A stretch of 64,000 bases of DNA from Leucoraja ocellata (Eukaryota). The notes under the pieces were generated by a model that saw nothing but the letters and a program-made list of their open reading frames with translations, was not told the DNA's origin and did no database searches. The stretch is taken from the NCBI GenBank assembly GCA_036785375.1, contig JAWMAR010000268.1, positions 1,364,001-1,428,000 of the forward strand. The letters are read 5' to 3'. This document shows positions 1 to 64,000 of the stretch, piece by piece (the stretch's first letter is position 1; each line of letters begins with the position of its first letter). The position numbers and the translations under genes are program-made.

Positions 1-288
1 TACCTTTGACACAAACAGCGTCAATGAGATGGTAATCCACTGCCAACGCAGCAACAATTAACAAGCTAGGGCCTGCGGCACACTTCGGATGAATACACGC
101 AGATATTGCCCCTGGTAACAATGTACCTGCAGCCTCACACTGAAGAATCAATAAGGGCTTTCATTCCTATAAACAGCACAGTATTTTTATTCATCCGGAA
201 AGTTTTAATTCCTTGCTGTTAAAAATAAAAGATTTATTTTCAGTGGTCACACAACCAAGGAGATGTATTCGTCAGGATGAGTCAGATT

Positions 289-590
289 GGGGCGGCACTG
301 TGGCGCAGCGGTAGAGTCACTGCCTTACAGCGCCAGAGACCATGGTTTGATCCTGACTACGGCTGCTGTCCGTACGGAGTTTGTACGCTCTCCCTGTGAC
401 CGTATGGGTTTTCTCCAGGTGCTCCGGAATCCTCCGCACTCCAAAGACATACAGGTTTGCAGATGACTGAACTTTAGTAGAAATTGTAAATTGTCCCTAG
501 TGTGTAGGATAGAACGAGTGCATGGGGGTAATCGCTGGTCGGCACCGACACGCTATGCTGTTTCGATGCTGGATCTCTAAATTCTAAATA
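289..590 (+). mobile_element. tRNA-derived V-SINE (HE1-like elasmobranch SINE)
   Basis: tRNA-like head with A box (TGGCGCAGCGG) and degenerate B box (GGTTTGATCC), V-domain-like core (TGGGTTTTCTCCAGGTGCTCCGG) and CTAAA-type tail; matches the copy at 46151-46466. Confidence 0.8.
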
Positions 591-806
591 TTCAAATGTA
601 TAATGTCACTCTGCATCTCATGACATCCTAAATTGCTTTATAGTAATCTATGTGGACTGTGTGGATATTACGGGCTGAAGGGCCTGTTTCTGTGTTGTAC
701 AGTTCTATGTAGAGTCCACGTTAGTATTTATTTTGCTATGACTAAATAGGGCAACTTTCTACTGACAGTAGAAATTGGTGAGTAAATAACAGGGCACATT
801 GTTTAC

Positions 807-892
807 CAGATCTCAGGAAAGCCATGGAGCAGCAACATCAACTGCTTGTTCCTCTCGCCAGCTGCCACATAGTGAAATTGCAGCCCTGAATC
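807..892 (-). CDS. EPHX3: Epoxide hydrolase 3-like, coding exon 2 ([29 protein letters not shown])
   Basis: HGFP oxyanion-hole motif of alpha/beta epoxide hydrolases; acceptor ttctacag|GAT, donor TG|gtaaac, 86 nt; joins exon 1 in phase 0. The gene continues beyond the window start. Confidence 0.88.
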
Positions 893-921
893 CTGTAGAA
901 AGAGGATCGAGAGGTCAGTAA

Positions 922-1114
922 TGCCCCTGTCCCACTTAGGAAACCTGAACGGAAACCTCTGGAGACTTTGCGCCCCACCCAAGGTTTCCGCGTGGTTCCT
1001 GGAGGTTGCAGGTAGGGAGACTGACAAAAACCTCCGGGAACCGCACGGAAACCTTGAGTGGGGCGCAAAGTCTCCAGAGGTTTCCTTTCAGGTTTCCTAA
1101 GTGGGACAGGGGCA
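922..1114. mobile_element. Palindromic MITE, PIF/Harbinger-like
   Basis: ~87-bp imperfect terminal inverted repeats (TGCCCCTGTCCCACTTAGGAAACCTG... / ...CAGGTTTCCTAAGTGGGACAGGGGCA) around a short spacer; flanked by TAA (919-921) and TTA (1115-1117). Confidence 0.75.
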
Positions 1115-1934
1115 TTACCATCCAACACAACTGTCACTTACGAAACCACAGCTGTAGGTTTCAAACAGAAGGACTTCCATCTTTTAAGTTATGGTAACCT
1201 TTGTAATTATTACATTACAACGTGCATTCTCTAACTAGAGTCTTTCAAGCACCTTCAGGTGGCTATAAAAGTCAGCATTTTCCCCACAGTGCAGGACCTC
1301 AATACCCAGCATTCTCGGCAATATGAATGGCTCAATTAATGTTACTGAAATAGTAGATATGTTCACAGTTATTTTGCTGCTTTAGTGGTGCAGGAAGTGA
1401 GCAATTGGGGATATCCAGAGTCACAGTCAAAGGCTTAGCAGAGGGTTGTAAAAATTTAGAAATATTTTATAGGTAAGTACATTTAAAAACAATTATTTCC
1501 CAAATTAATGGATTTTTAAAAAACAATTAGGAATATGGTGAATCTTTGCTGCATTCCATCTAAAAGCAAATCCTTTTATTTGGAAGGAGCCCAAAACTGT
1601 ACACTACTGGGGAAAAGACGATGTTTATGTCATCATGGATATGCATGACTATTACGTGATGAACAAGGGTCTAAATGACATTGTTTTACTCCTGCATTCA
1701 TCAACAGGATAGTGGTGGAGAGAGTCAATAGATTCAGTATCTCTCTGATGATCTGTCCTGCGCCCAGCACGATGAAGCAAATGAAACTCACCAATGCTCA
1801 TACTTCCTTAGAAGCTTTGGCATGTCGCCAAATATGCCAAACCTCTGCAGGTGTACAGTGGAAAGCATGAGGCCTGCTAAGGTAACTTGAATGCCTATGA
1901 ATAAGGAAGGCTGTAGAAAGGGTGGACATTGCCT

Positions 1935-2455
1935 GGTGCATAAGGGCATTGACTTCCCTATCATCAAAGTGATCTACTGGAAGCACTGCTTCAAAAAAGC
2001 AGCTAATATCACAGACCTACACCATCCTAACCACACTGTCATCATGCTGTTAATATTAATATCAGAAATAAAATAGAGTATCTCGATTTCCATTCAGGAA
2101 CAACTTCTTCCCATCAAGCATCGGGTTCCTGACCTACCTTTATAACCGTACCTCAGCTCTAAACTAACAAGGACTTTGTACCGCGAAGATTGCGCTATCT
2201 ACTTTGGCTTGCACTATTGTGATCTGGTTTATAGCCATATAACAATTACAGCACGGAAACAGGCCATCTCGACCCTTCTAGTCCGTGCCGAACACATATT
2301 CTCCCCTAGTCCCATATACCTGCGCTCAAACCATAACCTTCCATTCCCTTCCCGTCCATATAACTATCCAATTTATAGTTTATCTAGTTTAAGCGATCTT
2401 TTACTTTATGTTCATTTGGTATGCTATTGTGTGTAATGTTCTGTAAAGCTGCTGC
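1935..2455 (+). mobile_element. Degenerate 3' fragment of a Rex1/Babar-like LINE, interrupted by a younger retroposon tail
   Basis: Similar to 51960-52320 (…CCATCAAAGGGATCTACTGG…AAAAAGGCAG…CACCATCCT…; AACAACTTCTTCCC). Confidence 0.5.
2234..2372 (-). mobile_element. Short retroposon 3' tail (CR1-type LINE/SINE tail), copy 1
   Basis: CCATATAACAATTACAGCACGGAAACAGGCCATCTCG…AGTCCGTGCCGAACA…CCCCTAGTCCCAT; near-identical to 3353-3496. Confidence 0.6.
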
Positions 2456-2487
2456 ACCCATCCACACTAATCCCATTTTATATTACA

Positions 2488-2606
2488 ACATCTCCAACAC
2501 CATCAAATTGAAGCCACATGCAAATTGGAAGGAGTGCAACTCATATTCTGCTTGGGTAAATTTCAATCTAATGGCATGAATGGTACTTTCTCCAATTTCA
2601 AGTTAA
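2488..2606 (+). mobile_element. Penelope-like element remnant, C-terminus of the GIY-YIG endonuclease
   Basis: Translates to EATCKLEGVQLIFCLGKFQSNGMNGTFSNFK, resembling the PLE C-terminal motif KLEEQHLIFRLGxLQPxGMNIDFSNF (recalled); homologous to 3685-3735. Confidence 0.6.
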
Positions 2607-2612
2607 ACATCT

Positions 2613-2898
2613 TCTCTCCCCCCCCCCCCCCCCCCTTATCCTCCACCCCTCCCCCATCCTCCACCCCTCCCCCATCCTCCACCTCCATTCCCCCCTTATC
2701 CTGCCTCCCCCCCCATCTTCCTTATCCTCCATCCCCCCCCCCATATCCTCCACCACCCCCCCTATCCTCCATCCCCCCCTTATCCTCCACCACCCCCCTT
2801 ATCCTCCATTCCCCACCACCATCATCACTGTACACACTGAGGCCCCCTGTTGAGGGAGGGGGAGGGGCAATCTCACGGAGGGGGGGGGGGGGGGGGGG
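2613..2898. repeat. C-rich low-complexity tandem array (CCCCCCTTATCCTCCA-like units) plus poly-G run in EPHX3 intron 1
   Basis: Repeated (C)nTTATCCTCCA/(C)nATCCTCCA units at 2613-2820; G19-like run at 2880-2898. Confidence 0.85.
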
Positions 2899-3325
2899 CA
2901 CCACGTGATGCGCGCGCGTGGCGGTTTGAAACAAGGCGGCAGTTGAACGGTCCCCACCGCCGGTACCTTGAGGCGGACGAAGCCGTGAGTCCCCAGCGAC
3001 GGGTCGCTGAGGCAGGCGGGCGGGCTCTCCCGCACCCGCCACTCGAAAGCCCTCCGCCGCTTCCTCACCACCACCACGGCGGCCCGCAGCAGGACGACGG
3101 CGCAGATGACCGCGGTCAGCGTGCGGACGGCCAGCCAGGACAGGGCGGCCCTGGCGGCCAGCGCAGCGCGGCTGGGCAGCAGCAGCAAGCGGGACCGCAG
3201 CGTCGCCATTCCCGCTCCAAGCCCCGCCTACGCTCCCCCTCCCAATCCCATTGGCTGGCGCGCCCGCCACTCAGCGGTGGGCGGGCCGAGGCTGCAGGTG
3301 AGGGGGGGCTCAGGTGAGCGGAGGT
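2890..3325 (-). promoter_or_regulatory. CpG island / proximal promoter of EPHX3-like gene
   Basis: Strongly GC- and CpG-rich against an AT-rich background; inverted CCAAT pair (CCAAT 3242-3246, ATTGG 3250-3254), GC boxes (GGGCGG 3279-3284; CCCGCC 3223-3228), E-box CACGTG 2902-2907. Confidence 0.7.
2967..3209 (-). CDS. EPHX3: Epoxide hydrolase 3-like, coding exon 1 (N-terminal membrane anchor; …RESPPACLSDPSLGTHGFVRLK)
   Basis: ATG at 3209-3207, 81 codons, hydrophobic N-terminus, PPACLSDPSLGxH motif of EPHX3/EPHX4; donor AAG|gtaccg. Lies downstream of BRD4 in the same orientation, as EPHX3 does in human. Confidence 0.88.
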
Positions 3326-3352
3326 TCCAAAGGTCATCAGGGACTCAGACGT

Positions 3353-3496
3353 TATAACCATATAACAATTACAGCATGGAAACAGGCCATCTCGGCCCTA
3401 CAAGTCCGTGCCGAACAATTATTTTCCCCTAGTCCCATCTACCTGCACTCAGACCATAACCCGCCATTCCTATATAACCATATAACAATTACAGCA
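3353..3496 (-). mobile_element. Short retroposon 3' tail, copy 2, with a duplicated 24-bp end
   Basis: Same family as 2234-2372; TATAACCATATAACAATTACAGCA occurs at 3353-3376 and 3473-3496. Confidence 0.6.
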
Positions 3497-3509
3497 AACG
3501 TTGCTTGAG

Positions 3510-3950
3510 GACAAGACACAAAAGTGCCGGAGTAACTCAGCGGGACAGGCCCTGAGAATCAGGGGAGAGGGAGACACAGATAAAGAAGGGTAAAGTGTGT
3601 AGAAACGAGAAATCAAGAGAGATGTGGGTCAAGGAAAATATAGAATCGATCATTGTTAGTTAGAGAAGGTGACATCAACGCAACTTGGGCAGCTTCCAAC
3701 CCAGTGGCATGAATATTGATTTCTCCAACTTCAAAGTAACCCATGCATTCCCTCTCTCCCCCACTCGTACCACTTCAAAGTTGTCTTGTTGAGTGTCATT
3801 GTCTGTAACTCGTTCTCACCTGGCACACTATATACCTAATTTCTTTCCCCAGACTCTGAAGAAGGGTCTCGACTCACAACATCACCTATTCCATCTCTCC
3901 AGCAATGCTGTCTGACCTGCTGAATTATTCCAGCTATGTCAATCTTTGTG
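3510..3950 (+). mobile_element. 5'-truncated Penelope-like element with inverted 5' pLTR segment
   Basis: 3685-3735 encodes LGSFQPSGMNIDFSNFK, followed by a pyrimidine-rich 3' region and a decayed hammerhead-like core (CTGAAGAAGGGTCTCGACTCACAACATC, ~3856-3883); 3510-3680 is an inverted copy of the 3' end (GACACAAAAGTGCCGGAGTAACTCAGCGGG). Confidence 0.65.
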
Positions 3951-4224
3951 TTCCATTATCATATGCCCCAGATCCAAGCTCCAAGTCTTTATTATGGAAT
4001 ATTAGCTGTGTATCAGTTAATCCATTCCTCGGGTTGAAATTATTCCAGTTATGTGGAAAATAATTCCTCAATCTATCTCCTTTCCTAGTCCTTACACCCA
4101 ATCTATTTTTTTTAATAATTGTGCAGGCAGGCAGGCAGCTGAATTTAGATCAAGATTTGTACCCATAAATGAAAACATCTATTTTAGGAAAATCACAAAG
4201 AATGAAGATTAGAGGACTCACAAC

Positions 4225-4440
4225 TGTTTGTACATTCTCCCAGTGACCATATGGGCTTTCTCTGGGTGCACCGGTTTCCTCCCATATTCCAGACATGCAG
4301 GTCTGTTGGTTAATTGGCTTCTGTAAATTGCCCCTAGTACATTGGATGAAAACTGGGATCACTAGTGTACGGGTGATCATTGTTCAGCACGAACATGGTT
4401 GGCCAAAGGGTCTGTTCCCATGCTGTATCGCAAAACTAAA
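4225..4440 (+). mobile_element. 5'-truncated V-SINE
   Basis: V-domain-like TGGGCTTTCTCTGGGTGCACCGGTTTCCTCCCA, GTAAATTGCCCCTAGT and AAACTAAA tail. Confidence 0.7.
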
Positions 4441-4597
4441 CCGTTAAAGGTTCAGTGTGGCAATGACTTCTTGAAGCATGTGAAAGGCCTAGCTTGTGAG
4501 CCAATTCAAAAGTCACTGGCTTTCTTAAAAAAAGGCTTGTAGTTATACAAATTTTGCAATGTCAAAACATGACAAAGCATTACAAGCCAATGGTATG

Positions 4598-4603
4598 TTT
4601 ATT
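4598..4603 (-). terminator. Candidate distal polyadenylation signal of BRD4 (AATAAA)
   Basis: TTTATT on plus; GU-rich element (TGCTTTGTCATGTTTTG on minus) ~20-40 nt downstream; a second AATAAA lies at 4994-4999. Confidence 0.4.
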
Positions 4604-6644
4604 TCAAGTGCAGCCAGATTGATAAAATACAGAATATTAAATATCACAAGGAGCAAGAAGCAATATTTCTTCAATACTATACTTAAATTTAGCATAAAAC
4701 TTCAATCAAATTAAAGGATGACGATGGAATCCATTAGTTGAAGGTTTGTCATTATTTTCTTCCTGATTGCATGTGTAGGGGTTATAGTAAAATAAACAAA
4801 TTAAACAATTTTCACTTCATTCAGCTGCAGTATAAATTCTGACAATGCACGACACAGATTATATTTTTGTTTAAAAAGTTATTGTGGCAAAACTGTTTTT
4901 GTTACTGTTCAATTTGATTTTCACACGTCATATTGCACAATTCAATCACATTATCCCAAATTGGAATTAGTTATTCCTTATTCAGTAAAAATGTTTATTT
5001 CAACAATAACTGCACAAAAACTAGGAATATCTAGTAATTTCTTTCTACATATATTCAAAATCTTTAATACAAGCATTTTCATATTTAATATAATTAGAAC
5101 TGGAAGAGTGACATTGTGTTGCATTAAAAAAAAAAGCTAACTATTTCATTTGATTACTGGTTTACATCACATTGATGCCATTAATCTGCAAGTAAAATTA
5201 TCCACGAAAACATTAAATAGTGTGTAATGTGTGCTCAGCATGTACAACGCAAACATGAAAATTAAACTAAATATGCCCGATGTATCCAAGAACAAGACAG
5301 TTGTATTGTCTACCAAGCAGTCCATTTAAGGGGTGGAATGCACACAAAACAAATTGAGCAGGATACAAATAAAGTCACATTATTGGAAAACGTAAAAAAA
5401 TACACTGGAGTAATATCCATAAATGTGTACATCTGAAAGTTTTAAGTGTTTTGATCAGAATATAATGAAATCACCTCAGTCTCAGACTGAAAGGCTAATC
5501 TATTAACAAATGACAATATTTGGCAAATTCAAAGTACAATTGAAAACATTAAAAAGTCTATTATTCTAATATCTGAATACAAATATTTTGTTCTCTGCAT
5601 ACATATACAATTTAAATACATAGTTTTTTTTCACCCCAAATGTGCCTTTGGAGTTTAACGTTAAGGACTTGCAATCCATTATGATATGCATTGATATCAG
5701 TTCAGAACATATTTATACCACTGTGCGCAAAGTACCCACTGAACCCTGAGCGTAGACAGCAAGCAACTCATGTAGAAGGAAAAGTGAACTGCAATTGCCC
5801 TTTTGTCCGAAATATCACATGTGCAATAAATGGTGTGATACTTGAAAAAATTGCTTAGAAGGAGTCGACAGTCAACCATTGTACGTTACACAAACATTTC
5901 CCATCCAAAGATAATTTAAGGCTGTTGCAAATGAAAGTCTAATAAAATTGAAAGTGATTCCCAGATATTTCCCATAAAAATGAAATGCAATAGAACACCA
6001 AAAGAGGATGGTTTTGGCCCTACCTCCTAACAAGCCATTTTCAATTGCAAGTACAAGAAGCGACTGAAACATCAAAAGTATAAGATGCACCGATCTACAA
6101 AAAAAAATTGTATAGTTGGAACTTTTCAGAAGTAGTGTCTCTGGTATAATTGGAACATCATAGAACAAGGGACAATTGTTGTCTTTGACCAGTCTAGTTG
6201 CCAAATAAATAGATTATAGTTTGATAGTTCGGGTAATAGTAAAGTAATTATCAGCCATTTTAAATTAGAAGCTCAATGTTATCAGAGTATCTACTTTTAG
6301 AAAAGCAATGCATCTCAATTGTCAATAAATGCTCAAACAAAACATGGATGGAAATTCTGTGAACCAAACTAATGGGCTATATAAAACCAGATTCAGCTGG
6401 TTTTTGTGAGGTGCAATATTCGTTGATAAAGGGTTGTTAAAGGTGATAATAAAGTTAATTAAACACTTCCTGTCAAGTCTGCATAATCACAAAAGCTTTC
6501 TTTTCCTGCCTCCTAGTGGTAGAACATTCACACTTTGCAGCAATAAAAATAACAATCTAATCCTCCACACTGGGTAAACCATTTGTTTAGGGTGGCCCCA
6601 ACAGATCATCAGCTACTTAGCAAACTCCAAAAATCAATGGAGAC

Positions 6645-6775
6645 AAGGGACTGCGGAAGCTGGAATCGTGGAAGAACTCAATTTGTCAGGCAGCATCTGT
6701 GGAGGGATTGGACAGAAGACACTGAAGAGGGCCATGACCAGAAACATCACCTGTCCATTCCCTTCACACTATTGG
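6645..6775. mobile_element. Old Penelope-derived pLTR fragment
   Basis: GGAACTCA…CAGGCAGCATCTGTGGAG-like segment and CTGAAGAGGGCCATGACCAGAAACATCACC decayed hammerhead-like core. Confidence 0.45.
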
Positions 6776-9654
6776 CCTTGCCCTATAAATCAATGCTTTG
6801 TTAATGTGCATACATTTTAAGATGTAAATATTTGACAGATCACATTTTGATTTTGAATTTATCTACAAAAGAGACAATTCTACCAATAATCCAATCCTGC
6901 CACCCGAATGACAAAACTATACTTATGGATGGAATAGATTTGCCCAAGCTGCGCAGGCTAGTGTGACAGAGTTCGTAGGATTATTATCTATGGGCTGTTG
7001 TTTCAACCTCCCAGTCAAGGTCAACTGCCGTGCTCGGATTATTGCTTATTCTGAAAAAAAACCAAATGCTGCACAGGCACTTAAATTTACTGTTTTAGTC
7101 CTTGGTTAAACGACACTATTTCAGCAAGAGGACACACAAACCAAGAAAAAGATCAGATTAGAGTATAGATGCATATTTACATGAGACTGCAGAAGTAGTA
7201 TCCATTTTTCACGGGACATAATACGAGGTTGGTGAAAATTATGTCCAGGAATTAATGTTTTAGTCAAAATAACTGCCATAACTACGGTCAGTATTTTGTT
7301 TTGAAGCAGAGCAGATGTGTGTGCTTGTGCGTGGGGGAGGGTGAGATAATTAAATATTAATCACCAAAATCCCTATTTCACACTAACTGCAGAAATCAGT
7401 GCCATAAACCACCAACTCTTCTCAAGTATCTCCCTCGCAGTAATGAGGCTCATGGACTAATGTTTCAAAGAGAGTACTACAAATAAATACTGTAAGCTTC
7501 CGAAATGCATGCTCTCCGACCATGAAACTTTTACAAGATAAATTTACATTATAAATGCCCCAATTTTCTAACACCTTAGTAAACTTATACAGGGTATTAA
7601 TGTCACCAACTAAATATTATTTAAATGCACAAATTCTATTTATTGCTACTAAAAACTCCAGCATTGGTAAACAAAGCAAAGCATCTCTCAAATGCTAAGA
7701 CTGATAGGTTATTTCATAATTTATGTGCTGTCCTGAGGGACAAGGACTCTCTTGTCTCCCGATCTCAAAGCTCATTGTAACAGCAGCCTCCAAAATCCCT
7801 AAATGTATTTTATCTCGGTCAAGCATCAAGCTGGGGCCAATTCTGTGATTTGATTTACACCTAGCGACCTGCCTTCTTCCTGTGTCTCTACTACGTTATA
7901 AATAGCACGACTAATGTGGACAGATAAGAGGAATCCGGTATTTTTTTTTCTCTTTTGAGAATTGTTTAAAATACCTTTCAAGTAACTGAAGCAATTGGAA
8001 ATGGTGATTTCAAGGAAAGTATTTCTTCATGAGATGTTAATCAGAGAAATCAGATTTAAATGACTGTTGGTGGAGGAACAAGAGGGAGGTGATAAGTATT
8101 CGTTTTACACTTCTCAAAACATGCCATCTGAAGAGTGATCAAAGTAAAATCGTCAACTTTCAAAAGGGAACTGAATTTAAACTTGAAAAGTTAAACATTT
8201 ACAGGGCTATGAGGAAAGATCAGGGATATGGATCCAATTGTGCAACTCCTTCACAGAGTCAGCACAATCATGAAAAGGCAAATGAACTCTACTCATTCAG
8301 GATGATGCTGTGAATCGGTTGAACACTGACATCACACAACATTTTTGACAAGCACTTGCATTTTTCCAAATGTCCGACTGTCTGGGTTTGAGAAATTTTT
8401 CTGGAAGCGATAATTTTGATTTGGAAGATTTAAAAATGCTGGATTTATTATGAAACCATTTTATATATGGCTGTGAATAAACAATTTGCGGGGGGGGGGG
8501 GGGGGGAGAAATCAGCTTTGTTTGCAATCAAGATCAAAAGATCCCCTTTTGGCAGAGATAAGTAAGCATGCTATAAATGAATATAGGCAAGATACAAATT
8601 ACAAAATTGGTTTTCACATAATAATCTTTTGAAGATCAATTCCTCCGCTTCAAGTTCCAAACTCAGCATCACGAAGAAGTTAAACTGTAAACATTTCCCT
8701 ACCTTATAACTAGATGCACCTCTTTATAAATCAGTTCTTAAGTGCATCATTATACTGGTGTATGGAGATAACACAGAGTGCTGCAATGGATATTAGTTGA
8801 GCTATTCTAGCTTCTTCATTTCCTTTCTTTCTGAAAATGTTTTGATAACACTTCTTTAGTTATATGCACTCATTCTGTTACTGATATTGGAAAATATCCA
8901 TGATTTTTCTTTCGATATCTTAAGAGGAAAACTAAATTGAACCAATTCTTTAACTCAATCTTGTCCTTGCATTAACAATGGAAGGTCTCATTGCCGAGAG
9001 AAGAATATTCAGGCTTTAAGAGACAAGTTTCTTTGAGTAATTCAAACCCAATAATATATCTTGCTCTCCTACTAGACGCCCATACCTTTCTCCACTTTCC
9101 AAAATTTCTTGGCACCAACTTCCGGCAATAGATTGGAAAGTAATTTCCAATATTACTGGCAGAGCCAACTAAAAAAAGTGCATCTCTTGTGCAGAGTTGT
9201 CTGTGGAATAACTTTCTCCAAAGCATTTTTATATCAAAAGGCATGGAAAGTTGGCCCATGAAACAAATGAAATTATTGCAGGGTACAATTCTTCCAAAAT
9301 CATCAGATGTACCATGTTGACATCTATTCTAGCAACATCATGTACTGAGCTACTCAGCTGACTATTTTTCTAGCAAATACCTGAACATTTGTCAGAACTA
9401 TAGTCCTGGCAGCATGTTGACAATTAACAGCAGGGTTGTTTAAAAGCGCTTTTTAAAAAAAATCACTTTTTCTTACTGTGGCAAATGTGTCATTTAACTT
9501 TTAATAATGGAGTAATTTTAATCAAGATGTATCATAAGCAAGCTACGTTATCAGTGCATTCTGAAAGCATGATCATTAGGTATAGGTGATCACTCCAATG
9601 GAACAGATTCTAGGCTAAAGAAAAAAGACACCAGTGTATTGTATAAAAGGTGTG

Positions 9655-9660
9655 TTTATT
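9655..9660 (-). terminator. Candidate proximal polyadenylation signal of BRD4 long isoform (AATAAA)
   Basis: TTTATT on plus ~1.55 kb after the stop codon; downstream GU/U-rich GGTGTCTTTTTT (9621-9632 on minus). Confidence 0.55.
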
Positions 9661-11212
9661 CAATAATCGATACAGACCAAATGCAATTTTTCTGCCTCTC
9701 AGTAAAACCGACTTTAAACTGAGGTTACCAACACTGGAGCTGGTACTGTATAGTGGGTATTTTGGCACATTAAAATATGTTCATTTAAAAAAAAAGAAAA
9801 AGGTTAAAAACAGCTGAAAAAATAAAATTATATTTAAAGGCAAAGACGAGGAATGGTACATTAATTTAAATTTTGCCATATTTGCCATAAAACAATCACT
9901 CGTCTAATTCTTGCTGCAGAGTTTAACTAGGAGAACCAGCACTTCACTTGATGCTTTTAGCGAATACTAAAGAGACACTTGCACAGAAACAGCTCGTATA
10001 TTTTGTACAACCCTCTGAAGAAAAAAAAGGAACGCCCAGAATCGACCATATAAAGATAAAACTCACACCTGGGCCTCCAAATCGTATGGAAGTCTGCTAC
10101 ATTAATAAAGTAAGTTTTTTTTAATTACAGAAAACATACAAGTTAAGCATTGCACACCAACCATACCCACTATACAGCATCGGTTGAACTACTCAAGGGC
10201 AGCTGAAACCTCTGGTTATTTGCAGAAAAGAAAGTCAGCTCTTGTATCTTTACTATTCAGAGGGACAACAGTACAAAACAGTTTCAGCAGTGCCATTCAA
10301 CATTCGTATCTCCTGAGGTAATGAGACAAAACAATTTTACCTACTTTGGTTGGTAGTCCAGCTTTGATCCCAAACACTGCAGAAAAGAAATTAAAACGGA
10401 AAAACAAAAAAAAAAAATGCTTTAGATGGGACAGCTGTTTAAACTCATAACCTCCGACATACGATTTTTTTCCCTTTTTTGTATTGCCATAACCATCACA
10501 TGGCTTGTCAGAACATACCCAGCCTAGTATGTGAAAACTCTGTAGATAAACAAAACCCGCAGACAGCACTATGCACTGTAAAAAAAAAATGAACACATAG
10601 TTGCACTGCTTAAATAGTCCATCCAGATTATACTGTTGTAACTTAGTGAAGGGGCCAGTTTTCCCAATTACAGGGGAATCCACCCATATATATCATAGTA
10701 TTGCCCCGTTCTCTCATGAGCAGTGAAGGAGACGAACTAGATTTATAGAGCCAATGCAGCAAAACCGTTCAGGAAACAGGGCCCTGACACTGTAACAGTG
10801 AAAGCCTGTTTGATTGAGTACATCAGAATGTTATTGTGTCTTTTCGTACATAGTGAAGGAGTTTGGCGAGGACAGCCTTGCAGCTAATGGGTAACCCCTC
10901 CCTACCCTCTTTACAGTAGTATCATTCGGAAAGCTGGACGCACATTTGTGCACGTGTTTTCTAAACAACAATAAGTTTTTTTTGTCTATTTGTTCATTCC
11001 TATATTGTGGGTTAAATGTAAGGCAGACTTCTGTCCATCCATGTCCATCCATCCATTCAAGGCATCGACTGAACGATTCGCTCACTCACTGGGTCACACA
11101 TGCAGAAAGACCGTGCACCAAGAACCTGGCCCAAACACTACGGTGCCACGCAACTCATGGAAAACAGTTTCGTAGTACTTTCAAAAGTCAGGATATCCAG
11201 GAAAAGGAGTCC

Positions 11213-11281
11213 TCAGAAGAGATTCTCTTCAAATATTGCCATTAAGTCGCTCTGAAAATTCATGTCAATCGTAGCCGCCAT
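11213..11281 (-). CDS. BRD4: BRD4 last coding exon, C-terminal motif / P-TEFb-interacting domain (MAATIDMNFQSDLMAIFEENLF*)
   Basis: Near-identical to the BRD4 CTM; acceptor gatttag|ATG, TGA at 11215-11213. Confidence 0.96.
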   Translation of the reverse strand: MAATIDMNFQSDLMAIFEENLF

Positions 11282-12167
11282 CTAAATCACAAAAGAAATG
11301 TGTGAGAAAACAATCATGTACGGTTTGTCTACTCTGTCAGTAATTTAAAACTTTATTTTTTTTCCAGAAATCTTCAAATAATTGCTTGCTATACAGCCTC
11401 ACTAATATAAGAAACAGGCAAAGTCAATCTTTAGCTGATCAAAGGACAAAGGTAGAGTTAGATGACAGACCCACTATTATTTGACTGGCAGAACAGACTT
11501 AGAGGCTGTGGCCTGCCCTGCTCCTGTTTGTTAAATGGCAGGGTGGGTTGTATTTCCAATGTTTGCTCAGAATTTCTAATGCCTAGTCGAGGGCCATGCC
11601 CAATGGATGCATACATCAAGGTTAGTTTACTCGAACATTCCTTTCTAAATGCACGAGAATCAATGGAAGACCCCTATGAGGGATTCATAACCAGGAGGTC
11701 AAAACTTTAAAGCGAAGGACAAACAATAGATTTTAATGACAAACCTGTTAATTTGTCAACTTCACCTCTGCAATATTGCACTGATAACCCAAGAGAACAC
11801 AATCATTATCAGCTATAAAATAATGACATAGTGGATCCTTAATTAAAGATCCTAGCTCTCCCCTATTTTAGTATCACATCCCTTTTTTGTACCCATCAGT
11901 GGGCAGGTAAAAATCAAATCCCCATCAACTAGCCAGAGTCCCTTCTGCTTCAAAGAATATTTTTAGATGGTTCTTCTCACTTCACCATTAAAACTTTCTT
12001 AAACTCGTTAAATGGTTGCTGGCCAAAAATTCAAAGTATCACCTTAATATATCAAGATTTCAAACGTTAATCAGTATTTTCAAACTGATCCTAATTTTCG
12101 CAATGTGTGTATTTAATCATCAGTATCCAATGAAAACAATCCTGTAAAAAAAATATTTTCACCAACT

Positions 12168-12226
12168 CCCAAAAGGCACTAATACGTCCCAAAGGTGTAC
12201 TAATATTCCCAAAGGTACTAATATTG
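12168..12226. repeat. Short tandem repeat, 3 x ~19 bp (CCCAAAGG(T)ACTAATATT)
   Basis: Three imperfect adjacent copies visible in the sequence. Confidence 0.6.
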
Positions 12227-12499
12227 CACAAGTGCACTGGCCCTTCAGTAACAGCTTATTTAACACACACTGCAGAAATATTGAATCTATTCTATACTTT
12301 TACAATATTCATACACAAAATTCTTCTGGTTGATATCAATGGGTTACATATCACAAAAAATTAGGGACAATTTTTTCCCCCTCTGTGAACCCACGGTAAA
12401 CTATCTAAAAAGTTATCACAAACTAATAGGCATGGTTCTAAGGGACTGTAAATCCTGTTCAACATTCCATCCCATCTACGAGTTGCACTGGAAACTTAC

Positions 12500-12803
12500 T
12501 GCTTCCTTCCGCCTTCGTTCTTGCTCCCGCTTCCTTGCTAGCTCTCGCTGCTGATCCAGCATAGACTGTGAGNNNNNNNNNNNNNNNNNNNNNNNNNNNN
12601 NNNNNNNNNNNNNNNNNNNNNNNNNNNNNNNNNNNNNNNNNNNNNNNNNNNNNNNNNNNNNNNNNNNNNNNNNNNNNNNNNNNNNNNNNNNNNNNNNNNN
12701 NNNNNNNNNNNNNNNNNNNNNNNNNNNNNNNNNNTGCTGCTGTCTTCTCACCTCCTCGTGAGCTCTCCGGGCGCACTCCAAAGCATCCTCCTCATCTCGA
12801 CTT
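12500..12803 (-). CDS. BRD4: BRD4 penultimate exon (RSRDEEDALECARRAHEEVRRQQ…[gap]…[24 protein letters not shown])
   Basis: Acceptor tttccag|A, donor GCA|gtaagt; matches the BRD4 SREDEDALEQARRAHEE…[22 protein letters not shown] segment; contains the N gap 12573-12734. Confidence 0.92.
12573..12734. other. Assembly gap (162 N) inside a BRD4 coding exon
   Basis: Run of N; flanked on the minus strand by CAG CAG CA codons. Confidence 0.99.
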
Positions 12804-12917
12804 CTGGAAATTCAAACCAATATTCGGTCAAAAGCAGTACAAGGGTAGCAAAGCGCCACCTGTTGAGTTCTAGTTCAGTCGGATGTAGACATATTCAATA
12901 CACTTGAGCAATTGTTT

Positions 12918-13080
12918 TGAGTTTTAGTTTTGAAGATACGGCCAGAAACAGGCCCTTCTACCCACCAAGTCCGTGCCAACCAGCAATCCCAGCAAACTAA
13001 CACTATCCTACATACACACTCAGGACAATTTACCATTATACCCAGGCAATAGGCCTACAAATCTGTACTTCTTTGGAGTA
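12918..13080 (-). mobile_element. V-SINE 3' portion
   Basis: Reverse complement of the SINE tail (TTTAGTTT…GATAC…GAAACAGGCCCTTC…ACACTATCCTACA…GGACAATTTAC). Confidence 0.7.
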
Positions 13081-14062
13081 AAAGCAATACCGAAAGCAAT
13101 GGCTTAGAGTTTGCTGCAAAGGAATATCAAAGAAAATCTGGTCATTTACTTGGACTTAAAAGATTTTCCCCATAACATTGGCTGAAAACCTGAGCTAATA
13201 ATATGACCAGGATAACAAAACAGTTTGGAGTCAGAGAGGAAAAGCAAGCAATCATGCATCTCCTCCACCGTTGATTAGGAAATTAAAACCCGACACAAGT
13301 ATCAATAGGAATGGTGATTTCAATGTTAAATTAGATCTAAAAGAAACAAAGGAGGGGGAAAATAATGAATTGAGGAAAAAAAGTACTTTAAAGCCTCAAT
13401 CAACAACAAAAATTTGAAGGAAATGACATTGCAATCTTTCGCTTTTGGTACTATTGAGATTGATTTGCTTTATTAATGCACAGTGATGTTAAATGGGCAT
13501 TTAGACAGGAAATGAATAAACCTCTGTGCATTGTGCTTGTATCTGATATGCAAACATACAAAACAGCTTTCAAGGATGGGAGGAACAGTGTGATGCAACT
13601 CCTACGCAACTTTACCTATATTTCAAATAGGTCCTTTTGTCAGAAGAAACTTGATCATAATTGTTCAAAGATTCAAGTTTCTTCCGCTGCATTCCAAAGA
13701 CTCAACCTGAAACACAGCGCAGGCCAACAATGACTACTTAGTAGACAAATCAAGAAAGGAAGTTGATTTAACAGAGTAATCTTCATCCACAATGGGCCTT
13801 CCTTGTAACAGAGAACTGCTCCTTTCCTGGCACACTTCTACAGGTGCTGAGGTGAGAACATTTTGTGCACAATGAGTTCAGTGGCAATAAGCACCGGACA
13901 CCAAGCATGGCTGGTATACATTAAGCTGGCTGGCAAGAAACGAAGGAAGCAAGGCAAACCTTACAGTAAATGAATTTCACTGTCCCTTGATGCATATGAC
14001 AATAAAGTACAATTGAACTACATCGGCTTGATAGTGCTAAGAAATGGAAAGGCTAGACTTGC

Positions 14063-14289
14063 CGCTGTCTCTCCTGCTCCATGCGGAGACGCTCCTTCTC
14101 CGCTGCCTCGTGTTGCATCTTACGATACTCTTCCTGTGCTTTAAGCGCCTTTTCTCGCTCCTCTTTCTCTCGCGCTGCTCGCCTAAACTGCTCAAAGCTA
14201 TCGCTTGATGATTTTGCCGTAGATGAGGGAGTGGAAGGAGTCTTCTTAACAAGACTTGCCCATGATCCCATGTTCTTGATCTTGAGATC
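14063..14289 (-). CDS. BRD4: BRD4 exon ([16 protein letters not shown]…[26 protein letters not shown]…EQERQ)
   Basis: Highly conserved BRD4 segment; acceptor tttcag|GAT; ends in phase 2 at a GC donor (CG|gcaagt). Confidence 0.94.
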
Positions 14290-14668
14290 CTGAAACATGC
14301 ACGCATAAAGAATGTAGAACTCCAATATGGTAACAACGCACAATTAACTCTCAAGCTGAACAGGTCTAAGAAACCAAAATAAACAATTTAGGTACAATTT
14401 AAGACTTAGTAATTCAAAGAAAAGAATTTGAACATTTCTATTTTAAAATAATATTTAACGTTAGTTCATTGATAAATAACTAAGTAGCTCATTCATCCAG
14501 TTTCATGGACCCAAAAGATCACTGATTCAGAATGAATTACCAACCATCAGAGACATAATTCAGGAAAATAACAATCAAAATAAATATATTTTCTCACAAT
14601 TGAGGAATTCCCTAAGGGGACTTCAGGACAGGAATGAAAACAAGTGGATTGGTCACCAGTTAATGGTA

Positions 14669-15161
14669 AGGGGCTGTCCAACCTGGGCGACCTAATTGGC
14701 GAGTTTAGAAGTTTTAAAAAAAAATGACATGTTGAAGACCGCCTTCAACTATGTAGAAGACCAGTTTTGACTAGCTACGACTAACTTCTGGAAAACTGGA
14801 CGCCGAATAGTGGAGAGTGAAGACGACTTCCTTCAATCTCCCTTCGACCTCCCTTGGACTATCTTGAAGACCATCTACGACCACCCTCGATTACCTACGA
14901 CTAACATGCTGACCTACTAAGACTAAACCTACGAGGTAAAAAAAGTGTCGATTTTTTCCATGGCGACCTTTTTTTACTCGCGGCCATTTTTTAACATATT
15001 GAAAAAAACGCCGCGATCTAGCTGAGGCCTCGAGTACACGGAGACCACTCTCGAGCATGAAGGAGAGCTACGAAGACCTCCTGTCGACCATGCTGCGAGT
15101 ACGAGTCAAGGGCAAACTCGCCAGAACTCATGGATTAGGTCGCCCAAGTGGAACAGCCCCT
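14669..15161. mobile_element. Non-autonomous PIF/Harbinger-like DNA transposon
   Basis: Terminal inverted repeats AGGGGCTGTCCAACCTGGGCGACCTAAT / ATTAGGTCGCCCAAGTGGAACAGCCCCT; internal CTACGAC/CTTCGAC subrepeats; TTA at the right flank. Confidence 0.7.
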
Positions 15162-15223
15162 TTAGTTATCACTCCATATTGGAGTGGACATGGTCATCAG
15201 TTAATGCATGCAATGCCTCTCAC

Positions 15224-15354
15224 CTTTTTGGGAGCCACAGGAGTTTTGGGCGTCTGTTGTTTGTGTTTGTCTTTGTCCTGAGGAGAAGGCTGCGAGCTGT
15301 GTTCCGGAGGCCGAATCACTGGCCCAGCAACTTCCATCTGCTTCATCTCCGCCC
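15224..15354 (-). CDS. BRD4: BRD4 exon (RAEMKQMEVAGPVIRPPEHSSQPSPQDKDKHKQQTPKTPVAPKK)
   Basis: Matches BRD4 RPEMKPVDVGRPVIRPPEQ…KQEPKTPVAPKK; acceptor cctgcag|GG, donor AAG|gtgaga; 131 nt, phase 1 to 0. Confidence 0.93.
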
Positions 15355-15487
15355 CTGCAGGAGGTAAGAACCCAAAGTCCCTCAACACACATTTGAACAA
15401 AAATGATGGAAACATTCTGATCAAGAAGCCTCTGCGGAGGGAGAGAAATAAAAGTGCAGACTCGATGGGCCAAAGATTTATAGGAAA

Positions 15488-15586
15488 GAACTGCAGATGC
15501 AGTCTGAAGAAGGGCCTCGACCCGAAACTTCACCCAATCCTTTTCTCCAGAGATGCTGAGTTATACAGCATTTTTATGTTTACCTT
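15488..15586 (+). mobile_element. Penelope-derived pLTR fragment with hammerhead-like core
   Basis: CTGAAGAAGGGCCTCGACCCGAAACTTCACCC at 15504-15535, followed by TCTCCAGAGATGCTG…GAGTTA. Confidence 0.6.
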
Positions 15587-15859
15587 CAATGGGTCAAAGG
15601 GCCAGTTTCTACATTGTTTCTCTAAAGTCTAAAGTAAATGACAATTTCACTGGAAACAGACGTTGAGAAACGAGCTGATGCAGTCCTCCTGCTTGTGTTT
15701 GCAAGCAGAGTTCCTGAGATTATCTCTGAAGGGCAATGCACTGATTTTTTAATTATGTCTCTTGTTCTGAAGGAAGGTCATAATCAAAGCAGGCGAAGAA
15801 CTTCCGTCATATCTGAAGGGATGATAATGATCCCCAAGGCGATAGAATGTGCTACTTAC

Positions 15860-16025
15860 TGTGACCAAGATGTGGAGGTGGTTTGTTTCCTTCCCTCGGC
15901 TTTGATGGCTCCTGCCGCATTGAAGGACTAAATGGCTCATTTCTGATTACGGGTGAAGAGTGACTCTTCTCTTCTTTCACGTGCACCATCGGTTGCGACT
16001 GTACTATTGACGGTGTTCGGGGTTC
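15860..16025 (-). CDS. BRD4: BRD4 exon ([55 protein letters not shown])
   Basis: Matches BRD4 [21 protein letters not shown]; acceptor ctctcacag|GAA, donor A|gtaagt; 166 nt, phase 0 to 1. Not represented in the ORF track. Confidence 0.93.
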
Positions 16026-17678
16026 CTGTGAGAGAATAAATATTTCTCAGACCATAGCAATCCAAATTAGACTGTTGAGATAAAAGTATCCAAGCTACTG
16101 TGAATCAGTGGTTTCCATTCATGCTACACTAATGTACACCCATAGCAAAATTAACGCATGTAAACAGCAGAATCAAACAGAAAGGGGCACTGTCTGGCAG
16201 GTTAGTGTAGGCGAATACTGTAGTATTAAAACATGCTGGAAATAAATCAGGTCAGGCACCTTCTTAGAAAAGAGAAACATTTAAGGACAGAGACCTTTCA
16301 CTCTGAGTAGTCAGGTTCACTGCATTTTTCTGAAACGCAATAGTTGCGTCATTTCCAAGCAAGTTTGCAAAGATTGCTCCATGCATCGGAAATCTGTGCC
16401 CATTTCTGACAGGGAAGATTTTCCCAGGCTCAGAGGGGAGGAAGATTTAGAGGACAAGTCACAACAGGCCTTGTACAAAGCTGGAGAATTAGTATGCAGA
16501 GAAACTAAACTGCCCGGATTATATGCACTCAAAGTAAAATAGGTCAGTGTTCATTTCTCTACAGTGTTGATGCCCAAATACCATAACTGTGCATGAGAAT
16601 GATAGTTTTAGCTCATTGCTATATATTTAGTTTCATGTTAATGGATAGGTTTAGAATTTCAGGGTCATGATAACTTTCACAAAACTTCAATTTGCCTCAA
16701 ATGAACTCTCAACTGTTAAATGAGAGGTTGCCTGCAAAGTGTACTGTGCAAACTCATATGTACAATTACACAAAATTTAACAAAGATTGAATGCACACTT
16801 TCCTGGTGATTACTTGAATTTGCCTCTGATCGAGGCTTCATTATCAAAGAACAGCTTTCAGAAAAATGCAGGTGAAGTTGCACAGGGGACGTGAGAGCAA
16901 GAGAAAAAATAACTTTGAAAGGAATGAGTCAATTTCCAGAACAACCATTCAATTGGTTCGATTCACTGTTGCTGAATTTGACAAGCTGAACTATTGACAA
17001 GCTTCATTATATTGTGACTGTTGCTGTACCAAACATTCATTATGTAAAGTGTGAGAACATTCTTCATGAACAATGCTTCTCAAAGATTCCCCGATTAGGA
17101 CAATAAGTGAAATTGTAAAGGCATCTGGCTTGATCTCAAGTCTATGACGATCTCAACACAAATAGTGACTGGAGAATTAAAACTGGACAAAGTTTCTGCT
17201 CTTCATCGCTAGCCACTGAACCTTCATGCGAGTCTAAGTGTGCGTAGACAGATTATTAGTATCGTTTTGGTTTTTTTAATGCTCAGCAAAGTTCACTTTA
17301 TTAGATGCATATTTTTAACCAAATGTTTTTTCACCATGTCGTGCAAATACTAATCTTTTTGTAGATGCTGATTTAAAGGCTCCAAAGAGCGTTGTTGTGT
17401 TTCCTCTGCCCATGGCCTCCCGCGTGTCCCCCCCCCGAATTTAGCTGATCTTGCTGACTTCCATCATGAAACACAAGCTTGCCTGCCTCCAGAGCACTAC
17501 GTCCACAGACTCGTCTTCCCTCACCCTTTTATTTTACGATCTTGCCAACTGTGTCAAAATCGGGCACAAAAAATTGAAAAATCCGATTCATTGTTAGGAA
17601 AAAAAAAAAAGAAAGAATATCATGCCTGCTTGGAATAGACTATGCTTTGCTCCATGATACGGAAAATGTGCCTTTTAC

Positions 17679-17785
17679 CTGTTTTTTAGTCTGTACATTT
17701 CTTGGTGGTGACTGGACAAGGGATGGAAATTGTGGCAGTGGTGGGGAATGCATCAGGAGCGGAGAAGACACATCTGCCATATGAG
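17679..17785 (-). CDS. BRD4: BRD4 exon (AHMADVSSPLLMHSPPLPQFPSLVQSPPRNVQTKKQ)
   Basis: Matches BRD4 [22 protein letters not shown]…QSPPQQNVQPKKQ; acceptor tttctcag|CT, donor CAG|gtaaaa; 107 nt, phase 1 to 0. Confidence 0.92.
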
Positions 17786-17984
17786 CTGAGAAAAGCAAGC
17801 AAGAAAAATTAAAACCACAATTTTCCACCAAAGGAAATTTAATTAGCACTTTTTGTACCTTCAGAATTTCCCAAGAACTTTGCAACTTAAAAAAAGTTGT
17901 CACTTTTTATGCACAGTTGTTAAGATGAGACATTTTTTTCAAAGTAGTTAAGGGGTCAATATTTACCAGAACAATGGGCTTTTG

Positions 17985-18320
17985 AAAGGCCTAGATAGAG
18001 TGGACGTGGAAAGGATGTTTCCATTAGTGGGAGAGTGCAGAACCACGTGGGAAAAGCCTCACAATAAAATCAAAATAAGTTTGGAATGAAGATGGAGGTA
18101 TTTCTTTAGCCAGAAGGTGGTGAATCCGTGGAATTCATTGCCACAGACGCCGTGGAGGCTGTAATTGGGCACTTCTAAAGCGGAGATTGATAGTTTCTTG
18201 ATTAGTAAAGGTGTCAAAGATTACAGGGAGAAGGCAGGAGAAAGGGGTTGAGAGGGGAAAATGGATCGAATGGCGGAGTAGACTCAATGAGCCGAATGGC
18301 CTAATTCTTTCCAGTGCCTT
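17985..18320 (+). mobile_element. CR1-type LINE 3' fragment
   Basis: GGATGTTTCCA…TTCTTTAGCCAGAAGGTGGTGAATCCGTGGAATTCATTGCCACAG…GAGATTGATAG…CCGAATGGCCTAATTCT, the typical CR1 ORF2 end and 3' UTR. Confidence 0.8.
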
Positions 18321-18712
18321 ATTCTCCAAATTCTTCAAAACAGTATCAAAAAATATTTTATGTTCATTTGAGTGAAAATGGAATGCTTAGAAAATTATTG
18401 TTTGATGAGTTTATCAAAAGGCGCATCATTGATTTTTTTAAACTTAAAATTGAACTATTATTTCAATGATTTTTTTTCATTTCAAATACTACTTTACGAT
18501 TATGTATAGGCCTGTTTTGGACCAAACATTCTTTAGTTCTGGAACCAACTTGAATTTTTAGCTTTAAATTATTCTGAATAATCTTCACGATTTGTAAAAT
18601 CTTGCTTAACAAAATATTTCTCAGGAATTCATCCCTTTTGTAAATCAAGGATTATTTGATTTGCTGCATAAATGACAGAGTAAGAGACGGATGTTTTTTT
18701 AAGACTCCTTAC

Positions 18713-19294
18713 CTGTGGAGTAGGGATCAGGTTTTGGCTGCCGTGGGGAGTGGTGATGCTGAATGACTTGCTGGGGTTTCGCCTGCGGGGGAGGTTGGTG
18801 GGGAGGCTGCGGGTGCTGGATGTGTGGTGGAAACTGCATGGGCTGCATGTGAAGTGGCCTTGGCTGCTGCTGCTGCTGTTGCTGTTGTACCTGCTGTTGG
18901 GAGAGAGGCTGAGGCTGGGGATGTGTCACAGCCTGAGTGTGGGGTGGAGGCTGGGGCTGCGCGTGAGATACCTGGGGTTGGCTGAGGATGGTCTGGGGCA
19001 GTGGCTGGGGCAGGGACGCAGTCTGGACCGTTGAGAGAAGCGGGGTGTGACTCTGGGCCTTTTGCAGCTGTTGCAGATACAGGTGCATCTGAGAAGCATG
19101 TAGGGGGATCGAGAGATGAGATGGTAGTTCTTCCTCTTCTAGAATAGCTGGCGGCTGAGTCATCTGTGGGGGCTGTAATATAGGCTGTGGGACCATGGGC
19201 GGGGACTGTGCAAGAGGACGAGGCTGTTTGGGAGGTAATGGTGCCGCTTTACCACTGGGTCTGGATGGCTGTTGAGGCAAACTACTGTGCAAGG
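18713..19294 (-). CDS. BRD4: BRD4 Pro/Gln-rich exon ([14 protein letters not shown]…[10 protein letters not shown]…[20 protein letters not shown])
   Basis: Matches BRD4 [14 protein letters not shown]…[10 protein letters not shown]…VIQHHHSPR…DPYSTG; acceptor tttttag|CC, donor G|gtaagg; 582 nt, phase 1 to 1. Confidence 0.95.
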
Positions 19295-19419
19295 CTAAAA
19301 AAAAAAAGAAAACAAAATGATATTAACTTTCAACATATAGCAGAACGTTGCAAGGCAAATATTGATATGTATAGCCAAACCGCACACCTATAGTCAGTGC
19401 TTAGATCACAAGGAAGAAC

Positions 19420-19595
19420 AATGCTGGAATTGTAAAGAAAACACAAAGTGTTAGAGTAACTCAGTGGGTCAGGTAGTATCTATGGAGTGGATAAATAAAT
19501 CACATTTTAGGTCAGGATGTCTGAAGAAGGGCCCCGACTGGAAAAAGAGTCTGAAGGAGAGTTCCAACCCGAGTATCGCCTATCCATGTCCTTTC
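19420..19595. mobile_element. Degenerate Penelope-derived pLTR fragment
   Basis: ACACAAAGTGTTAGAGTAACTCAGTGGGTCAGG and two decayed CTGAAG(A/G)A…CCCGA motifs. Confidence 0.5.
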
Positions 19596-19679
19596 ATTTT
19601 TATTATTTATTGAACTTTTTTTTTTGTCAATTTCTTGTGTTATCTATTGAGTACTGCATTTACAAAGCTGTTACAAAGG

Positions 19680-19842
19680 GAGTTAGATGTGGCCCTTGTG
19701 GCTAAGGGGATCAGGGGGTATGGAAAGAAGGCAGGTACAGGATACTGAGTTGGATGATCAGCCATGATCATATTGAATGGCGATGCAGGCTCGAAGGGCC
19801 AAATAGCCTACTCCTGCACCTAATTTCTATGTTGCTATGTTA
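19680..19842 (+). mobile_element. CR1-type LINE 3' end, nested in a Rex-like LINE tail (19640-19910)
   Basis: GGATCAGGGGGTATGG…GATGATCAGCCATGATCATATTGAATGGCG…AAGGGCC…CCTACTCCTGCACCTA…CTATGTT; the flanks resemble 52255-52360. Confidence 0.75.
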
Positions 19843-20854
19843 TGGTGTTGATGCACGTAAGAATTTAATTGTTCCGTTTAAGGGTCATATTACAATAAAA
19901 CACTCTTAAATAGAGCTCTCTTAATTGACTATCAGATGCCACCTAGCCCACTGAATTATTCCAGTGCTTTTAATATAGGCAAAAAGATACTGGTACTCGT
20001 ATAACAGTTCACGCAAAGATATTGGCTGCTGTACATCACTTGAGACTTTTTAGAGATGCTGGTATGCCATAGTCACTAAACAAAAAGCACTGCCTAGTCA
20101 TCATCCTAGTGTCTTCATTTTCTCCTCTTATTATTATTTGCTCCCGAAATATTGGCACCTTCACTTTTCAATTTTAAAACTGTATTCCAATCATTGACAC
20201 TATTTTCACCACAAGTCAAGAATGATTTCTTGACCAGCACAAAATATACCCATCACCAGCAGTACACATCCCCATCCCCTCACCCCAACATTTGCAATCA
20301 AATATTTGGAAGGTGGCACGCACCATTTGCATTTCCTCAACATTTTACACATCCCGACAAAACAAAACCCTTTTTATTCAACTCTATGGGTTTTCTCTTT
20401 ATTTGCTAAAAGGTTTTCCATCATTACCACTCCATCCATTTTGCAATTTGGCTGGTCTTGGTGAATGGCAATGAGATACAGCAGGATGGTAGACAGAAGG
20501 GAAGGATGGAGGTCCAACATTACAGTAACAATTATTCAATACACTGGCGGAAACCACGAGATACTTTAAATCTTGTGATCTTCCAAGCAGAGTACATGGT
20601 ATAAAGATTAAGACAAAAAACTAGATGCTGAAATCTTAAGAAAAAATCAAATGCTTTTGGAACTCAGTAGATCAGGCAGCATTCACTTTTGACCAGTTGG
20701 ATTCCTCCAGCATTGTGTGTGGTTTACTCAGAATAAACATTATCCAGCATATCATTTCAGTAAAATCTAGAGGAAAAATTAATATTCTATACAATTTCCA
20801 AGAGGTTTCTCAGATGCTTGACCTCACTACAAGGCTGTGATGCTAGCCACACAC

Positions 20855-21095
20855 CTGGTGGAGACACCACTGAATGCTGGGTGAGGTGAGGGGGCGAATG
20901 CTGTTCGGGTGGTGGCGGCAAATGCGTCTGCAGCTCGCTTTGGTGAGGAAGGTGCATTATGGGCTGTCCAAAGTGCGGCATGGCATCATAGGCATTGGTC
21001 AATATCTGTGGCTCCATGATTGGAAGGGGAGTAGGTATAAACTGTGGAGGTGATTGCTTCATCGGCTGTGGAAGCTGATGGTGGTGGTGATGTTG
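20855..21095 (-). CDS. BRD4: BRD4 poly-His exon (QHHHHHQLPQPMKQSPPQFIPT…HSPPHLTQHSVVSPP)
   Basis: Matches BRD4 HHHHHH…SPPPFI…EPQL…HFTQPILHLP…PPHLNQHAVVSPP; acceptor ctctgcag|CAA, donor G|gtgtgt; 241 nt, phase 0 to 1. Confidence 0.93.
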
Positions 21096-23415
21096 CTGCA
21101 GAGAAAAAGATAAAAATTCATTAAAGTTAAGTTTTTGTTTTAAGAAACACATGCTATTTTAATGTATGCATTTGGATTTATGCTGTATGCATTTTCCTAA
21201 CATTTCTTTTCTAATTTCCTTGCCAATTTTCTCTCGAACCTTCCAATATTTGGAACTAATTTTCACCGTCCACAGAGCCAGTTGTCAGCACACTCAAGTG
21301 ATCCAGAAAGCACAACCTCACTCCAGTTTTTCCAACTCTTCCAGCTTCTAAAGCAGATAGAACTGGCCTCCATCTTCACAATTAAAATAATGAACCAGGA
21401 GTGACCAAAAGCCAGAAGAATCAGATTGACTTCTACCTAATTCTAACAGTCTAGTGCAAAATACTATTCCACAACCTTACATGGTCAGACCATTGTGAAC
21501 TGCATGCTGAGACATTGCTACAGACAGAATTGACAGAATTATATTGGAAAAGCAGTCTGAAACTCAGTTATAAAAATTAACTAGAACTTGAGCCACTGTG
21601 ACAATGACATTAATTTTCTCCCTTCTGGTCTAGGATGTTGTGAGAAGAGAGAAAATATCTCAGAGTTTATGTTCTTAATCAACATCCTTCAGGAAAGAGG
21701 AAGGGAAAATTTGTTAGGTTGGGAAGGAAAGAAGCTGTTGACTCAGTAGAGAAGATTCTTAACACCTGTCCAACGTAAGAATCATTGAGTAACAACATGC
21801 AAAATAATATTTCACTGTGCTACTATTTCCATCCATCTCCTGTCAACCCATCCCACCACTCTTCAATCAAAGTACCAATTGGACAGGTCTTGCACAGCTA
21901 ACACTAAATGAAACATTCCCAATTAAGTTCAGGAGCACAGAGAACCACTCATCAGCTAGCAGTTTCTGCCAGTCTGTTGAATTTCCTACAGCAATGAATT
22001 AACTGCACAGGATCCAAATGTCAGGAGTTTGTGAGACCCTCATGCAGTAATAAAATCATTCTTAAGAAGAAGAAAAAAGGAGCACCTAGCTCTCAGTCGA
22101 GTCGTCGACTGGAAACATTAAGGTATTGAACTTGTACTATAATGGAACTTTTAAAATCAAACCTTTACAATACATTTTGTGGCTACGATACATTCCACCA
22201 GATCTCTACAATGATAACTACAGGAGTGATTCTTAACTTTGTGCACAGAAGATGTAGTAGTGATCGCATTAGGCAGTTTAAAAATGTTATAAGAATTTCA
22301 TAAGGTAAAAATATAGAGAAGTAATTCTGCTGCAGTAATCAAGAACCTGGAGGTATTTGTTAACAATGAAAGCGAGGCCATTTAAGAGGTATTTTTAAAG
22401 GGCTGCTAAAACTAGTAACCGCTTCCCCTGAAGACTTCTGGGGAGGGGGTGGGCTTGGAGCTCTGGGGACTAAGATTAACAAAGGTTATTGTGGATAAGA
22501 GCAATAAGAAAATGTCTAAGCAAACAATTTCTATTCTGACCTAAATAAATGACAGCACAAAAGAATGCAAGCAATGTCTGAATTATGGATTTTGGATAGA
22601 ATTGAAAAATGCCAACGGTAAAAACTTGGGATATCTCAAACATGTTTATTTGAAGCTTTATTTGGAAAATTAAATTGAGCTTCACCTTTGGCCATGGTAC
22701 AAATAGCAAACGCCTTCTCAGCAAATTATCATTAATTTCAATTTTTTGCTATTTTTCCTGTTGGAAGGAGACAACTTTCTTCCTCCCAAATACAAAGCTG
22801 CACTTTCAGCCCAGTGTTTTCCATTATTTTCTACCATTTAGTTTCTGCATCATTAATGGCTCAAGCTAAAAAAAAGGTTTACAACCAGTTCAAAAGGACA
22901 TCAAGGAGAACTGGGCGGTGTATAGGAAGGAATGAAGGAATCTCCAGTAAAACATCTACTAATTAGCCAAGCAGAGGTTGCTGAGATTATCAGCAGTGTC
23001 TGGGAGAAATTTATCTGGGATCTTTCAAGGTCTCGAGCTGTGCAGCTATTTCCTGCTAGTAAAAAGTTACAAACCTTCTTATTGTTGCTTAGGCAGAAAG
23101 GCAAATGGCTGGATCATGCTCTTAATGCCCTCCATCCAGACATATATCAACACAAAACACTTTTCAGGAAACTTGCAAATACAGTTTTAAAATAAATTAA
23201 GTTGTGTTGGTTGGTTGTCTTTCAAATAAAACAGGTCAAGGTTGCAGAATCATTAACATGCTGGGACAGGAGAGGTGGAGAAAAGAAATACCAGAGGAAG
23301 GAGTTCGAAATATGTTTAGTTTCTTTTAAGCAGCAAATGAAGAAATGCTCAAAACCCAAGCCACCCCCACCAGTAAACAAACAGCACAGTGTCTCAGACC
23401 AATGTTCATTCCTAC

Positions 23416-23477
23416 CTTCTTTTGCTCCCGTCCAGAGCGACTCTTGTGGCTGCCATGTTTGGTTTTAGGTGGCACCT
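23416..23477 (-). CDS. BRD4: BRD4 first long-isoform-specific exon (EVPPKTKHGSHKSRSGREQKK)
   Basis: Matches BRD4 EMAPKSKKKGHPGREQKK; acceptor cttctgcag|AG, donor AAG|gtagga; 62 nt, phase 1 to 0. Found manually. Confidence 0.88.
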
Positions 23478-24504
23478 CTGCAGAAGAGAGTTGAAATTGA
23501 GATGTGCTGCCTGATGGACAACTAAATCTAAACTATACTATACACACAAGAGCTCCAGGTGATGACTTAAATAACTCTAACAGAGGACCTCCTTGCAGCA
23601 AAGCAGGGCAGGAGTTGTGTTTGCAACAAAATATATCTACAGGTTTTTGTTGTAGATTGTGAATTGTATTTTTAAAACAGCTGTTGGTTAAGTATTTTCA
23701 TCTATTTCCTTTGTTTTCTCATCTTTTCATCTGCACCCAAAGGAGAGGCATATAATATGTTATTAACTGCCAGTTTTTGACCAGTTGAAGATTTTACCAG
23801 GAGATCCGTATTATGTTTCCATGCCCTTGCACATTCATTTCCAGTTTGCCCATAGCATTTCATTAGAGACAATTATCTGATCACAGAAATGGCTACAATT
23901 GAAGATTGAATTTGTACTTCTTGATCAAGTATATCCTTGTCATTTGATGGTGCCCCTGCCCCTGCAGAATAAAGTCATCTATATCTCCATTAATCACAGG
24001 CAACTAATTTCTAGGTTGTTCAAACTAATGGCACAGAGTGGATCATAGTGGTTCATCTGCCATTTCCCCCTCTACAATGAGGAACTGGTTGGTTTCAAAC
24101 AACATGCATCTATTGTTCAATAGACGCTCTGTAACATGATGAGCCTACTGCCCCATGCCTTTAAGTTTGACTTAACCCATCACCTTAACCCCCACTGAAA
24201 CTTAATCAAGGTAAAGCCGGCAATTATACAACTTCAATTCACAACATGAACAGTATTTTATAAGAGCATGAAATAGGCATTAAGGCACTGTATCTGGTTA
24301 ACTATATTTTTCATTGCTTTCTTCCAGATGCTGATCAAATGAATATGCAAAAGTTAATGTCCCTTGGCACATTACTGTTTATTTAATATTTCCATTTACA
24401 AGGTAAGTAGTACATCATATTGCACTGCAGATTAATAGAATCGTAATTAAACCAATTGCTTGTATCACATCACAGGTTTCAAGTGCAAACTCATTTCATA
24501 TTGT

Positions 24505-25110
24505 ATACAGAAGGTTGGCCCACATGGGTTAAAGCAGTCCCCAGAAGTTTACAATAGGGAGGGATAGGGGTCAGAGAGGGATAGGGGTCAGAGAGGGATA
24601 GGGGGCAGAGAGGGAGTGTCCCCTCCCCACTGTGCTTGTCCGCGCCCGCGCTGCAATAACGACCGCCACCACCATGTTGTAGAACGTCAAGGAGCCCAGC
24701 GGAGTGTGCAGCACGACTTGAGCACGTGTTCAACAGCATCAATCCACAGCCCGGGGTGGGGGGGGGGTGGGGCTGGTCCATGTATCTCACAGCTCGTGGA
24801 AAACAGCGAGGATGAGCGTTAAAAATTCTGAGCAGCTTGCCGCGAGGAGCAGAGGCATTGTGACGTCACCCAGCTCACTTCAGCACGTTAGATTTAAAAA
24901 ATGCCAGATTGGTGAACAATTTTTGTGAAAAACTCAGGAAGTAATGAATCAAATTTTCAGATGAGGCGATTTTTGAAACCATGAGGTAAATCTCCACCGG
25001 AATATGTAAAAATGTCACCCTTACCGCGTCGGGTTTTCGAGGAGATGTGAATCAAAGAAAAAGCTCAAGCAAGCAAACACAAGATCTCAAGATCTATAAT
25101 AATATAGATA
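24505..25110 (+). mobile_element. GC-richer interspersed repeat, possibly Helentron-associated (HINE/DINE-like)
   Basis: Internal 3 x 18-bp tandem GGGATAGGGGTCAGAGAG (24560-24613), CpG-rich body, ends in AAGCAAGCAAACAC…AAGATCTATAATAATATAGAT. Class assignment is inferred from terminal style only. Confidence 0.35.
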
Positions 25111-28059
25111 CACACACACACCGAACAAAACTAAGCAGAGGGTGGTAATTTATTTAAGTACTTTATCTACGCTGCCAAGTGCGACACCAAATATCAAAAG
25201 ATGCAATCACCTCCATCCCACCTACATCAATTTCCTCTTTACATTAGCAGACCATGTTAAAATATTTGGGAAACGCATCTTTGACCATGAATACTTGTTA
25301 CAATAGATAAGTATAAAACAGGTACAATAGCCAATCCTGAGCTTATTGCAATTACTTTCAATTTCCAAGAACATGCATGGATGAAAAATATTTCCAGATG
25401 GTAAATACCATCTTGTGATGTATATTCTTAGGTTCAAAGCAACCATTTACAGCATTCTCTTACAAATTTAACCAATCTTATTTGAACATACTTCTATGAA
25501 GCTTAATGAGAAACATATTGGACAACGCTCAAGGGTTGGGTTAGAAAATATGGCAAAAGATTAATCAAAGATTCAGCTTTTAAATGCAGGGTGCAAGGGA
25601 AGTAACTGGTTTAGGAAGGACGTCTGGATATTAAGCCTCTGACAACTTGGAAGCCAAAGGGAATGGAAAAGCAGCCAAATTTAAGGAACAGAGATGTTAA
25701 ACATAGTTTTGGTAGTTAACTCAAAGCAGACTGTCATTTTACAACAGACAATGGATGCAGTTTCTCATATTAATCACCTTTTCACTAAATAAATAAATAT
25801 TAACAACTCTTTAATGGCTGAGATTTTCACAGGCATCTTGCTTGATGAACTAGCAAAATCCAGTATTCCATTAGTCTGTGACTTGTTCAGATTATAGGAT
25901 CATGACCAACTTCCATTTTGTGGAAGCGAAAAGTGAATACACAATTTCTATATTAGACCATGACAATACTTCAAGGATACTTGATGAGGTACCTTAGGAC
26001 ACCATGAAACTAACCCAAGAGGTGTCATATAAATGCAAACCTGTTTTTATTTAAATATATTTTGACAACACAAAGGTCTAAATTTTCAAAAAATGTTGTT
26101 TTCAACCTCGGGCCTCTTTCTTCTACAAATGGATGGGGGAAATGTAACAAGTGTATCAGGAAGTGGTGAAGTGGAGCCAGGGTGTTGATGTCCAATGAGA
26201 GGGGGAAAAAGAATCAGGCAAGAGTAAAATAAGATATTGAGGAAAAGAGCAAAATAATATACACCTGGAAACCTTTGGTACGCAAAACACCCAGTCAATG
26301 TCTATATTCTTTCTTAAACACTCTATATTCAGGATAATGGCTTCATTGAACTTCCAGATTGAAAAGATAATTACAAATGAGAAATTTATATTGTCCACGT
26401 TAAGACCTACATGGTTCTAATATAGGAACATCTGGATTGTCCAAAATGCAATATCAACATGATTGTATGCAGCCTCTGCTGGCAATAAGATTCTGACAGA
26501 CCTGGACAGACTTTAAGATGCAATCCCTGGTAGAGATGTGTCGGATCAGGCGCAATTATTTAAAGATGAGGGTAATTATTTCAAATCAGAATTGGAGGAA
26601 GAAGAATTGCTTTGGCAGGTTTGCAAATTAGGGGAATTCTTTATCTAAGAGCTGTAGGTGCGGATTCATTATATATATTCAAGACCAGTAACAGGCTTAT
26701 GTGAACATGAAGGAAAAAAGGAGTGATGGCCAAACGGAAGATTGTCTGTAATTAATACTTTAAAGTATACTTGTCATTTTGTGACAAATAACAAAATATT
26801 TAATATTAGATGCCGATTAAGAGAGAAAATAGTCAACAGGCCGAGAGGTTTAAAGAGGGAACTTCAGTGTGTGGCCCTTTGGAAGCTGAAAGAACAGACA
26901 ATAATGGAGAACGGTCTAGTTGAAGGAATTTGGGGAAAGTAAATATACTGGAGCACTGCAAAATCAGAGATCAAGGATTAGGGAGATACAAAGCTATTGC
27001 TTTTATTGCCATAATCAAAAGGCAGTGAACTGAGTTAACAGATGGGCAAGAAAGCTAGACCAAGACTGCGTGGGAAATAGTCAAATCACATGGTAACAAA
27101 AAATTATTGGAGGGTTTTGCTAACAAGCAGAGATAGACTTACTCTGGCAAAGTTCCCAAATTTAAACAGAAGTCGAGTTGGATGCTTTTCTTAGTCAAAT
27201 ATGACACTATGATTATCAATGATCTGGTTCAGTTACAGGAAGGTAAATGGAACCAGTAGCTAGGCTTATTTGAATGGAGGGAATTGCGGCTCATTTAAAA
27301 CTCATGTCAAACAAAGCATTGCAACTTAAGAGTCAGTGGAAGGTCAAAAATGGTGAAGTGGCATTTCGACTATTCTTGCCATTCCTAAGTTGTCTTTCTT
27401 CACAGAAAATTCATACATACCCATCATAAATTGGGATTAAGATGAGTTGAAGTGAGCTGTCTGTTTCTGACTTGTTTTCTTGGGTGAAATCCAGTCATTG
27501 TTCTAATGCCTAAATCTAATCTTCCATTTGTTTTTTTTATTGAATGCGCTCAAATGGTAGAATCTTGGAAAAGATAGAGCTAAATAATAAATTCTACAAG
27601 AAACAGTTAATAAGAGTGAAATCATGAAGGTGAAAAGTGAATGTCACACCACATTGTGTTTGATGGTCGGCAGCGACTCCATATACCGAAAGGCCTATAT
27701 CCTTGCTGTATCTCCCTGTAAATCCATGACCATGCAAACAAAGCATACAAAAAATAAGCAACGTTAAAGTGTTGATGTTTAATTAAATGACAGTATTTCC
27801 CTACGTATTACAGGGACAGGTGTGTAAGGCATTGAGATTTTGGATAGCAATCAGTCTTGAACTTTCATTAATAAACCTGAGGTGTTTATTTATGAGGTCC
27901 ATTATTTTCTTGCCATTGCTTTCTAATTTCAATTATCTTTTATGATAAGACCGGACATACTTAAATCTAGCTCAAGTACAATACCAATGCTAACTGGCAT
28001 CCTTTCCACTTCCAAACCACTGCTCTAATCATTTAGAACAAACTGCACACTAATAGGGT

Positions 28060-28330
28060 TGCATCAGTCTCCACTATTGTTTCTGTACCCAGAAAAACAA
28101 GGATGACTGGTCTTAATGACTACAAGCCTGTCACACTGACCTCTGAAATCATGAGAACCCTTGAAAGACTTGTGCTGGTCCACCTGAAAAGTATCACAAA
28201 CCCCCTGCTGGATAAATAGATCATAGAAGCATACAAAAATAGGTGCAGGAGTAGGCCATTCGGCTCTTCGATATGACCATGGCTGATAATCCAAAATCAG
28301 TACCCCATTCCTGCTTTTTCCCCATATCCA
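28060..28330. mobile_element. Composite: Rex1/Babar LINE fragment (plus, 28060-28215) followed by CR1 tail (minus, 28220-28330)
   Basis: 28060-28215 resembles 32400-32550; 28220-28330 is the reverse complement of the CR1 3' end (GGTGCAGGAGTAGGCCATTCGG…CATGGCTGAT). Confidence 0.65.
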
Positions 28331-28889
28331 GAGCTGCCAAGTTTTGTCAGAGCATTTCAGTATTCTAATACCTGAAAATCAGTATTTTGCTGAGGAAATC
28401 AGTATTTTTACGCGGTACCATTTTGCTGAAAAAAAGGGTTATTTTTTAATGTGCGGTCATACCCATGTAAGAGTACAAGAATGCATAACTTTGCTACCAA
28501 TTGACAGGTCTTCTACGCACCTTACTTGACAGTGCATTCATTGCCATCTCTTTGTATACTGCTGTTTGAACAGCTGCTTCCTACTTTTAGCACCAGATGA
28601 TGATGTAGAAGCCATTTTGGAAGCCTCCCTCTCCCCTCTCTTTCCCTCCCTCTCCCTCCTTCATTTTTTTCTCCCTCTCTCTCCTAACAGTCTGTGACCC
28701 ATAGCACTGTGGCCACAGCGCTATGTGTAAAGGCAATAGCGCTCCAACTGGGAGTTCTATTTTTAGAACCCATAGCGCTGTTCATTTGAAGTCCCGCGCG
28801 TTAAAACCTGGAGCGGGACAGGCAGATCAAAAATAATCATCCAGATCTTGAAATTTAAAATATTAATAGATCTGCTATAATTTTTAGAG

Positions 28890-29067
28890 GTACAGTACAA
28901 ACCTGTATGTCTTTGGAGTGCGGGAGGAAACTGAAGATCTTGGAGAAAACCCATGCAGGTCACAGGGAGAACGTACAAACTCCATACAGACAGCTCCCAT
29001 AGTTGGAATCGAACCCAGGTCTCCAGCGCTGTATGGCAGCAACTCTACCGCTGTGCCACCGTGCTGC
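28890..29067 (-). mobile_element. V-SINE 5' portion
   Basis: Reverse complement has GGCAGCACGGTGGCACAGCGGTAGAGTTGCTGCC…GACCTGGGTTCGATTCC (A and B boxes) and a V-domain. Confidence 0.8.
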
Positions 29068-32000
29068 CCATTGATATCAATTTCTTGCAAGATGCCTCCA
29101 ATAAATATCCCAATATCAGACCAGTTTTAGCAGCCCAGGTGACAACCATTTTCTAAACCAAAAGATTTTTCCAGAGAGACCACCTGCCACGAAACTCCAA
29201 AAATTCCATCTGCCCCTATGGAAAAGTTAAAAGTCGCAGAATAAGGTTGGTCAAATCCCTCTCCTGTATGCTTTGCAAGATCAATGGAGCACATTTTATT
29301 TTACATTTTCCTAGCCAGCTTATTGATACATATTTAATAGTGCTCTTCAACCACTACTGACAATAGTCGAGAACTCAAAGACATTCTCAACTTCAGCAGA
29401 ATTAATTAGTTTAAGCTGTAAAAGACAGATTTTGGGAAATATTGATAATTTTGTCTTTCTTGTTTCAAGAGGAACAATTCACACAGTGAATTCACTGAAA
29501 ATAATTTTCCTGCTCTGGATTAGCAATGTTGACTTTGTCAACCAGTTATCCTCTACCTAATCTTAATTTTAAAACAATTACTTGGTAAATTAACAATGAT
29601 TGAAGGGAGGTATTAAGAGTTCTTCTCATTGGCCAGACATGGACAAGAGCCAACGCTTTCAGGATGCAAACATTTCCTTTCCTTTCTATTTGAAAGCTAA
29701 ACTCCAGTTTCAGATACTCAAAAGCTTACGGTTACATTTCATCTCATTGTGAATATCTGGCTGGGATGTGGGGAAAGAACTGGAAGAACATTTCTCTCCT
29801 CCAACTCTATTAAATGGTGACTGGACTTTCAGCACACAATTAACGGCTCCAGGATCCATTTACTGGACAGAAAAAACTTTTCTCCAACTAAACATTGACT
29901 GGTCACCGTCGTTACCATTTTTCTTTACGACAACTATCTGAAACTATTCACCAATGTTAATGCCATGTTTGACCTCCAACCATACACCTTTGGCATCACA
30001 AGAGCAGTGAGCCGTGCAGCACAAAGACAGGCTCCAAGCCACATGTCTGCGTTGAACAGCTAGCACTTTTTGCCAGCTATGTAATGTCACCCAACTCTGC
30101 CTTCCCAAGCTCAATTGTTGCCACAAGCCACATCCATATATTGCTAACTTTAGGCTCAACTTTCCCAGTGCTGTTTCAGCTATCTCCCATGTGCCATCAT
30201 ATAAATACAATAGGTTATTCTGTGCCACAGTTCTCCCATTCAAGTTCTGTACATCCATCATCCTGTAAACTCCCTGACCTTTATTGGATACTAGTTAAGC
30301 AGAAATCAATTTTAAAATTTAGCATCATTGTCATATTGTTTTACAGCCTCATCTCTTCCCAGTAATCCTCCAAGTCCGACTAATTCCTCCAAATCTGGCT
30401 TCTTGAGAGCCCAAAATTTTAATCACAAGCCCACACCTACCAAGACACTAAGCTTTGGTTATCCCCAATGGGTTTTTTTCCATCCTTCAAGATGGTCCTT
30501 AAAACCAACCTGTATCAGCCCTAACATTGTATATGGGTCCACATTAAGGTATGTTTGACAAAGTTCCTTCGAAGCACGTAAATAACTCTCAATAAAGAAT
30601 AACTTTCAGACTGGATCCAGTATCCAGCCCAATATTTTACCCAGCATATTGGTGCGGACATTGGTGCACCCAACGACATTGTAGACTATTCACAAGCACA
30701 TTTGAGTTAAATGTATGCGACCAATACTTAGATGAAACAGAAAATATAAACTAATTTGATTACAGAGGGATAAGGGAAGGAGCATTAAAAATTCATCTAA
30801 AATGTTAATTGAGTTAACAGATAACTTCCCTGCTGGAAAGAATATTGTAAGTTCTTGTAATGACCATGAATTGCAAAGTACATGTCATCTAAAGACATCT
30901 GCAGTCCATGTGTTACTTGACAACCCACTATAACTAAAACATTTCCATGGCCCAAGAAATAGGCCAAATTCTTTAAATGCACATGAACAATTTGATCAAA
31001 ACCACAAAATTCTACTCTGCAATATAAAGGGTGAGCAACTTTTGATGTCAATTATAGGAACCATAAAACCCTTCTGTTAGGCAAAACAAAGAACAACTTC
31101 TGGCACAAGAAATTTACAGACCCTATTCCACCACCAGAAATACATATAACACAGTACAGCACAGCAACAGGCTCTTCAGCCCACAATTCTGTGCCAAACA
31201 TGACGCCAAGTTAAATCACTACATACCAGGAAAATCATATAAACATTAGTACTCACAACATCTACGACAATCAACCTAACCAGGAAGTGCAGAAATACTT
31301 GAAAATATTCTGTCGCCGATTTGATGCTTCTGGAAAATTTGCTTTATAAACTACATCTGTATTACATACAGCTTGGGAATTTTAGACAATTAAAAATACA
31401 ACTTAAAGAGACACCTCTTAATCTTTTTCTCTAACCTCGACTGAAAATACCAACTTCCAGGGTCCCACATTCTATGGCCCATTCCTTATCAAATTCTTGA
31501 CCACATGAATTATATTGTTAACCAAGTACAAGAGCAAGCCCAACTCCTGCATCAAAAGACATTCAGGAAGGAGTAATGGCATATTTTCCCCCTCTAATTG
31601 GAACTGGAGTATTAAAGAATGACAACTTGAGGCTGCAAGTTGACGGCAATATCTGCGTAAGTTTGGAGAGGGTGGCAGAATACTGGTCGGGTGAGGAGAA
31701 GAAAGCGGATTGAAAGAATAGCAAGAGGAGTGAATTACAGGGGGAAGATAAATCAGCTGGCCTATTCATTGTACATAGCCACTCGGCATGGCTCATTATT
31801 TCTTTGCTACGTTCATGACCCTGCCTTTGTTTATTTCCAATGACACTTGCTTTCAGATGATAAATTATCCTCTTTAGAATATCTTTAAAGTTGGCCATTT
31901 CAGCATGGAAACAAAGGCCATATGTCATTTTGCAGTCAGGGAACCAAAGTCCTATATGCACAAAGAGGGCAAGGCAGATGTGAAGGCAATAAATTCCCTT

Positions 32001-32344
32001 CCCTTCAGATGGCTCACGCATCCCTTTTGAAGCAAGTTCATGTTTATTATTTCAGTTGGGTCCAAATAGCAATCAATAATTAAGGACATTTCTATTTCCA
32101 AAGCAACATTTCTTGGTCTGATTTTTTTTCAGGTAACTACATGCATATTACTAGTAACACTACTACTACTAGTGTCTGTTTGAATTAACCAAGCTAATTG
32201 TACAGATTGTTTAAACTACTATTATCTTCTTGCAAAAATGTACTTAAAAAAATAAATAACGCTTGAACATGCCTCAGTTTTAAGTAATTTTAAATTGCAT
32301 GTGTCTGCACTCAAGCCACAAATTTAGCATTGATGGTATCTTCC

Positions 32345-33785
32345 AGGAACATGGCAAATGTCCAACCATTCCCTGCAAACCTGTACTGTCCCTGCCTGCT
32401 GCAGTCTCCACTATTGTCCCTCTACCCAAAAAGACAAGGATTACTGGTCTTATTGACCATAAGCCTGTCGCACTGACCTCTGCAGTCATGAAGATCCTTG
32501 AAAGACCTGTGCTGACCAAGCTGCAAAATATCACAAACACCCTGCTGGGCCCTCTGCAGTTTGCATACCGGGCCAATAGATCAGTGGATGATACAATCAA
32601 CCTGGGCCTGCACTTCATCCTCCAGCACCTAGACCACCAGGGATTTTGTTTGTTGATTTTAACCCTGCATTCAACACCATTTTGCCAGAGCTACTACACT
32701 CTAAACTCTCCATGTTGACTATGCCTGAACCCCTCTGTCAGTAGATCACCAACTTCCTGTCAGACAGGAAGCAGCATGTGAGGCTGGGAAAGCACATCTT
32801 GGACCCGCAGACCACAAGGCTGCGTACTCTCTCCTCTCCTCTCTCTACACCAACGACTGCACCTCCACAGACTCCTCTGTCAAGCTTCTCAAGTTTGCGG
32901 ACGACACAACCCCGATTGGACTGATCCAGGCGGGGGAGGAATCTGTTTACAGACAGGAAGTGACACAGCTGGCGTCCTGGTGCCTTTGTAATAACCTGGA
33001 GCTCAATGCTCTTAAGACAGTGGAATTGATAGACTTTAGGAGAGTTCCCCCTCCCCTCCCTCACCATCAACAACATCACAGTCACATCTGTGGAGTCTTT
33101 TAAGTTCCTTGGAACCATCATCTCCAAGGACCTGAAATGGGGGGCCGCAATCGACTCCACATATTAAAAAGGCCCAACAGAGGTACTTCCCGTGGCAGCT
33201 GAGGAAACACAATCTGCCACAGGCAATGATGGTCCAATTCTATACTGCCATCATAGAGTCTGTCCTCACCTTCTCCATCATGGTCTGGTTTGGCTCAGCC
33301 ACCAAGCACGACATCCGAAAGCTGCAGTGAATCGTCTGATCAGCTGAGAAGGTTGTTGGCTGCAACCTTCCCTCTCCCCCTCCCCCCCCCATTGATGAAC
33401 TGTACACTGCAAGGGCCAGGAAGCGAGCGGGTAAGATCATCTCTGACCCCTCTCACCCGGGCCACTAACTCTTTGAAGCATTTCCCTCTGGAAGGCAACA
33501 CCGGACTGTCAAAGCCACCACAGCCAGGCATAAAATCTTTTTTTCCCCACGAGTAGTAGCTCTACTCAATAGCCAAAAGTCTGTAGCCTCATTTTGCTCT
33601 GTTATTCTATTTCATTCACATGTTTAAACCGTAATGTTTTATTATTAATGTTTAATGTTTTATGTGTCATTCTTAATTGTCACTGTGTGTCGTGTTGTTA
33701 CTTGCGAGGGGAGCACCAAGGCAAATTCATTGTATGTGAATACTTGGCCAATAAACTTATCCATTCATTCATCATTCATTCATTC
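32345..33785 (+). mobile_element. 5'-truncated Rex1/Babar-clade non-LTR retrotransposon (disrupted reverse transcriptase)
   Basis: RT motifs PVALTSAVMKILER, LQFAYRANRSVDD, KFADDTT, with frameshifts and stops; 3' end AATAAA followed by a (CATT)n tail. Confidence 0.9.
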
Positions 33786-36041
33786 AAACAAAAACTAGGT
33801 TGACACTTTCATATAATGCTTTGAGCATGATGGAGTGTCAGAGATCCCGTAAATTAATAGATGATTGATGCAGAAACATTCATTTGACGGTTCAAGAACT
33901 GCAGTGGTCCTGCTTCACCTCACTGTTTCTTGTGGAGCCCAGTTTATTTATGTCTGCTTACACAACAACATTGTTCACTTTGTAATGCCCTGTAATCTTG
34001 GGTGTATTCCATACAGTCTAATGGCTACTGGGAAGGGACCTCTTCTTTCAGGTACACAAAAATATCTTGTGAATCATTAAGCAACTTTTCAAAAGTGAAA
34101 TGGAACTGTTAAGCACAGGGGTGATTACCAAGTCGAAATACCAAGATTAATGGTTTAATGTTTAAGATGCAAGCAGTACAAATGCTTACCATAATGTTAT
34201 ATACGCACAGTCCCACGAGTTATGAATTGCTAACTGGAGTCATTTGTGTCACATTTAAAATCCCAAAACAGTTTTCTCAGAATTTTCTTGAGGTTTCTGC
34301 TGATGTTTACCACTAACATTTCTCAGCTGCAGCAAACACAACCCACACTCTACCTTCCAAATATTTTCCCCACTATAATGTATTTTCTTAAAACACCATC
34401 ACACTATTCGGATGGAATAACTGCTTGAAATGAAATGACTCAATTTGCAGACAAGGGCAACAGGCTGAGATGAGTAAACAGCATTGTGTATAAGAGTGGA
34501 TAGCTTGTTAGGATCATTAAAATCAAGTTGAAGATATTATATTGAAATTAAAAAGATAACGGGCTTTCTGATTGCATGTGGTCATGTTAATTATTTATGT
34601 CTTGTAATTTTCATTCTCATGTACTGGATCTGCTGTATATTTTCACCAGAGCTTTGTGGGAAAAAATCAGTAGGAATAGAATATTTATGAAAGTTATGGC
34701 AGTAGTTTATCATGTGATTTTTGATGGGACATCTGGTTTAAATTGATCATTTTTGATGTTTTGTCAACTTACCTGTGTTGGTGGTCACCAAAAACAATGA
34801 AGTATATTGCAGGACATAGAAATGTGCAAGATAATTCAGGGACCTATGTGGACCTGTACAGTCTACAACTCAACCCAGCAAGCAAACACATTCTTGTTTG
34901 TAAACTTGTTTTATTTGAGAAATAATGAAAATAGAAAACTATACAAAGTAAAAAAAATACATATAATTTAACCCCAAATATAGAAAGTCAACATGCATTG
35001 GATACATATTAAACGAGAAAGTAGAAAGAGTGAATAAAATATACCACAAAAGCTGCATTTCTGGTAACAAATATCCAGTTAATAGTTCATTTTGAAAGGG
35101 GCACACTTAACAATGCTACAGTCATCAGCTAAGGATGTTGGCGAGTTCACTTAAGCACAACCTCTTCCACCACATATTCAGGCAACGATGTTAAACAACT
35201 TTAAGTAACTTTCTGGGATCTCTGAGGCTGAGAGGCAGTTAGAAAACATCCATAAATGCATTTACTCAGCAGTTCACACTTCAAATAAAATCCAGCTTTA
35301 TTGTAAACCAAGCCAAGTCTCTGTAATAACTGAAAATATTTAAACAATCCTAACTATGGTCCATTTAGTTTTGAAAGATTGATTATGTACTTTATGCCTC
35401 AAATCTAGTTGAAGTAATGATGAGGCACATTTGAGAGAAGGGGAGGATATTTCTAATTAGCCTTTGAAAATACCAATTCCCATGTACAAACTCGACATTA
35501 TTGAGATCCACATGAATGCTGTATTGGGAACTCATTGCAGACTCGAGCGACTTGGAAAGGATGTGTTTAAATCTCACAAGAAATGGTTTGCAGCCATGCC
35601 AATTCCAAAGCCCATTGTCACTATGTTCCTGCTTGTACTATCAACAGTTGACAGCAAATAGATTGTGGGATAATTTGAATGGACTCTGCCCTTTGCATTC
35701 CTTCAAAGGTGACACTTCAACTCTTTGGGAGCAAAAATAAACTATAGAATATTAAACGCTTGGATTCCAAGCACAGGCTAACATTCCTAATTTCCCAATA
35801 AACTGAATTCCACAATGCAAGAGACTGTGGTGGAACCAAGTTGTGCAACATTATAAGAATAGAAGAGTGACAGTTGCCTGGAATGCCTGGGTGGGTAGTT
35901 TCCTAAATGATACACTAGTTTGCTTTAGGGATGTCATGATTAAGGAAAGAATGTGGTCTAATATCTAATGCTTACCAATACTATCGACATTCTTATGTCA
36001 GAGTCCAGCATGACCTGTTATGAGAGTACAGGCAAATCTAA

Positions 36042-36265
36042 GGTAGACACAAAACGCTGGAGTAACTCAGCGGGACAGCCAGCATCTCTGGAGAGAAGGA
36101 ATGGGTGACGTTTCGGGTAGAGACCCTTCTTCAGACGGAGATTGAGAAGGGCCTCGACTCGAAACTTCACCCATTCCTTCTCTCCAGAGATGCTGCCTGT
36201 CCTGTTGAGTTACTCCAGCATTTTGTGTCTACCTTCGAATTAAACCAGCATCTGCAGTTCTTTCC
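36042..36265. mobile_element. Penelope-derived inverted pLTR pair (hairpin) with hammerhead-like cores on both arms
   Basis: 36042-36135 and 36140-36235 are inverted copies (GTAGACACAAAACGCTGGAGTAACTCAGCGGGACAG…/…CTGTCCTGTTGAGTTACTCCAGCATTTTGTGTCTAC). Confidence 0.75.
36103..36136 (-). ncRNA. Minimal type-I hammerhead ribozyme-like motif (PLE type)
   Basis: Minus strand GU-CUGAAGA-A-GGGU-CUCU-ACCC-GAAAC-GUC-ACCC: conserved CUGANGA and GAAA cores, 4-bp stem II, GUC cleavage triplet; helix I and III are minimal. Confidence 0.5.
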
Positions 36266-36534
36266 TAAGTCAAATCCAATTTGCTGTAACCTCAAGAACA
36301 CACACCATTCAGTGCAATGGTGCAATTTGCTCGCATGTATCCATCATTTGTCGCATGCAATACTGATTTAGGTTTTTCTCCTGTTGTGAACTGGATAAAA
36401 ATTTCTGGAAGTGACTTCCAATTTTCGGAATGATATACAAGACCATTTCAGCCAATTGAATTGATGCTGGCTCAGAGTAACCAATTGCTCCTGTACCTAC
36501 TTTCTCCACATTCTCATCAATTTTACAACCCACC

Positions 36535-36885
36535 TACCCATTTGGGGCAATCTGTAGCAGTCAATTAACCTACCAACTGTGGGAGGGAGCTGAATCACCT
36601 GGGGAAACCACGGTCATAGGTATAATATGCAACTGCCAAACAGACAGCGCTGAAGATCAGGACTAAATCCAGATCAATGGAGTAGAAAGGAACTACAGAT
36701 GCTGGTATATACTGAAGATCGACACAAAGCGTCAAGTAACTCAGCAGGTCAAGCAGCATTTCTGGAGAAAAAGGATGGATGATGTTGGGTCTGAATAAGG
36801 GTCCCTACCTGAAGAATCACCCATCCTTTTTCTGCTCCAGCACTTTGTGTCTATCACCAGATCAGTGGTGCTGTGAGGCAACAGA
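36535..36885 (-). mobile_element. Old V-SINE interrupted by a Penelope-derived insertion (~36681-36856)
   Basis: SINE remnants on both sides; the insertion is flanked by the direct repeat CCAGATCA(A/G)TGG (36669-36680 and 36857-36868). Confidence 0.55.
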
Positions 36886-37619
36886 CCTAATCGCAGAGAA
36901 GCAGGCTCCAGCAGTTTCCCAAACTATCATTTGGGTTGGTTTCAATATTTATCCAGGCATGTTAGTACAACTTCAAGAGGGAGGTACAGCAACTGAATAA
37001 ACATTACACCATTTGGAGCTTATGTCTCCAAAGCATTCATTCAAAATTTAAAGGACAGCACCTCTGTTCAGGAGTGGTATGTTCTTAAAATGTTATAAAT
37101 ACTATAACTGGTAGTGAGATAACACATTTGCCACAGCAAGACCTCATGGAGTTTAACAGGACTATTATTAACCAAATGTGGCACTGTGGCAAATGTCAGT
37201 GAAGATGTTCAGATGCTTGGCCAAGGAGTAGTTTGAGTTATATACAACAAAATATAGAAGTTTATGGGAGGATTTTTATTATTTAAAAGGCATCAGGGTC
37301 TTGAATGCATGCCCGTTGATAGTGAACACAATCAAGAATGGCTCAAGAAATCAGAATGCGAGTTTAAATACCTCAAAGCTGTCCAGCTCGGGAATACTTG
37401 AGTTAGTAGGCTATTAGTCATGTATGTGTTCAAAAAGAAGAATTCAAAAAGGTGTCTATCAACTGGGAGTCAAAGGTAGGTCACCAACAAGAGTAACAGG
37501 CAAAGGGGAATTCTTGTAAGATGAAATTGATTTTGGGTTGACATCGGTTTATAGAAATATGAATGAGCAAGAGCAGTCAGGATTGCATTATTATCTTTCT
37601 TACCTCTGGAATTCATATC

Positions 37620-38425
37620 GCGTGTCTGGGTGGAGTTTGCATGTTCTCTGCGACTATGTGGGTTTCTTCCAGGTGCATCCATTTCCTCCCACAACCCAAA
37701 GACATGGTAGTTGACAGGATAACTTCCCAATGCAATTTAGTGCCAGTGGGTGAGATGCAAGAGTAAAAGGTGAGGAGAGAAATAGTCGATGAACATATGC
37801 GGGGTGGACAGAGAGAAGGGGGGGTGGACAGAGAGAAGGGGAGTGGACAGAGAGAAGGGGGGTGGACAGAGAGAAGGGGGGTGGACAGAGAGAAGGGGAG
37901 TGGACAGAGAGAAGGGGGGTGGACAGAGAGAAGGGGGGTGGACAGAGAGAAGGGGGGTGGACAGAGAGAAGGGGGGTGGACAGAGAGAAGGGGGGTGGAC
38001 AGAGAGAAGGGGGGTGGACAGAGAGAAGGGGGTGGACAGAGAGAAGGGGGTGGACAGAGAGAAGGGGGTGGACAGAGAGAAGGGGGGTGGACAGAGAGAA
38101 GGGGGTGGACAGAGAGAAGGGGGGTGGACAGAGAGAAGGGGGTGGACAGAGAGAAGGGGGGTGGACAGAGAGAAGGGGGGTGGACAGAGAGAAGGGGGGT
38201 GGACAGAGAGAAGGGGGTGGACAGAGAGAAGGGGGTGGACAGAGAGAAGGGGGGTGGACAGAGAGAAGGGGGGTGGACAGAGAGAAGGGGGTGGACAGAG
38301 AGAAGGGGGGTGGACAGAGAGAAGGGGGGGTGGACAGAGAGAGCAAGAAAAGGGAGAGAAAGAATAAGAGAGTGAATGACATGGTCTTCATTGGGCCAAA
38401 GGGCCGAGTGCCTGTATTGTATAAG
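37620..38425 (+). mobile_element. Old V-SINE-like element hosting the minisatellite
   Basis: V-domain-like GTGGAGTTTGCATGTTCTC…GTGGGTTTCTTCCAGGTGC…TTTCCTCCCACA upstream and TGGGCCAAAGGGCC…CTGTATTGTA tail downstream of the array. Confidence 0.55.
37801..38342. repeat. Minisatellite, ~29 copies of GTGGACAGAGAGAAGGGG(G), 18-19 bp
   Basis: Nearly homogeneous tandem array; copies vary mainly in G-run length. Confidence 0.97.
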
Positions 38426-41400
38426 TTCATGCAGAGTATTCTGTTCCTTGGAAAGTATAAGCCAATTATATAGAAATGTAATTGTGGTGTCTGCTAAAAT
38501 TGTCATGGGTGCCAATTTCATGAATCTATTTAAGCCAAGTGGCAACCCTTCTGAATGTCTTTGAACAGTTCTACTTTGTGGTATCTGGAATTAAAATACA
38601 TAACATGGACATGTATTGCTGCTTCCCATTTTAATGATATATCAGCTCAATTAACTCAACTGATAAGAACACAATGTGGCCACTTTATTTCAGCTACAGG
38701 AACGAGTCTGTCTACAAACAAAGCAACTCAATAACTGACACTTGGGTAACAGGCAATGTAAGGTGTTCTAAGGTCCAGTTGTTTAACAGCTGTTTTTACC
38801 AGAAATACAGCTTTCAATCTCATTTTATTAACTGCCAATCACTATGCAAGCTCTGCTTTTTTTCTTTCATGCGATCCATATAAAACAGCTATTCCAACCA
38901 ACCAATCGATCCCTGTGACCCCAAAGTCAAAAGTAAAATACATGTGTTTTAAAAGCAAAAAGAATGTTCACCATTACAAAATATGCAAGTCAAAATAAAT
39001 AAGATATACAATTGCATACAAAACAACAGTTTTGGAACAGTGAATTTTTTTATCACAATAAATTGGAATACAATGTCCAGTTTCTTTTTCCCCCAAAAAA
39101 ATCACATCTGTTTTGGCTTACAAATTTCTTTTTAAAAAAGTAAAAAAACAAAGTAGCCAACGAGTGCTAAAGTTTTGACTGAGGGGCCAGCAATGCCAGT
39201 TCAAAGAGAAGTTAAGGTTTCTGTTCTGCTACTTGGATTCAAAAGGATATTTAACGAAATACCTCGATAACAACATTATTTCTGGTTGAATGCAATGTAT
39301 GAATCCATACAAATATTGATTTTAAACATATGGCTATGATCCACTCTGAAACCCTGCACCAACAACAAAGAAAGAATTGTAATGAGCCATTCCCAACCAT
39401 CACCAATCTGGTCGAGAGACTGGCAAGAGTGACACCATCCTTGATCCCGCGCCAATTTAGATTTAAAGTGATATATTAAACTGTAGTAGCAAATGCACAA
39501 TAATTAGGGCCTTTTTCAGAGACCACACAGCACCATTCTCAGAATAATTCAACCCAATCCTAAAAAAGATTGCAGCACCAATTCCTATCCAAAAGACTAG
39601 GATTTTAGTTCCCAAATAGGCAAATTCAATTTGTTACAAAATAAGGCTGCCACATAATTAACTTTTCTCCAAGAAATGCATTTTAGACTTGCGGCCAAGA
39701 GTCTTTCAAAGGCAAATGTCCAGCCCCACAGTCAAAAACACCTCCAGCGTAAGTATACCAACAATAAAACCAACCACACCATCACAGAATTTGCCCCGGA
39801 AGAAATATCAAGGTTTGAAAACCTGCAGATTAAATCTTTTTATTTATACACTTTTTTCTAAAAAAAGCAAGTCTCACCAGTGTTTAAAATCATGCATGTC
39901 AGATGTGTACAAATTTTAATGCACTTTAAAAAAAAATGAAAGCGTAAAGTTAAAGAATTTCAAAATATTCAGTCTGAAATATTTATGAGCTGAAACGATG
40001 GCTTCAAATTTACCAACAATTCTGAATGGCTCAAATATCACCTGCCTTTAAAAGCAGAACCAATATTGCCATATTGGTCAATTTCTACCGTGACAAACAA
40101 GTGAGATTGTAACTTCCAATGGTGAAGGCAATCACGATAAATATTCAGGGGAATGAGGTTTGATGCAAGTGCATTAAATCCACCAGACTTGAAATACTGT
40201 CACAAATCTCAATAAATTAAAGAAAGATGCAAAGTCACATACAGTGATACTGTAGATTACTTCACTTCCATAAGAATTTCACTAAAGGTTATTGACAGGT
40301 AAGGGAAGATGTTTACTTGCATGACAAGGGTGAAACTATTTATCCTTTTGTGTCAGATCACCAAGGATAGCAGTGGTTGGAAGAATGTAATACAAATATA
40401 AGTGATGCAATACACACAATGGGTGATAACTCCCCAAATAATTTGAATGTCAATAAAGTCATTTGTTCTTCTTTCACTCAATGACTTGTGCTCCATTATA
40501 CATTCTTCTGCCTCGGGAGAATCAAAAGCTGATGGGAGCACCAATAACCTCGGTACAAAAATGCACAAAGAAATCGTTACTGCAGAAAATTCACCCTCAG
40601 TGGGGGTTGCCAGAAATTTCCAAAAGGTGGGAGCTGATCTGAAGAACAAAAATCAAATGCTCTCTGCATCATTGCAACTAAACAGTTTAAAACTTAAAAT
40701 CTTTCTGTGGCATGTAACGCAAGGAAATATTCCAAAGTTCCAAAGCACAATTTGTATCTCTGCAAACCTTGCTGAAAATTCAACAGTAAAATATACTGTG
40801 ATGACAATATGAACTGTAATAGGTGCATATGTTGAGTACAAAGCCGGCCATTTAGATTGAAAATCTGATCACATCTTAATACACCGGCATAATACGATGT
40901 GTACATGGATGACCAACAATCTGAAGGTGAAACCAATGCTTGGCAGAGTAGAAAGGTTCGAGGTTTGAATATTAATCTGTGATGAATCAGTGGATTTGAA
41001 CCAGAATATAACAGCTGGCATTATATCACAAAATTCTCATTGGATTCTCGAGCATTTCTGCAGCACCCGAGTGAAAATTCAAACATCTACATGGGAATAG
41101 GGTATTGGAGATGAACTCAATCAAGCAATGCTGTGCTGCCTCCAGTAATCAAATTATCTTAACATCCAATATGGATATCTAGGAGCGCACGTTTGATAAC
41201 TTTAAGCAGTGCGAGCAACAGCAAAGCACTAAATATGAATTTAATTACAATGTTTCATCCCAAAAATTTGTGACCCATCATATCTAAGAATATGAAATAT
41301 TACTCTCATTGCCAAATTCAATAACATAGAAATTTGAGGAATCGCACGAAATCCATTTGTCCGAACTCGTCTTCACAGGCATATACCCATCGTTGGCCGA

Positions 41401-43650
41401 CAATTCACAAATTTTTATACATCTTTGAAAAAATTGTTCTATATACTTCAACTTTTTGTTTTGGTTTAAATCGAGTTTGCTACATCCCAAAATGTTAGCT
41501 CTCTACAATTAGGCTCTCGCCTTCTCACAAAATAAAGACAGATGGTGCAATATTACCGAGCTGTGCTGTACATTTAAAAATACTTCTCAATACTTGCAAT
41601 TGTATTTTATTAGATGTATTTACTAAATCCAATGTGTTAACTCTGAAGGAAGCTTTTGGACTTCCCAACTCTGTGCAGTTTACATGCCTCAACATCCAAA
41701 CACATCTACGACCCAGCCCCAATACAAGATTTTATCTTGTACTTGTATGATAATCACAGCAGGAACAATGTAATATGCAGCCGGCTGACCTCTCAGTTCC
41801 AAACTCCGCACTCTGTGGCTATTACACAATTCAATCTGTAGAAAGGTACAGCTTACAACTAAAAAAATTTACTCATCTCAAAGATAGCATTTGTGTAAGA
41901 AATCACAATATCCAAAGACCATACATACCGTAACACGCATGAACATTACAAAAATAAAACTGTTGACAATTATCTTGGATATATTAAATACACACAGCAA
42001 GAGCACCTTAATCGGTCTGTAACCGAATCTTGAATGACCAACTAATGTACATAATGAAATTACCCACTAAACTGGAGGTGCACATAATGTTAATTAGAAA
42101 CCTTATGCTCAATTATTCCTAATCAGAATATCAATTACTCATATTTCAGTGGAAAAAATGCTTTGATTTCATGACATTTGGATGGGGGGGGGGGGGGGGT
42201 TAGAGAGAGGGAAAGGAGAGCAACTAAAGAACTCTGAAGGTCAAAATTGAAGAGTTGAAAAATTTGAAATGATCTACAAGACTAGAAAACAAGCTTCCAG
42301 AAAACTTGACCGCACTTTTCCACATTTTTATAATTAGCTAGGTTACGAGTCAGCCCTGTAGACAATTCCTCTGCAGTCAGTGGAAGCAATCAGGAACAAG
42401 GAAGAGGGGGCTTGGGTTAAGGGGTCCTGTCAAATTGCAGCCCTCAAACAATCTTCAGGGCAGAACTCTTGACTGAGTGAAAGCCTGTGTATTAAACATA
42501 TTTTAATGGTGTGCAACTTAATCACAGGATATGATAGGATTTTAGTTCAAATGTTCAGCAATGACTCTGTTGTGGGTAGTGACAATTAACAAGATCTGAC
42601 GTGGTCATATATGCACAACTGGTCTTTTCTGAAAATTATAGTTAAGTGGAAATATCTAGGTGGTAAATTACAAGACCATCATTTTAAACTACGTCTGATG
42701 CAAGAGAAAATATACAAGCAAAGTTTGAAATAACCGGCTCCAAGATTAAGGGACAGCCTTGCAACTAACTAACCGGGCATTTTCTACAATAGTAAAAAAA
42801 AATAATGGTACATAATTAAATAGCTTACTTGCTTTAAATGCGAAATCTCACTGAGTCGACGGCCATGAAGGTGTAGTAGTAGAACGCAGGATGTAGATAA
42901 TTTTTTGCCAATTGTAACAGTTGAAAAGGATAAAGATCTGTAGCCCACCAGGTTTTTTCTCCTCCTTTTGCTGTCCTCTCACTGTTTATATAATCAAATT
43001 TAGACAATGCACATGTACCTTACTGCGCAAGAGTCCACAGTGCACATGGAGTTGGGGAATATCTTGAAACCTGCCCCTTTCACAGCAGATCTGTGTTAGC
43101 ACCAACCATCTGAAATGCTACACGAACTGCACTCAGGTGAACGCCATGTTTTGTAAACAGCATTCCAATTGCATGTCCTGACCAGAAATCCTTCATACAT
43201 TTTTTTTTTAGACAGGTGAAGCAAATTTCATTTGCTGGTAGTCAAACGTCGATCTTTCAAAAGACGAGGTAGAAAAAAACCAATCCTGCTTTTTCCAAGA
43301 GCAAAACAATTTTCTCTGTTGAAGCTGCTTTCTAATTTAAGTGCAACTTAAGCTCTTTTTATGGCTTTCAATGGTCACTGTCAGCATTATTGCACTTTTT
43401 CTATGCAGCTTAAACAGACTAGCGCTAGAATTTCTTCCAGACATGTTGTTCTTTTAACACAAGGAACTACTGGTAAAAAGCTCCATTAATCTGGCAAACT
43501 GTATGTATTGCAGTGATAATTAGAAGTCACTGGTTGTCGGTTGGAAACTACGATGGGTGGTTTACAGAGAGTACGTGGGGCAGAGGGGAAACAGACTTTG
43601 CCAGCGCCAGGCTAGCAACAGGCTCAATTACTGAAAGAATTGACGCTAAC

Positions 43651-43773
43651 CTGTTTCAGAGTCGTTGCTCTCAGAGGAGCTGGAGTCACTGCTACTGTCT
43701 GACTCAGAAGAACTGCTGCTGCTTCTCATCCTTGATGGGCCTCCCACATCCATGCTTACGTCATGCTTCTCAG
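43651..43773 (-). CDS. BRD4: BRD4 SEED exon (AEKHDVSMDVGGPSRMRSSSSSSESDSSSDSSSSESNDSET)
   Basis: Matches BRD4 AEKVDV…[21 protein letters not shown]; acceptor ctttgtacag|CT, donor G|gttagc; 123 nt, phase 1 to 1. Found manually. Confidence 0.92.
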
Positions 43774-44439
43774 CTGTACAAAGAGAATTATTGTGTAAGT
43801 AACAGGACTAAGTAATCTGCTAAACATCAATACTGAAACTAACTGGCTTGTCTACAGTTTTAAGTTGCAATTTACCTTTGGGTTTTGTTGATTACTATCA
43901 ATTATAGGCACTACTTAAGACAATGTTGTACATTAATACATTAGGAAGGAGTCACAATTCTTACTTATCTATTCTTAAAATGTTTTAAACAAGTTCCATA
44001 ATTGTCATTTCAACTCAATTTGAAGAATCAGCCAAAATGAAGTTAAACTGGTTAACCTCTAAATGTTCAAGTTAATTAGGTGTCAACCTCAAATTTTACT
44101 GCAAACACCGTCAGGGCATCTATGAGAAAATGGACCCAATTCATAACGCTACTTCTCCCCGTCATAACAAGCAAATTAAACATATTCTGTCTAAAAGAAT
44201 GAAACTCTAAAATATTGAACAGATTGATAATTTAATAGTTTTCTCCTAATATAAGTGGATAGAGAATAATAATTAAAGAAACAACAGATGTATGACAAGG
44301 TCTATCACTCAGGGAAATTCACTTTTTGCAAACAAAAATAAATGCAGGATACACCAGGTTACAAATTTGGGGTCAGTAAAAATAAAGGACAGCAAAGCAA
44401 TGAAGCCATTCCAAGTAGAGAAGACCTCACACGGAATAG

Positions 44440-44948
44440 TACTCAGTTCTGCTGTAATGTGATAATTGCGTTCGAGCGAAATCTTGTGTCACGGAAAATT
44501 TAAAACAATGTTAACAATGGAGAACGGAGGGTCTGGGGCAAGAGAGTTTTAGATTCGCAATAACCAAGTTACAAATGAGGGACTTTTTAATAGTGAAAAT
44601 ATTTTGAATATTGAATATTGAAAATATTAAAGTATCATAGAATGTCAATTGAACGGATTATATTTGTCAATTTCAATGGGTATCTGAGGTGAAACTTGCA
44701 GGCTGTTCTTAAGAGACAACGGCCTCTGATTATTGCAGGGAAGTTATGTGGAAACAACGGACTGTTTTTATTTTCCCCAACGGGGCTATCTTTTTCTGCT
44801 TGTCAATTTCCAAAGTAACTTAAAGTGGTTCTCTAGCTCCCCATACAACAAATTCAGCCTGTATAAAACTGATAATGTTCCCCAACTCATCAATTGTGTT
44901 CCATCCACTGAGTATTATGGAAACATGCGTTATAGCAGAACGACCTGC
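44440..44948. mobile_element. Non-autonomous Tc1/mariner-Tigger-like DNA transposon
   Basis: Ends CAGTTCTGCTGTAAT… and …GCGTTATAGCAGAACGACCTG are inverted; the internal sequence is shared with 53310-54060. Confidence 0.55.
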
Positions 44949-45470
44949 ATTCGCATGAAAGTTATTAATTTAAGCACAAGTTCAAATTCCTGACTTATTG
45001 GATTCAATCATTGTAGAGTGCTTTTGAATACTCGTCGTGGACTAATGAGGTCAAGGCTAAACGCTGAGAATTATATTTAGGAACAGGCCACATTGCAAAT
45101 TATTTTCATACTTTGAATCAGAATGATTTTAGCAACGGACTACCCAAGTCCAAGACAGCAACTTATGAGTCTTGATATTCCAGCAGCTTCATGGGCATTC
45201 ATTTATGGTAATCAAGTGTGCATCAGGAAGCTATGCTGAATCAAATCGAATGTCTTCACTCAATATAAAGCCACGATGAGCTCCTACTTTAATGCAGCCA
45301 TCATACTTCGAGCATTAAGAATTGATTTTGACATACCTTCCCACTTAATTTAGTTTGCTTTACAATTTTGACAAATGCATTTTTTATTAATTTCACACAC
45401 ATTCCACAATAACTAACAATTGTTACATTAATATGAATAAAGATTAGTCAACTGTTACATTAATATGAAT

Positions 45471-45565
45471 CAGTATGAAGGGTCTTGACCTGAAACATCA
45501 CCCATTCCTTCTCTGCAGAGATGCTGTCTGACCCGCTGAGTTAACCCAGCATTTTGTCTACCTTT
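45471..45565 (+). mobile_element. Short Penelope-derived pLTR fragment
   Basis: TGAAGGGTCTTGACCTGAAACATCACCCATTCCTTCTCTGCAGAGATGCTG…GCTGAGTTA…AGCATTTTGTCTACC. Confidence 0.6.
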
Positions 45566-46150
45566 GAATCAAGATTAAGAGAGCAGGAGAGCTCCCAGTC
45601 TCTCCAACAAGTTCATATTATTGCTTAATAGAATTAGTTTATTATTTTATTTACACCAGCTCGTAAACCTAATCCATGAAAATAATTTGGAAGGGGATTC
45701 AAATCGAACCTGTGCACTCGATATACAAGGATATCCAAGTCCCTTGGACTGCTTTAAAAATTCAGCATTTCTGATTTTTCTACCAAAGCAGATAATCACA
45801 CATTTTTAGACTTTCTATTCCAACTGCCAAATTATTTAGCTTGACTCTATCACTTCTGCACATCCTCAGCACAACTCACATCCACATTATTTTGTGTCAT
45901 TAGAAATGTTACATTTTGTCCCATTGGCTAAAGTGTCAATAACAATTGTGGTAAATTTAGGACCAAAGCTCCAATTCCCATGGCACTCAATGAAAGGGAA
46001 CAATTTATACCCACTATGTTTTTTACTGTCCAACTCTCAATTCAAGCTAGTCTATTAGTTCCAATTCCACATGCTCAAACCTTTTTCGCCAACCCTTTGA
46101 GTGGAAATCAGAAGCCTTCCAAAAATGCAAATGCCCAAATCACACTAATC

Positions 46151-46466
46151 ACGGTGGCGCAGCGGTAGAGTTGCTGCCTTACAGCACTTGCAGCGACGGA
46201 GACCCGGGTTCGATCTCGACTACGGGTGCTGTCTGTAAGAGTTTGTACGTTCTCCCCATAACTGTGTGGGTTTTCTCCGAGATCTTTGGTTTCCTGCCAC
46301 ACTCCAAAGACGTACAGGTTTGTAGGTTAATTAGCTGATATACGTGTAAATTGTCACTAATGTGTGTAGGATAGTGTTAATGTGCGGGGATTACTGGTCG
46401 GTGCGGACTGGGTGGGCTGAAGGGCCCGTTTCCGCGCTGTATCTCTAAACTAAAACTAAACTAAAT
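46151..46466 (+). mobile_element. Near full-length V-SINE (HE1-like)
   Basis: A box TGGCGCAGCGG, B box GGTTCGATC, V-domain, LINE-derived tail GGGCTGAAGGGCCCGTTTCCGCGCTGTATCTC and (CTAAA)n end. Confidence 0.88.
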
Positions 46467-47569
46467 CTATACTAGATATTTCAAAACATTGTGGAGTACA
46501 GAGGCAAATAAATAAACAATGGATCTTTGCCCCAAACATTATGGAGGGCACTGTGTATATCATCTGTATATGTTATTCATTTTCGGGCATATTAACTCCA
46601 TCTGTAAATTTCTATACTAATTTATTTTTATAATATTTAGTATTTAGCATATAACAATATTTTTGGAAGATTTTTCATGTCCATGACATCAAAATATTTG
46701 CCCCCCCCCCCCCCCCCCCCCGGAGCTAAACATTTCCGATTCAGATAAAATAATAATAAAATGGCTAGCGATTAATGTATGTGTGAAAAAACTGATTAAA
46801 ATGTCAGGAGTTCACACAGTTGCACCACAGTTTGTGCACATGCTGCGTAGCTGTGACAAAATAATTATTCACCATTTGAAGTTGTCTTTATTTAATCTCT
46901 TGTTACTTTTCTTGAGTTACAGATTTCTATACAAAATTTAAGTAATATATGGGTCTGAAATCAAGAGGCAAGTAGATAATAGGGCAGGTTAAATGGTGGA
47001 CATCACTGGAGATAGCCTGGTATTTTGTCCTATAGCTTCCGAGCATAACTTTTCTCAGAGACAGTTCATAAGTCATCAAAAAGATTGATTTATTACTTGA
47101 TGTAACAAGATTCGGGACTTTAATCATTCCATTACTGCACCCACTCACATTGAAGTAAGTGAACAGTGGAACATGAAGAACATTGTCTCCATTTATTGTT
47201 ATCATGTTATAAACTTAAACAGGTCCTTGAATCTCCGTGAGCACAGTATAAGCATAATTGACTGCTAGATACAAGTAAGGCATAGGGTCAAATATCAAGT
47301 TACAGACAAGGCAATACTCATCAATAACATACTCTGATAAGGTAGTGCTGGCAATTCATGGAATTTACAAATTTGTCCTTCAGTTTAGATTAGCTATGAA
47401 TTATTTGCTCTCAAAGGTAACTTCAGGCAGGGTTCATTAGACGGCAGTTCGTTTCACAAGAGACATAGATTTTCACTGATGAAACATTCATAGATGATGA
47501 TTTGTGCAGGAGCAAATATTAATGGGCATTTACTTTTGTGTACTGACCAGGTTGTATACTTTTCTAGGA

Positions 47570-47717
47570 TATGAGAGTGGGAGAAAACCGAAGATATCGG
47601 CAAAAAACCCACGCAGGTCACGGGGAGAACATACAAACTCTGTGCAGACAAGCGCCCGTAGTCAGGATCGCACCCGGGTCTCTGGCATTGTAAGGCAGTA
47701 GTCACCGTGTCGCCCAT
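47570..47717 (-). mobile_element. V-SINE 5' portion
   Basis: Reverse complement of the SINE head and V-domain (CCCACGCAGGTCACGGGGAGAAC…GTAGTCAGGATCGCACCCGGGTCTCTGGCATTGTAAGGCAG). Confidence 0.75.
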
Positions 47718-48099
47718 GTTCTTCTACTTTTCCCAGTAAGATAATCATACCTGGCCATAATTAGCATCTCAAAAGTAACCTCAAAGCAACAATTACACAA
47801 ATTCTTGACCCACATTGATTCATGCGTTGCAAAAAACACAGCAACTGGACTCCTCCTCTTTATCTATCCATTTCCCATGTCAGACTCTACACATCTGTCA
47901 CAGATGCAGAACATTGCTAAACAATGAAAATGAATGGCTTGAAATGTACAACTTGTTGCAACTATTGTCAACTATCATTTTCAGCAACTACTACATCGCA
48001 GTGGCCCAAATGAAGCAAGGCAGGTTAATGGTTAAATACAGCTAATCCAGACTTAAAATGCATGCGAGCCAGACTTTGCGTGACTTATTGTGTAAAAAT

Positions 48100-48502
48100 G
48101 AACTGCAGATGCTGGTTTAAACTGAAGATAGACACAAAAAGCTGGAGTAACTCAGCGGGACAGGCAGCATCTCTGGAGAGAAGGAATGGGTGGCATTTCG
48201 GGTTGAGACCATTCTCAGACTGGTTAGGTATAAGGGAAACGAGAGATAGACGGTGATGTGGAGAGATAAAGAACAATTCTGCCATTGTCAGATTGAGGCT
48301 AAATGCTGTTTCCTTTATTATCTTTACTTTTTTTGCATATCTTTCATTCATTTTTCTTTATCTCTGCACATCACCGTCTATATCTTTCGTTTCCCTTATC
48401 CCTAACCAGTCTGAAGAAGGGTCTCGACCCAAAATGTCACCCATTCCTTCTCTCCAGAGATGCTGCCTGAGCCGCTGAGTTACTCCAGATTTTAGTGTCT
48501 AC
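48100..48502. mobile_element. Penelope-derived long inverted repeat (~150-bp arms)
   Basis: 48129-48277 is the inverse complement of ~48350-48501; hammerhead-like core with CpG-type decay at 48411-48438 (CTGAAGAAGGGTCTCGACCCAAAATGTC). Confidence 0.8.
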
Positions 48503-50511
48503 GAGAGACTTATTGACAGGAGAGCAGGGGTCGGGAAGAAAAACGTTCCTCCCAAGGTGAGGATCATGAGTGATTATGACGGAAGATGTTAAGATAACGA
48601 GAACAGATAGCTGTTCATAATGGCAACACTTCTATTTGCAGGGGTTAGGAGAACAATGGAACAAAATGTTAGTTTATGTGCAGATTTGCCATAAACCTTC
48701 CAAACAGTGTGTGACTTGTGTTTAGTCATGACAAAGTAGAGTTAAGAAGAGTATTCAGTAACATGAACAGTGACTGTGCAGATCCCTGGATTGGTTTGAT
48801 CAATTTAAAGATATTAGAGATGAATTTTCAAAGATTATTTATATATTACTTCGGATTTCACCGTACCCAATGGTTATTGATTTAACATACATCATGATAC
48901 TCAAAATGATGGCATAGTCCCATGTACTTTAAACTATTGCAGTCCTGCTTTCGCTTCCTAGCTATCATTTTCAAAATCTTTGATGGTGCTTTAAAAAAAA
49001 TCTTTGTGATGTTTTATTCTTTGTAGAATTTACCTTCCCTGAGAAATTGCTTGAACAAATTCTCTAGTTAAATCTCCAAATATTGAAATGTTCATTTTAT
49101 CTGACCCTCTGCTAGTAACAATGTATCTAAAGCGCTTTCAATCAGCTGGTACTGGACTCACATTAACATAGTCTCTTACCACAATGTTCCTTCATATAAC
49201 CAGGCAAAGTCACCCGGGGGACAAGAAATACAGCAACCGGAAAAACATCACTTCCTTACAACATGGTAATCAAGAAAACTTAACCAAAGAACAAGGAGGG
49301 TTATGCTTTCGTACATTAATGTATTTCTTCAATAACTGACTTCTAAAAATATCTGCATCATTCCATTCAATTACATAAAGCATGCAAGACCATTTTACTT
49401 CCAATTAAATACTTGTTAAGTATAACAATAGCTCAAACGTAGCATTACAGTGTGGTTCCACCCACAACTTCATTGTTTGAGCATAATCATGATTTAACAC
49501 ATTTATCAACACTGGACATATTACAGCCAAGCACTATTGTAGCTTTCTGGGTTTCAGTAGGAATAACCGTAATGAGACCTAGAGTACAAGATCATTCCAA
49601 CTTACCCGCACCACAAAAAACACAGGGCAGGGCAGAAAGGCAATTGCTGCATCCATATCATCATCCATGCTGATACAAAATTGTTCAGCTCAAGCATAGA
49701 ACGAAACCCAAAGGAAAACCGTTTTATTTTTTTGGGAGGCCAGGATTTATTGTCCATCCCAAAATGCCTTTGAAAATGAGGTGGTGAACTGAACTGTTGA
49801 ACTGAATTTTGAACTGCTTCAGAGATTTTGGTGAAGGAACTCCATTGTTGACGATGACTACCAGGATTTAGAACCAGCAATGATGAAATAATAGCAACAC
49901 ACATGCTAATGTCCCATATGCCTAACGTCCCTATTCATCTTAGTGATGAGAGGTTTTTGGCTTGGGAAGACCTTTCCTCGTGATCCTGATGAGAAATTGC
50001 AGTGCATTTGTGGATGGCACACGGTGCAGCCACCGATCCAGGAAAGGGAGAGAAGTCCAACACACTCCCGAATTGTGATAAGGCTTCAGGAGATGATTCG
50101 TTCGCTGAAAGATAATTGTATCTGAGCTGGTCTCATAACCACATTATTGATGTGGCTGGCTCTTTTGAGCTTCTGGTCAATGGTTTGGAGTGGAGTCACC
50201 AAAGTAAAACCAAAACTGGGCAGCAGCCATTTGTCGGCACTGTTAATTAATGATTGAGAGTAGGTAGTAATGTGAAATCATATTTCTTTTTGTGAACGGT
50301 ATATGTGGTCCTTTTTCCACATGATCAAGCAGATACCAGTGTTGCTTCTGGAACAGCTTGGCTGGAGACAGTTCATCAACTGCAATTCTACAATGAGGAT
50401 AACTGGAGCCAGCAGCCTTTATCGTAGCCAGTGTTCGCAGTAGTTTCATGTCACATGAAGTGAATCAAATAGATTGAACACTGTCTTCTGTGAAGGTTTG
50501 ACCATGCACCG

Positions 50512-51058
50512 TGGACCATCTACCGCTGCAACATCGAGAGCATCCTTACCAACTGCATCACAGTATGGTATGGCAACTGCTCTGTCTCCGACCGGAAGGC
50601 ATTGCAGAGGGTGGTGAAAATTGCCCAACGCATCACCGGTTCCACGCTCCCCTCCATTGAGTCTGTCCAAAGCAAGCGCTGTCTGCGGAGGGCGCTCAGC
50701 ATCGCCAAGGACTGCTCTCACCCCAACCATGGACTGTTTACCCTCCTACCATCCGGGAGGCGCTACAGGTCTCTCCGTTGCTGAACCAGCAGGTCGAGGA
50801 ACAGCTTCTTTCCGGCGGCTGTCACTCTACTAAACAACGTACCTCGATGACTGCCAATCACCACCACCACCACCACCCCCCCCCCCCCCCCAACCCCCCC
50901 CCCCCCCCCCCCCCCCCCCCCGGACACTTATTTTTTTTTTTTTTTTTAATTCAAATTGTTTGCTATGTCGCTCTTCAAGGGAGATGCTAAATGCATTTCG
51001 TTGTCTCTGTACTGTACACTGACAATGACAATGACAATTAAAATTGAATCTGAATCTG
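50512..51058 (+). mobile_element. Young Rex1/Babar-like LINE 3' end
   Basis: Encodes YRCNIESILTNCITVWYGNCSVSDRKALQRVVKIAQRITG…HPNHGLFTLLPSGRRYRS (C-terminal region of Rex-type ORF); poly-C tract; ends in (TGAATC)n. Inserted in an older degenerate LINE (~49750-51290). Confidence 0.85.
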
Positions 51059-51569
51059 GTAAAGTATCATTATCAATGGCAAAGGCTTCTTCTTCGGCAC
51101 TAATGTACCAGCTGCCCACTATTGTCAAGTATGGGGATATACTATGAGCTGTTGTTGCATCCCAATAGCATCTTCCTGTCCACCACCATTCATGACTAAA
51201 TGTGTTTGGATTGCAAAGATTTGATCTGATGGTTGAGACTGCTTACTGCATGCTGTCTAACAAATAAATAGTGTTTTGTTGCAGCTTCAAGTCAGAACCA
51301 TACAAACATCAAGAAATCTCAAAATTGTAGTCGTATAAGTTTTCATTTAAAACTAATTCTTGTTTTCTTTAAGGAGTAAATTTCTGGCCCACAACATTTT
51401 GAACCAAGACCATGAGTGTACAGTTCATTTCAGTGTCTTGGTGCTCAGTGGGAAGTGTTGCATCAGTTGCAAAGTGGTCAGGTTTCATCTCATTATTGCA
51501 TTCCAGTAAACAGAATGAAAAAGACAAACAAATGTTGCCAGTCCATTAGATATCCAAAAATCACTTGAT

Positions 51570-52368
51570 ATTGATCACCTGACTGAATGGTACCAGAAAA
51601 ACAACCTTGCTCTCAACATCAGTAAAACTACGGAAATGATTGTTGGCTTTTGAAGAAGCAGCTGAGGATGCACGAACCTGCCTTCATCGACGGTCGGATG
51701 TGGAGAGGGTCAATAACTTCCAAGTTCCTAGGTATGCATATCTCTGAATATCTGTCCTGGACATAGCATATTTATACAATCATAAAGTAAGCCCATCAAT
51801 GCCACAACTAGCTTAGAAGATGGAGGAGTTTCAGAACATTGATGAATACTCTCTTGAATTTATACAGCTGTACAGTAGAGCACATATTGATTAGTTGCAT
51901 CACAGCCTGGTTTGGCAACTCAAACGCTCAGGAACAAAGGAGAGAAAAGTGGTGTATACTGACTGCCCAGTCCGTCAAAGGTACTGACCTTTTCACCATC
52001 AAAGGGATCTACTGGAGGTGCTGCTGAAAAAGGCAGTCAACATCATTAAGAATCCACACCATCCTGCCCATGCTCTCATTTCACTCAAGAATCCTGAAAA
52101 CTGTAATGTCCAGATCCAAGTACAGCTTCTTCCCAACTACCATCGGGAAATTGAATGTTGCAGAACTACGAACTGCCTTGTCTTCGGGCTTCGGCACAAA
52201 TTGTTTTTAAATAAATATATATTCATTTAACTTCTTCGTTATGTTTGTTTATTATATTATCTATTGAGTACTCTGCTTAGAAACCTATTGTGCTGCTGCT
52301 GCACGCAAGAATTTAATTGTTCCATTTTGGTGCATATGATAATAAAACACGCTTGACTTCTGACTTGA
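51570..52368 (+). mobile_element. Older Rex1/Babar-like LINE 3' fragment
   Basis: Degenerate NNLALNISKTTEMI, FKFLG, LLNLYSCTVEHILISCITAWFGNS; ends AATAAAACACGCTTGACTTCTGACTTGA. Confidence 0.75.
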
Positions 52369-53309
52369 ATATCATTGCAGCTGAGTCTCGTTAAAACTTG
52401 TAAAAACATCAATGCCAATGTGTTGCAAAATGAATCACAGCCTTCGTGCTTGTGAAACTTAAATTATGCAATACTTCATGCACTGGATTTAATTCCAAAA
52501 TGCCACAAATTACACAGAATTTTGCAATATTGCAGCTGTCCTTATAAGACAGTTTCGTAAGAAACCAGTGTCTCGATCTCTCAAATACTCTACAAACAAG
52601 GGTGTGATTCTGTGGCTGTGTGGAATGCCCAAATCTGGCATTAACTGTACACTCTTATCTACAGAAGAGATAAACCTCAACCTTCAAAAGTGAGCGTATC
52701 CATACAGCAGTGATAACTGGGAACAATTAAAACAGTCAGGCCTTTCAGTAGCTTGTTACCAGCCATTTGCATTGAAATGCTCAATCATTTAAGAGATTGG
52801 AATGAGAGAGGGGGAGGGAGGAAAAGTGATGTTTCACAATTCAATGCAAGTTTAAATTTATCAACATCAAAAGATGAGGCAAAATCCATCTTGTATCACA
52901 AAGACTTCAAACATGACATAAGAACATTTGAGTAAGCCACTCAGCTCATAAGCCTATTTCCTAAACAAGATGATCATGGCTAATATTTTCCTCGGTTTCA
53001 GCTTCTGGAGTTAAACTCATTTCATTTACTTTCTTAATATATTGACTTCCATCGTGAATATTTACAGCAACCGAATCTCATAAGTTCCTTGGATAAAAAA
53101 TTCCAAAGATTCATCCTCAGTGATGAAATGTCTTCTTATTTCAGTCCAGAACAGCCAACACTTGAATTTGAAACTGTAATCTTTGGTTCCAGATTTCTAG
53201 CCATGCAAACATTATCCTTCCATCAACCTGTCAACCTCCATTACAGTTTTCTATGCTTCAATGTGATCACCTTTAATACTATAGATAAGTCTGTTTAATC
53301 TCTACATAT

Positions 53310-54060
53310 ACAGGTAGTTCTGCTGTAAATGCGATAGTTGAGTTCCTAAGAAACCTTCGGTTATAGAAAATGGAGTTATTAAAAACAATTGAGTTAATGG
53401 GGAGAAAAGTGAGCTAGGGGCTGAGACCAATTAGTTATTTTTCCCCATACAGGGTTTTCAAAAATGTTTTTCTAATAGCTGTAAGTTTAATTTTGTTACT
53501 GAAAGCTGTATGTAACATTATTTAATAGAGTATCATTGCACAAGTGTCGATGGAAACGATTGCGTGTCAATTTCGTAGTCAGGAACTGCAGATGTTGGTT
53601 TACACCGAAGATAGACACAAAATGCTGGAGTAACTCAGCGGGACAGGGAGCATCTCTGGATAGAAGAAATGGGTGATGTTTCAGGTCAAGATCGTTCTTC
53701 AGTCTGAAGGGTCTCGACCCAAATCGTCACCCATTCCTTCAATCCAGAGATGCAGCCTGTCTTGCTGAGTTACTCCAGCAATTTGTGTCTAACTTGCTTG
53801 TCAATTTCTCAAGCCACTGGCCTCTGTTCTTACGAGACAATGGTTACAATGGGACAGTTACATAGAAGATATTTGTCCCTTCAATTTCTCTCCCCCCCCC
53901 CCCGCCCCCTCCCCCTCATCCACCAAGACAGTTTTGTCTCTGCTGGTCAATTTCCAAAGTAACATCAGTTCCCTCATTTCTGATCAAAATTGCATTCTTA
54001 CCAATTTGACCCACATAATACAGTAATGTTCCCTAATTCGTCAATTATGTTATACCCAAT
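53310..54060. mobile_element. Tigger-like DNA transposon with a nested Penelope-derived inverted repeat (53580-53785)
   Basis: Starts TA|CAGGTAGTTCTGCTGTAAATGCG and shares internal motifs with 44440-44948; the nested IR is flanked by repeated TGTCAATTTC. Confidence 0.6.
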
Positions 54061-54939
54061 TAGAGATATGAGTTGAGATTGCAACCTTCACGTGGTCCGC
54101 CCTGTTTTGACAAATGCAATCAACCCGGCGTGCACAATCAAATAGAACAAGTTGTCCTACAACTTTAGGCTGTGCACGACATACGCAAGAAGAAGAGGTT
54201 CTTGGGTTCAGTGTACGAAATTAGAGAAAAGACAGGAGAAGATACAACTATAATCCCATTGCTCTGGTCTGAAACTGTAAATGAAAGAATCATGCTCTCA
54301 CTTTTACCAGTGAACCTCTGGCTTCCTGTTTTAATGTGATACATTTCCATACAAACAATTTTCTATCAGCAGAATTTATGATTTTTAAGTAATTGTTAAT
54401 TTCATATGCTACTGTCATGACAAGAAATAATGATCTGGAAGAACCAGCATTAAAATTGATTTCTCATCATAGGCAGAATGCAGGACCATGTAGAACTCGA
54501 TTTGCAGCAAAGCTTTGAAAAAAAAATAAAAAAATCACATCTTACCCGCTACCTACGATTGCAGTGATTACCTGCAGTACACATCCAGATTAAACAAATA
54601 AGACCGTTTCAATCTATTAAATCACAAATACTGATGAAATCACCACCATACCTCTCAACTGTATGCTTTTTTTTTAATTACGGTGACACAATATAAAGCT
54701 GCACACATTGAAATAGCAGCCAAATTAAACCAATCAAAATCAGGCAATTTACAAATGCTACCAAAAGCCGCATTCTTCTGAAAGCATAACCCAGAATTCT
54801 GTCAATCCACGCATTGCAGTTTGAGAGGTATGTGCACCACAAAATTAAAGCTATTACAAATACGTACAAATTTATTTTAACCTTGGCCCCAACCTAGGAT
54901 AACCTAAGGATCTACTTCACAAGGTTGCACTACACCAAC

Positions 54940-55059
54940 CTTTTATGCCTGGTTTCTTCCCAGAGCTCAGCTGGCCGCTAACGTCATGTAACCTGGTATC
55001 CAGCTCACTCTTCGAGTCTAGCTGGAGGTCATCGTTCGATTTCCCTGGGACTTTTTTCA
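54940..55059 (-). CDS. BRD4: BRD4 exon encoding a BRD2/BRD3/BRDT-like post-ET coiled-coil segment (VKKVPGKSNDDLQLDSKSELDTRLHDVSGQLSSGKKPGIK)
   Basis: Acceptor tgtttgcag|TG, donor G|gttggt; 120 nt, phase 1 to 1, open frame; RLxDVSGQL motif. Inclusion in mRNA is not demonstrable from DNA alone. Confidence 0.82.
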
Positions 55060-57129
55060 CTGCAAACAGCATCACACAACAAGATTTGGACCAAACACTT
55101 TGGTACCATTATACAGGTACAACACAGTGAATAAAAATGACTCTAATTTGGCACATGGGATCAGATGCAAATTGAAGGAAGGAAAAGCAGCTAAAGGGGA
55201 AAAAAAAGGATCCATTCATTGTTTGCAACTTAAAAAGCCAATAATCTAAAAGAGAATTTAGCAAATGTTTGGAAGCATGTAGCGAGGTCATGATAATTTT
55301 GTTTTGTGAAACATAAACCACATTTTAAAAATACTGAAGTATATAGAATGCACAATTCAATTTATTGCCAAAAACATTCGAACCAAAGAGCTGCTCAGAT
55401 GATCAGACCAGAGGGAAAGGGAGTGAGGGTTAAAGAAGATTCCTGGCCACTGATTATAAATAAGTCAACTTCAAAAAAAGAACCATAAAAGGCACATGAA
55501 TTGTGAGGAATAAAAAAACTATTACTTTAACCAAACTTGGACCAAGTTAAATTTAATTTTAACCACTTTCACTCATAGTAAAAGGCTAATGGTTGAAGCA
55601 ACTGGTCAACAAATTTTCTCAACTTTCCCAAACCATATACTAGCTGCCATGACAACCAGAGATTTGCTACGGCAACAGTGGAAGTATCCAGTCTTTTCCT
55701 TCAGCATGGTTAGCATTATAATGAGTTATATAACCCCAAGAAAGTGTTTCAGTGCACCACTTTCGTTCTCATTTTTTTTGTTATGAGAAATATTACCTAC
55801 AATATTTTTCCCCCATAAAGATTTACTTTTATATTATGACGTCACTACTGAAATTCACAATTTTTGCCAAATTCTAAATAAATTTAACTGGAGAAGCCAA
55901 ATCTGGTTCAAGATGAAAAAGAAAATAGTGTACCTCTGAAAACCAGCTGTTGCTCTGATCTCTAGGTTAAGCAGCCTCAAAGATGTCAATACCCAACCTG
56001 TGTGTGCCCATTCCACAAGTCCAATGATGCTGTGACAGTGTAGATCATTTAACAATGATCACATATCCAAAGTAAACATAAGATGATTGTTGTCATAAAA
56101 ACTGAACATTACAAATGTCTTCCAACAAAAAAAAATGCAGAACAAACCACCCAAATCACGGCCTGTTCATGGTGCATAATGAAAACATCATACATCACCA
56201 ATAATTATATCAAAATTCATCCTCACTGGAATCAGTGAATTAATTGGTTATTTATCTCATTTGCAACTACCAAGTTATCAAAATACATTGAAGCAGATTA
56301 TCTACTCTTTGAAGTTAATACAGCAAGTCCTTTTCTCCCATCACCATGCAAAAATCCTACAAATTTGAATATCAATAGCTTCTGCAACAAAGAATAAAAT
56401 GGTGTCGTATATGTACAGGCGGAGAAATTTGTGTTCAATTCTACACGTTTCTGGACTAATTGGGGAGAAAATTAAGTACGGTAAATATCTGGATCTAATC
56501 TAGGCCTTACATATGCGTCCAAAAGTTAGATACTAAGAGCATGCAAATTCAGATATTTATCTCATAGTTTCAAGGTTAAATTACCAGCACAGAAAAGAGT
56601 TACAAAGGTCTAAGTTTCTGAACTTTCCTAAAGCATTTTATTAGACAGTATATTTTTATGTACAATGACATGCTCCTGGCATTTAGAATTTAGAAAATGA
56701 AACTGTCAAAATCAGAGCAAGTTTTCAAGGAATGATGATGCAGAATAATTGTCCATAGATAGTTCTTCTAACTTAAGGATAAACTAGTTGTTACTCAAAT
56801 TGTAGTTTAGTACATTAAATAATGCTAAAGCAGCACGGGATGCGTGTTTTACAGGGGAGAATAGGTGGCCAAAACAAATATTGTTGATTTGCTTAAATCC
56901 AAGATTGCCAAAAGGTGTATTTACAATCATATCCTAAGGGTAGTCATGTATTGATTCTACCCAATCCCACACAGCAAACCCACGATAGGCCCACAAAGAC
57001 AAGAGTACCTACTGTATATATGATTAGCACTGTCTGGTAACATGTACGTTCCTAATGCTGTAAATCTGCCATGGCTTACCTGGAGGATCACATTGTGGGA
57101 CTGGCTAAGACTTCACTAAAGTCAGTTCA

Positions 57130-57197
57130 ATTGGATGATCAGCCAAGGGCCGAATGGCCTACTCCTGCACCTATTTTCTATGTTTCTATGTTTCTAA
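57130..57197 (+). mobile_element. CR1 extreme 3' tail
   Basis: GGATGATCAGCC…AAGGGCCGAATGGCCTACTCCTGCACCTATTTTCTATGTTTCTATGTTTCTA. Confidence 0.7.
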
Positions 57198-60100
57198 CTA
57201 AACCTGAATTGGGCAAGGGTTGGTCTTGTGAAATATTTATTCTCAGTATCACAGTATTTTGATGTATAATGTGAGCCAGCCAGAATACTGGGGCGAAGTC
57301 TAAGAGATTAGGTAATCTCAAATACCTTTATACTCAAATAAAAACAAGTCAATCTATGCAATGTGTTTGACCCACATACGAGTTCCTGACAATGTATCAT
57401 TCCTATCATCGAGATCGGCTATCACCACCAGTTTGAGATTCTCCCATGATGAAACATGCCCTTCCATCTGGGTCAAGAACCCTCAGGATTTTACATGCAA
57501 TCAAGTCTCACTCTTCTAAACTCCAGCAGATGCAAGCCAAGCCTATCCAACCTCATTTTAAATATTTGTCTCATAAACCTCTCTAAGCTGCTTAACATTC
57601 TCAATTTCATACGTTTACTAATGCTGTATGTGTGCTCCAGATGTAGTCCAATAGCCAATGTAACTGAAGCATGAACTTTCTACTTGTGTATTCAATAATC
57701 CTCGCAATAAGATTGTTAGCTTTTCTAATCACTGAGTGCTGGCATACTAACCTTTTGAAAAATAATGCACGAGTTCACCCCGATGCCTCTGCATCCTTAA
57801 GTTTCACAGAATATGATTTCCTATTTTCACTTTACAAAAACATGACTGAACTTATCACTACAAAACGTACTCATACTTTATATGCTATAAACTATTGAGA
57901 TCCTGGTCATTAGATCCCTCATTATAAAGTCCTTGACCGTGACGATTCACTCATCTTCCCAAGGGCCCAACAAGGTGTCGGGACCTCCAAATCTGGACTC
58001 TATTTTAAACACCTCTACTGACAGCTGTACTTTTAGACATCTTGGCATCATGCTCCATAACTCTCCTCCTCGATAAATGACCCATAAGTACCTTAGACAC
58101 TGTTTTTGGTCACTACCATTGATATGGCCTGTGACACCATTAAAAGGACACAAACATTACTGTTAAGTATCCTGGTACATTTGGCTACATTAAAGGCACG
58201 TTTTATTTGTGTCTGTCAGCTAATAGTAGTGACAAAATGTGTTGGCAGCATGGGTAGATTTGCAATAGCATCTGTCCCCACAATAGTGAAGGTCAGAATA
58301 TCATGGCATATAACCATCTCCAATGACAATCTGCAAATAAAAATATCCAAGGACATGTTTTTGTTAGCATCTTGGACAAAGAGTAAATTATACTCTGGTT
58401 TATTTTATTTTGATATGGTGGGATTGTATCATGAGACAAAATGAATTTGTACTGTGTCAGCTCCTTGGAATCAAAAGTAAATAAAAATAACCTAAGTATA
58501 GCATTAGTAATCTTAAGAAACATGTGGATAACTCACTGGAGGATGCAAGAGCACTTGGCCCCCCAGTGAATTATCCATGCATTGAGTTATATTGGAAAAA
58601 GGGAACATTATTTGGATGTAATTTCTCTGTATTCATGGGTATCCTGTACTTGATTAGGCAAGTTTAATGTTGGTCCTGGGTAGCTAACACACCAAGCTTC
58701 CATTTGAGAAGCACCAAATTAGAGAAGTGAATGGTAGTTTAAAATGTGTAAATCTCAAATTTACAGTCAAGTGTACCAGGAATATTTCAAAAGGGGAAAT
58801 ACGAAAGAAATGTGGCTTTGGGCCAATAATCTTCAAATGTTCCAGAATTTGAGGTTTATTGCTAATTGACAACATATTGTATTGTGAACAACTGACTGAT
58901 GGTCCATTTGGCCGTGTAAATTATCTTCCTGCAGTCACTTTTTGGATACGAGAGGAAGCTTCAAATTAACTTTTTTGTGCCATAATTATTTCCTCTGCAT
59001 GAAACATGGATCCGAAGTCAGCGGGAAAATATTGCAGCAAAATGCAATAATTCAGAAGCCAAACACACCACTACATAAAAATAACTCAAATACAGAACAG
59101 GTTGAACCATGAGGTCCATGGAAATTGGTTGGTGTTTAATTTTACATTTGCTGCCTTCTGTAAAATCAGCAAATTCCATCTCCAAACCTGGTGAGTGATG
59201 CCATCAGACTGTTAATTCATGAGGTAAATCTTGTTCCAAACTAAATAGATACCAAAGCACTCCACTATCTAACAAGCAAGCAAGGAGGTGAACAGTTAAC
59301 TGGCCCTGATTGATTACAAGTCCTTTGGACTCAATCCCCTATCCCTGTGAAGGAATGTAGGTGGAAGGGGAGGGAGCGGGAAAAATTAAATAGGTGCATC
59401 CAGGTGGGCCACAGGGGAAGGGGAGTGAAGGTTTGGGTAAGAGAGCGGGTTTTGTAGTTGCATAAAATCAGAGACTTCAAATGTTCATACCGTTGGTATA
59501 TTCTGCTTGGGTGGCTTATAACCCAACAGTACGAACATTGAAATCTCCGATTTTAGGCAAGTACAACCCCCCCCCCTCCATTCTCCCCACCCCCTACATT
59601 CCTTTCAGCTTCACAATTGCAATGTTTCAATCCTTTGTGTCTTTTTTTTACAATAAACGTGACTCGACTTGAATTTCCGCAAATTAAACACAACCTGAAG
59701 CTTGGCCCTGAAGTAAACCTGGCATTTCAATTCTTCCCGTCTTATAATGCCCATCAAGATTACCATCACAACTGTCATTTTAGCGTTCTTGACTTTGAGT
59801 CCCCAACCCAAACAATTACATTGCCATGCTGCACCTCTATCATGCCATGTAGTGCAACTATCCTAGAGGATATCAGCCAGACACTCCTCTCCCTCCTTCA
59901 AGATGTTTCTTCTTTGCTCCTCTAACTGACCCTTATAAGATGACTTCAGTCAGACTAATTAACAAGAAGAGAAGATGAGGAAAAATAAATAAATCACGCC
60001 TTAATAATGGGGATCTGGAATTCACTACCTGACCAGGGTGGTGTAGGGAAGCAGCAACCCATATTTTATTTAAAAAGATGAGCAACTGACAAGATTTAAC

Positions 60101-61341
60101 CTCCAAGACTACATAAAGAAAGAGTGGGATTAATCTAATAAACAGTTTTACCTTTAACTTTAATAGATCATCTAATACTTGGTACACATTCTACAGCTCT
60201 GACACGTGGCCTTACTGCAGTTAACGTACTTTAGGGATTTATACGCTACACAATTTTGATCATTCAAATCAGAAACAATTTAGTTTATTAATCAAATTAA
60301 TTGAAAATAAAAATAGTACTTTAATCTATTATGATTAAATATATTTGATTTCAAAGGTCACATTTTTATGCCCCGCCTCAGGATGACCAAAACATTAATT
60401 AACCTGATTTTTCCTGTAATTGTCTTTGGAAAACAGATAGGGGATGAATTTGGGTAGCAATACCAAAAAAATTCAGATGGTAACTTAGTCAATGTTTTTT
60501 AACCTCTATGACACTAAGCAAATTGAGGTCCACAATTCACCATGTCATGAGGAAATATTTTTGTTAACAAAAATGGTTTTATTTGCACGGAAATGTCAAA
60601 TTGACACTTGGGTGAGGAAAATATCAAAGAGCATTCCTGTTTCTGTTTCCTATCAAACCAACAGCTGGAAAAATGACTGTAAAATAAAAAAATACCTGCA
60701 GTTCCTCATCGTGGAAGAACAGTCATTCTGGCAATACAAGAAGGTGAAAGGAAGCTGAGCGTGTCATGATTAACAACTTACAACATACACATGGTCCTGT
60801 TTCCTACACTTCATATTGAGTCACAAAAGTGTGATCTCATTGGGAGATGAGTATGATATATTTGCAAGAGGAACTGCCAGGACAACATTTTAATGGGATT
60901 CAAATTATCCACCACTAGGTAAAACCAACAAAAGTAAATTTCATTTGCGGAATTCCGATTGTTAGAGCAAGAGACTGAAGTTGTACAGAAAGCCATTCCA
61001 ATTAGCATTGCAGCTTTTCTGCTAGCCTCTAACATGTCACTTAAACCTTGCTTAATGTGACCCTACAATCTATCAGTGAGGAAAAAAAGATGCTCTCAGA
61101 TGCATCTCCAACAAGTTTTAAATGTCAGGCTTTTAATGAACGTAAATTTTTTATCTTTAAAAAACTGGTTTTTGCTTCAACAAATCAGTCCCTGGCAATA
61201 ATGCAGTGTATTGACACATTGCAGAATTGCAGCAGTGTGGCCTGGACTCCAGCTGAAGATTTAGGAAAGAAACAATCACCCACGTCACGCTTATAAACCA
61301 CCGAACAGCTGGCTTTCAGAGGTAAAATAAGGAAAAACCTA

Positions 61342-61893
<552 letters not shown>

Positions 61894-62290
61894 TCATGCT
61901 TTACAGAGAAGTGTGATTAATATTACTCAGTTAAGAAGACCAAGACCTAGCATTTAGCAAGATTTATACTTATAAATGCAGCATAACAGCTCAAAAGTTA
62001 CGCCCAAGTACTCCATAACCTTTCTTCTGCTCATTTAAAGCAATAACTACAAGTATATTCACCATAAAGGATTGTAAACATAACACTTGGAAACAATTTC
62101 ATTCTGTGAATCTTTGTAAGCACGTATGATATTATCTCCATTTCATGAGGGTCCCTGTTTAGCAATATTCCACCCCTGCCATTTATTGCGTATGTCCTGC
62201 CCCTGACTGGCTTCCCAAAATGCAGCAGCTCACACTTGCTGGAATCAAGTTATATCGGACAATGCTCCGCCCAACTTGTTCTTTATCATG

Positions 62291-62373
62291 GTACACAAAA
62301 ATGCTGGAGAAACTCAGCGGGTGATGCAGCGTCTATGGAGCGAAGGAAATAGGCAATGTTTCGGGCCGAAACC
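62291..62373 (-). mobile_element. 83-bp Penelope-derived insertion with a 16-bp target-site duplication
   Basis: ACACAAAAATGCTGGAGAAACTCAGCGGG…GGCAATGTTTCGGGCCGAAACC, flanked by CTTGTTCTTTATCATG at 62275-62290 and 62374-62389. Confidence 0.7.
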
Positions 62374-63305
62374 CTTGTTCTTTATCATGTTGTAGCTTCA
62401 ACTTTCCTCGCTATCCACATCACCATAACCCTCAATGCAAGGGGAAAACTCAAATACTTTGTCCAATTTAACCACATAACTGATGCGTTTTCCCTCCACT
62501 GCTCAAAAAAAAACCCCAATAGTTCTACACAACTGATCACAAATCAGTTTGAGTCACTCTTTCACCACATGGCTAGTTCTTAAATACTACTGTGCCTTTA
62601 AATGATTGAGGAACTATTTGAGATAAAGATGGCACACATTCATTTAGTTCCAATGCAAATGTTTCCGTAAAGTGAAGAGCTTCAACATTAAATCACAGGA
62701 TTCAAAAATAATTTGCCTTACTGATTATTCACCACAATACAAAGCATTATCCTGCTATTTGAAGGAATGGGCAAGCATCCAAAAGATACAAAAACAATTA
62801 GCCAAAGCAGACAAGGTATACGTATGAAAACTAGAAGTTTTATGAACCTTGTCACAAATCCGCACAAGGTAGAACAGCAGCTAAAGTAATGATTCCTTTC
62901 TGGAAACTTTCAAAAAAATATTGCAGTAACACCAAAAACGTCTTCAGAACCATGTGTGAATGGGTGCTCTGGATTTCAGGAGACAGAATCGGAAAACAGG
63001 AAGACACAATAGAATCAAGCTGGTTGGGATCGGACTCATCCTTAAGTTGCATCCAAATTGTGACTTGATCCCAAATGACCAAACTGATCAAACCTGTGAT
63101 CAGACTTTTTTCTCTGGGTCAATGGCCTAGTGCTTGAACCACTCTGCTGTCAACCCCCATATCACCACATACAACTCAAATTATATGGAATTTATTTTTG
63201 ATAAACTAACTCAGACCAGGCGTTCACCTGAAATAATGATTTAACCATGACTGATATTTAACTAGTATTTGAATAACGGAGAAATTAACCTGCAAGCAGA
63301 TTTAC

Positions 63306-63523
63306 CTGGGATTTGCATTGCTCTTCTTTGATCTTTTTGGCTGTTGCTCCTTAGCTTTGCTCTTTCTCTTTTCTTCCACATCATCTTTCTTTTTATGCCT
63401 CTCTTTTTCTTTGTCCTTTTCCTTCTCTTTCTTTTTCTCCTCTTTCTTATCTTTCTCTTTCTTCTTTGGTTTTGACAGTTGGGGTTGGGAAAGGGCAGCC
63501 AGCTGCTCATGTACCGCTTTCAA
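63306..63523 (-). CDS. BRD4: BRD4 motif-B / basic (BID) exon ([27 protein letters not shown]…)
   Basis: Matches [16 protein letters not shown] plus the lysine-rich NLS; acceptor catatag|TTG, donor AG|gtaaa; 218 nt, phase 0 to 2. Upstream bromodomain exons lie beyond the window. Confidence 0.96.
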
Positions 63524-64000
63524 CTATATGACACAAAACAATGCTCAAACTTAATTGCTGTTTACTTCCACAAATTTTGAACACAAGAATATGCATTTGC
63601 CTGTACCAGCTGTTGTTATGTCGTCTACTTGATGGATGCACATTCACGCAAAGTTTAGAGGGAAGAGGCAGGGAAATACTTCTGACAATATAAATAATTT
63701 TAGTAATTTTATCAGAAGGCAGGTACAACATAGATTAGTACCTGTCATCTAGTAAATACTGAATTAGATAATATAATGCTCACAATTACACAGTATCACA
63801 AGATGGTTCCAGCTTAGGAGGCAGCTGTTTGGTCCATCAAATCTGTGTTGGTTCCATGCAAAATAAATCCAGCTGGTCCCGCGCTCATCTTCTCCCAATG
63901 CTGTGAAAATTCCGGAGATATTCTCCAGATACTATTCAATTCTATATTCAATTTGCCTCCATTACAACCCCAGACTAATAATTTCCCTGTATAAAAACAC

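Follow-up and report, generated by a model that had tools for sequence, protein, structure and literature searches.

A weakened, probably optional coiled-coil exon of ancestral BET type in the BRD4 gene of a ray

The window, i.e. the whole 64,000-nt stretch of Leucoraja ocellata DNA that was analysed, lies on contig C268 and carries on its minus strand the ET, SEED, and C-terminal motif (CTM) parts of a BET-family gene. The order of the gene is two bromodomains, ET, SEED, and CTM, with the bromodomain exons located upstream of the window on the same contig. The features considered below, in the order in which the gene is read, are as follows.

63302..63523, minus strand: open frame containing the exon of what we take to be motif B/BID, with approximate exon ends.
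61542..61828, minus strand: ET-domain exon (Pfam PF17035, E 5e-29), whose top PDB matches are human BRD4.
55060..55061, minus strand: acceptor AG of the coiled-coil (CC) exon, with a U/G-rich, weakly pyrimidine tract upstream, 65 nt 5' of a conserved RL motif.
54940..55059, minus strand: post-ET CC exon of BRD4, 120 nt, phase 1/1, a degenerate homologue of the CC exon of BRD2/3/T, with RNA coverage.
54938..54939, minus strand: donor GT of the CC exon (AAG/GTTGGT), 55 nt 3' of the RL motif, as in all four paralogs.
43651..43773, minus strand: SEED exon, 123 nt, phase 1/1, its serine run preceded by GGPSR.
43646..43648, minus strand: in-frame TAG in the first bases of the intron that follows the SEED exon; reading through the donor is predicted to yield a short isoform that lacks the CTM.
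14062..14289, minus strand: conserved pre-CTM exon, identified by protein matches.
11216..11278, minus strand: final CTM coding exon, with 90% identity to gecko BRD4.
806..907, minus strand: exon of a downstream neighbour, presumably epoxide-hydrolase-like, with a homologous exon (82%) downstream of BRDT on contig C647.

The original prediction of an AG/GT-bounded, stop-free, symmetric phase-1 exon of 120 nt between the ET and SEED exons was borne out on the minus strand; the residues given for its peptide were correct, but the peptide ended three residues before the end of the exon. The exon is preceded by TTTGCAG, followed by GTTGGT, and has no stop in the frame given by the phase-1 end of the ET exon. 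Joins of ET, CC, and SEED exons and of ET and SEED exons both translate without stops, so the CC exon is frame-neutral. Splice signals of this kind are common by chance, because the 17,768-nt ET-SEED interval holds 128 comparable AG/GT-bounded, frame-neutral, and stop-free candidates of 90-150 nt, six of them exactly 120 nt long. By themselves, the splice signals are thus within chance, and it is the protein homology that goes beyond it. A hidden Markov model (HMM) trained on 48 distinct non-BRD4 CC segments found the CC exon as its sole match in the six frames of the window (E 5e-9; runner-up, E 0.38). No Pfam family covers the exon, and its peptide aligns with the human BRD2 ET-CC structure (PDB 6cui) over 32 aa (E 7e-5) without gaps, as had been claimed from the letters. 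In the same genome, the CC exons of BRD4, BRD2, and BRDT are 120 nt long and that of BRD3 129 nt, all in phase 1/1; the distance from acceptor to RL motif is 65 nt in the first three and 74 nt in BRD3, which differs in layout by 9 nt at the 5' end only. As judged by length, phase, and motif spacing, the CC exon and that of BRD2/3/T are positional homologues.

The 3.44-Gb genome contains four BET loci (C268, C392, C341, and C647), plus duplicate copies on C788 and C2. A maximum-likelihood tree was built from BD1, BD2, and ET (315 columns, 31 sequences), using the four loci and 27 database proteins chosen among the matches for taxon spread. In this tree, the window gene is sister to ten bony-vertebrate BRD4 (98.2/100), which group on their own with 97.3/97; C392 groups with skate BRD2, from which it is separated by a near-zero distance, C341 groups with sawshark BRD3, and C647 is on its own. 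The tree holds no database-named BRDT; C647 is taken as BRDT by its CTM, its epoxide-hydrolase-like neighbour, and elimination. An exon of that neighbour lies downstream of both C268 and C647 and hence does not separate BRD4 from BRDT. In addition, the window gene has a BRD4-type N terminus (73% to gecko over 95 aa) and a CTM, and its core identity is 82-90% to BRD4 versus 74.7% to C647. Among the 120 matches listed for the pre-CTM exon, every paralog-named protein is BRD4 except one cattle protein named BRD2 in UniRef, a label that we judged wrong. Considering that separate BRD2 (C392), BRD3 (C341), and BRDT (C647) loci exist beside it, we assign the window gene by descent to BRD4, not BRDT or BRD3, which agrees with its original naming. 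The CC of C392 has a methionine shared by every ray sampled, whereas the sharks sampled have leucine at this site, which makes a skate or ray the likely source.

Several duplicates accompany these loci. C788 carries a near-identical second BRD4 copy, likely the other haplotype, with 35 mismatches per 3115 aligned bases around the exon. The CC exon itself is identical there, and this identity is uninformative on constraint (0 differences versus ∼1.35 expected at that rate). The second BRDT copy (C2:4003088-4003519) has a frame break in its ET exon where C647 is intact, reflecting either an assembly error or a broken allele. A second BD1 exon of equal score (C341:1752600-1752740) lies ∼91 kb upstream of that of BRD3, as a local duplication or an assembly artefact.

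We looked for the CC with the HMM in 155 spliced bony-vertebrate BRD4 proteins, and none scored above 0.5 bits, against 34.6 bits for the ray BRD4 exon and 52.5-75.6 bits for the training set. These 155 proteins (69 distinct linkers) are the 178 with a BRD4-type ET end minus 23 that run into the intron without SEED. They cover mammals, lizards, newt, gar, and many teleosts, with isoform sets from zebrafish, medaka, carp, eel, piranha relatives, newt, and gecko; coelacanth, lungfish, bichir, sturgeon, shark, and chimaera BRD4 lie outside this sample, and the CC exon itself comes from one genome and a close relative. The absence first proposed for mammalian BRD4 therefore extends to ray-finned fishes and tetrapods (0/155), and the converse, that bony-vertebrate BRD4 routinely has the exon, was examined in the same proteins and not seen. 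Differences of 27 aa and 14 aa between isoforms of newt and gecko BRD4 were discarded, being located outside the ET-SEED linker. The GGPSR-type motif before SEED has a similar distribution, being present in the window gene and in 49/81 non-BRD4 proteins, and in 0/155 bony-vertebrate BRD4.

Outside bony-vertebrate BRD4, the CC is present in lamprey, hagfish, and invertebrate BET proteins. Among the 120 matches listed, 21 of the 23 CTM-bearing invertebrate proteins have a CC by pattern, which supports the proposal that ET, CC, and CTM together form the pre-duplication architecture, and the other two have a degenerate CC. These two (P0072 and P0108, one named from aphid) are possible cases of parallel relaxation. 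Ten teleost brd3a-type proteins (P0073, P0075, P0080, P0082, P0083, P0098, P0099, P0101, P0103, and P0104; characins and electric eel where named), known as protein models only, run from ET straight into SEED and appear to have lost the CC exon independently, in another paralog.

Wider searches returned no second degenerate CC of this type. A search of the CC-exon peptide among longer proteins gave five candidates and no match, an uninformative negative, as chondrichthyan BRD4 was also missing from the ET and pre-CTM matches listed from that collection, which does contain BRD2 of sharks and rays. When 1.84 billion representatives were scanned with HMMER, 13 matches resulted, i.e. 12 intact CC and one unrelated repeat, and none with the degenerate pattern. 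None of 462 pattern matches in metagenome contigs was confirmed as a degenerate CC, the open stretch around the exon had no exact-sequence match, and the ESM Atlas gave no result for the exon. In the literature, subscription papers and automated annotations aside, a CC exon in chondrichthyan BRD4 was the subject of no paper that we found; the exon may already stand in automated shark annotations. The most parsimonious reading of this distribution is a single CC loss on the bony-vertebrate stem, although the data from the sampled groups would also fit two.

Four RNA runs of the 24 listed (X7, X21, X22, and X24) were examined, chosen by species or study label. In X24, the CC-exon bin has a depth of 24.1 versus 24.5 for the SEED bin (ratio 0.99, scaled to exon length). 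In X21, which comes from a second organism with five listed differences in the ET exon, the depths are 22.3 and 24.9 (ratio 0.89, scaled likewise), and the strand bias of the CC-exon reads (3.96 versus 0.26) is like that of the flanking exons. In X22, a single-cell run, the CC exon is covered over 44 bases, and SEED likewise barely (depth 1 at 43736). The CC exon is thus transcribed in two species. Relative to the ET exon, its depth in X24 is 0.45, a figure affected by the loss of overhanging reads from short exons and by intron reads within the bins; these depths put inclusion at roughly half to most. Also in X21, ET-exon depth drops from ∼359 to 40 towards the 3' end (window 61579-61786), a pattern not seen in X24 that is either a library effect or an RNA end.

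The assembled contigs of X7 bear on how the exon is spliced. The ET contig ends at 61542, the SEED contig holds the SEED exon from position 4, and a 177-nt contig of depth 14.2 holds the CC exon at positions 31-150 and no other letters. When five scenarios were simulated with k=31, only a mixture of inclusion and skipping reproduced these contigs exactly; intron retention gave 178 nt and position 3, and inclusion alone and genomic DNA also mismatched. Skipping is here deduced from contig geometry in a single run, which would look the same if a different upstream exon ended in AAG, and the 15 RNA joints listed, ahead of 1597 more, are all repeats. As far as this geometry goes, included and skipped mRNAs likely coexist, in line with the suggestion that the exon could be alternatively spliced.

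Exon sequence and donor may both reduce recognition of the exon. The purine fraction of the CC exon is 0.58 versus 0.72 in all three paralogs, with its purine runs broken, and its donor GTTGGT is further from the consensus donor than the paralogs' GTATGT/GTAAAC. Under general splicing rules, by which donor strength and purine runs promote exon inclusion, the weaker donor and lost purine runs likely lower inclusion of the CC exon.

The CC exon has changed far more than the neighbouring ET domain. Of 17 CC residues that are otherwise shared, 8 changed on the BRD4 line, compared with 2/58 in ET (Fisher p 5e-5), and CC changes in the paralogs amount to 1/10, 2/11, and 3/12. All eight replace E, K, or Q by D, N, S, T, or H, six of them through a third-position purine-to-pyrimidine change. 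Since 6 of the 17 positions conserved at ≥85% bear residues found in 0/48 homologues (E>D three times, K>S, K>T, and Q>H), the binding face of the CC may be dead. The four hydrophobic positions are kept, together with R, D, G, and Q of the C-terminal motif. The original expectations that the hydrophobic register persists and that the changes lower helix propensity are both supported, as the L-L-V-L stripe stands at i, i+4, i+7, and i+11, and mean helix cost is 0.48 versus 0.31-0.38 in the paralogs (Pace-Scholtz scale). Single-sequence AlphaFold models give a helix over residues 17-32 in the ray BRD4 exon (pLDDT 68) and over 8-30 in the BRD2 exon (pLDDT 85). By these low-confidence, weak but matched predictions, the ray BRD4 exon would keep only the C-terminal half of the helix.

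Selection on the exon is relaxed, yet saturation at third codon positions and retention of the hydrophobic stripe make neutrality unlikely. The exon matches the paralogs at 20-23/27 sites for codon positions 1 and 2 and at 5-9/27, i.e. chance level, for position 3, with dN of 0.32-0.36 and dS of 1.3 or saturated. On the BRD4 line, 4/41 informative first/second codon positions changed versus 6/7 third positions. This conservativeness was matched in 0.4-2.5% of stop-free neutral simulations, p-values that are optimistic because the simulation starts from the paralogs as ancestor and counts their selected changes. Retention of the four hydrophobic residues alone occurred in 30-33% of neutral runs and is unremarkable. 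A permutation test, in which changed positions avoid conserved ones (p 0.015), was set aside, as the training set had been picked by a same-position pattern. These signs of lasting purifying selection sit poorly with the earlier idea of an exon on the way to loss.

The same figures can be read as those of a tolerated relic, a non-binding exon that survives as frame-neutral in a disordered linker. In this form, which we regard as possible if somewhat unlikely, selection would only purge stops and aggregation-prone changes, a point that we hold at the same level. The excess of change over ET, the replacement of invariant E, K, and Q residues, the halving of the predicted helix, and the fact that bony-vertebrate BRD4 and the ten teleost brd3a-type proteins manage without the exon all speak for it. 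However, the contrast between first/second and third codon positions, the lack of any indel relative to BRD2 and BRDT, and the apparently high inclusion in two bulk RNA runs speak against a segment that is simply carried along.

Another possibility is that the segment has been repurposed, favoured changes having turned a neutral helix into an acidic Ser/Thr stretch, a candidate CK2 substrate extending the SEED region in place of a coiled coil. CK2 has the consensus S-x-x-D/E, and two of the new serines form such sites. CK2 regulates BRD4, according to a passage of PMC8578508. All eight BRD4-specific changes replace long by short side chains, and the helix net charge is -4 versus 0, 0, and -1 in the paralogs. 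Still, E>D, K>N, and Q>H each need just one third-position transversion, as simple relaxation would produce, S-x-x-D/E sites are common in acidic peptides, and the C-terminal hydrophobic stripe is retained, so we consider repurposing improbable. It is very improbable that the exon is constitutive, or an artefact of a mis-assembled gene or mis-assigned paralog, because, although the X24 and X21 depth ratios to the SEED bin are near 1, the X7 contigs require a second path into the SEED exon ending in AAG, as the ET exon does, and the identical exon on C788, four separate BET loci, and clear tree argue against an artefact.

We therefore favour, as the probable reading, an ancestral, optional, and weakened CC exon that is under relaxed purifying selection in ray BRD4 and that bony-vertebrate BRD4 has lost. 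Under this reading, cartilaginous-fish BRD4 would retain and transcribe the ancestral post-ET CC exon of the BET family, likely as a cassette exon whose partial inclusion probably results from its weak donor and broken purine runs. The included form would place a shortened, weaker predicted helix between ET and SEED, i.e. a C-terminal half-helix with its hydrophobic stripe and RLxDVSGQL end, and may endow BRD4 with BRD2/3-type ET-CC activity in weak form. Skipping would yield the bony-vertebrate layout. In the most parsimonious history, BRD2/3 would have lost the CTM after the duplications and BRDT kept both parts, while BRD4 relaxed its CC and later deleted it on the bony-vertebrate line.

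Compared with BRD2/BRD3 ET-CC (PDB 6cui), the ray segment shares the position between ET and SEED, the length and phase of the BRD2 exon, the gapless match, the stripe, and the DVSGQL end. It differs in lying in BRD4, in the replacement of about half of the conserved charged residues, in a predicted helix of 16 versus 23 residues with a net charge of -4, and in being likely skippable. Bony-vertebrate BRD4 (tetrapods, gar, and teleosts) resembles the ray gene as its orthologue by tree, N terminus, ET end, Pro/Gln-rich tail, and CTM, and shares the layout of the ray skip isoform, but has, in the 155 spliced proteins, neither the CC nor the GGPSR-type motif before SEED. BRDT (C647 in the ray genome) and invertebrate fs(1)h-type BET proteins likewise combine ET, CC, SEED, and CTM in one protein, with a CC that is intact (bar 2/23 invertebrate proteins) rather than degenerate. 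The teleost brd3a-type proteins, which join ET straight to SEED, offer a precedent for clean loss of a symmetric exon, although that loss is complete, independent, and in another paralog.

The CC is the best-mapped feature separating BRD2/3 from BRD4, and BRD4 is described as lacking it in a passage of PMC11939847. Because the ray BRD4 exon is present and transcribed, CC absence is not diagnostic of BRD4, and this description applies to bony vertebrates and not to the whole BRD4 orthology group. The ray locus holds both the CC and the CTM tail, which dates CC loss after the cartilaginous-fish split. A recent preprint (bioRxiv 10.1101/2025.09.20.676678) proposes in one passage that BRD4 gained its P-TEFb tail and then lost initiation function. 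Ray BRD4 and the invertebrate proteins instead indicate that this tail is ancestral; Drosophila FSH-L, as part of PMC5133849 states, has the CTD. The result is an evolutionary refinement, not a new mechanism.

Functional work on the CC frames what the included form might do. Short BRD4 acquires BRD2-like activity from the CC together with ET (Werner 2020, cited after a passage of PMC8446420), and parts of the preprint above (bioRxiv 10.1101/2025.09.20.676678) report that TFIID binding needs the CC-containing BRD2 C terminus and call the residues responsible unmapped. Yeast Taf7 binds the ET domain itself, according to a passage of PMC13373324. The ray exon, with eight substitutions and likely two isoforms, offers a natural mutant series for mapping the important CC residues. 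It is also a candidate for a regulated splice switch in cartilaginous-fish BRD4, between BRD2/3-like initiation (TFIID/PAF) and BRD4-like elongation activity, which we think unlikely on present data. If true, one gene with an optional CTM tail would yield four BET architectures, CC and CTM each being present or absent, and would be a living halfway stage towards the split of functions that bony vertebrates fixed by exon deletion.

Some further observations concern the rest of the gene. Read-through of the SEED-exon donor (43646-43650, minus strand) meets a stop one codon in, making a short isoform without CTM possible, and such an isoform including the CC exon would have the BRD2/3 layout. An X7 contig of 199 nt (depth 3.2) lies at 43300-43493, with ATTAAA/AATAAA at ∼42507 and 41611. 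The window contains a simple tandem repeat at 37600-38500 and, at 45200-57250, several strongly transcribed interspersed intronic repeats that dominate read depth. Upstream of the window, a glycine-rich insertion of ∼20 aa precedes BD2 (C268:1450402-1450845); gecko BRD4 and the BRD2/3/T loci lack it, and gar BRD4 has extra residues before BD2 too.
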